Positions 1 through 43,041 of a stretch of 43,041 bases of DNA are shown here, piece by piece; the stretch's first letter is position 1, and every line of letters starts with the position of its first letter. The position numbers and the translations under genes are program-made. The notes under the pieces were generated by a model that made no database searches, was not told where the DNA came from, and saw nothing but the letters and a program-made list of their open reading frames with translations. The stretch comes from Fibrobacterales bacterium (GTDB lineage Bacteria; Fibrobacterota; Fibrobacteria; Fibrobacterales; JAOPTW01): contig JAOPTX010000006.1 in assembly GCA_051532055.1 (NCBI GenBank), forward strand, positions 1 to 43,041. Reading direction: 5' to 3'.

Positions 1-349
1 CATATATCTCTTCGGGAATAATCGTTTTAGTATCTGGGTTTGCTTCGAGCCCTACCATGAGGTTTTCTACTACCGAAAGCTTTGGGAATATATGACGTCC
101 TTGGGGTACGAGCGCAATACCTTGACGTGCCCGAGCCCACGCATTGCGTTTGGTGATATCTTTTCCATCGAGAAGAATAGACCCTGACTTTGCAGGGAGG
201 GTACCCATGATGTTTTTCATAAGGGTTGTTTTGCCCACACCATTTCTGCCAGTAATACAGGTAATTTTACCGGGATTAGCTTTGAGTGAAATACCGTGGA
301 GTGCTTTAACTTCGCCATAGGCGTATGTAATGTCATTAATTTCAATCAT
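1..349 (-). CDS. urtE: Urea ABC transporter ATP-binding subunit UrtE (partial, runs off window start)
   Basis: Manual translation from ATG at 349 gives MIEINDITYAYGEVKALHGISL...GRNGVGKTT (Walker A)...VPQGRHIFPKLSVVENL, a LivF/UrtE pattern. Lies directly downstream of urtD. Confidence 0.9.
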   Translation of the reverse strand, partial: MIEINDITYAYGEVKALHGISLKANPGKITCITGRNGVGKTTLMKNIMGTLPAKSGSILLDGKDITKRNAWARARQGIALVPQGRHIFPKLSVVENLMVGLEANPDTKTIIPEEIY

Positions 350-351
350 AA

Positions 352-1137
352 TTATCTTCCTAGATAGGCCTCCACAACTCGTGGATCTTCTCGGAGGGTG
401 TCGAGCATACCTTCGGCCAATACCTTGCCTTCATTTAAAACAGTAACCGTTGAATTGAGAGAACGAACAAAATCCATATCGTGCTCAATAACAATTATAG
501 TGTGATCGCCTTTTAATTCTAAGAGGAGTTCGGCGGTGAGTTCGGTTTCATGGTCTGTGAGTCCTGCAGCGGGTTCATCAACTAAGAGTAGTTTAGGCTT
601 GGCCACAATAAGCATACTGATGGCGAGCCATTGTCTCTGACCATGAGAGAGATACTTGGCTTGCATATCGCGTGCTTCTAATAAATTGACTCGGTCAAGT
701 ATCGAGAGTATAGAGTCGCGCTCTTCGGCAGACTCTTTACTCCATAGGTTTTGCAATACATTACGATCCCTGGGCAGAGCGAGTTCCATATTCTGATATA
801 CGGTTAAGCTATCAAAAACAGTTGGGGTCTGCATCTTTCTTCCAATGCCCATACGGGCAATTTCAATATCACTTTTTTTAGTGATATCACCACCTCCAAC
901 GAAGACTTTCCCTGACGTTACATTTGTTTTGCCTGAGATCGCGTCACACATGGTTGATTTGCCGGCACCATTGGGGCCAATGACTACGCGGAGTTCATTG
1001 TAGTACACCCCAAATGAGTTTATGTCAAGTGCTCTAAATCCATCAAATTCCATAACAAGGTTTTCAAGGTAGACCATGTAGTGGTCGGCACCGTGAATTG
1101 AGGCGGTGTAATTATCATCTACTTGGGGGAGACTCAT
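352..1137 (-). CDS. urtD: Urea ABC transporter ATP-binding subunit UrtD
   Basis: GPNGAGKST Walker A, LSHGQRQWL signature typical of UrtD, LLLVDEP Walker B, IEHDM H-loop, C-terminal EAYLGR. Confidence 0.93.
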   Translation of the reverse strand: MSLPQVDDNYTASIHGADHYMVYLENLVMEFDGFRALDINSFGVYYNELRVVIGPNGAGKSTMCDAISGKTNVTSGKVFVGGGDITKKSDIEIARMGIGRKMQTPTVFDSLTVYQNMELALPRDRNVLQNLWSKESAEERDSILSILDRVNLLEARDMQAKYLSHGQRQWLAISMLIVAKPKLLLVDEPAAGLTDHETELTAELLLELKGDHTIIVIEHDMDFVRSLNSTVTVLNEGKVLAEGMLDTLREDPRVVEAYLGR

Positions 1138-2609
1138 ACTGCTCTCCTTTGTGAAAAGAGGTTGGTGATTGATTTTAGTATATTCTCGCGGTTGGGAATT
1201 ATGGAAAAGATCGAAAGTAACCCTGCAAGAAAATAGTACTTTACTTGAGCATCAAAGAGCAAGTACATTGTGTCGTCAGGTATGAGGTCTAGTCCGGTCA
1301 TTAAAAAGAAAGAGGCGATTACAGCAATTGATGCAGTGATATAGCTCGGTGCTTTATATAAAAAATAGATGAATGGTATGTAAAGAACGGTATATTTGAT
1401 GAGGGCGGCAATTGCTGACTTTTCTGCCATCTCAAACGAGAGGAGGCCTGTTTTAACAAGAATACCAATAAGAATAGTGTAGCCTACAAACAATGCTCCA
1501 TAGAGAAGTCCTTTTTTGTTGTGAAGAAATTCCTTTTCGAGTTTACCCCAGAGTCCTACAAACCCATCAGGGAAGAGGAGTACCACTAAGAGGAACATAC
1601 CCCCTTGTATAAAGGGCCAAACTTGGGGTAAATCTGAGGTGAGGGATGAGAATGCAAGGTTGGTGATCAGTGCGCCAAATATGGCACCCCATAAATGACC
1701 GCGTCCACCAAGGGCAACCCAAATAACCATCCAAATAGAATCTTCAACGCGCATGATATTTGGAGTGATGATTCCATTTTGTGGTACATAGAGCATGCCA
1801 GCGATACCGGCAATAGCTGCTGCAAGTACAAAGGCAAACATTTTGAGCATATATGGTTTATAGCCAATGAAATTTAAAAGCATCTCTTTGTCTCTAATTG
1901 AGATGAGGAGTCTACCGAGTCTACTGCTTGTGATGAATTTACTTCCCAGAAATATAAGGGTGAGGACTACTGCCGTAAGGAGGTAGAGGCCGATGATCCA
2001 ACGGGTATCCTGATTGAGTGGTTTGTAAAAATTGGTCAGTCCATTGGTGCCACCTAAGAGCATCTCATTTCTGCAAAAGGCAAGATAGGCCCCCCATGCG
2101 ATTGCCTGGGTAATAATGGTGAAATAGACTCCTTTTACGCGACTACTAAAGACAACATATCCTATGATCATTGCAACAATCGAAGGGAGTGCAATGGTCA
2201 TAATAAGCATCACAGGGAAGCTACTGAACGGTTCCCAAAAGAAGGGTAGCTCATTGACGTTGTTGAAAAAGAAAAACTGAGGAATGTCGTTGTACTCAGG
2301 GCGGACATCACCTCCACCACCGGGTAGACTGAGAAACATTGCCATTGCATAGCCGCCAAGACAGAAAAAGAGTGCTTGGCAGAGGCCGAGAATTCCAGTA
2401 TACCCCCATAAAATGTCTATACCGATTGCACAAATTGCGAAACAGAGATAGCGGCCGAGTTTATTAACGGTTTGTGGCTCTACAATACCTGCAATAGCAA
2501 GAATGGGCACCATAAAAAAGAGTGCAATGAGAACGAGTGCCACGGCAATTTTTCTCATTTTTTTAAGTTCAGGATCAACATGGATCGTTCTTTCGTCAAC
2601 ACTAGTCAT
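1134..2609 (-). CDS. urtC: Urea ABC transporter permease UrtC with a hydrophobic C-terminal extension
   Basis: GRYLCFAI..WGYTGILGLCQ, GVYFTIITQA, GGTNGLT and WVALGGRG motifs. Start placed at ATG 2609 (MTSVDE), overlapping the urtB stop; the ORF track extends it to 2684. Confidence 0.9.
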   Translation of the reverse strand: MTSVDERTIHVDPELKKMRKIAVALVLIALFFMVPILAIAGIVEPQTVNKLGRYLCFAICAIGIDILWGYTGILGLCQALFFCLGGYAMAMFLSLPGGGGDVRPEYNDIPQFFFFNNVNELPFFWEPFSSFPVMLIMTIALPSIVAMIIGYVVFSSRVKGVYFTIITQAIAWGAYLAFCRNEMLLGGTNGLTNFYKPLNQDTRWIIGLYLLTAVVLTLIFLGSKFITSSRLGRLLISIRDKEMLLNFIGYKPYMLKMFAFVLAAAIAGIAGMLYVPQNGIITPNIMRVEDSIWMVIWVALGGRGHLWGAIFGALITNLAFSSLTSDLPQVWPFIQGGMFLLVVLLFPDGFVGLWGKLEKEFLHNKKGLLYGALFVGYTILIGILVKTGLLSFEMAEKSAIAALIKYTVLYIPFIYFLYKAPSYITASIAVIASFFLMTGLDLIPDDTMYLLFDAQVKYYFLAGLLSIFSIIPNRENILKSITNLFSQRRAV

Positions 2610-4320
2610 CTGCGTGTCTCCCTTTTGCGGGGAAGAGCCCCGACGGTTTCCATTGGAGAAAAAGTACAATAAGTCCGAGTACAATTACTTTACCGTACAC
2701 AGCTCCCATAAAAGGTTCAATATATTTTGAGACAAATCCAAGGCCGAGTCCACCAACAATTGCACCAGCAATTTTACCGACACCACCAAGTACTACAACC
2801 ATAAAACTATCTACGACATAACTTTGTCCCATGCTTGGGTTGATTTTATCAAAGAGTGGAACAACACATCCGGCAAGTCCGGCAAGTCCAGCGCCAATTG
2901 AAAAGGCAAGACCATCAATTTTTCGAACAGATACACCCAGGCTATTTGCAGTTTCTCTGTCTTGAGTTGTAGCTCTGAGTAATAAGCCAAGTCGTGTCTT
3001 GTTAATCATGAGGTAAAATAAGGTTACTGCGCCAGCACAATAGAAGATAATGAAAATCCGATTTACAGGGAGAGTCAGGTCCGTTGCAATTTCAACACCG
3101 CCTGAAAGCCAGGATGGTGGGGTGAGTGAGAGAGTGTCTCCAAAAATTACTCGTACTGATTGAATAAAAACAAGGCTGAGCCCCCATGTTGCAAGAATTG
3201 TTTCAAAGGGGCGCCCATAGAGGTGTTTGATAAGAAACATTTCGCAGAGATATCCAACAAATCCGGAAACAAGGAACGCCATGGGGATGGCAAATATAAA
3301 GTAGAGGTCAAAGTAGGCTTCTGGAATAAATAGCTTAAAGGCTTCACATACGGCATATGTCGTAAAAGCTCCAATCATCATGAACTCGCCATGGGCCATG
3401 TTGATAACCCCCATGAGGCCGAATATTACCGAAAGACCGAGAGCCATCAATATTAAAATTGAACCAAGGCTGAGTCCTGAAAATGTGTCACGTACAATAC
3501 GTACTATTTGTTGATACCCATTTGCTTTGTCGAGTGCGGTATTGAGTGCATGGGTGAATCCTGTTGCTCTATTTGCTGGCGGGGCCTTCAGGGCCTTTTC
3601 AAGCGCTCCCACTGCCCGTGAAGAGCCAATCTCACCGAGGGTAAATGCGGCATTAAGTTTTTCGAGATCAGTTCCAAAGGCAAGAGTGAGACGAGCAAGA
3701 GACTCAGTTAATATCTCGCTATTTTTATAGGGGATAGTTGATTCTATTTTTTTAAGGTACGAAATCAGGGTAGTATCCATTTTGTCGGTAACAGAAGTGA
3801 TTGCATTTCTCTGAATGGTAATATCTGGAGAGGTGAGTGATAAAATTTGTATGACGTTTGAAATGTCTCGCCTGTCTGACCTGAGTGCTTTAATGTTGTC
3901 ATTGGGTATTCGAGTAACAATTGTTTGTTGTTTTGAAACGGAACTTGAATCAAAGGAAACGGTTGTAGGAGTGTAGTTCACCGAACCGTCAGGGGCTTTT
4001 TTCATACTATATATTACATACTGACCATTTGCATAAGTAAGCTGGCCATTTTTATAGGAGTTAAGTAATGGAATAAAAGCAGGGGTTCCAAACTGCTTGA
4101 TCGTATTAAAAAGGGTATCTCGTTGGGCTGATTCTGAAGTATCTAAAAGTGTCAGCCATTCGGTAAAGTGGTCTTGGGAAATGCCCTGATTAGATTTAGC
4201 CGAATTATAAAGGGTTATTTCTGGGGCTTGAGTTACTAACTGATTGGAATCAGGGGGTGTAGTGTCGGCATAAAGCGACGCAATTAAGAGTGCCAGTAGC
4301 ACCAGTATATTTTTTTTCAC
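2602..4320 (-). CDS. urtB: Urea ABC transporter permease UrtB with N-terminal signal and HEAT-like periplasmic region
   Basis: GLSLGSILILMALGLSVIFGLMGVINMAHGEFMMIGA, LYGRPFETILATWG, SFMVVVLGGVG. GTG start with GGAGGG SD upstream. Confidence 0.92.
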   Translation of the reverse strand: MKKNILVLLALLIASLYADTTPPDSNQLVTQAPEITLYNSAKSNQGISQDHFTEWLTLLDTSESAQRDTLFNTIKQFGTPAFIPLLNSYKNGQLTYANGQYVIYSMKKAPDGSVNYTPTTVSFDSSSVSKQQTIVTRIPNDNIKALRSDRRDISNVIQILSLTSPDITIQRNAITSVTDKMDTTLISYLKKIESTIPYKNSEILTESLARLTLAFGTDLEKLNAAFTLGEIGSSRAVGALEKALKAPPANRATGFTHALNTALDKANGYQQIVRIVRDTFSGLSLGSILILMALGLSVIFGLMGVINMAHGEFMMIGAFTTYAVCEAFKLFIPEAYFDLYFIFAIPMAFLVSGFVGYLCEMFLIKHLYGRPFETILATWGLSLVFIQSVRVIFGDTLSLTPPSWLSGGVEIATDLTLPVNRIFIIFYCAGAVTLFYLMINKTRLGLLLRATTQDRETANSLGVSVRKIDGLAFSIGAGLAGLAGCVVPLFDKINPSMGQSYVVDSFMVVVLGGVGKIAGAIVGGLGLGFVSKYIEPFMGAVYGKVIVLGLIVLFLQWKPSGLFPAKGRHADD

Positions 4321-4340
4321 AAACCCTCCACTGTCTGATT

Positions 4341-4370
4341 AAAAAAGAGACCCTCCTCAGGAGAGGAGGG
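4341..4370 (-). terminator. Stem-loop between urtA and urtB (partial terminator or mRNA stabiliser)
   Basis: Minus strand reads CCCTCCTC-TCCT-GAGGAGGG (8-bp stem) followed by TCTCTTTTTT. Confidence 0.7.
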
Positions 4371-4437
4371 CTTATGTCGTATTGTATATTGGCTCTTAGA
4401 GAACCGGGGTACTCATCCTTAATGTGTATGCTCTATC

Positions 4438-5664
4438 TTATGGACGACCAATGAGTGCAAATGGATTAGGCTCTACGAGTCCTGGTGTTTGCCATACAAC
4501 GTCGAACTGTCCGTCTGCTCTGATTTCACCAATAAGAACAGGTTTGTAGGTGTGGTGGTTTGTTGCGTGAATTTTCTTAGGGCCACCTGGTGCAGGGAAC
4601 TCAAGACCGCTGAGTGCTGCTTTTACTTTTTCTACATCAAAGCTTCCTGCTTTTTCAACGGCTTTTGCCCATGCGTATACGCCAAAGTATGCTGCTTCGA
4701 TTGGATCATCAGTTACACGATTTTCTCCACCAGGGAGACCTTTCTTTTTACAGTATGCTTTGAATGCTTTTACGAAGGCATTGTTTTCAGGAGTATTTAC
4801 AGACTGGTAGTAGTTCCATGCCGCTAAGTGACCAGCAAGATACTGTGTCTCCATTGCACGGAGTTCATCTTCAGCAACTGAGAATGCCATGATTGGACAG
4901 AATTCCGAGGTAAGACCTTGGTTTGCAAATTCTTTATAAAATGGAACATTTGAATCACCATTGATTGTTGAGAGAACAACAGCATCACCATCTTTGCCGA
5001 ATTTCTTGATTTCTGCTACGATAGTTTGATAATCTGCGTGTCCAAATGGTGTGTACACTTCTATGATGTTCTCGTCAGCTACACCTTTTGATTTAAGGAA
5101 GAGTTTAAGAACTTTGTTTGCAGTGCGAGGGAAGACATAGTCTGTTCCAAGGAGATAAAATTTCTTTTTTGAGCCACCTGCTTTACTCATCATGTATTCT
5201 GCAGCAGGGATGAGCTGTTGATTGGGAGTTGCACCTGTGTAGTAGATGTATGGCGATTCTTCAACACCTTCATATTGTACAGGGTAGAAAAGGAGTGACT
5301 TGTTCGCTTCGTATACCGGAAGAACTGATTTACGAGAAACAGATGTCCAACAACCAAATGTTGCGGCCACTTTCTCTTTAAGGATTAGCTCTTTTGCTTT
5401 TTCTGCAAAAAGGTCCCAGTTAGATGCAGGGTCAACGGCTACCGGTTTGATAGTGTGGCCGAGTACTCCGCCTTTTGCATTAATCTCTTCAACAGCCATC
5501 TCAACTACATCCTTCAACGATGTTTCTGAGATTGCCATTGTCCCGGTAAGGGAATGGAGAATTCCAATTTTTACTTCTTTAGCCGGTGCCGCTGTTTCAG
5601 CTTTTTCTTTACAGGCACTGATCGTAAGCAGTGCTGCGGCTGCGAGTGTGGTGAGTAATTTCAT
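4438..5664 (-). CDS. urtA: Urea ABC transporter substrate-binding lipoprotein UrtA
   Basis: GILHSLTGTMAISE, DPASNW, FGCWTSVSRKSVLP, YPVQYEG, GTDYVFPRT, STINGDSNVPFY. Start at MKLLTT (5664) gives lipobox ISAC. Confidence 0.95.
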   Translation of the reverse strand: MKLLTTLAAAALLTISACKEKAETAAPAKEVKIGILHSLTGTMAISETSLKDVVEMAVEEINAKGGVLGHTIKPVAVDPASNWDLFAEKAKELILKEKVAATFGCWTSVSRKSVLPVYEANKSLLFYPVQYEGVEESPYIYYTGATPNQQLIPAAEYMMSKAGGSKKKFYLLGTDYVFPRTANKVLKLFLKSKGVADENIIEVYTPFGHADYQTIVAEIKKFGKDGDAVVLSTINGDSNVPFYKEFANQGLTSEFCPIMAFSVAEDELRAMETQYLAGHLAAWNYYQSVNTPENNAFVKAFKAYCKKKGLPGGENRVTDDPIEAAYFGVYAWAKAVEKAGSFDVEKVKAALSGLEFPAPGGPKKIHATNHHTYKPVLIGEIRADGQFDVVWQTPGLVEPNPFALIGRP

Positions 5665-5820
5665 ACTTGTCCTTTGTATTTTGTTGTGGGGATTTTGTGA
5701 AAAGTGCTGCTGATGGGAACATTTCCCCCTGAAGGGGTCGGATAAGTATGAACAAATCAGCAGCACAAAGGTTTCATTTTTTTAAGCAGTAGTACAAGGC
5801 ACAGTCAGGTGCCTTCTCTA

Positions 5821-6867
5821 TTAAAACGTTGCTGTGAATTCAGTTCCAAAAGATATTCCGGCATCTGCATCTTTATTAGCGTCGCCAATTCCTTGATCTA
5901 CACCAGCCCAAAGAAGAAAGCTTGCATCGTCAGCCACTGAAAAGTATGCTGTTGGGTATGTTCCAATCATAGCTGATTTTGCATCTTTTGCACCGCTATG
6001 ATATTCAAGTGGAAGGCCTACTGAAACAATGTCATTGATTGGCATGCCAGGCTCAACATAAAGAAACATCTCTTCCCATAGATCAACTACGGTGCTATCT
6101 TCTAACGTTTCAGTGTAGTATGTTGGTAGGGCGTCAACAGCGGCTGGGTTGTCTCCAGTGATGGCCATATAGAAAGATGCTACAATATTAAAGTTTCCGA
6201 GGTCTATTGATGGGTCAATGGTAAAAGCTGTTGTTGCATCCATATCTTTTGCAGTGTGAACACCGATTGAAGATTTGAGTCCAAATGCTCCTGAAGTAAA
6301 AGCAAGGTCAGCGCCAGCAGTTATTGGTGTTTCATCACCCAGTACTGCCTGTATGTAAGGGGTTGCTGAGAGGTCGCCGGTTTTGATTGCGTATGATGCA
6401 TAGAGTGCTGCGTCAGTGCCGCCCACTCCGCCAAGATATGCTGTTAATGCTTCGGTACTGAGGCCAACACCACGAGTAGCAAATTCTTGTAGTACTGTAG
6501 ACTTTCTTTTTAATATGTAGTAACTCATTTTTTCACTATTATAAATGAGGTCACCGACCATTACAGTACCGAAGTCTGTACCGTAGTTTAATGTAACACC
6601 ATCAAAATCCACAGATCCCCAGCGTTTCTCTGGGTCGGCATCAATGTTATTCATGGTGGTGTATAAATCAACACTTACTTTTTCACTAAATTTTAAAGAT
6701 GTGGTGAGGTCGATTTCGTGATATTCAGAGTAATCAATTGTCCCGTCTTCAGAGTTAACGATACCGCCAGATCCACCTAAAATATATCCACTAAATCCTA
6801 CCTCAGCTGCATACATTGTCGTTGCTGCTAATGCTAATCCCATCAATGACTTTTTCATTATACTCAT
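5821..6867 (-). CDS. Putative outer-membrane porin (beta-barrel), first gene of the urt operon
   Basis: Sec signal MKKSLMGLALAATTMYA, amphipathic beta strands, C-terminal GTEFTATF with terminal Phe. AGGAG SD; co-oriented upstream of urtA. Confidence 0.72.
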   Translation of the reverse strand: MSIMKKSLMGLALAATTMYAAEVGFSGYILGGSGGIVNSEDGTIDYSEYHEIDLTTSLKFSEKVSVDLYTTMNNIDADPEKRWGSVDFDGVTLNYGTDFGTVMVGDLIYNSEKMSYYILKRKSTVLQEFATRGVGLSTEALTAYLGGVGGTDAALYASYAIKTGDLSATPYIQAVLGDETPITAGADLAFTSGAFGLKSSIGVHTAKDMDATTAFTIDPSIDLGNFNIVASFYMAITGDNPAAVDALPTYYTETLEDSTVVDLWEEMFLYVEPGMPINDIVSVGLPLEYHSGAKDAKSAMIGTYPTAYFSVADDASFLLWAGVDQGIGDANKDADAGISFGTEFTATF

Positions 6868-6920
6868 CCTATCTCCTAATTGATTTGTGTTTTGTTGTAT
6901 TTTACTTTAACTCCTACTTA

Positions 6921-6937
6921 AGCGATTGCCGTGCCAA
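6921..6937 (-). promoter_or_regulatory. Sigma54 (-24/-12) promoter for the porin-urt operon
   Basis: Minus strand TTGGCACGGCAATCGCT against consensus TGGCACG-N4-TTGCW, with GG and GC correctly spaced, about 55 nt upstream of the porin ATG. Fits nitrogen regulation. Confidence 0.85.
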
Positions 6938-6989
6938 AAGTAAATCATGGCTTTTAGGGTTAAATACACCAAATATGAAGGACAGATGA

Positions 6990-7032
6990 TTACAAAAATG
7001 TTGAATCAACAATTTAATCGACAAATTTGTAA
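6990..7032. promoter_or_regulatory. Nested inverted repeats, candidate upstream activator site of the sigma54 promoter
   Basis: TTACAAAAATGTTGA...TCGACAAATTTGTAA (imperfect IR) overlapping the palindrome TGTTGA-A-TCAACA (6999-7011), 55-95 nt upstream of the -24 element. Confidence 0.45.
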
Positions 7033-7315
7033 ATACCGGCACGGGTTTAGTATTGGCTGATTGCATGGTTGTTTGTGTTATTTTATGTGAGTAATAGGAG
7101 GTAATGGGGCCCGGCTGCTATTTTTGGCATTGAAATATAGCCAGATTGGGAGGTCTACATTTATGTGTTGAAGGTTACTGAAGGATTGCCCTGATGTGTG
7201 GTATAGTATTTTGTGTATATAGAGTATTTTTCGATAAAGTGTGTATCCCATCACAGATACCATCACTTGGACTTAACTAAGTAGTTTCTTTTGCTAATTT
7301 AATAACCTTGTGGAT

Positions 7316-7333
7316 TGTAAATTTTCGTTCACA
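7316..7333. promoter_or_regulatory. TGTAAA-N6-TTCACA dyad (TyrR-box-like) upstream of the 7421 cassette
   Basis: tgtaaa ttttcg ttcaca; one mismatch to TGTAAA-N6-TTTACA. A perfect copy is at 14888. Confidence 0.3.
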
Positions 7334-7420
7334 CTTATTTTAGAGCTTTAATATTTAGTACTATAGTTTTTTACCAAAAAGCTCTTTCTAAGCCTAATTG
7401 GGATACTAAAAGGAACTACT

Positions 7421-8317
7421 ATGGCAGATCTTACTTTTTCGGGCCAAACAGATGAACTTATTACCGTCGACCTTCCCTCACGCATAATTTATGCAAAATG
7501 GAGAGGCAACGCTACCTCTGCAGGTGGTGTTATCACTATTGAAGTGATGACTCAATGGGTCGCGAATGGCTCTGCTATCAAAGTCACCATAAAAGACCGT
7601 GATGATGGTCAGGTAGAGGTTATTGAAGGCAAAGTGTGGAATAACCTTTTTAGAAAGGATTATGTTCCCGAGCCTAATGATACACAAGGTTTAAAATTTA
7701 CCGCTGAACTTGCTGATCATAGTCTTGAGGCTGATAGTAATATTATGCGGGTTTTTCCGACAGTTACTATAGAGAATCTTCAGTTTTTGAATGGTGAAGA
7801 TGAGGCGGTGCTAGAGTCTGTTAAGGATGGACAAGCTGTGATACTTGATGCAGAAATTACTGGGCCTCCTGACGGAACTAAATGTATTGTTACCCTGAAT
7901 GAACAGTATTCTGAAACTGATTATCGTTTGGTCTTTTCTCAAGAAGTGAAAACAGAGGCGGGGCATGTTAAAGTGCCATGGGAAGAAAAATTAAGTAAAG
8001 AGATGGATGAGATTAAAACTCATGAAACTCTTGCAAAAGATGCTGAAGATTATTTTCAGCCTAGCTACTACTTCACGGTAGAGTCGTATGGTACGACTGG
8101 AAGGTCAGAGAAAATTATATTGGTAAATGAGATGGTGTTATATTATCGTGAAGCTGAAGGGAAGGCTGGTGAATATGAAGGCAAGACTATTAAGGTTATA
8201 GCGCCTGATGGTGAAGAAGTTTCTTTAACTGTTCCAGCTGATGGTAAAGTTGTTGTAGAACAAACTAAGCCGGGCTTGTATAGTATTGATGAAAGTGGGT
8301 TAGAAGATGCCGAGTAA
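7421..8317 (+). CDS. Hypothetical acidic beta-rich protein with a C-terminal transthyretin/carboxypeptidase-regulatory-like segment; candidate secretion adaptor
   Basis: 298 aa, AAGGA SD, no signal peptide. C-terminus KTIKVIAPDGEEVSLTVPADGKVVVEQTKPGLYSI resembles TTR-like extensions of VgrG/PAAR proteins (by recall). Overlaps the next gene by 11 nt. Confidence 0.6.
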   Translation: MADLTFSGQTDELITVDLPSRIIYAKWRGNATSAGGVITIEVMTQWVANGSAIKVTIKDRDDGQVEVIEGKVWNNLFRKDYVPEPNDTQGLKFTAELADHSLEADSNIMRVFPTVTIENLQFLNGEDEAVLESVKDGQAVILDAEITGPPDGTKCIVTLNEQYSETDYRLVFSQEVKTEAGHVKVPWEEKLSKEMDEIKTHETLAKDAEDYFQPSYYFTVESYGTTGRSEKIILVNEMVLYYREAEGKAGEYEGKTIKVIAPDGEEVSLTVPADGKVVVEQTKPGLYSIDESGLEDAE

Positions 8318-11096
8318 TAAAAAGGGAGTAAAGGTTGGTGCGGATGCACAGCATGAAAAAAATCCTCCTATTGACGGTGTGATTGTATACCCATCACTTG
8401 GTTCCCCTGAAATTGTTTTTGTAGATGAGACTATTTCTGTTGTGGTGCTTCTTGATAAAGAATTGCCTTATGAAACAGATGAAGAGAAGGACACAACACA
8501 TAAACGTATATGTAAATGTTTGAGCCTGTTTTCAAAAGAACAATTACACAAGATATATGTAAATGAAAGTTTTAAGACACTGGGGCATGTTACATCAGAT
8601 ACAGTGGTAGATGTTAAGTCGTTACAGGATTCTTTTGCTGCCACGCAATCTGAAGGGTATTACCTTGTCAGTGATAGTGAGAAAAACTTTGAAGCTATGC
8701 TCAATCCTCGCGTTATTGAGTATTATATGAATGGTGAAATTGCGGGGCAGGAAACACAAAACGATCTACTACAAAGTAAGCCCTTAGCATATCCGTATCT
8801 AATAACCCTTGATGCGAAAAAAGTTTTTAAGGGCTCTAGCGCACAACTTTATTTCTATTGGAAAATGCTTGATGATAAAAGCTACACATTAAAGAATGAT
8901 CGAAGTAAAGAAGATGCATATACGAGTTGGATTTTTCGAAACCGTACATTGGATGGTGATGATAACCTTTTTATCGGGAAGAAAATTGTAGAAGATTCAG
9001 ATGGCGTTTTAAATGCGGGTATTGAAAAAGAAAAGGACTTAAGGAAAGATCAAGAAGTATTTACAACAGAGCCTTCACTCGGTGTGTACAATATTTTTGA
9101 TTTCAAATTTCAAGATAAACTTGAGTTGTTGCCATTACACCCGGTTTTTTATTACCATGAAAAAGCTCGTAAATTAAATACTGCTTTTGTAAGTGACCTT
9201 CATGTGGTTTCTCGGCTACAAGTAATGAAGCATACGGACTTGAGAGTTATACCAGGCGTCACTGATGACTCGGTGAGTCCTCCTATAGGGAAACAGATTG
9301 AACCACACGGTGAAAGTCTTCAAACTATTTTAAATGCAATTGGAAAGAGTGCCGCTGATATTTTAGTGGTGGGAGGTGATCTCGTAGATTTTGCGCAAGA
9401 TGCTTATCCTGGTCTGGAGAGTGCACTTTCAAAGGTGTCCAAAGGCAAAAAAATACCTGATTGTGGAGGTGTTGACTATAAAGAAGTATCAAAACTACTG
9501 AGTTTTACATCAGATGATAAGGATCATTATCAGCATGGCGTAGATCTGGGGATGATGTTTTTGATGTTTGCAGAATTTATGGAAAAACATAAAAAGCCGG
9601 TGTTAATACTTTCAGGGAATCATGATGCATATGAAAAGCCTTTTGGTATCTCTCCTCGTGGATTAAAAGATTATGTTGGTGATGTGAAACTTGCAAATGA
9701 AGGAATTCCTGCAGATGCTAATCTCTCTATAATGGAAGCTTGTCTGGCATATGGTGAAAATTATGGAGCGGTTGAGAAGAATTTTAATTTTACTCCTGAA
9801 ATAATGGATTTTTACTCATTTCTATTTAGCCCAGTTACAACCTATACGAGTAAAATAGGATTGTTACAAATATTGAGTTTGGACTGGATGGAAGAAGAGG
9901 ATATGATTAGTTCTGGCTCTAGCGTGATTGGATGTTTGCCAGTTGCTACAAAAAACCTCAACCAAATCGAAATGGCTCAGGTTGTAAATCCGTTTTTCAA
10001 TTACATAGAAGATAGTAGCCTTACTTCAGTCGTATTATCCCATTATACTTGGGTTTGTTATGATGCAGGGGCAAATGTTCTCCTTGATGGTGCAAAACGA
10101 AGCTTTAAAGTTGGTGATGGTGTTAACTCTACTGATTTTAATATAGGTACCTGTAAAATTAATCGTATTCCATTTTATACTAAATTTAAAGAGCAGAAAA
10201 TAGATTTTTGTTTTTCAGGGCATGCCCATAGGGCTGGCGTGTATAAATTGAAAGATTTCCAAGGTTCTGAAGTGAGTATGCTTGGCTTACCTGTTGAAAA
10301 GCAGAATAAGTTTGATTCCTTAGCCGAAAAACCACTCAAAAAGCCTGTGTTTTTAGTAGCGGATTCCGCAGGGCCCATCCCAAGAGAAAATAATGCAGGG
10401 GAATTTGGTGGGTGGGGAAGTAACTCCCCCGCTGGTTTGCTTTTAGCATTTAATGACTCTGGTAAAGGACGAAAGTTTTCTATTGAAAGAGTGTCCGCAA
10501 GAGTAAAGCCTCGATTAAGTGTCTCTATGGATTATATGGAACTCATGAAAGAGAATGATTTTGATTCAAGTTGGTGGTGGAATTTTTGGGTTGATAAGAT
10601 TAATTTAAAGATTACGGGCGGGGATACAGAAGAAGAAATCGCACCAGAAGCAAAAAAATACTCAGTTGATATTACTTTTAGTAAAGAAAATAATATCGTT
10701 AATAATTTACCCAATTGGTTTTTACTTAATTCCATAAGTTATGTAGTCTATTATAATGACAAGACAGGAAAGAAGAAAGTACAGTTGAAAGTTTTTAAGG
10801 ATGGTGACGACTGGTTTTTAGAAGATGAGGCAGGGAAATTAGGGTGGCTTATGGAAACTAATCGCGAAAAGGTGAAATCGGAGTCCTTTCTTTCGACTAG
10901 TTATAAGATAGGCAAAAATGATTTTAAGGCGGGACAGATTTATAATACAAGTTTTCCATCAGTGATGTTTGCAAGTAGTAAACTTGATAAGAAGTGGTTT
11001 AAAGATGTCTTTACTCTTGAGATTAAAAAAGAGGGAAGTTGGACTAAGTATCCTGATATCGAAAAATATGAAGAATTAAAAGCAAGACTAGTATGA
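8307..11096 (+). CDS. Large calcineurin-like metallophosphoesterase (929 aa), candidate toxin/effector
   Basis: All five MPE motifs in order: FVSDLH, GGDLVD, SGNHD, VLSHY, SGHAH. Long inserts and N/C extensions; no signal peptide. Confidence 0.85.
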   Translation: MPSNKKGVKVGADAQHEKNPPIDGVIVYPSLGSPEIVFVDETISVVVLLDKELPYETDEEKDTTHKRICKCLSLFSKEQLHKIYVNESFKTLGHVTSDTVVDVKSLQDSFAATQSEGYYLVSDSEKNFEAMLNPRVIEYYMNGEIAGQETQNDLLQSKPLAYPYLITLDAKKVFKGSSAQLYFYWKMLDDKSYTLKNDRSKEDAYTSWIFRNRTLDGDDNLFIGKKIVEDSDGVLNAGIEKEKDLRKDQEVFTTEPSLGVYNIFDFKFQDKLELLPLHPVFYYHEKARKLNTAFVSDLHVVSRLQVMKHTDLRVIPGVTDDSVSPPIGKQIEPHGESLQTILNAIGKSAADILVVGGDLVDFAQDAYPGLESALSKVSKGKKIPDCGGVDYKEVSKLLSFTSDDKDHYQHGVDLGMMFLMFAEFMEKHKKPVLILSGNHDAYEKPFGISPRGLKDYVGDVKLANEGIPADANLSIMEACLAYGENYGAVEKNFNFTPEIMDFYSFLFSPVTTYTSKIGLLQILSLDWMEEEDMISSGSSVIGCLPVATKNLNQIEMAQVVNPFFNYIEDSSLTSVVLSHYTWVCYDAGANVLLDGAKRSFKVGDGVNSTDFNIGTCKINRIPFYTKFKEQKIDFCFSGHAHRAGVYKLKDFQGSEVSMLGLPVEKQNKFDSLAEKPLKKPVFLVADSAGPIPRENNAGEFGGWGSNSPAGLLLAFNDSGKGRKFSIERVSARVKPRLSVSMDYMELMKENDFDSSWWWNFWVDKINLKITGGDTEEEIAPEAKKYSVDITFSKENNIVNNLPNWFLLNSISYVVYYNDKTGKKKVQLKVFKDGDDWFLEDEAGKLGWLMETNREKVKSESFLSTSYKIGKNDFKAGQIYNTSFPSVMFASSKLDKKWFKDVFTLEIKKEGSWTKYPDIEKYEELKARLV

Positions 11097-12373
11097 ATAT
11101 TTTTAGAGGCATATTAATATGCCTATTTTGTATAGGAGTGGTTATGGGGAAGAGTTTTGATGGCGATTTGGGAAAAGAGCTTAAAAATATTGATTCATTT
11201 AATAGCACGTTTGCCCAGGGCTATGATTTTGGTGGAAACATGATTACGGGTATATTTAAGCGGTATGAATGGCCTGATGGTAAGTATGAAGGGCTTAATT
11301 TTGTGGATGCTACATTTACAGCGATTGATTTTGATAATAAGATGAGTATCACTCATTCGGTATTTAAAAACTGTACTTTCAGTAAATGCAATTGGAGTCG
11401 CTCAACCTGGGAAAACAACACGTTTATTGGATGTACTTTCAAAGATCATACTATTGGTTTGGGTTCTGAAATTCATGAGAATGATTTTAGCGAAGTCTCT
11501 TTTAAGAATTCTGACTTTAATAATGAAGTGGGCATGGGGGGGGCAACGATAAAAGCAAATAAAAATAGATGGAAAAAATCTTCATTTGAAAATAATCATT
11601 TCAATTATTTCAAATTTGTTGATACAGAGTTTAATGAATGTGTTTTTAAAGAGAACAAATTTGAAAACTCAACTATTTATGGATTTAATGCAGTGCGTCC
11701 TTACTTTAAATCGAATAGTTATGATAAATTTGATTTGTATGATGGGGCTATAGACCACCCCTATTTAGAAGGAATTCCTTATGTTGATATCAATTATACA
11801 AAGTTTAACTTTAATCAGGTCGTAATTACTGATACTTTGACTATTGTACCGACAGAGATTGTAGGCCAACCAACCTATGGTATTGGAGGGTTTAGTTTGT
11901 CAGGAGCGACAATTGACCTTTCTAAACTAAAGGGAAATAATTTTTCGTTTACCGGTGGAGAGGATGTATCAATTGCTGACTTTAATGACCCGTCCAAAAA
12001 ACTAGTTTTAACTTCGTTATCAAATTCAACAGTTAAAAATATTAAATGTTATGCACTCGAAATAGCGGTAAGTCCAATTTCAAATGTTGTTTTTGAGAAT
12101 ATAGAGCTTGAATATGGAATAGCAATTAAATATGGCGGCTCACTTGAAAATGTAGTTTTTAGAAATGTGACTATGGGCAAGGGTGTTGTATTTGATGAAG
12201 CAAAACTAAAAAATGTTACCTGGGAAAATGTTACCTTTAAAAATGATCCAAAACGTATATGGGTGAAAAACTCGACCTTTGATACGCTTCCTCCCTTTCT
12301 TGAAGGCCGGAAGTTTACTGATACTGATGATAGTGTATTTGTTGATGGGAAACAGTTTCTAGGTGATAATTAA
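11093..12373 (+). CDS. Exported pentapeptide-repeat (beta-helix) protein, copy 1
   Basis: 5-residue periodicity (SVFKN CTFSK CNWSR STWEN NTFIG CTFKD; VVFEN, VVFRN, VTWEN), hydrophobic N-terminal leader, ATGA overlap with the MPE stop. Confidence 0.85.
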   Translation: MNIFRGILICLFCIGVVMGKSFDGDLGKELKNIDSFNSTFAQGYDFGGNMITGIFKRYEWPDGKYEGLNFVDATFTAIDFDNKMSITHSVFKNCTFSKCNWSRSTWENNTFIGCTFKDHTIGLGSEIHENDFSEVSFKNSDFNNEVGMGGATIKANKNRWKKSSFENNHFNYFKFVDTEFNECVFKENKFENSTIYGFNAVRPYFKSNSYDKFDLYDGAIDHPYLEGIPYVDINYTKFNFNQVVITDTLTIVPTEIVGQPTYGIGGFSLSGATIDLSKLKGNNFSFTGGEDVSIADFNDPSKKLVLTSLSNSTVKNIKCYALEIAVSPISNVVFENIELEYGIAIKYGGSLENVVFRNVTMGKGVVFDEAKLKNVTWENVTFKNDPKRIWVKNSTFDTLPPFLEGRKFTDTDDSVFVDGKQFLGDN

Positions 12374-13705
12374 TCGATATAGAGATTAACAGAACTTCTC
12401 AGCAGAAAATAATTAAGGTTTGTGTGAAATGAATAATTTGCAGCTGTTAGTTATGGGGTTGTGTCTCCATGGAGTATGTATGGCAAAGAATTTTGATGGT
12501 GATTTAAGTAAAGAACTCAAGAATATTGAATCATTTAATAGTACGTTTGGTCAAGGTTTTGACTTTGGTGGAAACATGATTACTGGTATATTTAAGCGGT
12601 ATGAATGGCCCGATGGTAAGTATGAAGGCCTCAAATTTGAAGGCGCCACATTTACAGCGATTGATTTTGATAATAAAATGAGTATCACTCACTCGGTATT
12701 TAAAAACTGTACCTTTAGTAAATGCAATTGGAGTCGCTCAACCTGGGAAAACAACACGTTTATTGGGTGTACTTTTAAAGGTCACGTTATTGGTATTGGC
12801 TCAGAAGTAAATGACAATGAATTTAGTAAAGTGGAGTTTAACGATTCGAAATTTTATAACGAAAATGGTATGGGTAGCCCTACGATAACTATCGAAGGGA
12901 ATAATTGGAAGGGATCAACGTTCAATAATAATGAGATAAGTTATTTTGAATTTAAAAATGAGACTTTTATAGATTGTGTTTTTAAAGGTAATAGCTTTAA
13001 AAATGCTTATATTGATACGTTTGATGCGGTGCGCCCACAGTTTGTGTCTAATAAATATGAAGAGTTTGATCTCTCTGATGGGACTATGGATCACCCCTAT
13101 TTAGAAGGGATTCCGTATGTTGACATCAATTATAAAAAGTTTAACTTTAGTCAGGTAGTAATTACAGATACCCTCACTATAGTGCCAACAGAGATTGTGG
13201 GTCAGCCGACCTATGGTATTGGAGGGTTTAGTTTGTCAGGTACGACAATTGACCTTTCTAAGCTAAAGGGGAATAACTTTTCGTTTACTGGTGGTAGCGA
13301 TGTGTTAATTTCTGACTATAATGATCCTTCTAATAGTTTAGTACTCACTTCGTTATCAAATTCAACAGTTAAAAATATTAAATGTGATGCACTCGAAATA
13401 GCGGTAAGTCCAATTTCAAATGTGGTTTTCGAGAATTTAGAACTCAAATATGGAATAGTTATGAAATATGGCGGTTCACTTGAAAATGTGGTTTTTAGAA
13501 ATGTGACTATGGGCAAGGGTGTCGTTTTTGATGAAGCTAAACTAAAAAATGTTACATGGGAGAATGTTACTCTTACAGATAACCCAAAGCATGTATGGGT
13601 GAAAAACTCGACCTTTGATACGCTTCCCCCCTTTCTTGAAGGCCGGAAGTTTACTGATACTGATGATAGTGTATTTGTTGATGGGAAACAGTTTCTAGGT
13701 GATAA
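11144..13705 (+). repeat. Tandem gene duplication (11144-12369 vs 12480-13705)
   Basis: Colinear at +1336 nt; 12258-12369 and 13594-13705 differ at 1 of 112 nt. Confidence 0.9.
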
Positions 13706-13709
13706 ATAA
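12429..13709 (+). CDS. Exported pentapeptide-repeat protein, copy 2 (tandem paralog)
   Basis: From ATG 12429 it is 426 aa like copy 1 and aligns without gaps at an offset of 1336 nt. Confidence 0.85.
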   Translation: MNNLQLLVMGLCLHGVCMAKNFDGDLSKELKNIESFNSTFGQGFDFGGNMITGIFKRYEWPDGKYEGLKFEGATFTAIDFDNKMSITHSVFKNCTFSKCNWSRSTWENNTFIGCTFKGHVIGIGSEVNDNEFSKVEFNDSKFYNENGMGSPTITIEGNNWKGSTFNNNEISYFEFKNETFIDCVFKGNSFKNAYIDTFDAVRPQFVSNKYEEFDLSDGTMDHPYLEGIPYVDINYKKFNFSQVVITDTLTIVPTEIVGQPTYGIGGFSLSGTTIDLSKLKGNNFSFTGGSDVLISDYNDPSNSLVLTSLSNSTVKNIKCDALEIAVSPISNVVFENLELKYGIVMKYGGSLENVVFRNVTMGKGVVFDEAKLKNVTWENVTLTDNPKHVWVKNSTFDTLPPFLEGRKFTDTDDSVFVDGKQFLGDK

Positions 13710-13787
13710 CTGGTATCGACTTAATATAGCTTGCTCTAGATCTAAACCCATTCACTCATTATGTTGTAATGAAATGTTTGTTGGGTC

Positions 13788-14831
13788 ATGGATTCCAAGT
13801 TCCTATATATATCAAATTCTACTGAAAATAATATGAATTATAGATCAATATACTACGACAACGTAAAAGCCCTTCTAATACTCTTAGTTGTAGTTGGGCA
13901 TTTCATAGAACCCTACCGTGGTGTATATTCACATTCGACTGCACTGTATGCCTTTATATATTTGTTCCACGTTCCACTGTTTGCCTATGTGTCGGGCCGC
14001 TTCTCAAAGTTTGATTATTCTACAAAGAGTGTACGAAAGGTCATAGTTTATCTGATTGTTCCATACTTTTTACTGCAATTAGGGTTTAGCGTTTTTAATA
14101 ATTGGATGTCAGGTTCGGAATTGCTTAATTTACAGATGTTTCAGCCATATTGGCATTTGTGGTACCTCTTAAGCTTAATCCTTTGGACATTTTTATTGCC
14201 TGTAGTTAAGCTTTTTCGGTGGCCATTACTGTTGGCTTTATTGTGTGGATTGTTAGTAGGTTTAAACGACTATAGTTATAACCTTTCTTTTTCGCGAACG
14301 TTTGTATTTTTTCCCTTTTTTATTCTTGGCCACATGGATGTGATCGATAGAATTCGTCAGAAACGAATTGTTTGGATTCGAATTCTCGCGGGGATTATTT
14401 TAGTAGGTGCGTTTATAGTGCTCCTAAAAATGGATCTAAAGACCTTTAATTATTATTGGTTCTATGGGTCTGTTCCTTATTCATTAATGAGTGCAAACTG
14501 GCATGAAGGTATGCTGTATAGATTATATACTTATTCAGCATCTCTTCTGCTCTTGATTTCTTTTCTGATTATAATACCTGAGCGGAAAAACATATTCACT
14601 AATTTAGGTACTAAAACTTTTGTAGTATATGTATTGCATGCTATAGTTGTGAAGGTGTTTCAAAAATACGTAGATCTCTATCTGTTTGTCGATCCATGGT
14701 ATATCTGTACACTGCCAGTGATTGCTCTGGCAACTATAGTGATTCTTGCCCTGCCAGGTCTAAATACATTCTTGGACTTGTTTTTGTTGAAGAGAATTAC
14801 GCCCTACTTCTTAGGGAATAAAAAAGAGTAA
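13788..14831 (+). CDS. Acyltransferase family 3 membrane protein (polysaccharide O-acetyltransferase-like)
   Basis: RSIYYDNVKALLILLVVVGH, IYLFHVPLFAYVSG, HLWYL, SRTFVFFPFF, VYVLH; about 10 TM helices. True start may be 13833. Confidence 0.88.
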   Translation: MDSKFLYISNSTENNMNYRSIYYDNVKALLILLVVVGHFIEPYRGVYSHSTALYAFIYLFHVPLFAYVSGRFSKFDYSTKSVRKVIVYLIVPYFLLQLGFSVFNNWMSGSELLNLQMFQPYWHLWYLLSLILWTFLLPVVKLFRWPLLLALLCGLLVGLNDYSYNLSFSRTFVFFPFFILGHMDVIDRIRQKRIVWIRILAGIILVGAFIVLLKMDLKTFNYYWFYGSVPYSLMSANWHEGMLYRLYTYSASLLLLISFLIIIPERKNIFTNLGTKTFVVYVLHAIVVKVFQKYVDLYLFVDPWYICTLPVIALATIVILALPGLNTFLDLFLLKRITPYFLGNKKE

Positions 14832-14887
14832 TAAGAGTGGCTCTGCTTGTGTATGCACTATACAACCTTGTACTAAAATCCCTCCAA

Positions 14888-14905
14888 TGTAAATCCTGTT
14901 TTACA
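14888..14905. promoter_or_regulatory. Perfect TGTAAA-N6-TTTACA dyad upstream of the FISUMP lipoprotein
   Basis: tgtaaa tcctgt tttaca, ending 59 nt before ATG 14964. Confidence 0.4.
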
Positions 14906-14963
14906 AAAAGCCCCAGTACCTCATAAATACTATTTTATAGTCATTATAAGATATGAGGGTTCT

Positions 14964-17372
14964 ATGAAACTTATTACTGGGGTAGTGGTTTTACTATTTG
15001 TTCTCACCGGTTGCTTTAATGCAGGGGTGAATGATACTAATCAAGAAATGGCAGAAAGTGATGATTCGAGCGTCGTGAGAGTAAACCTAGATATTTTACT
15101 TGGTCAACATCGCTTTGATAGCATTCGTTATGAGGTTGTTCCAGGTGAGAGTGATAGTTTTGATGGGTCTCTTGAGGTCGATTCAGATGATGCACAAACT
15201 ACAGTCGTCCTTGATATCCCTAGGGGTGAGAAAAGTACTATTACCTACTATTGTTATATTGGTGATGATATAGCGGCAGGGAATAATGAAGTTATTCAAG
15301 CAATTGTTGAAACAACTATAACCTCATCGCCGGATTATGTCCCGGTAGTTATAAATAATGTTTCTGAGTATCGCATAACCGTTGATGAAACATTTCAGTT
15401 TGATATTGATGTCGATGACATTTCTCCTTCATTAACCTATGAGTATGATTTCGTTGGGGATGGTGTTTTTACTACTGCTAATCGACATATTTATCGCGCT
15501 AAAGGAACTTATAGTGCCGTTATTAGAGTAGGCGATGGTATTAATGTTGTTGTCGTGCCTCTAGAGGTGATAGTGTTGGAGCGTACAGGAAATCCAGACT
15601 TTAAACCGATTGAGAAAGAATCTGATGTGTATACCATTGATTATGTAAGTACTCAAGGTGGGAGTGTTAGTGGAAGTGCTACGAGCATTGCTGGGGGCGA
15701 AGTTACGGTCAAGTTTGTTGAAAGTCCTGGATATCAATTTGATACATTTGTATTAGATTCAGGGAAGGCGAATCTTGAGGGTAACTTATTGACTGAAATT
15801 AAATCTGATGTAATGGTCACGGCTCAATTTACTTCAAAAAAATATGACATCATTTTCGAGATTGAGGGTGATTGTGGGAGCGTAACAACGGAAGATGCTC
15901 TTCAATATGCTATTAATGTAGATGATATAACAATCGGAACAACATTGGATAATAATTGTAATGTTTATTTCTCTTCTGAACATTTGAATGTGCTTGATAG
16001 CACGATAAATGGAATTTCACCAGAAGGGCTCGCTATTGTGAATGATTCACTTGTGGTGACCGTTACTTTTACCGAAAAAGTACTCGAGCAAGTGCGTGTA
16101 TCCGTGGAGTGTTACCTTGATGGAGAACGTCAGTCGAGCTGTGATGAAGTGTTTGGTTCGGTAGAGCCCTCGTTGTTCACCTTGTCAGAAGACAATACTC
16201 AGAAGTTATTAATGCCGATCTCTCAGAATGGATATCAATTTATTGAATTTACAGCTGAGTCAACTATTCAAATGAAGGGTGATACGGTCATTTTTAAAGA
16301 AGGGCCTACAGATGGTTTGGTAAATGCTTATTTCAAAACAACAGAGTTTGAGGTTTCACTTACCTCGGGTGCTCATGGTACAATAAGCCCATCAACAATT
16401 ACTACGAGTATTGATATTGAAGAAACAGTTACGGTCAATGCTTCAGCTGATTTAGGGTATGTCTTTGATGGTTGGGAAGTCTTCAATTGTACTATTGCTG
16501 ATGGTTTTGATGAGCGGAGTGATGAAGTACGTTTTAGTTGTATCGATACGGGGGTGATTCAAGCTCGTTTCATAGGGCTGCCACCAAATAGTATCAGTAT
16601 TAATAATGGGCCTGGGAAAATGGTGCTTGGGGCTGCAAACATAACCCTTGATGTTACAATATTGCCCAATAGTACCCCTAATAAACAAGTACTATGGAGT
16701 TCAAGTAATAGTGATATTGTGCGCGTTGCGAATGGGGTGCTCGAAGCGGTATCAGGAGGGAATGTAGATATTACGGCAACAACAGCTGATGGAAATCGAA
16801 CTCAGTCTATTTCAGTCGCAGTAGACTCACTTCTCGATACTCGGATCGATACTTCTGGTGTCCAAAAGAAATATAAAATTGTTCGTATTAACGATGTGGT
16901 ATGGATGGCAGAAAACCTTGACTATAGAAAAAAAGGCGGTTGTGCTGGGATGGGTGAAAGTCGTTGTGATGAATATGGTAGCTATTATCGCTATGATTCC
17001 CTGGCTACTGCGTGTCCTGCGGGCTGGATTGTACCAAGTAAATCAGACTGGGAAAGCCTCGAACAGTATATTGATGCTGATAATGGCGGGGTGAATGATA
17101 ATGCTGGATATTCTCTTAAAGCCTTTAAGACGGGCTGGACAGATCCCTATGCAGGGAACCGATATGGCTTTAGTGCGCTTCCCAGTGGGTTTGGTAAATA
17201 TACTGGTGCTCCAAGTTCAGGGGGTGCCTATTGGTGGAGTTCTACCTATCATTCGGAGCATGCCATATTTAAAATTCCAAATTATTGGACTGCCTCAATT
17301 ACCAGTGATGCTCTTACTGTTGGCTATAATGTTTCAGGTGATTCAGTGCCACTCAGATGTATTCAGGATTAG
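14964..17372 (+). CDS. Surface lipoprotein with PKD-like, InlB-B-repeat-like and Big_2 domains and a C-terminal FISUMP (Fib_succ_major) domain
   Basis: Lipobox LTGC; GYQFD/GYVFDGW repeats; VLWSSSNSDIVRV (Big_2); YKIVRI...WMAENLDY, CDEYGSYY, ACPAGWIVPSKSDW, GFSALPSG, AYWWSS, PLRCIQD. Confidence 0.85.
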   Translation: MKLITGVVVLLFVLTGCFNAGVNDTNQEMAESDDSSVVRVNLDILLGQHRFDSIRYEVVPGESDSFDGSLEVDSDDAQTTVVLDIPRGEKSTITYYCYIGDDIAAGNNEVIQAIVETTITSSPDYVPVVINNVSEYRITVDETFQFDIDVDDISPSLTYEYDFVGDGVFTTANRHIYRAKGTYSAVIRVGDGINVVVVPLEVIVLERTGNPDFKPIEKESDVYTIDYVSTQGGSVSGSATSIAGGEVTVKFVESPGYQFDTFVLDSGKANLEGNLLTEIKSDVMVTAQFTSKKYDIIFEIEGDCGSVTTEDALQYAINVDDITIGTTLDNNCNVYFSSEHLNVLDSTINGISPEGLAIVNDSLVVTVTFTEKVLEQVRVSVECYLDGERQSSCDEVFGSVEPSLFTLSEDNTQKLLMPISQNGYQFIEFTAESTIQMKGDTVIFKEGPTDGLVNAYFKTTEFEVSLTSGAHGTISPSTITTSIDIEETVTVNASADLGYVFDGWEVFNCTIADGFDERSDEVRFSCIDTGVIQARFIGLPPNSISINNGPGKMVLGAANITLDVTILPNSTPNKQVLWSSSNSDIVRVANGVLEAVSGGNVDITATTADGNRTQSISVAVDSLLDTRIDTSGVQKKYKIVRINDVVWMAENLDYRKKGGCAGMGESRCDEYGSYYRYDSLATACPAGWIVPSKSDWESLEQYIDADNGGVNDNAGYSLKAFKTGWTDPYAGNRYGFSALPSGFGKYTGAPSSGGAYWWSSTYHSEHAIFKIPNYWTASITSDALTVGYNVSGDSVPLRCIQD

Positions 17373-17382
17373 GTAATGGGAT

Positions 17383-17417
17383 AAAAAAACGGGCCACTCC
17401 ATGAGTGGCCCGTTTTT
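17383..17417. terminator. Bidirectional rho-independent terminator
   Basis: AAAAACGGGCCACTC-CAT-GAGTGGCCCGTTTTT between convergent genes. Confidence 0.92.
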
Positions 17418-17441
17418 GTTAAATCATTTTTGAAAATAGAT

Positions 17442-19097
17442 CTAGTTAATGTAGAATACAATCTTTTGAGTTTCAGCTTCATTACCTGACATATCAACCA
17501 ACCCTTCAACCAATAGAGTGTCGATTATCGATGATAAAGAGTCTGGAATAGTTGCATCAGTATTAGGGGGAAGAGCTACGGTGATATAGAGGTCGTTACT
17601 ATAACTTCCAATCCATTCATAGCTCAATTCAAAAACATCGTGATTCATTAAGCTCAATAGGATAGTGGCCGTTGTATCAACGTCAGCTGTTGATCGATAC
17701 GAGCGGGTTTGAAGTGTGTCGGTAGTAACGCTATCACTATGGTCGAGATTGTAGTTATAGAGGTTGAAGCCACTGCTCGTACTGAGAGTCGGGCCAACAA
17801 CATCACTTAATGTTATAGTCTGCGCCTCTGAGAATTCTGATTGTTTAGTGTCAGTATATCCAACAACCATGAATTCATTTGTAGTGGCATCTTCAAAGCT
17901 TACATTTGAAACGGTTGCAGCAGTATCATTGATAACGCTACGATACGAGACGAGAGTAAAATTGTCTTCAAGGCTGCTTTTTTTATAGATGTCATATCCT
18001 GTTACGCCAGCAATACTATTCCATGTAAGTTCAATGTCATCAGTATAGTAGTCAACAAGAGTATCAGAGCCATTATAAGCCATTAATCCTGTTACATTTC
18101 CTGGTGTTGTGAGGTTTTCAACTTTAAAGTTAAGCGATGTACTCAGTGAACGACCATAGATGCTCGAAAGATTGAGGTTGAGAGTATAGGTTCCTACTTC
18201 GCCCCAGTTTCCTTGGATTGCATACACATATATCGAACGGTTATCTTCAGAAAATGAGTAGTCTGCAGCAATAGTAGCACTTCCCGATGAAACTGTAATG
18301 TGATTACGTTTGATCTTGGTGATGTCGATAATATCTGAGAAATTTACTGAGATGGTGTCGTTTGCTTTGATGTCTGAGTTATAGCTGTCGACAGACAAGC
18401 TATTTGCTTCAATCGAGAGTGTGACAGGAAGTACTTTTACTGATTCGTTAGGCTTAAGGTTGCTCTGCGGTGCAGGGGTAGCAGCAGCGTATTTGAATTC
18501 ACCAATTTCTAGAGTACGTGTAGATATTTCATAGGTCTCTACGCGCTCTGGAAGGTTGGTAAAGGTATAAATACCATTTGTGTCAGTTGTAGTAGAGTAA
18601 TACTTCTCTCTGAAATCACTGCTTTCAGGAAGTTGTAAATCAACAGTAACACCGTTTGCAAGTGCTTTGTTCGCGTCAATGTCTGTGATTTTTACAACAC
18701 CAGAAATAGTTGCAGTAAGGGTATGGAGGTAACAAGTCTTATCGACGTCAGGAAGGACAGGGATTTCTGCATCGCCAAGTGAACTGAGTCCATCGATAGT
18801 GATCTCCATTGCTGCATAACTCGCTTTCTCAAGAGTGAGGGCATAGGTGCCACGAGGAAGGTCTGCAATAGTCATACTTCCGAGTGAATCGGTGTAGGCA
18901 GAGGTTTGTACGCCATCGATATACCATGAGACTTTGGCTGAGTCAATAGGTGTGTTAGTACCAATCTCTTTGACGATAAGGTCAATAGAACCGGTAGTTT
19001 TTGATGATTCATATCCTTGCATAGCGACTTGATCGCCACAGGCAAGAATGAGGAAAGTGGCAACGATAAGTGCCATGAGTGAAGAAAGCTGTTTCAT
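17442..19097 (-). CDS. Surface lipoprotein with carboxypeptidase-regulatory-like, Big_5-like and FN3-like domains (short paralog)
   Basis: Start MKQLSS with AGGAG SD, lipobox ILAC; TDSLG..LPRGTY, TDTNGIYTFTNLP, ELTWNSIAGVTGYDIY, GLVDMSGN. Confidence 0.75.
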   Translation of the reverse strand: MKQLSSLMALIVATFLILACGDQVAMQGYESSKTTGSIDLIVKEIGTNTPIDSAKVSWYIDGVQTSAYTDSLGSMTIADLPRGTYALTLEKASYAAMEITIDGLSSLGDAEIPVLPDVDKTCYLHTLTATISGVVKITDIDANKALANGVTVDLQLPESSDFREKYYSTTTDTNGIYTFTNLPERVETYEISTRTLEIGEFKYAAATPAPQSNLKPNESVKVLPVTLSIEANSLSVDSYNSDIKANDTISVNFSDIIDITKIKRNHITVSSGSATIAADYSFSEDNRSIYVYAIQGNWGEVGTYTLNLNLSSIYGRSLSTSLNFKVENLTTPGNVTGLMAYNGSDTLVDYYTDDIELTWNSIAGVTGYDIYKKSSLEDNFTLVSYRSVINDTAATVSNVSFEDATTNEFMVVGYTDTKQSEFSEAQTITLSDVVGPTLSTSSGFNLYNYNLDHSDSVTTDTLQTRSYRSTADVDTTATILLSLMNHDVFELSYEWIGSYSNDLYITVALPPNTDATIPDSLSSIIDTLLVEGLVDMSGNEAETQKIVFYIN

Positions 19098-19167
19098 GTG
19101 AGCTCCTGTAAAAGTGTTGTTTAAATTTTTGTTTTTAGTTGTATAAGTCATATTTCAATCTCCTAGT

Positions 19168-22053
19168 TTACGAGCCTATTGATAGTGGCACGACAATTGA
19201 ATCTGAAGTATTTCCAGCGAAATCTATGAGGCCCTTAATTACAAGAGTGTCTTGTGTGATAAGATGTGCATCAGCTCCTGCTTCAACGACATAATCCAAA
19301 AGTATTCGATTTGTCGAATAAGGGGAAACATTTACAGAGAGTAAACCAGGGTTTGACTTCAAATAAGCGGTTGTAAGGGCGTTATTCATATCGTTTGAGT
19401 GTGTTAAGTATTGTGAAAATGCTATGGCCTCTGGGTTTCCTGTGTTGTTAATTCGTGCACCTGATATACTAGAAGATATAGTAGTACTTATTGCTGGAGC
19501 GATTGTGTCTTTTAAAATAAGAGTTGGCGCTCTGTCAAGAGAAGACTCTTCTCCTTTATAAGTAGTCGTAACTTTGACTTCTGTGATTTTCTGATCGGTA
19601 AAATCATAACATGAACTTTCGATTTCAAAATAACCAGATTCGATTGTGATATCTGTACATAGAGCAAATGAACTAGAGGGACTTACTTTTGTGTAAAAGT
19701 TGTAGCTCGTTACTGATGGGATTTCGTTCACGTAAATTCTAACATCCGGTACATTTGCTGCGATATCTGTTGACGTCCAGATAGAATCGAGGTCCAGCCC
19801 TGTAAAACTCACCGGTATAGAATGTGCTAAAATTGAACTATTGCCTGAAGCATCAGTGAGTCCCGTCAGTGAAACTACATCACTAGTAATAGCAGATGCA
19901 TTTTGGCCTGCTTTAATACTTACTGATACGCGAAGTCTATAGGCGCTGTACCATTCGGTAGTGACGCTTAATATTGCGGGGTTATTTGTTACGACGACAG
20001 TTGGAGTAGTAGTTGTATCTATATCATTTGAGACAGACAACAGAATTGAGCCAACGAGTGTATCATTCGAAGATCCATTAATGAGGCTACCAATAACAGG
20101 TATTGGACTATTGCTCGACGTTACTCGAGGTGCAACCGTATCTCGCAAAACCAATTCAGGAGTATTGTCTATTCCAGAGAGTTGACCATCCATTTCACTT
20201 AATATTTTAAATGAGTATGAACCACCATTGCGGAAATCAAGATCATAATTGTAGGAGTCATAATAGCTGCTTCTTGAGGTAAGATATTGGTACGTTGAAT
20301 CAAGAGGTGTTTTAACCCATATTTGATATGCATCTACAACAGGTACTTCACTCCACTCGAGTCGCACTGTTTGGTCGTGATCGATAACCGATCCAGAATA
20401 GGTATAAAGCGTATCAACACTAATGTCATTAAACTCAATTTTTTTAACTTGAAGTTCAGGGAGTGCGTTGCCCGCTAAGTCAGTCAAGCCAAAGAGTGTA
20501 AGCGTGTCCTCAGCAAGGAGCGATGCATCTTTTCCAGCGGGAATATCGAGAGAAACGATAAGGTACTTATTACTCGACCATTCGAAAGAAGGAACAAAGA
20601 TATCGCCATTTCTCAATACGTTGAGGCTAGGAGTCTTTGTTGTATCAATATCACCCGAAATGTAAATACTTTCTGTCAAAACATTTTTTGCAGTATCTGC
20701 AGTGCTGTTGTTGAGGTCAGTATAGATTACAAGTGGAATGGTATCAATTTTAGGTGCGATAACATCTTTTACACTAAAAATGGGAGCTTCTTCAAAAGTT
20801 GATGTACCATTTGATGTGTAGCTCACAATCATAAATTGATTTGACTTACCTTCGCTCAACTCGAGTGAGAGAGAGGCCATTGTGTCGAGTTCGCCAGAAA
20901 TTGTGTTCACCTTGCTAAAAAGACTGTCGTGACTTGTTTTAGCATAAATATCGTAACCCGCTGCATTAGGCACGTGGTCCCAAGTTGCTTGCAGGTACCG
21001 AGTGTCATAGTCTACAGAATCAATCAATGTATCAGGAGTAAAGCCAATAACCGTTGCGGGCTGAGCTATATCTGCTACAGTAAACAGCACTGATGTGTTA
21101 ATTGAGCCACCATCGATACTTTCAAGTGAAACACGAAGAGTGTAGTTTCCTGTTTCGCCCCAAGTGCCTTGGGTTGGTGTAATAGTCAGTTGCTTTGTTC
21201 CTACCGTGAATAGGTAGTTTATCGCTATAGCTGTACCTTGGCCAGAAACAGTGATATCCCCTCTATTGATGCGAGTTGTATCGATATCTTGAGAGAAGAC
21301 AATTGCTACAGACTCTGTAGAATAAATCTCTTTGGGTGCAATGTCAATGGTTACGTTAGGGATAGCTACAGGTAAAACTGCTGGTGGTATTGAAACTGAT
21401 TCGGCAGATTTTAGATTGTATTGCCTAGGGAGTTCCAGGGAGGCGTATTCGATGGCTCCTTTTTCGAAATTACGAGTAGTGAGGTTGTAGCGTTCGATTC
21501 CTTCAGGAATATCAGTAAAGGAATAGACCCCAAATGAGTCGGTAACCGTTTCAAAGTTCTTGGTTACGATGCCATTGGTTCCAGTGAGCTCTAAGTCGAC
21601 TGTTATTCCAGGTGTAGGAGTCTTATTTCCTTCGTGATCCTCCATCTTGAGAATACCACTAATTGTTGCACTATTTTTATGCATCAATATCATTGCGTCG
21701 TAGTCTCCGAGAATAGGCATTCTGTTTGAGCCAGTCGAAGTGAGGTTGATATCATCGCGGTACATGGCGGCATAGCCAGCTTTCTCGATGTTGATTGCAT
21801 AAATACCTCGAGGGAGGTCGCTAATAGTAATGTGTCCAAGTGAATCAGACCATTCAATGTAGGTTATATCATCAACAACCCAGGTGACTTTGGCTGAGTC
21901 TATGCTGGTGCGTGTGGTGAAATCTTTGAGGGTAAGATCCACCGAACCCGTTGTTTTTGATTCAGTAAACTCCTGCGAAATTGTAGAGTCGGTACAAGAG
22001 AGAGTACCGGCAATAAAACAAAAAAGCAAGAGCAACAGTGAGATAATTCTCAT
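19168..22053 (-). CDS. Surface lipoprotein, long paralog with three tandem FN3-like plus Ig-like units
   Basis: Lipobox LSC, AGGAG SD. N-half is colinear with the 17442 gene (ESKTTGS.DL..K...IDSAKV.W). Three units end GLTDLAGN, GLTDASGN, GLIDFAGN. Confidence 0.75.
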   Translation of the reverse strand: MRIISLLLLLFCFIAGTLSCTDSTISQEFTESKTTGSVDLTLKDFTTRTSIDSAKVTWVVDDITYIEWSDSLGHITISDLPRGIYAINIEKAGYAAMYRDDINLTSTGSNRMPILGDYDAMILMHKNSATISGILKMEDHEGNKTPTPGITVDLELTGTNGIVTKNFETVTDSFGVYSFTDIPEGIERYNLTTRNFEKGAIEYASLELPRQYNLKSAESVSIPPAVLPVAIPNVTIDIAPKEIYSTESVAIVFSQDIDTTRINRGDITVSGQGTAIAINYLFTVGTKQLTITPTQGTWGETGNYTLRVSLESIDGGSINTSVLFTVADIAQPATVIGFTPDTLIDSVDYDTRYLQATWDHVPNAAGYDIYAKTSHDSLFSKVNTISGELDTMASLSLELSEGKSNQFMIVSYTSNGTSTFEEAPIFSVKDVIAPKIDTIPLVIYTDLNNSTADTAKNVLTESIYISGDIDTTKTPSLNVLRNGDIFVPSFEWSSNKYLIVSLDIPAGKDASLLAEDTLTLFGLTDLAGNALPELQVKKIEFNDISVDTLYTYSGSVIDHDQTVRLEWSEVPVVDAYQIWVKTPLDSTYQYLTSRSSYYDSYNYDLDFRNGGSYSFKILSEMDGQLSGIDNTPELVLRDTVAPRVTSSNSPIPVIGSLINGSSNDTLVGSILLSVSNDIDTTTTPTVVVTNNPAILSVTTEWYSAYRLRVSVSIKAGQNASAITSDVVSLTGLTDASGNSSILAHSIPVSFTGLDLDSIWTSTDIAANVPDVRIYVNEIPSVTSYNFYTKVSPSSSFALCTDITIESGYFEIESSCYDFTDQKITEVKVTTTYKGEESSLDRAPTLILKDTIAPAISTTISSSISGARINNTGNPEAIAFSQYLTHSNDMNNALTTAYLKSNPGLLSVNVSPYSTNRILLDYVVEAGADAHLITQDTLVIKGLIDFAGNTSDSIVVPLSIGS

Positions 22054-22260
22054 AGGTACTCCTTGTAATAAAGTTAATTAGCTGTTAAACAACCTAACTT
22101 AAAGTGGTTTTAGTGTAATGGGGGCGTAAGAGTGTTATGTATGTATGATGTATAAATGACAAGCCCTCCCCCGTGGGCAAAGGTAGTAACTTGGGGGGTA
22201 TTCTCAATAAACTGTGGAATGTAACCCGACAATTTTCATTACTAAAAGTAACGGTGGGAC

Positions 22261-22288
22261 AAAAACTACCTGAATTCAGGTAGTTTTT
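22261..22288 (-). terminator. Rho-independent terminator after priA
   Basis: Perfect 28-bp palindrome AAAAACTACCTGAATTCAGGTAGTTTTT, 20 nt past the priA stop. Confidence 0.85.
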
Positions 22289-22307
22289 TAGAAATGTAAA
22301 CGTTGTC

Positions 22308-24347
22308 TTATAGAGTATTTTGTGGGTCGATGTCGACCTTGATAGAAACGCTTCTTTGAGAGGCTATGGTGCTTTGAGAAATCGCTGAGTTTATGAGCCA
22401 GCGCATCTGATTGAGAGCAGGTGCTTTGATTAATATTTTCATACGATATTGACGTTTTACTACTGCGACTGATGCTTCAACTGGTCCCAGTACTTGTGCT
22501 TCTATTTGGGCTGCGCCGCTTTTTAACAGTGCGCACAGCCTATTTGCTGCTTCGCGAACTTCTTTGGCTTGTTTGCCAGTGATTTCAATACCTGCAATTT
22601 TTGAAAAGGGCGGGTAGTTGAGACCTCCTCGCTCACTGAGTTCTGATGATGCAAATTGTGCATAGTCTTGTGAAATAGCGTATTGAATGACACGGTCATC
22701 AGGGTTGTACGTTTGCAAAAATACTCGTCCAGCACCGGATGAACGACCAGCTCTCCCTGAAACTTGGGTAATGAGTTGAAACATTCGCTCGCTGGTTCTA
22801 AAGTCAGGTATGTTGAGCCCTGAATCAGCAGAAAGGATTGCGACCATCTCTACATTTGGGAAGTCATGGCCTTTTGCTACCATCTGTGTTCCAAGGAGGA
22901 TGTTATGTTCACCTGCACGAAAGCTATCCAGTATTTTTTCACTCGCCCCCTTACGTGACGTAGTGTCACGATCCATGCGCACTATTTTTGCTTCGGGAAC
23001 CCAGCTTTTAATTTCCTCTTCTGCTTTCTCAATGGCAGAACCTGCATAGATAAACTCGCTATTACCACACTCACAAGGAGATTCTGTGGGGTAGCAGCGA
23101 CTGCAGTAATGACAGAGCATAGTGTTGGTCTTTTTGTGATATATGAGGGGGATATCACAGTCTTGGCAAGAATGGGTTGTACCGCATTCACTACACAGCC
23201 TTGAGGTGTGGTAGCCTCGGCGATTGTGAAGAATGATAACTTGTTCACCTTTGGCAATCGACTCTACGAGGGCCTCTCGGAGTGGTATCGAAAGTACTTT
23301 GTCTCCTTGGAGGTGACGCTGTTTTTTCATGTCAACAACAGCGACTTTCGGGAGTTCTTGTTTGTGAACTCGTTGATTTAACTCAAAAAGGGAGTATAGC
23401 CCTTTGCTGGCATTGTGATAGCTTTCGAGTGCAGGGGTTGCGGAGCCAAGTATAACGGGAAATTGTTCGCTATGGGCTCGGTAGAGCGCAATATCTCGAG
23501 CATGGTAACGGGGTGAAGGATCTTGCTGCTTAAATGATCCATCGTGTTCTTCATCTATTATAATGAGACCGATATTGGTAAGAGGGGTGAGCGTTGCTGA
23601 GCGAGTCCCCATGACAATTCTCGACTCGCCGCGCAATATTCTAAGCCAACTCTCTCTTTTTTGTTTGTCGCCAAGGTTTGAATGGATAAGATCTATGGGC
23701 TCGGAGAAAAACTGAGTAAATACCCTGAACGTTTGAGGGGTTAATGAGATTTCTGGAACCAGTATCAGGACATTTTTACCTAAATTGAGCACTTCTTGAG
23801 CGATCTCCATATAGACACGGCTTTTTCCACTTCCAGTCACACCTTTTATAAGGTTGCAACTATATCCCTGTTTTTGTACTGTAGGGACAAGGCGTTCAAC
23901 AACACTCTGTTGTTCAGTGGTGAGCGAGGGGAGAGAGGGCTTTTCCGTTGTAAGGTCAAGTATCTCACTGGAACTCGCTGTGTTTTTGTTACTCGCTTGA
24001 TTCATTTTACTGAGGTACTTGTCGAGTGCTGTGGGCCAAAATACCTGGAGTGTTTTATTGATTGGAGTAAGATTGTTGAGTGCTGTTTTTTCTAACAGCT
24101 CCATATACTCTTGGGGAAAAATGTACCGACTCGAGTGAGGGGTACACTCTTTTACATCAAAATCTGGGGTGTCAGTGTGGATTGAAAGGATTGCTCCAAG
24201 CTTTGTGCTGTTGCGAAGCTCAATTTGAACGACGCTTCCTTGTGAAAGAACGGAGAGATATTCGCCTGAAATTCCATAGGTAAGGGCTTCCGGTAAGCCT
24301 CCGGGGATGGCAATTTCGGCAAAATGTGAAAAGGGTGGTGTCGTCAC
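22308..24347 (-). CDS. priA: Primosomal protein N' (replication restart helicase)
   Basis: GVTGSGKS, LVPEISLTPQ, DEEHD, YHARD, GSATP, NRRGY, Cys-rich zinc region, GTQMVAKGHDFP, QVSGRAGR, DIDP. Confidence 0.96.
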   Translation of the reverse strand: MTTPPFSHFAEIAIPGGLPEALTYGISGEYLSVLSQGSVVQIELRNSTKLGAILSIHTDTPDFDVKECTPHSSRYIFPQEYMELLEKTALNNLTPINKTLQVFWPTALDKYLSKMNQASNKNTASSSEILDLTTEKPSLPSLTTEQQSVVERLVPTVQKQGYSCNLIKGVTGSGKSRVYMEIAQEVLNLGKNVLILVPEISLTPQTFRVFTQFFSEPIDLIHSNLGDKQKRESWLRILRGESRIVMGTRSATLTPLTNIGLIIIDEEHDGSFKQQDPSPRYHARDIALYRAHSEQFPVILGSATPALESYHNASKGLYSLFELNQRVHKQELPKVAVVDMKKQRHLQGDKVLSIPLREALVESIAKGEQVIILHNRRGYHTSRLCSECGTTHSCQDCDIPLIYHKKTNTMLCHYCSRCYPTESPCECGNSEFIYAGSAIEKAEEEIKSWVPEAKIVRMDRDTTSRKGASEKILDSFRAGEHNILLGTQMVAKGHDFPNVEMVAILSADSGLNIPDFRTSERMFQLITQVSGRAGRSSGAGRVFLQTYNPDDRVIQYAISQDYAQFASSELSERGGLNYPPFSKIAGIEITGKQAKEVREAANRLCALLKSGAAQIEAQVLGPVEASVAVVKRQYRMKILIKAPALNQMRWLINSAISQSTIASQRSVSIKVDIDPQNTL

Positions 24348-24453
24348 TGGGTCGATGGGCTCAAATTTGATGGTGAATCTTAAAGTTAGAAAAATCCTTC
24401 TATTAATAATATTTATAACCGCTTTTCATTTATTTTTTTTAGATATTTGAAAG

Positions 24454-24630
24454 GTGCCCTTGATATGAGTTTTTTGCCAGGAGAATGTTCAGGTACCGGA
24501 GCGTCACTACAAAAAAGATGTAAGCATAAAATGCCTCTTTTTTTGTGAAAGTTACCTGCTTTTCTGAATATTCCCCATGCACATTCTTATGATCAACAGC
24601 GCACAATAGATGAACCTGAACTTCCTGGAG
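24454..24630 (+). other. Candidate structured RNA (leader or small RNA) upstream of the DUF349 gene
   Basis: Two mutually exclusive long-range pairings identified by eye (see findings). Confidence 0.4.
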
Positions 24631-24637
24631 ATATATT

Positions 24638-27517
24638 ATGGGTATTTTTGATTTAGTAAAACCAAAGTGGCAGCACAGCGATCCAAACGTTAGAATTAGA
24701 GAGATTAAGAACCTTGGAGAAAACAATCAACCGATTATTGATTCGATTGCGCAACGTGATAAAAATGCAGATGTACGCCGCATTGCAATAAAAAAAGTAA
24801 ATAGTTTGGATGTGCTTATTGCAATATCCCAATGTGATACTGAGAATGATCTTCGCCAAATTGCGAAACAACGATTTTCTGAAAGTGTAAATAAAGAACT
24901 TAAGAAAGAAAGTATAGATGTTGCTGCTCTTGAACTATTCAACAAGCTTGAAGACGTTAAATATATAGAAGACGCACTCCAATCAGCTGCAAGCGATGAA
25001 GTACGTTTGGCTGCAGTCGCTAAAGTTGATAAAGAGACAGTGCTTGCGAAAGTGGCTAAGGACGACACTGTTGAAGCGGTTGCTCTTGCTGCTGCCGAGA
25101 AAGTTGCGCGTGTTAATTTGTTAGAAGAGATTCAAAAATATTCACGTCATTCAAAGGTGAGAAGTCTCGTCTCCAAAAAAATATCGAAAATTGAATCGAA
25201 TGATAAAGCTGAGTCACACAATAAGTTTGAGTCGAGAAAACGTGATGTGCTCCTTAAAACATTGACTGATATAGCGGGTTCAGTAAATATCCACGAGCGT
25301 ATTACTGAAGTAGAGAGTATGTATGCCGAAGGAAAAAAGTTAATAACTGAAACAACTCAAGAGTTTACCAGTAAGTTGGAAAAGAGTGTTTCAGAAATTA
25401 AACAAAAAATTTCTGATGCTGAAGCGTCAATTAGAGCAACGCAAGAAGAGCAACAACGTAATTCTGCAATCGCAGAAGAATGTAAGGGTGCGTGTGAAGC
25501 ACTCGAAGAATTACTCAATCTTGGGACTGATGCAATTGCGAGTGAAAAGCTCGATACTCAAAAAAATGCATGGAGTGCTTTGGGCGATAAGTACGGTGAC
25601 ACTGCAGTCTATGTTGAATATACGAACCGTTTTAATAAAACATTACAACGTATAAGCAATATGGTTCAAGAGGTTGAAGAAGAAAAACTAGGTGCTGAGA
25701 AAAAATTAGAGCGTCGTAATGACCTTATAGCGCAACTAGGTTTCTTAAAAGAAGCGGTGGGATCAAAAACTTTTCACAAACAGATTCAATCTATTGATAG
25801 TAGGTGGAAAGCTTTGGGTGAAGCAACTGAAGCTGAGAAAGATCTCGAGAATCAGTATTTCGCTCTAAGAAAAGAGTTAGAGGCAGAGTCTGATAAAAGC
25901 TATGAGGCGCATCGCGAAGTAGTTAAAGAGCGACTTTCTAAGCTTGAAACTATCTGTGTTGATGTTGAAGCACTTGATGAAGATGGTGATTTTACTAAAA
26001 TCATACAGACTCTCCGTGAAAAACAAAATGCTTGGAAAGAGATTGTAGGTGATGATAAATCGCAATTTCAAAAAATATATACTCGATTTCAACAAGCCCT
26101 CGCTCGTTTTAATGAGATGCGTGAGTGGGAACTATGGCATAATGAAAAAGAGAAAAATAAACTCATCGAAGAAGCCCAAACATTAGGCACTATAGAAGAT
26201 GATAAAGAACTCTTTAAAACAATAAATAGTCTGAAACAAAAATGGCGAGGCATAGGTCATGTACCTGCGGCACTTGTTGAAGAGATCTGGCAGCGTTTTA
26301 ATGGGGCTCTTGAGCCGCATATGGAACGGTGTACTGAGTATTTAAAACAACAAGAAGCTGAGTTCGAAGAGAACTATAAAATTAAGCAGCGTATTGTTGA
26401 GTCTATAAAAAGTGCTGTTGCGACCGTTGAAAACTGGAAAGAACAGTCTGATGTGGTTAAAAAATTACAAGAAGAGTGGAAGAATACTGGTTTTGTTGCA
26501 AAAGATAAAGTTAAAGAGCTCCAAGAGCTGTATCGGAAATCATGTGATACTTTTTACGAGAAAAAACGTGAGTTTTTAAAGTCTGAAGATGATAGAAGAT
26601 TGCTCAATCTTGAACAAAAGACTGTACTTTGTGAAGAAGCTGAGGCAATTAAAGACTCTGACCAATGGAAAGAGACCACAGAAAAACTTAAGTCTCTTCA
26701 AACTGATTGGAAAAATATCGGCCCTGTTCCTAAAGAGCACTCTGATCCAATCTGGGCTCGCTTTAGAAAAGCGTGTGATGGCTTTTTCGAGAATAAACGC
26801 ACTCACTATGAGAAAATTGAAGAGGGTCGTGTAGAGAATCTTCAAAAGAAAGTAGCACTCTGTGAGCGTCTTGAAAATGAGAATTTAGATCCTTCAAGTG
26901 AGCAGGATAGAGAGTCTTTTGAGGCAATTCGCAAAGAGTGGGAAACGGTAGGTCATGTACCTAAAGATGATTCAGATGCAGTATTTGAACGATTTATTAA
27001 AAACTGTGATGAATACCTTGAACGTCAGATGGAAGTTGATCCAGAGGTGAAAGCTGATGTAGAGACCAAAAAAGTACGAAAACGTGCCCTTATTAATAAA
27101 GCACAAGAGTTATCTGAATCTTCTGATTGGAAAGAGACTTCTGAACAGTTGAAAGAGCTTCAGACTGAGTGGCGCAAAATTGGCCGTGTTGGCACTGAAG
27201 ATCCAGAGCTTTGGAAAGAGTTTCGAGTACACTGCGACGAGTTCTTTACCCGCAAACGTGATACGTATGAAATTCTTCAACAGAATAGAATCAATAATTT
27301 AGAAGGTAAGTTAACTCTTTGTGAGCAGGCTGAACGCCTTGCAGAGCGTGAATATGATGAAGAAATTGTTCGCGAAGCAAAACTTCTTCGTGATCGCTGG
27401 AAAGAGATTGGTGCGGTTCCCCGGAAAGATTCAGACAATATCTGGAAACGATTCAATGCTGCATGCGATAAAGTATTTGAAAAGAGAAAACTCGCACGAG
27501 AAACCGAAGAAGCGTGA
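24638..27517 (+). CDS. DUF349 domain-containing protein with N-terminal HEAT-like repeats
   Basis: KPKWQHSDPNVR start; repeated LQ.EWK.IG.VP.....IW.RF...CD.FF units; coiled-coil rich; GGAG SD. Confidence 0.88.
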   Translation: MGIFDLVKPKWQHSDPNVRIREIKNLGENNQPIIDSIAQRDKNADVRRIAIKKVNSLDVLIAISQCDTENDLRQIAKQRFSESVNKELKKESIDVAALELFNKLEDVKYIEDALQSAASDEVRLAAVAKVDKETVLAKVAKDDTVEAVALAAAEKVARVNLLEEIQKYSRHSKVRSLVSKKISKIESNDKAESHNKFESRKRDVLLKTLTDIAGSVNIHERITEVESMYAEGKKLITETTQEFTSKLEKSVSEIKQKISDAEASIRATQEEQQRNSAIAEECKGACEALEELLNLGTDAIASEKLDTQKNAWSALGDKYGDTAVYVEYTNRFNKTLQRISNMVQEVEEEKLGAEKKLERRNDLIAQLGFLKEAVGSKTFHKQIQSIDSRWKALGEATEAEKDLENQYFALRKELEAESDKSYEAHREVVKERLSKLETICVDVEALDEDGDFTKIIQTLREKQNAWKEIVGDDKSQFQKIYTRFQQALARFNEMREWELWHNEKEKNKLIEEAQTLGTIEDDKELFKTINSLKQKWRGIGHVPAALVEEIWQRFNGALEPHMERCTEYLKQQEAEFEENYKIKQRIVESIKSAVATVENWKEQSDVVKKLQEEWKNTGFVAKDKVKELQELYRKSCDTFYEKKREFLKSEDDRRLLNLEQKTVLCEEAEAIKDSDQWKETTEKLKSLQTDWKNIGPVPKEHSDPIWARFRKACDGFFENKRTHYEKIEEGRVENLQKKVALCERLENENLDPSSEQDRESFEAIRKEWETVGHVPKDDSDAVFERFIKNCDEYLERQMEVDPEVKADVETKKVRKRALINKAQELSESSDWKETSEQLKELQTEWRKIGRVGTEDPELWKEFRVHCDEFFTRKRDTYEILQQNRINNLEGKLTLCEQAERLAEREYDEEIVREAKLLRDRWKEIGAVPRKDSDNIWKRFNAACDKVFEKRKLARETEEA

Positions 27518-27551
27518 TGCTTATCACACAATCCTAGTGTAACTTTTTTTT

Positions 27552-27585
27552 AACGGCTATTGGGTAATTCCAATAGCCGTTTTTT
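27552..27585 (+). terminator. Rho-independent terminator after the DUF349 gene
   Basis: AACGGCTATTGG-GTAATT-CCAATAGCCGTT followed by a T run. Confidence 0.88.
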
Positions 27586-27691
27586 ATTATCTTGTCTCCA
27601 CTTAATCTTTTTAGAATATTCGGTAACATTTTTGCCGTGTAATTCGTTTAAGATGCATAGCTTATTACACTATAGTGGTATCAAAGGTGAT

Positions 27692-28477
27692 ATGAAACAG
27701 AAAAATGTATCGAAAATTATGCGAGGACTTGTCTTGATTGGTATTTGTATGTTGAGCTCCTGCCTTACAACACAACATTTCAATACTGGTAAAACCTTAA
27801 AAACGGGTAATTCAGTAGTAGTATGGGGAGTAGGATCGAATACAATATTTAATTGTAGTAGAGATTATGATAATTGGGAATACTCAAATAATGACAGTAC
27901 TGTTTACACTAAAACGTGTCAATCAAATGAAAATGAAATAATAGATGATGAATTAGCGCCTCAGATAAGTCGTAAATTTCGCCTTGGAGTTCGAGATGAC
28001 TGGGGGCCTTTCCCTGGTGTAGATATTGGGTATTCCCTCGAGGCTCCAGGTGGCGTTGAATTTGATGGCCGTCTTGCGCTGCCTGGATTGTCCGAAAGTT
28101 TATATCATTCACTTTCAGTTGGGTGGATTATTGGGTTGTGGGCAGATAATACAGTGTTTCTAGAGTATGCCTTTTCCAAAGAGGTGGGCAAGAATAGTTT
28201 TTATGTTAATCTGAGAGAATCTTATATTGCGACTCAAGCATATGATCTTGAATTTGATGAAGACAGTGAGGAGATGTTTAAACATAATAGGAATTGGGCA
28301 ACGCAGCTCGGTTTTGGAATGCGGCATGAAGGGAAACGACAGTTCTTTTTTCCCAATGTCTTTTATGCCCATGGAACAATTACAGCACCAGCATTTAGTT
28401 TTGTCGATAGAATAGAGGGAGATATGAGACCAATGTATCAGTTTTCACCAAGTGTGGGGGTCGGATGGACTTACTAA
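27692..28477 (+). CDS. Hypothetical lipoprotein with beta-barrel-like C-terminus
   Basis: AAGGTG SD before ATG 27692; lipobox LSSC; ends FSPSVGVGWTY. The ORF-track start at 27560 lies inside the upstream terminator. Confidence 0.65.
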   Translation: MKQKNVSKIMRGLVLIGICMLSSCLTTQHFNTGKTLKTGNSVVVWGVGSNTIFNCSRDYDNWEYSNNDSTVYTKTCQSNENEIIDDELAPQISRKFRLGVRDDWGPFPGVDIGYSLEAPGGVEFDGRLALPGLSESLYHSLSVGWIIGLWADNTVFLEYAFSKEVGKNSFYVNLRESYIATQAYDLEFDEDSEEMFKHNRNWATQLGFGMRHEGKRQFFFPNVFYAHGTITAPAFSFVDRIEGDMRPMYQFSPSVGVGWTY

Positions 28478-31218
28478 AAGTATTGATACTCTGTGGGGCG
28501 GTTGTTTCGGGATTTAGTCAGGAGTCATTTGTAAATGACACTATTGCTCAAAAAACGAATGTGAATGAAATTTCAACTGTTGATTTTAAAACGTTAAACG
28601 ATACACCCTCTATTAAGGCTGATTCTGTAGAAAGTGGTAAAAATAGAATAATGGTAACAGGTACCTTACTCAATAGTACAACAGGTGAAGGGTATGTAGG
28701 ACAAAGTATTGTAGTTGGTGAAAGCGGCATTAAGGTGACCACTGATGAAGATGGATTTTTTGAATTGTCTGCTCCTCGTGAAGACTCATTAACCTTTTAT
28801 TTGATGACCGATACCCTATATGTTGAACAGAGTACGTTTGCTGTGGAAGATAGTATCGTTTTTTTGAATGTTCTATTAAAAGTTGGCATAGGAAGTAGGG
28901 ACTTAGAAAAACCAGATTCTGTTGATATGGTAGTGGTTGCAGAGAGAGGGGCAATTCATGATCGGAAAAAAGTATCAAGCTTTAAGGTTACTCGGAGCGA
29001 AATGCAAGAGATGGCTGCAAGTATGGGAGACCCGATGCGGGTAATATCTTCAATGCCTGGGGTTACTTCACAGAGTGATTTAAGTGTACGAAGTTTTGTG
29101 CGAGGCGGTAAGGCAGAGGAGATGCGGGTTTTCTGGAACGATGTACCTCTATTGCAACCCTACCATATGGGGACAATCTTCTCAATTTTTAATATGGAGC
29201 ATATTGATAACGCTGAATTGTTTACCGGTAATTTACCCATAGGAATGAATAACGCTCTATCTGCTGCACTGGTAACTGAAAACCGGACGCCCCCTAAAGA
29301 CTCATTGGAAGGCTATAATGAGCTTTCAACAATGAGAAACAATATTTATGTTGGGTCACCTATAACAAAGAGGATTTCTGCAGACATCTCGTTTCAATAT
29401 TTTCATTGGGATTGGTTCTTTAAGCGAACCGGAGATTTTGCTATGCTCATGGCGGGAGATGAAGACACTGAAGAAGATTGGGAGAAAGCGAAAAAGTTTT
29501 TTGCAATCCCAACATTTTTAGATATACAAGCAGGGATTGAGTTTGAGGTAAATGAAAAACTTTCAATAAGTTATCGAGGGCTCTATGCATCGGACTGGTT
29601 TTATGTCCTCGATCCTATCGATATGATAGAACAGACAAATGGAGATACTATGCATTTGGATTCAATTGATACCCTTGCTTATGTAGGGGTAGACAATTGG
29701 GTTCATACTGTGAATGCCAATTACCTGATGAGTGAAAATTGGAAAATGAGGGGAAGTGTTGCTTATCAATCTCAAAAGTGGAATATACAGTTTGGTGATA
29801 CTGATGCTGACAATATTTTTACCGATCCCAAATTTGATTTAGAACGATCAACATTTCATCTAAAATTTGACAATGTCTATAGCCCTAATGAAAATCATGT
29901 CGTTAATTTTGGCGCGTCTTTTGATCTCTGGATGCAAGAGTATAATGCTTATATAATACGGCCAATGTATGAATTGTTTGTAAATGGTAGTTATGACGTA
30001 GTCAAGATGCTTGGGATGGATGAACCTGAGGGTATCGTTATAACAGAGGAGGATGGCATTGGCGGCGTCTCTGATGTTTTGGGGCGTATTAGGTTTGATC
30101 ATGTTGGGAGCCGTTCTCAACAATTTTACGCACTCTATGGGGGGGATAAATGGAATGTAAATGATGATTTGCGTCTTGAATTTGGTCTTCGTCTTGAATA
30201 TGGAAATGGCACGAGTGATCTGTTTCCGTCACCTCGTGCCGCTGTGTTTAAAAGACTAGATGAGAGTAATGAGCTTACTATCTCAGCAGGTCTCTATTCA
30301 CAAAACGATATACCCTATTTTATGCTCGATCAAAACCCGCATTTGCAGTCTGAAAAAAATATAATGGGCGAATTTGAGTGGAGTCATGATTTTAATACTC
30401 GGTATCGTTTTGAATGGCGTACATATGGAAAATATTATTTCGATCTCGTTGCATCACAATCAACTAAACATCCTTTGCCCAAAACAAAGAATGAATTGAT
30501 TGAGACCATTCGGCATCTCTATAAAACGTTAGAAATGGGAGATATTGTTGAGGATGAGGATATTGTTGTTGCCGATTTTTTACAACAATTTGATATGAGT
30601 GATGAGGCAATTGAACAGTTCTTTACCGACTCAGCATTTGTACCTTATGATTTAAGATCCGTATTGCAGTATACTGATATCTCTTACGAAAATAGTGGTG
30701 TGGGGTATGCTGTAGGATCAGAGCTTATCTTCCGATATGATCCAACAAAAGTATGGCGTGGGTGGATTTCTGCTGAATTAAGTACTTCCAAGAGAAAGGA
30801 TGATACTGATGGAATGTGGTATAACTTTAGTGATTATAGGCCATATCAAATTAAATGGCACAATTACTTTAATATGAGTAATGATTGGGAAATTGCATTT
30901 CGATATACCTATGCAGGGGGTAAGGCTTATACGCCCTATGATGAGCCATTCTCCAATGATTTTATGAATCGCTCAGACACCGTACTGGTGATTGGTAAGA
31001 AAAATTCGCGCTGGTATAATGTCTATGAGCGACTTGATATATCTCTTGCTCAAAACTCAACTTTTTTCGGTCTTCCGAGTCGGACGTATTTTGAAGTGTG
31101 GAACGCCTTTAATGTTCCAAATTTTTTCTTGAGAGATTCAGAAACAAATAAATTGGTTTCTATAGAGCCAAACCTGCCATTTCCAACTATCTTTTTTGGC
31201 TGGCAATTGAGGTGGTAA
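28465..31218 (+). CDS. TonB-dependent receptor
   Basis: Signal peptide, N-terminal carboxypeptidase-like domain (TTDEDGFFEL), plug motif GDPMRVISSMPGV...VRGG, GLRLEY, SPRAA, YERLDI, EVWNAFN, terminal W. Confidence 0.9.
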   Translation: MDLLKVLILCGAVVSGFSQESFVNDTIAQKTNVNEISTVDFKTLNDTPSIKADSVESGKNRIMVTGTLLNSTTGEGYVGQSIVVGESGIKVTTDEDGFFELSAPREDSLTFYLMTDTLYVEQSTFAVEDSIVFLNVLLKVGIGSRDLEKPDSVDMVVVAERGAIHDRKKVSSFKVTRSEMQEMAASMGDPMRVISSMPGVTSQSDLSVRSFVRGGKAEEMRVFWNDVPLLQPYHMGTIFSIFNMEHIDNAELFTGNLPIGMNNALSAALVTENRTPPKDSLEGYNELSTMRNNIYVGSPITKRISADISFQYFHWDWFFKRTGDFAMLMAGDEDTEEDWEKAKKFFAIPTFLDIQAGIEFEVNEKLSISYRGLYASDWFYVLDPIDMIEQTNGDTMHLDSIDTLAYVGVDNWVHTVNANYLMSENWKMRGSVAYQSQKWNIQFGDTDADNIFTDPKFDLERSTFHLKFDNVYSPNENHVVNFGASFDLWMQEYNAYIIRPMYELFVNGSYDVVKMLGMDEPEGIVITEEDGIGGVSDVLGRIRFDHVGSRSQQFYALYGGDKWNVNDDLRLEFGLRLEYGNGTSDLFPSPRAAVFKRLDESNELTISAGLYSQNDIPYFMLDQNPHLQSEKNIMGEFEWSHDFNTRYRFEWRTYGKYYFDLVASQSTKHPLPKTKNELIETIRHLYKTLEMGDIVEDEDIVVADFLQQFDMSDEAIEQFFTDSAFVPYDLRSVLQYTDISYENSGVGYAVGSELIFRYDPTKVWRGWISAELSTSKRKDDTDGMWYNFSDYRPYQIKWHNYFNMSNDWEIAFRYTYAGGKAYTPYDEPFSNDFMNRSDTVLVIGKKNSRWYNVYERLDISLAQNSTFFGLPSRTYFEVWNAFNVPNFFLRDSETNKLVSIEPNLPFPTIFFGWQLRW

Positions 31219-31240
31219 CGCATATTAGCGAAGGATTACT

Positions 31241-31837
31241 ATGTTAGATTATTTAGATCAGGGTGGAGTATTCATCTACCCAATAATTATCGGGTCAATT
31301 TGGGCCTTTACCCTCATATTTGAGAGGCTCTACTTTTTTAAAAAGAAGGTATCAAAGTATGAAAAAGAGTTTGATGGGTATCTTTCGACGTTGCAGTCTA
31401 GTGGCGTAGATTCTGTACTGACTCAGTTGGAATCAAAAAAAGGATTTGTAGCGACCTTACTAAAAGCAGCATGGAAAGATCAACATATCGATATGCCCAA
31501 GGTTGAGCGACGGGTTGAAGAGGTGATCCATTCCCATATGCCAGAGTTTGACAAGCATATTAGCACAATCAGTATGCTGGCAGGAGTGCAGCCACTCCTT
31601 GGGCTTCTCGGGACTATTACTGGTATGATAGCAGTATTTGCAGTAATATCTACTCAAGGGACTGGAGACCCTAAAGCTCTTGCTGATGGGATATCAGAGG
31701 CGATGATTACGACACAAGCAGGGCTCTGTGCGGCAGTGCCGATATTGATTGGGCATAACTTTTTGAGAAATCGCTTTAAAAATGTACTCTATGCTATACA
31801 GGCTATTTGTGCTAAAGCATTAGATCAGAGATCATAA
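31241..31837 (+). CDS. exbB: MotA/TolQ/ExbB proton channel protein
   Basis: QGGVFIYPII, PLLGLLGTITGMI, GISEAMITTQAGL..AVP. Confidence 0.88.
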   Translation: MLDYLDQGGVFIYPIIIGSIWAFTLIFERLYFFKKKVSKYEKEFDGYLSTLQSSGVDSVLTQLESKKGFVATLLKAAWKDQHIDMPKVERRVEEVIHSHMPEFDKHISTISMLAGVQPLLGLLGTITGMIAVFAVISTQGTGDPKALADGISEAMITTQAGLCAAVPILIGHNFLRNRFKNVLYAIQAICAKALDQRS

Positions 31838-31839
31838 TA

Positions 31840-32268
31840 ATGGCCCTCGAAAAAGTTTTTAACGAAATCGCTAGTAAAAGTGATGAGGATAGTATTAATC
31901 TCTCTCCGATGATTGATATGATATTTTTACTACTACTCTTCTTTATGGTAACGACAACTTTTGAAAAAAATGCGGGTATTGAGGTTAAGCGCTCTGACTC
32001 TGAGTCGGCAACCCATCTACAAAAAGAGCGTCTTACTATCACTATTGACTCAATGGGTGGGTATTGGTTACTTGAGCAATCCTTGAAACTCGATGCTATT
32101 ATTTCTCAAACTCAAGAGTGGTTTGAGGGAAATCCCGAAGGAATGGTTCTTATTATTCCCGATAAGTCTGTTAAGATGGACCCCTTTATTCAACTGATTG
32201 ACGAATTGAACATTAAGAATATTTCCAATTTTGCTATTGGGACCAATCCACCAGCTCAGAAGAGATAG
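31840..32268 (+). CDS. exbD: Biopolymer transporter ExbD
   Basis: INLSPMIDMIFLLLLFFMVTTTF with conserved TM Asp. Confidence 0.9.
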   Translation: MALEKVFNEIASKSDEDSINLSPMIDMIFLLLLFFMVTTTFEKNAGIEVKRSDSESATHLQKERLTITIDSMGGYWLLEQSLKLDAIISQTQEWFEGNPEGMVLIIPDKSVKMDPFIQLIDELNIKNISNFAIGTNPPAQKR

Positions 32269-32282
32269 GTTCGCTCTAATTC

Positions 32283-32930
32283 ATGGTTCGTGATTATTTA
32301 AAGCGTTATCGGTACCCGTTTATCGGTGCATTGATTCTCCACTTTCTTCTCTTTGGTGGGTTTCTTTTGGTGCCTGAAAAACCAGAGCGACCTGTTCGGT
32401 TAGTTAATTTTCAAATGCTTAATCTGAAGCCTCCAAAAGAACCAACAGTTTCAAAAAAGCCCCCTAAGAAGCGAAAAAAAGTAAAACCTAAGAAGGTGAT
32501 TAAAAAGAAGGTGACTCCAAAAAAGAAGAGTGAGTTTGCAGAAAAAAAAGTTGAGAAACCTGTAGAGGAGCCTGTTGAAAAACCAGCCCCTGTAATAGAC
32601 CCCGTGCCAGATCTTGTGCCTGAATTGCCTGCGATCGTTTCGGAATCGGCCCTTGATAATAAAAGCGTGAAACCCTTTGGTAATAAACGCCCTCATTATC
32701 CTCAGTTTGCAAGGGATGCAGAAATTGAAGGGTGGGTAAAACTCAAAGTGTTGGTAAATAAAAAAGGGCGAGTAACTCAAGTGAAGGTTGATAAGGTTGT
32801 GGGGCACAAAAGCTTTGCAAAAGAGACAATCAAGGTAGCAAAAAAATGGCGATTCCCCCCACTAACAGCCAAGGGAAGACGGGTTGAAGCGTGGATAACA
32901 CAAACGGTGCTATTTCAGCTTACAGACTAG
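32283..32930 (+). CDS. tonB: Energy transducer TonB
   Basis: TM with His (ALILH), Pro/Lys-rich linker, C-terminal PHYPQFARDAEIEGWV...WRFPP. Confidence 0.9.
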   Translation: MVRDYLKRYRYPFIGALILHFLLFGGFLLVPEKPERPVRLVNFQMLNLKPPKEPTVSKKPPKKRKKVKPKKVIKKKVTPKKKSEFAEKKVEKPVEEPVEKPAPVIDPVPDLVPELPAIVSESALDNKSVKPFGNKRPHYPQFARDAEIEGWVKLKVLVNKKGRVTQVKVDKVVGHKSFAKETIKVAKKWRFPPLTAKGRRVEAWITQTVLFQLTD

Positions 32931-33104
32931 AAGCGATATACGTTAGGGGCTACTCGACTTGTTGAGTACTTGATGGTTTTGTATGGGTAATAGTATCACA
33001 GACCTGAAATTAATTATATCAAGTGTGTGAAATAGGCGTAAATAAAATGCCGAGCCTCTATTAAGTTCTTATACTAAGAAAAACAATGAGTGGTAGAGCA
33101 ATCA

Positions 33105-33386
33105 ATGTCATACGAAAAAGAACTTCAAGAATATCATCTCACTCCTCGTGGCTGGGAGCAAGGGAGTTTCAATAGCTCAAGTGGGTTCCATGATCCGGTT
33201 CCGATTCCTAAGGATCGCGTTCTGACTCTGGGGTGTGCCGAAGAAAGAGACTATGGAGAAGACCCTCCCGAATACTCAGAATCAACGTTATGGAAAAGTG
33301 AAGAAGATTCTTCAATTGTGATTCTAAAGAAAGAGTTTGGTGATCGCCCCAATTGGTATGGCTATAAAAAGATGGGAATTGTCTAA
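33105..33386 (+). CDS. Small hypothetical protein
   Basis: 93 aa from ATG 33105 (MSYEKELQEYHLTPRGWEQGS); protein-like composition, no recognised family. Confidence 0.55.
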   Translation: MSYEKELQEYHLTPRGWEQGSFNSSSGFHDPVPIPKDRVLTLGCAEERDYGEDPPEYSESTLWKSEEDSSIVILKKEFGDRPNWYGYKKMGIV

Positions 33387-33392
33387 GAACTT

Positions 33393-33707
33393 TTAACGCT
33401 TTGCAGTAACCGCACCAAAGTATTGGCCATCGCCAATCATGGAGTGACCAAAAAAGGCAAGTACGAAGTTACAGAAAAAGCAGGCATAGTCCAAATGAGC
33501 GAAAAAATCTATTTTTCGTATGAGAATCACAGTAATTCCAAATGTTTTAAGTATTGCAAGAGAGAGTATGATGTAGGTGGGGTATCCCATCAATGAGAAA
33601 GCTTCTTTAAAATGGTCATATTGAGTCAGGTATCCAACAACTGACATGAGCATCATAGCATTAAGTAGCTCAGTAGTGACCCAATAGGTTGTTTTCACTT
33701 TTTCCAT
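33393..33707 (-). pseudogene. DoxX-like membrane protein, apparently truncated or degenerate
   Basis: YWVTT..L..MMLMS, GYPTY, LAILK..G, F.LAFF.H...GDG. Ends before the expected last TM helix and has charged residues in TM positions. Confidence 0.55.
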
Positions 33708-34020
33708 AGTGATCTTCATCGGTTATGTTTCGTATTCGTGATTATTCAAGCTAATCTAAAAGAGTCCATCTTTGTAACCCATGCTCTTTTTGTAGAAAGG
33801 AGAGGTGGGCATTATGCTGAGAATATGGGGAATATCAAAGACATCTGCTTAACACAAAATCATCATATTAGTTTATAATTAACGTATAATTTAGTCATGT
33901 AATAGGCCAAAAATGCCTTTTGCAGATGTAAATAGTGAACAAAGTTGAAATAAGCCCAACCAGTAACTTTCAATAGTGTTCAAAACTAGCTAAGTTAAGG
34001 GGCAAGGAGATCGGTGTAGT

Positions 34021-34857
34021 ATGTTGGAAAAATCAAGTTTGTTTAAAATCGTGTGGTTTTTGGTAGTTATATCAGTAATGGTAGTTTCAGCATTTGGAGA
34101 AGGTGCTCAAAATGCCACTGTAGAAAAGCTTAAGATTGGCATCGATGATACCTTTTTATCAAAACATATTGATCTCGGTATTCAGTTAAATGATGAAACC
34201 GGAAAGCCCATCAGCCTTAAAGAGGCGGGTCACGGTAAACCTATCGTACTCGCTCTAGTATTTTATAACTGTAGTTCTATTTGTAGTCCTTTTCTAAATG
34301 CTATTGTTGATGTCGTTCACAATTCACCGGCTCATCTGCAACCGGGAGAAGACTATACAATAGTCGCGGTAAGTTTTGATACTCTTGATACCTGGGAAAT
34401 TGCCAAGGCCAAAAAAGAGTCGTACATGAAAATGCTTGGTGAACAGAAGGTTATTCCAGATGAAGGTTTTAGATTTTTAACCGGGAGCCCGGAGAGTATA
34501 AAAAAACTGACTGAATCTGTTGGGTTCTATTATAACATGGGAGAGGATGGACAGTATCAACATACGACAGCTCTTATAGTTATTTCTCCAGAAGGGACAA
34601 TCTCTCGCTATCTTAAAGGCCTTCGCTTTTTACCCCTTGACCTGCTTATGGCAGTTAATGACGCCTCAAATAATAAGTGGGGGCCTACCATAAACCGCAT
34701 TATTAAATTTTGCTATGCAAAAGACCCAGCAGGGAGAGGCTACTATTTTGACTTTCTCAAGGTTTTTGGCATATTGATTATCCTTACTATTGGGATAACG
34801 ATCACCAGCCTTACAATCATTATTAAAAGAAAACAAAACATCAAAGGAAAATCATAA
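34021..34857 (+). CDS. SCO1/SenC family copper chaperone
   Basis: FYNCSSIC (CxxxC), VSFD, FLTG, YQH, ISRYL, C-terminal TM; heads the oxidase operon. Confidence 0.9.
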   Translation: MLEKSSLFKIVWFLVVISVMVVSAFGEGAQNATVEKLKIGIDDTFLSKHIDLGIQLNDETGKPISLKEAGHGKPIVLALVFYNCSSICSPFLNAIVDVVHNSPAHLQPGEDYTIVAVSFDTLDTWEIAKAKKESYMKMLGEQKVIPDEGFRFLTGSPESIKKLTESVGFYYNMGEDGQYQHTTALIVISPEGTISRYLKGLRFLPLDLLMAVNDASNNKWGPTINRIIKFCYAKDPAGRGYYFDFLKVFGILIILTIGITITSLTIIIKRKQNIKGKS

Positions 34858-34859
34858 CT

Positions 34860-36572
34860 ATGAGTGATTCAACACAAAAGAAGACTCCAAGCTTCTGGGA
34901 GAGTCATACCAGTTCCCGGTGGAATTCCGGAATTATGAGCTGGATTATGTCTACTGACCATAAGCGTATTGGTATCCTCTACGGATTCAGTATCTTCTCA
35001 CTGTTCCTTCTTGCAGCACTTCTGGGTTTGACCATCAAACTACAGAAACTGTATCCGGCTGCAGATGGGTGGCAAATAATACCCCCTGAACTGTATGGCC
35101 AGGTGTTTACACTGCATGGTGTAATCATGATCTTTCTCTTTATTTTACCAGGTGCACCTGCGGTTATAGGTAATCTCATACTGCCACAGCAGCTTGGAGC
35201 GAAAGATGTTGCTTTCCCTCGGGTCAATCTACTTTCGCTTTGGATTTTTTGGGCTGGTGCAATTCTCGCAATTGTTGGAGTTCTTGCTGGTGGAGCTGAT
35301 ACTGGGTGGACGTTTACTACACCATATTCAGTGACAACAAAAACGGTCTCAATGTTTGGATTTCAAATAGAATCTGTATCATTGGTACTTTTTGCTGCAT
35401 TTGTTTTGGGCTGGGGAACTATCCTCACGGGCATCAACTTTATTATCACTATTCATCGTATGCGTGCAAAAGGCATGGGAATGTTTCAAATGCCTATGTT
35501 TAGTTGGGCTATCTATTCAACTAGTTGGATTCAAGTTCTTGCGACACCCGTTGTTGGCATCACACTTCTCCTTCTGATAATAGAACGGATTTTACCAATT
35601 GGGATTTTTGATCCAACCAAAGGTGGGGATCCTGTTCTCTTTCAGCACCTTTTTTGGATTTATTCTCACCCTGCAGTATATATTATGGTACTTCCGGTAA
35701 TGGGTATTGTTTCTGAGATTGTTGCAACAAACTCTCAAAAACCACTTTTTGGTTATAAATCAATGGTTTTTGCTCTTATGTCTATCGCTGGTGTTGGGTA
35801 TCTCGTTTGGGCTCATCACATGTTTACGACAGGTATGAGTGATTTTGCAAATGGAGTATTCTCGTTTCTTACCTTTATGGTGGCGATACCGACGGCGATA
35901 AAGGTATTTAATTGGATTGGCACCATGTATAAGGGGTCGATTCGCATAACCCCGGCAATGTGTTTCGCCCTTGCGTTTATCTTTAATTTTTTAATTGGTG
36001 GACTCACCGGAATGTTCCTCGGGTCACTATCTACCTCAATTTATGTACATGATACAGAATTTATTGTTGCCCACTTTCACTACACAATGTTTGGTGGGGT
36101 GGCGTTTGGTCTTATCGCTGGCGTGTTTCATTATCTCCCTAAATTCTTTGGCAAAATATATAACTTCAAGGCGGCCTACTACTCATTTGCCCTATTGTTC
36201 ATTGGGTTTAATGCAACCTATATTCCAATGTTTATTTTGGGTATGAAAGGAATGCCGCGTCGATATCATACGTATCCAGATATTCCAGAGTATGTATTGT
36301 TACAACAACTCTCAACCTACGGTTCATGGATAATGGGTCTCGGTATTTTCTTAACCTTGGGGACTCTGTTGTATACAGTAATTAAGGGTAAGAAGATGAC
36401 TCAATATAACCCATGGAACTCTTCGACACTTGAGTGGCAAACAGCAACTCCTCCTTCTCTTTTTAACTGGGATGAAGAGCATGAGCCAGCGGCTATCCGT
36501 CACCCTTACGATTTTGATGCCTTCCGCCAAGAAGTAAAAGATGGCATTTCAAAAGGAGAAAATGATGAGTGA
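34860..36572 (+). CDS. ctaD: Cytochrome c oxidase subunit I (A2 type)
   Basis: TDHKRIG, TLHG, DVAFPR, YSHPAVY, WAHHM, AHFHY, GMPRRY. Confidence 0.96.
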   Translation: MSDSTQKKTPSFWESHTSSRWNSGIMSWIMSTDHKRIGILYGFSIFSLFLLAALLGLTIKLQKLYPAADGWQIIPPELYGQVFTLHGVIMIFLFILPGAPAVIGNLILPQQLGAKDVAFPRVNLLSLWIFWAGAILAIVGVLAGGADTGWTFTTPYSVTTKTVSMFGFQIESVSLVLFAAFVLGWGTILTGINFIITIHRMRAKGMGMFQMPMFSWAIYSTSWIQVLATPVVGITLLLLIIERILPIGIFDPTKGGDPVLFQHLFWIYSHPAVYIMVLPVMGIVSEIVATNSQKPLFGYKSMVFALMSIAGVGYLVWAHHMFTTGMSDFANGVFSFLTFMVAIPTAIKVFNWIGTMYKGSIRITPAMCFALAFIFNFLIGGLTGMFLGSLSTSIYVHDTEFIVAHFHYTMFGGVAFGLIAGVFHYLPKFFGKIYNFKAAYYSFALLFIGFNATYIPMFILGMKGMPRRYHTYPDIPEYVLLQQLSTYGSWIMGLGIFLTLGTLLYTVIKGKKMTQYNPWNSSTLEWQTATPPSLFNWDEEHEPAAIRHPYDFDAFRQEVKDGISKGENDE

Positions 36573-37212
36573 TCATATGGAACACTACGATGAAGAAGGG
36601 ACACGCCTTGGTTTTTGGCTTTTCCTCTTCACTGAGCTTTTCCTCTTTGGTGGTATGTTTGTTGTGTATGCAACCTATCGCTTTAAATATCTAGAGGATT
36701 TTAAAACTGCGGCAGAGCAGTTGAATACCGGAATTGGTTCACTTAATACGGTAATTCTTCTTGCGAGTTCTGCCATGATTGTATTGTCACTCGCAGCCCT
36801 TAAAAATGGTGATAAAAAGCTGGCAAAAAGATTACTTATTGGTACTTGGGCATGTGGCGCAGCATTTTTGGTCATTAAAGGTTTTGAGTGGAACGCGAAA
36901 TTTGGTCATGAACTCTTCTTACAGTTTAGAACAGAAGTAGAGGCAGGGCATGGGTCACCACTCCTTAATCCGGGTGCAGAAATGTTGCCTCTTGGTCAGG
37001 TGGTCTTCTTTGGTCTCTATTTTGTAATGACTGGTGCGCACGCTATTCACGTGATTATCGGTATGATCTGGATGATGGTAGTATATGGTTTGATAAAAAA
37101 AGGTAAAGTACGGAGTGATCATAAAGCAGGGCTTGAATTTGTTGCTCTCTATTGGCACTTAGTTGACCTTATCTGGATTTTCCTTTTCCCACTCTACTAT
37201 TTAATAGCCTAG
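36565..37212 (+). CDS. ctaE: Cytochrome c oxidase subunit III
   Basis: LGFWLFLFTE..LFGG, NTVILLASS, TGAHAIHV, YWHLVDLIWIFLFPLYYL. AGGAG SD favours start 36565. Confidence 0.93.
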   Translation: MSDHMEHYDEEGTRLGFWLFLFTELFLFGGMFVVYATYRFKYLEDFKTAAEQLNTGIGSLNTVILLASSAMIVLSLAALKNGDKKLAKRLLIGTWACGAAFLVIKGFEWNAKFGHELFLQFRTEVEAGHGSPLLNPGAEMLPLGQVVFFGLYFVMTGAHAIHVIIGMIWMMVVYGLIKKGKVRSDHKAGLEFVALYWHLVDLIWIFLFPLYYLIA

Positions 37213-37221
37213 GAGATTACA

Positions 37222-37518
37222 ATGAGTACAGAACATTCACATTCGGTAGAAAAAGAGAGTTACCTAACTCCCACACTGGTCTTCTTCAATCTTTTTGGGC
37301 TGACCCTGATTACGGTGCTTCTTTCTGGAGCTATTGAGTCAAATAAAGGCTCGCTTTTTGCAGCACTCTTTGTTGCATGTATCAAGGCGTTTCTTGTTGT
37401 TCACCAATTTATGCATGTCGGCCATGAAGGTAAGTTGTTTAAAATTTTTATTGGTATTGCTGTAGGTACACTGATATCGATTTTTGTACTGCTATTCACC
37501 GATTACTTATATAGATAG
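37222..37518 (+). CDS. Cytochrome c oxidase subunit IV family protein
   Basis: 3 TM helices, A.IKAFLVV..FMH, terminal DYLYR; operon position. Confidence 0.88.
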   Translation: MSTEHSHSVEKESYLTPTLVFFNLFGLTLITVLLSGAIESNKGSLFAALFVACIKAFLVVHQFMHVGHEGKLFKIFIGIAVGTLISIFVLLFTDYLYR

Positions 37519-37526
37519 AGGTTATA

Positions 37527-38861
37527 ATGGACTATATACAAGCATCAAGTTTTGCAGCAGATATTGATAATACCTTTAATATTATTTTAGGTATATCACT
37601 TTTCTTTCTTATTGCAATAACTGCATTTATGATTTATGCTGTGATCAAATACAGCAGAAAAAACAATCCCAATCCAGATAATAGTCATGGTAGTGTTCCT
37701 GCCGAAATTATCTGGACAGTAATACCAACCCTTCTCGTTATTCTCATGTTCTGGTATGGTTATGTGGATTACAAAAAAATGAGGGATGTTCCCGATGATG
37801 CAATGCAAATTGACGTCGATTCGGGAATGTGGTGGTGGAAGTTTACGTACCCTAATGGTCTCGAGCAGATGAGTAAAGATGGATTGACTATTCCGGTGAA
37901 TACTCCAATCTATACACCGCTTCACTCGGTTGATGTAAATCACTCATTTTTTATTCCACAATTTAGAGTTAAAATGGATGCGATACCAAAAGCGGTAGGT
38001 GAACCCCTAAACTATACATGGTTCGAGGCAACAATGACCGGTACTTTTGACCTTTATTGTGCAGAGTACTGTGGTATTAATCACGCTCAGATGATTACCA
38101 AAGTTCATGTACTTCCAAAGGAAGAGTTTGAGGCATGGTATGCCAAGGCTAAAGTTGCAAAAGAAGAAGCTGCACTGGCGAACCCTGGTGAAACACTTTA
38201 TAACTCAAAAGGATGTATTGCCTGTCATAGTACAGATGGTTCGTCAGGAGTTGGCCCAACAATGCTTGGCCTGTATGGTAAAACACGTGAGATAACCGCT
38301 GGTGGTAGTGCCAAAGAGGTCTCTGCAAATGAAGAGTATCTTATACGTGCAATACTCAAGCCTGGAGCAGATGTAGTAAAAGGCTTTCAGCCGATAATGC
38401 CTCCTACTATCAAAGATGAAAATGAAGCAAAGCTTATTGCTGATTATATCAAAGGGCTTTCAAGTGTTTCAATAAAAGGCGAAGAAAGTACTCTGGCAGA
38501 AAAAGTTGAGGAAAAAACTCCAGTCCCCGCTAAAGAACCCATGAAAGAGGAGCCTCAATCAAATGGTTCTTCTGAAATAGATGGTGCAGCGATCTATAGT
38601 GCGAAGTCGTGTGCTGCATGTCACTCACTGAATGGAACTGATGGTGTTGGTCCTTCACTCAAAGGAATCTTTGGTGCCAAACGCACTCTCGTTAAAGAGG
38701 GTGTTGAGAGTGAAATTACTGTTGATGATGCTTATTTGGTTAAGTCTATTATAAATCCGAATGCAGATATTGTAAAAGGGTATAGGGGCATGATGCCCCC
38801 AACTCAAATCAGTGATGCTGAGCTTAAAGCTGTGGTAGCATTTTTGAAAAAACAGAAGTAA
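37527..38861 (+). CDS. coxB: Cytochrome c oxidase subunit II fused to two cytochrome c domains
   Basis: EIIWTVIP, WWWKFTY, DVNHSF, CAEYCGINHAQM (CuA), followed by CIACH...MPP and CAACH...MPP. Confidence 0.95.
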   Translation: MDYIQASSFAADIDNTFNIILGISLFFLIAITAFMIYAVIKYSRKNNPNPDNSHGSVPAEIIWTVIPTLLVILMFWYGYVDYKKMRDVPDDAMQIDVDSGMWWWKFTYPNGLEQMSKDGLTIPVNTPIYTPLHSVDVNHSFFIPQFRVKMDAIPKAVGEPLNYTWFEATMTGTFDLYCAEYCGINHAQMITKVHVLPKEEFEAWYAKAKVAKEEAALANPGETLYNSKGCIACHSTDGSSGVGPTMLGLYGKTREITAGGSAKEVSANEEYLIRAILKPGADVVKGFQPIMPPTIKDENEAKLIADYIKGLSSVSIKGEESTLAEKVEEKTPVPAKEPMKEEPQSNGSSEIDGAAIYSAKSCAACHSLNGTDGVGPSLKGIFGAKRTLVKEGVESEITVDDAYLVKSIINPNADIVKGYRGMMPPTQISDAELKAVVAFLKKQK

Positions 38862-38886
38862 TATGATTGTAACTGGGATGGGAGTT

Positions 38887-39735
38887 ATGTCTCTAAAAGA
38901 CTATCTAGAACTATTTAGAGTGAAGCCCATCTCACTACTTTCAACGGTTATTATATTAGGGTATTGGCTCGGGCTTCCGCCCTACGCCGAATTCTCTTGG
39001 GTCCATCTGCTACTCGCAGTTCTCGCTCCATCAATTGCCGCTTCTGGTGCCTTCGCTCTCAATCAATACTATGAATACAAAGCTGATGCTCAAATGAAAA
39101 GGACAGAGCACCGGCCTATCCCTTCAGGGCGGATCAAGCCTCAACTCGCTCATGTCTTAGGGTATGGAGTATTTGTTTTTGCACTTGCTGTCCAATGGTT
39201 TTTTGTCTCTCAAGAGGCTACTATTGCAACTGCACTTTGTGGTATAACGTATGTGTGGCTCTATACACCTCTTAAAAACCTCTCGGTTCATAGCACAATT
39301 TTTGGCTCGATTCCCGGTATGTTTCTCCCACTCATTGGATGGTTTTCAATCCAGGATAGCTTTTCAGGTCTCGTTATTTGGATGGCGGTTATGCTCTTTG
39401 TGTGGCAAATCCCCCATACCTTGGTAATCTGTTATCGGCATCAGCTCGACTATAAACAGGCAGGTTTTAAGCAGCTCCCATTCGTACATGGTGATACAGT
39501 AGCTTTTAAACAACTAGTATGGTGGTGTGTTATGAGGCTCCCTCTGAGTCTCATGCCATTTGTCTTTGATGTCGCAGGGGTTGGGTACTTAATTGCAAGC
39601 CTCACTATTGGATTACTTATTGTGGTATATGCTCTTGCCTTAAGCGTGCATCCTTCTGAGAAAAATGCGAAAACCTTCTTTTTTATCGACCTATCATACT
39701 TGCCAGTGTTATTTATAGCAGTTATCGTAGGGTAA
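38887..39735 (+). CDS. cyoE: Protoheme IX farnesyltransferase (heme O synthase)
   Basis: LNQYYE...DAQMKRTEHRPIPSGRI, LYTPLK, WQIPH, DY..AG...LP. GGAG SD before ATG 38887. Confidence 0.92.
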   Translation: MSLKDYLELFRVKPISLLSTVIILGYWLGLPPYAEFSWVHLLLAVLAPSIAASGAFALNQYYEYKADAQMKRTEHRPIPSGRIKPQLAHVLGYGVFVFALAVQWFFVSQEATIATALCGITYVWLYTPLKNLSVHSTIFGSIPGMFLPLIGWFSIQDSFSGLVIWMAVMLFVWQIPHTLVICYRHQLDYKQAGFKQLPFVHGDTVAFKQLVWWCVMRLPLSLMPFVFDVAGVGYLIASLTIGLLIVVYALALSVHPSEKNAKTFFFIDLSYLPVLFIAVIVG

Positions 39736-39892
39736 ATAAGCTTAAAATTTGTACAAAGTTGATTACCGTTACAATAAAGTGGGTAATATCACTGTTATTC
39801 CTGTTACGTTTTATAAACCCTATGGGTATCTCAAAGGGAATTTTTTATTATAGTGCCCAACAAAACAGACTTTTTTTGACACGAGGATCTTA

Positions 39893-41194
39893 ATGGCATC
39901 TCCGGGTACATGGGTGAGTTGGAACGAAAATATTCAACATCCATTTAAACAACTACTTTGTCCATCTTCTGAAGCTGAGCTGGTATCTGCAGTAAAAGCA
40001 AATAGTACGACCATTCGTGTTTTTGGCGAAAAAAAATCCTCTGCAGATATAGCTGCGGGAACTGATACTCTTATTTCACTGTGTAATTACACAAGCATTG
40101 TTGCTGAAGAAAGTGAAAAAATGCAATTGACTGTTCAGGTTGGTATAGAACTAAAAACTTTGCTCAATGAGATTGAAAAACGGGGGTGGGCAATACCATG
40201 CCTACCTGATATTGATGTGATAACTCTGGGTGGCGCTCTTGCAACGGGTACTCATGGTACAGGACGAGAGGGAAGTCTTCTCTCTGGATATGTATGTAAA
40301 ATGAGAGTTATCCTTGCTTCAGGTGAAATATTAGAACTCGATGAAAGTGATGAGCGCTTTGATGCTTTTAGGCTCTCAGTTGGGATGCTCGGTATTACTT
40401 CAACCGTTACTTTTCAATGTGTACCACTTTATAAGCTTCTCGTTGAAGAGCGGCCTGTTCATGATAATGAATGGATCCCGAATTACAAAAAGTTATTACA
40501 AGAGTATGAATTCACACGGATATTGTGGATTCCCCATACTGATCATGGCTACCTTATAACAGGTGATAGAAGGGACAATGCCGATGGGATAGAGCTTAAA
40601 AAGGCACCGTGGTGGCATAAGTATCGTCGGACAGCTTCAATGATGCTCTACAAATACACGACCGCAATGCCGAGACTGACTGTCCTTGCTAATAAAATTT
40701 TACAGAAACTCTTTTTTACTTCTTTCACACGGCATTTCGGTACGCTTTATGGAGCGACGGTGACTAAATCCCGAGGGTCAACTCTAGATCTTGCTGAATG
40801 GACAATAGCATTGGATCGTTTTGATGCACTGATGAAAGATCTTAAAAAAACACTGAATAGTTCAAAAAATAGAGGGTATGCACATATTCCAATGGATATT
40901 CGTTTTATAAAAGCCGATACTACATGGCTCAGTTATGCCTATGCGCAAGATACGGTCACTATAGGCTGTGTTACAAGAAATGCTGCAACAGCAGATTTGT
41001 ATGAAGCTTTTTCTGTAGTCGAAGAAGTGTTTCTTCGCCATGGTGGAAGGCCTCACTTTGCTAAAAGGTTTAAAGCGGGTACTCAAGAACTCAAGCCACT
41101 CTTTCCTAAATGGGATGACTTTATTGCCTTAAGGAGAGAGCTCGACCCTGATGGGATTTTTTTAAATCCATATCTTGAAAAGATTTTTAAATAA
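39893..41194 (+). CDS. FAD-binding aldonolactone oxidoreductase (ALO/GULO/GalLDH family)
   Basis: W.SWN start, TLGGALATGTHG, GMLGI, DIRF..AD..WLS.AY, GGRPHFAK, RRELDP.G.FLN. Confidence 0.88.
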   Translation: MASPGTWVSWNENIQHPFKQLLCPSSEAELVSAVKANSTTIRVFGEKKSSADIAAGTDTLISLCNYTSIVAEESEKMQLTVQVGIELKTLLNEIEKRGWAIPCLPDIDVITLGGALATGTHGTGREGSLLSGYVCKMRVILASGEILELDESDERFDAFRLSVGMLGITSTVTFQCVPLYKLLVEERPVHDNEWIPNYKKLLQEYEFTRILWIPHTDHGYLITGDRRDNADGIELKKAPWWHKYRRTASMMLYKYTTAMPRLTVLANKILQKLFFTSFTRHFGTLYGATVTKSRGSTLDLAEWTIALDRFDALMKDLKKTLNSSKNRGYAHIPMDIRFIKADTTWLSYAYAQDTVTIGCVTRNAATADLYEAFSVVEEVFLRHGGRPHFAKRFKAGTQELKPLFPKWDDFIALRRELDPDGIFLNPYLEKIFK

Positions 41195-41850
41195 TGATTA
41201 TCAATAATCCTACAGCGCTTTTGTTTGACTTTGACGGGGTACTTGTCGAAAGCTATACTCTACATCGAGATACCTGGCATAGAGCCTACAAAAACATACT
41301 TGGCATTGAAATGCCTGATTACCCTCGTGAAGTTACCTCTGGCCTCTCGCCTAAAAAAATTGCGCAGTTTCTTGCAGATGAAGTAAGACAATCTGAAAAA
41401 GCTGAATCGCTCTTACAAGAGAAGTATCGGTTGGTACTTGAAGAAGATGTCTATCCTCCATTATTTGATGGGGTTGAACCGTTATTTGACACCATCAATG
41501 ATCTCCATATTCCTTTTGCCGTAGTGAGTAATGCAAAAAGAAGTTATGTGCAGATGGTATGTGAACACTACAACCTTCCGGTAACTATGCTCTTTGGGTT
41601 AGAGGACTTTTCAAAACCAAAGCCCGATAAAGAGCCTTACGAAAAGGCGGCAATTCACCTGGGCTTAGCGCCTGATGAATTCTCAGGCATCTATGTATTT
41701 GAAGATAGTATGCCGGGTATCATTTCAGCGCAATCTGCAGGTATGATACCAGTTGGCGTGCTGTCGAAGCATACAGAATCAGAGATGCAGGACGCTGGTG
41801 TTACTCAATCTATCAATGGGGTGATTGATATTTCCATTAGTCTCTCCTAA
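41194..41850 (+). CDS. HAD-superfamily phosphatase (beta-PGM/CbbY-like)
   Basis: LFDFDGVLVES, VVSNA, KPKPD, FEDS..GI.SAQSAGM. Start overlaps the upstream stop (TAATG). Confidence 0.9.
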   Translation: MIINNPTALLFDFDGVLVESYTLHRDTWHRAYKNILGIEMPDYPREVTSGLSPKKIAQFLADEVRQSEKAESLLQEKYRLVLEEDVYPPLFDGVEPLFDTINDLHIPFAVVSNAKRSYVQMVCEHYNLPVTMLFGLEDFSKPKPDKEPYEKAAIHLGLAPDEFSGIYVFEDSMPGIISAQSAGMIPVGVLSKHTESEMQDAGVTQSINGVIDISISLS

Positions 41851-41866
41851 ACCTATAATTCTAGAT

Positions 41867-43041
41867 CTATGATTTAGGAAGGTCGGTTATGGCGTATTGT
41901 ATGCGTTCCAATGCTTCAGAGAGGAGTGACTGTGGACATGCTATATTCATACGCATAAATCCAGTTCCTTCTTTGCCAAATTGTGCCCCATTTGATAGTC
42001 CGACTCGCGCATTTTTGATGAAAAAATCATTCAGCTCTTTTTGACTCATAAAAAGATCACGGCAGTCGAGCCACATTAGGTAAGTCGCTTCAGGTTTGAT
42101 AAGTTTTATTTGTGGAATGTGCTCTTTTAAAAACCAGTCAAGGAAGTTGATATTTTCTTCGAGATAGTTAAGAAGCTCCCCAAGCCATGGGGCACCGTGA
42201 GTATAGGCTGACTCTAAGGCGATATCACCAAAGGTATTCCCAAGGTGAATGTGAATGCCGTGAAGGGCATCAAAATATTTTTTCCGGATCTCTTCATTTT
42301 CACTGATGACATAAGCAGTGGCAGTGCCAGCGAGGTTAAATGTCTTGGAGTGTGAATTAAGTGTAAGGGTGATGTTTGAAATATCATCGGAGAGTGAGGC
42401 GATAGGGATGTGTCTATGGTCACCATGAACCAAATCAGCATGTACCTCATCACTCAAAATTAAAACGTTGTATTTAAGGCAGAGGTCTGCCATTTGAGTC
42501 AGTTCTTCTTTAGTAAAAACTCTGCTCACAGGGTTGTGCGGATTGCAGAGGATAAAAACCTTAACCCCTTTTCTGAGTTGCTCTTCAAAGTGATCAAAAT
42601 CAATCTCATATTTTCCATCTCGAAGATGAAGAGGGTTGGTTAAGAGTTCTCTGCTGTGATCTGTCACACAATCATAAAAGGGGTAATAGACCGGTGTTTG
42701 TATTAATACGTTGTCACCAGGGTGAGTAAATGCAAGAATCGAAAGGTTGAGCGCAGCGACTGAGCCCGGAGAAAACGAGAGCCAATCAGTCTCAATATCC
42801 CAACCGTGCTGTTGTTTCATCCACAGTTGAATTGATTCATAATAGTGGGCTGGCTTAAAGTTATATCCAATAATACCATGATCAATGCGTTCTTTAAATG
42901 CATCAAGGACTGGTTGCGGCGCTTTAAAATCCATGTCGGCGACCCACATAGGGATAACATCTGTTGTGCCAAATACCTTGTCACAAAACTCTAGTTTAAA
43001 AGCATTATAGCCGGTGCGATCAATAATTTCATTGAAAGGGG
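41867..43041 (-). CDS. MalY/PatB family PLP-dependent C-S lyase (5' partial)
   Basis: Frame stays open to the window edge (PFNEIIDR...DVIPMWVADMDF); LCNPHNP, SDEVHAD, SKTFNLAG, EATYLMWLD, F.RMNIACP. Confidence 0.92.
   Translation of the reverse strand, partial: PFNEIIDRTGYNAFKLEFCDKVFGTTDVIPMWVADMDFKAPQPVLDAFKERIDHGIIGYNFKPAHYYESIQLWMKQQHGWDIETDWLSFSPGSVAALNLSILAFTHPGDNVLIQTPVYYPFYDCVTDHSRELLTNPLHLRDGKYEIDFDHFEEQLRKGVKVFILCNPHNPVSRVFTKEELTQMADLCLKYNVLILSDEVHADLVHGDHRHIPIASLSDDISNITLTLNSHSKTFNLAGTATAYVISENEEIRKKYFDALHGIHIHLGNTFGDIALESAYTHGAPWLGELLNYLEENINFLDWFLKEHIPQIKLIKPEATYLMWLDCRDLFMSQKELNDFFIKNARVGLSNGAQFGKEGTGFMRMNIACPQSLLSEALERIQYAITDLPKS

Follow-up and report, generated by a model that had tools for sequence, protein, structure and literature searches.

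The question raised by this locus is what is encoded by four genes that stand together in the analysed stretch of DNA (43,041 nt, hereafter the window) of a Fibrobacterales bacterium. The cassette is probably an orphan T6SS cargo effector-immunity module, composed of a bacteria-killing enzyme and its beta-helix antidotes. The first-pass annotation counted four co-oriented genes, and four plus-strand ORFs are present between 7421 and 13709: ORF1 (7421-8317, +, 298 aa), a putative T6SS adaptor or co-effector; the enzyme (8307-11096, +), a 929-aa calcineurin-like metallophosphoesterase and putative effector; pentapeptide-repeat protein 1 (11093-12373, +, 426 aa), a putative cognate immunity protein with a hydrophobic leader of 17-19 residues; and its paralog, pentapeptide-repeat protein 2 (12420-13709, +, 429 aa if read from TTG). 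For paralog 2, ATG 12429 is a likelier start than the TTG, as it is better spaced from a Shine-Dalgarno-like site. The coupling ascribed to the first three genes is present in the sequence as an 11-nt overlap of ORF1 with the enzyme and an ATGA overlap of the enzyme with paralog 1. The cassette had also been called AT-rich; it is, but modestly so, with a GC of 0.362 where the genome averages 0.396, and 4.6% of 1,522 windows of equal size are equally low. ORF1 has a GC of 0.405. Promoter and terminator scans stayed at chance level. By Pfam, the flanks are as unrelated as had been stated: the cassette is preceded by a branched-chain/urea-type ABC transporter and a porin-like gene, and followed by an acyltransferase_3 gene (13788-14831, +). 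The latter lies within the same variable stretch, in a gap of the alignment to the same-genus genome G001, has no homolog in 841 ORFs called across 65 related loci, and is probably a passenger outside the module.

Homologs of the enzyme form a cross-phylum family (336 representatives, near-invariant metal ligands) in Fibrobacterota, Myxococcota, Pseudomonadota, Acidobacteriota, Planctomycetota and others, which occurs with both T6SS subtype i and the Bacteroidota-type TssC. A Pfam scan of 31 proteins from the window detected no secretion machinery, in agreement with the first reading of this DNA. The delivery by a contractile system proposed there gains support from a T6SS elsewhere in the genome and from linkage of the family to VgrG, PAAR, DUF4123 and DcrB. 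The T6SS cluster lies on contig C1 (~37-63 kb), separate from the contig of the window, with TssA, B, C, Hcp, E, F, G, ClpV and VgrG over the NCBIfam cut-offs, TssL and TssM strong yet below theirs, and a 450-aa TssK-like ORF recognized by inspection only; the genome also holds a PAAR protein and two DUF2169 proteins. VgrG, PAAR, DUF4123, DcrB or TssC is found at most 10 kb from the enzyme in 26/65 loci (VgrG in 17/65), and 39/65 carry no T6SS marker within 10 kb, most of the neighbour HMMs being derived from these same 65 loci. The gene order VgrG-DUF4123-enzyme occurs in L062 and L064, and DUF4123 holds the place of ORF1 in these two loci and in L043. TssC is present in 53/61 host genomes and was not matched in 8/61, genomes of unstated completeness of which 4 have a VgrG-type OB domain over the cut-off. 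Among 40 relatives, enzyme and VipB occur together only in one same-genus genome, and both are absent from the remaining 39. An ordinary metabolic or anti-phage operon with no tie to secretion would suit a window without a secretion gene and a weak NCBIfam match of the partner to Hailong HalA; this is extremely improbable in view of the strong T6SS linkage and of PADLOC, which gave no match for any of the four cassette proteins.

A related pentapeptide-repeat gene adjoins the enzyme in 49/65 loci, or 49/60 once loci cut by contig ends are left out, so that 11/60 uncut loci have no such neighbour. The claimed pairing is conserved not only in adjacency: the enzyme and partner trees are congruent (Mantel rho 0.84 over 33 pairs, 0/2,000 permutations as high). 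Shared inheritance alone can yield congruence of this kind. Tandem partner copies are found in the window and in L043, L055, L063 and L048, the last of which also holds an orphan enzyme fragment.

The intact calcineurin-like centre reported for the enzyme was confirmed by Pfam (Metallophos, E 6.8e-07), by the DxH, GD, GNH(D/E), H and GHxH motifs and by the fold. The catalytic domain spans ~286-747, and the motif residues (D297, H299, D358, N438, H439, H579, H639 and H641) are each conserved in 171-178 of the 179 homologs fetched, with gaps in the remainder. By hydropathy, the enzyme lacks a signal peptide, as noted before: hydrophobic segments are absent from it (the highest 19-residue hydropathy is 1.55), and only 4/155 full-length homologs reach the threshold, none of them leader-like. 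The predicted model (pLDDT 77.5, pTM 0.86) is closest in fold to Rv0805 (Z 18.0, rmsd 3.5, 247 aligned) and also matches GpdQ (Z 16.8, rmsd 3.4, 239 aligned) and Mre11/SbcD (Z 12-15); alignments of 270-335 residues to purple acid phosphatases and to PhoD (Z 14-16.6) take in its N-terminal and catalytic domains. The fold matches are 9-18% identical and include phosphodiesterases as well as purple acid phosphatases, Mre11 and SMPDL3, and therefore do not fix the substrate. Against PDB sequences the sole profile match is SbcD (E 0.53), and in the ESM Atlas the enzyme falls into generic metallophosphoesterase clusters. Purple acid phosphatases carry a tyrosine ligand in GDxxY, and the GN(H/R)D motif of LpxH has Arg where His would otherwise stand; both assignments were rejected, since position 361 is D in 173/179 and E in 3/179 homologs, not Tyr, and H439 is kept in 178/179. 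Mre11/SbcD nucleases are marked by a capping domain and a Rad50/SbcC partner; the recurring neighbour clusters hold no such partner gene. N-terminal extensions of at least 120 aa occur in 19/179 homologs, several with OmpA, PG_binding_1, LysM or M23 matches, and seven match the N-terminal module of proteins beside PAAR/VgrG or elsewhere in related loci. Enzyme forms of 1,879-5,000 aa were not found, which is weak evidence. The alignment with purple acid phosphatases and PhoD would suit a T6SS-secreted, non-toxic phosphate scavenger of that type with an accessory beta-helix protein. This is very unlikely: partners form arrays, presence is patchy, phosphate-uptake genes are absent from the recurring neighbour clusters, and unrelated enzyme-lipoprotein pairs replace the enzyme behind the same adaptor.

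That putative adaptor, ORF1, is composed of three beta-sandwich domains (~17-113, 114-235 and 236-292) and is nearly all beta in the predicted model (pLDDT 89.3). It has no Pfam match at E 0.01, DUF4123, DUF2169 and DcrB included, and no NCBIfam match. Its profile matches the C-terminal extension of the PAAR protein of its own genome (hhalign 95.3%, E 2.4e-08), its last domain also matches two VgrG C-termini, and in L006 an ORF1 homolog is fused to an SLT domain. A profile sequence search of PDB returned short Ig-like pieces only, Foldseek returned complement/macroglobulin Ig-like domains only, and the ESM Atlas gave unnamed and SpaA-like clusters. BtaeB N-terminal domains stand near the top of the structural matches (9jdh, Z 11.5, rmsd 14.6, 194 aligned; chain 9jg8_C, Z 11.4, rmsd 2.9, 108 aligned); they tie with alpha-2-macroglobulin domains (Z 11.4) and thus show tandem Ig-like folds only. 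The last domain of ORF1 may resemble the FIX marker domain in motif. In size and distribution it resembles FIX as described in the part of the source available, namely as a domain of ~80 aa in PAAR- and VgrG-fused effectors (PMC6688995).

In G001, the syntenic ORF1 shows domain identities of 97, 49 and 35% from the N- to the C-terminus, and an unrelated enzyme and a lipoprotein are encoded behind it. Identity falls from 88-93% over nt 1-360 of ORF1 to 42-59% past nt 450, which gives an approximate exchange breakpoint at 7780-7881 (+) inside ORF1; the blastn block stops at 7881 and restarts at 14860. By sequence comparison, the difference behind ORF1 is a cassette swap, seen in one genome pair only, and it is in these two genomes that the module proved interchangeable, at a single site, with other effector-immunity pairs. 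A second copy of the module was seen at another site. The adaptor-effector-immunity layout of the first-pass annotation is supported. The constant N-terminal domain of ORF1 would engage the spike (VgrG/PAAR), and the variable C-terminal domains would hold the effector encoded behind it. The V. cholerae DUF4123 (Tap-1/Tec) adaptors, in work of Unterweger from 2015, are said to be chimeric, with constant N-terminal and effector-matched C-terminal halves. ORF1 is like them in having a breakpoint inside the adaptor gene and differing effectors downstream, and unlike them in being all-beta, three-domained and related to PAAR extensions.

Both pentapeptide-repeat proteins match Pentapeptide_4 (Pfam, E ~1e-13) and are 79% identical, their differences gathering in the leader and in codons ~120-210. 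Neither the paralogs nor 30 homologs match DUF2169. Assignments of paralog 1 to Qnr (39.6 bits against an NCBIfam cut-off of 240) and to Hailong HalA (40.5 bits against 250) were rejected. Hydropathy and inspection agree with the signal-like leaders described for both paralogs. Partner homologs are leader-bearing in 36/50 and leaderless in 14/50 cases, and the leader-bearing ones keep an internal Shine-Dalgarno sequence and ATG where the leaderless ones start. In paralog 1 (11134-11146, +) the Shine-Dalgarno-like site at 11134-11138 has a duplex energy of -6.8 kcal/mol, and the in-frame ATG 11144 falls, in the alignment, where leaderless homologs have their start Met. In paralog 2 (12471-12482, +) the site at 12471-12474, with in-frame ATG 12480, reaches -5.9 kcal/mol, which by itself does not exceed what synonymous recoding gives (p 0.46). 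Across the family, a duplex energy of -5 kcal/mol or lower is found at 25/32 internal partner starts against 59/262 internal control ATGs, and the mean at internal starts is -6.2 against -4.2 ± 0.34 after synonymous recoding (0/300 recodings reach it). From these sequence signals, the partner genes are predicted to yield cytoplasmic and exported isoforms. The earlier argument that exported immunity marks a periplasm-acting effector must be amended for this module, as the leaderless form is the constant one and leader-bearing homologs carry an internal ribosome-binding site and ATG; with 14/50 partners leaderless and internal starts in the others, purely periplasmic action is unlikely.

The partner is upstream of the enzyme in 12 loci and leaderless in 10 of the 12, where the start could be placed. 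In some Deltaproteobacteria-labelled loci (L010, L011, L013, L025 and L031) the enzyme is followed by an unrelated exported protein, which in L052 and L057 is the sole partner. Both arrangements could suit a T6SS effector whose cytoplasmic pentapeptide protein is needed chiefly for loading, as chaperone or activator, with immunity provided solely by the exported form or by another gene, such as that unrelated exported protein. Precedents, from the parts of the papers available, are the activation of Tle by cytosolic Tli (PMC11470151) and the pentapeptide repeats of the T6SS assembly factor TagAB (PMC13584744). Tandem diversified copies and export leaders, however, typify immunity genes rather than chaperones, and a leaderless copy is the only evident partner in L023, L028, L044, L046 and L067, so that this alternative is improbable. 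Predicted as a complex, mature paralog 1 and residues 200-765 of the enzyme scored 0.00, which speaks neither for nor against binding.

In the favored reading, a T6SS effector with beta-helix immunity, fold and motifs place the enzyme in the Rv0805/GpdQ-like branch of binuclear-metal phosphoesterases, and it would be secreted by the T6SS, injected into rival bacteria and toxic there. The pentapeptide beta-helix proteins would neutralise it, with two predicted products per gene, exported when translation begins at the first start and cytoplasmic when it begins at the internal one, and the second copy may be a diversified spare against variant toxins. Since protection is seemingly always cytoplasmic and often in the envelope, the substrate is most likely one that can be reached from either side of the inner membrane. 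If the enzyme is a toxin, we judge a phospholipid or lipid-carrier phosphodiester/pyrophosphate to have nearly an even chance of being the substrate, nucleotides or cofactors to be considerably less likely, and nucleic acid and any other substrate each to be rather unlikely. Qnr/MfpA-type pentapeptide proteins act by DNA mimicry. A T6SS toxin acting in the cytoplasm only, on nucleotides, cofactors or DNA, could be held by a partner of this DNA-mimic type, with the exported form serving only to intercept incoming toxin in transit; the best fold match to a cyclic-nucleotide phosphodiesterase (Rv0805), the matches to Mre11/SbcD and the leaderless partners all point that way. With a leader on 36/50 partners, and with pI values of 4.9-9.2 for the enzyme and 4.3-8.2 for the partner (33 pairs) that make neither side consistently basic or acidic, it is a minority possibility, and the idea of the partner as a general DNA mimic was given low weight on grounds of charge.

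In E. cloacae Tle-Tli (PMC11470151) and Xanthomonas X-Tfe/X-Tfi (PMC6536674), according to the available parts of both papers, the immunity gene encodes a signal sequence and can also be translated from a start further downstream, so that one form is exported and another stays in the cytosol, and such two-form immunity is tied to lipid-attacking or dual-compartment effectors. The partner described here is alike in its leader and predicted downstream start and differs in being a pentapeptide beta-helix; the toxin is a calcineurin-like metallophosphoesterase, whereas theirs are GxSxG lipases or PLD. The enzyme shares with Rv0805, GpdQ, SMPDL3 and Mre11 the fold and the DxH, GD, GNH, H and GHxH ligands (Z 12-18), and differs from them in its low identity (9-18%), in carrying large insertions and additional beta domains at both termini, in near-invariant residues specific to its family (Y442, N464, D470, R642 and N695) and in its toxin-type gene context. 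BtpeA of the Bacteroides fragilis BtpeA-BtaeB-BtapC set, in work by Li et al. from 2025, is reportedly a T6SS phosphatase effector. By description it is PAAR-fused, unlike the enzyme, and alike in the phosphatase label; no BtpeA chain is among the listed structural matches of the enzyme. The set is mentioned in the available parts of PMC13699834 and PMC13402684. TagAB and other DUF2169-pentapeptide T6SS accessory proteins are, in the portions available, DUF2169-fused assembly factors (PMC13584744, PMC7714669); they share with the partners pentapeptide repeats in T6SS loci, whereas the partners lack DUF2169, are often leadered and track one enzyme family.

The first-pass annotation did not recognize the pairing, and the literature searched, largely without subscription papers, likewise held no description of the effector or of an enzyme-pentapeptide pair. 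The first 300,000 of the 357,715 characters of Zhang 2012 (PMC3482391), whose supplements could list the family, mention neither calcineurin nor pentapeptide; the text and five supplements of PMC7714669 mention no metallophosphoesterase, and the available parts of PMC12419801 and PMC13035841 contain nothing relevant to the module. The supplements of the FIX paper, outside the literature searched, could list the enzyme family. If the favored reading is true, a calcineurin-like enzyme joins the T6SS toxin repertoire. Pentapeptide-repeat proteins, to our knowledge mostly of unknown function outside Qnr/MfpA, would then gain a concrete role as toxin inhibitors. The enzyme family includes cultured strains (Formivibrio citricus DSM 6150, the source of L043, Variovorax sp. 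OK212 and Enhygromyxa salina) and is thus directly testable. The ORF1 family may also point to further unknown effectors, as a 914-aa amidohydrolase-like protein and a 1,624-aa LysM protein were seen in one relative.

The module (7421-13709, + strand) consists of four co-oriented genes, whose sizes and overlaps (11 nt and ATGA) in the sequence agree with the first-pass annotation. In the Pfam scan ORF1 (7421-8317, 298 aa) has no match, the 929-aa enzyme (8307-11096) is a Metallophos protein, and both downstream paralogs (11093-12373 and 12420-13709; 79% identity) are pentapeptide-repeat proteins. The AT-richness claimed for the module holds but is slight: its GC content is 36.2% against 39.6% for the genome, 4.6% of 1,522 windows of the same size are equally low, and ORF1 alone reaches 40.5%. 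The nearest named relatives are Fibrobacterales/Fibrobacteria, which probably places the host in this lineage. The module is probably an effector-immunity system, in which ORF1 would load the enzyme onto a VgrG/PAAR spike, the enzyme would intoxicate neighbouring bacteria, and the pentapeptide beta-helix proteins (the partner) would block it in cytoplasm and envelope.

Of the 65 related loci carrying enzyme homologs, 49 have a related pentapeptide gene next to the enzyme and in its orientation (37 downstream, 12 upstream), and 5 of the other 16 are cut by a contig end. The partner HMM included 26 of the 65 loci in its training set; an independent Pfam check found pentapeptide repeats in 29 of 30 partners tested. 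For 33 enzyme-partner pairs the two trees (FastTree, long branches flagged) agree, with a Mantel rho of 0.84 (0 of 2,000 permutations) and including cross-phylum sisters such as Desulfatitalea and Cytophagia; the two genes are therefore inherited together. Tandem partner copies are present in the window and in the homologous neighbourhoods L043, L055, L063 and L048, the last array also containing an orphan enzyme fragment. Divergence between the window paralogs peaks in the leader and near codons 120-210. Across the 33 pairs (A4/A5), the partners of the most basic enzymes (L009, L034, L035, L051) are among the most acidic ones; as these loci are close kin, this is not a test.

A search among 50%-clusters gave 336 representatives of the enzyme family (E up to 0.001). 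Residues D297, H299, D358, N438, H439, H579, H639 and H641 are kept in 171-178 of the 179 homologs fetched, the remainder being gaps, and Y442, N464, D470, R642 and N695 are likewise near-invariant. The structure model (pLDDT 77.5, pTM 0.86) best matches Rv0805 (Z 18.0, rmsd 3.5, 247 aligned), then GpdQ (Z 16.8), and Lmo2642, purple acid phosphatases, Mre11, PhoD and SMPDL3 (Z 12-16.6, 9-18% identity); Foldseek ranked SMPDL3 and acid sphingomyelinase first. The modelled fold, together with the conserved motifs, shows an intact binuclear phosphoesterase, whose substrate is not fixed by the fold matches. In 19 of the 179 homologs the N-terminus is extended by 120 aa or more, and OmpA, PG_binding_1, LysM or M23 matches occur in 7 of 30 long homologs scanned. 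Several extensions match the N-terminal module that is found, in L004, L009 and L023, on proteins encoded behind PAAR or VgrG; the enzyme thus seems to act as the C-terminal toxin portion does in a polymorphic protein. Six scattered genes of the window's genome, G000 (C32:96933-100682, C74:2690-4183, C3:236198-237769, C27:19131-21647, C37:90062-93229 and C49:27668-29338), have a common OmpA/PG-binding-type N-terminal module and variable C-termini, and several precede small exported proteins. They are probably a further polymorphic effector class; in other organisms this module is fused to the phosphoesterase.

A contractile delivery system, proposed earlier, is present in the genome as a T6SS subtype-i cluster on contig C1 (about 32,700-63,100; L072, L073). 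TssA, TssB, TssC, Hcp, TssE, TssF, TssG, ClpV and VgrG exceed the NCBIfam cut-offs, TssL and TssM are strong but below cut-off, and two DUF2169 genes and a PAAR protein with a long extension are also encoded. Also in the cluster are a LysM protein and, behind it, a likely effector of 1,179 aa that belongs to no family. The association of homologs with vgrG, PAAR or DUF4123 genes, named as a check in the first-pass annotation, applies to part of the set: VgrG is found in 17 of the 65 loci, PAAR in 12, DcrB in 10, DUF4123 in 4 and TssC in 4, by HMMs built from Pfam-labelled neighbours and with many loci short, giving at least one marker in 26 loci and none in 39. VipB is encoded by 47 of the 61 host genomes counted, four loci having been left out because their genomes were already in the count, and a Bacteroidota-type TssC by 6 more; 4 of the 8 with neither carry a VgrG-type OB domain that scores above cut-off. 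In a set of 40 relatives of the host, enzyme, ORF1 and VipB are all present only in the same-genus genome, G001, and all absent from the 39 same-order genomes, which is a pattern with no statistic because kin are not independent. L036:1472-15882 belongs to a Leptospirales genome in which TssC gave no match. Its enzyme gene has tail-fibre-like genes (Peptidase_S74, Peptidase_G2) on either side and a baseplate OB domain close by, a context hinting that an eCIS or phage tail may deliver the enzyme. A PG_binding_1 and Anthrax_toxA (Pfam; adenylate-cyclase-type) protein is encoded two genes behind the enzyme at L020:12492-14642.

Three beta-sandwich domains make up the ORF1 model (pLDDT 89.3). By profile comparison ORF1 matches the C-terminal extension carried by the PAAR protein of this genome (95.3%, E 2.4e-08), PAAR extensions at other loci and the C-termini of two VgrG proteins; N-terminal domains of BtaeB (B. 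fragilis T6SS) are among the best structural matches, tied with generic macroglobulin domains. L006 has three ORF1-family genes, and at L006:8225-9811 (- strand) such a protein is fused to an SLT lytic transglycosylase domain. ORF1 and its syntenic copy in G001, which has three ORF1 paralogs, are 97% identical in domain 1, 49% in domain 2 and 35% in domain 3, and DNA identity breaks within the gene. The cassette behind it has been exchanged: the G001 copy is followed by an unrelated 914-aa protein (weak Amidohydro_2 match, E 0.003), a lipoprotein-like partner and a partner fragment (L082:8236-12423, G001:C4), a candidate second effector-immunity pair. In G001 the enzyme-partner module occupies a different site; on G000 contig C65 the two flanks of that site adjoin each other with no module between them. 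Behind the third paralog, by transposase-like genes, is a 1,624-aa LysM protein with hydrophobic C-terminal segments (L083:8437-13311, G001:C96). In other loci the place of ORF1 is taken by DUF4123, a PG-binding protein or another small family. We take its constant/variable behaviour, seen in one genome pair, to be that of chimeric DUF4123 adaptors, although the ORF1 fold is different.

Export of the immunity protein, as first claimed, applies to many partners, but the form common to all of them is predicted to be cytoplasmic. In 50 of 52 near-full partner genes it was possible to place a Met in line with the beginning of the conserved body; 32 of the 50 have a hydrophobic leader above threshold, 4 a Tat-like or lipoprotein leader by inspection (36 in all), and 14 none. 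The 15 bases upstream of the internal Met pair with the anti-Shine-Dalgarno motif at -5 kcal/mol or lower in 25 of the 32 leader-bearing partners, versus 59 of 262 internal ATGs. Synonymous-codon resampling with amino acids kept gave -4.2 +/- 0.34 against -6.2 observed (0 of 300); the site is stronger than its own resampled mean in 29 of 32 partners (21 of 23 once close relatives were thinned), and in single genes the signal is mostly not significant. In the window, internal Shine-Dalgarno and ATG lie at 11134-11146 (paralog 1) and 12471-12482 (paralog 2), both on the + strand. From the leaderless homologs and this signal, export is regarded as an add-on, and one partner gene is predicted to yield exported and cytoplasmic isoforms. 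This resembles E. cloacae Tli, for which both isoforms were shown (PMC11470151), and Xanthomonas X-Tfis, for which the scheme was proposed (PMC6536674).

In L010, L011, L013, L025 and L031 the partner is upstream of the enzyme and an unrelated exported protein downstream; L052 and L057 have such a protein alone, without the pentapeptide partner. This fits two-compartment protection, or a chaperone role of the cytoplasmic form. The exported proteins of about 405 aa, without a Pfam family and in tandem downstream of the enzyme (L031:11905-21457; also L011, L052 and L057), are likely a second immunity family. The L031 array contains an enzyme fragment. If the module is an effector-immunity system, the two-compartment need favours a substrate on both inner-membrane faces (a phospholipid or lipid-carrier phosphodiester), at slightly under an even chance. 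The target may instead be a nucleotide or nucleic acid, given that Rv0805 heads the fold matches and that the leaderless partner stands alone in some loci; the charges lend little support to DNA mimicry by the partner.

The architecture of the module is already a known kind. BtpeA of B. fragilis is reportedly a T6SS phosphatase effector and is the main caveat to novelty: if it has the enzyme's fold, the catalytic novelty shrinks, while the pentapeptide partner and adaptor would stay new. The pairing had been called unfamiliar, and toxin domain, immunity family and adaptor family were indeed not found described in the result listings of the literature searched, nor by term look-ups in part of Zhang 2012 and in the text and supplements of PMC7714669. 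A pair of paralogous exported proteins of carboxypeptidase-regulatory-like type flanks the variable site together with a Fib_succ_major protein (17442-22053 and 14964-17372); they have just 66-80% identity to their syntenic orthologs, versus 85-99% for the upstream genes. A 959-aa protein with eight DUF349 repeats (24638-27517) precedes a TonB-dependent receptor-ExbBD-TonB operon.
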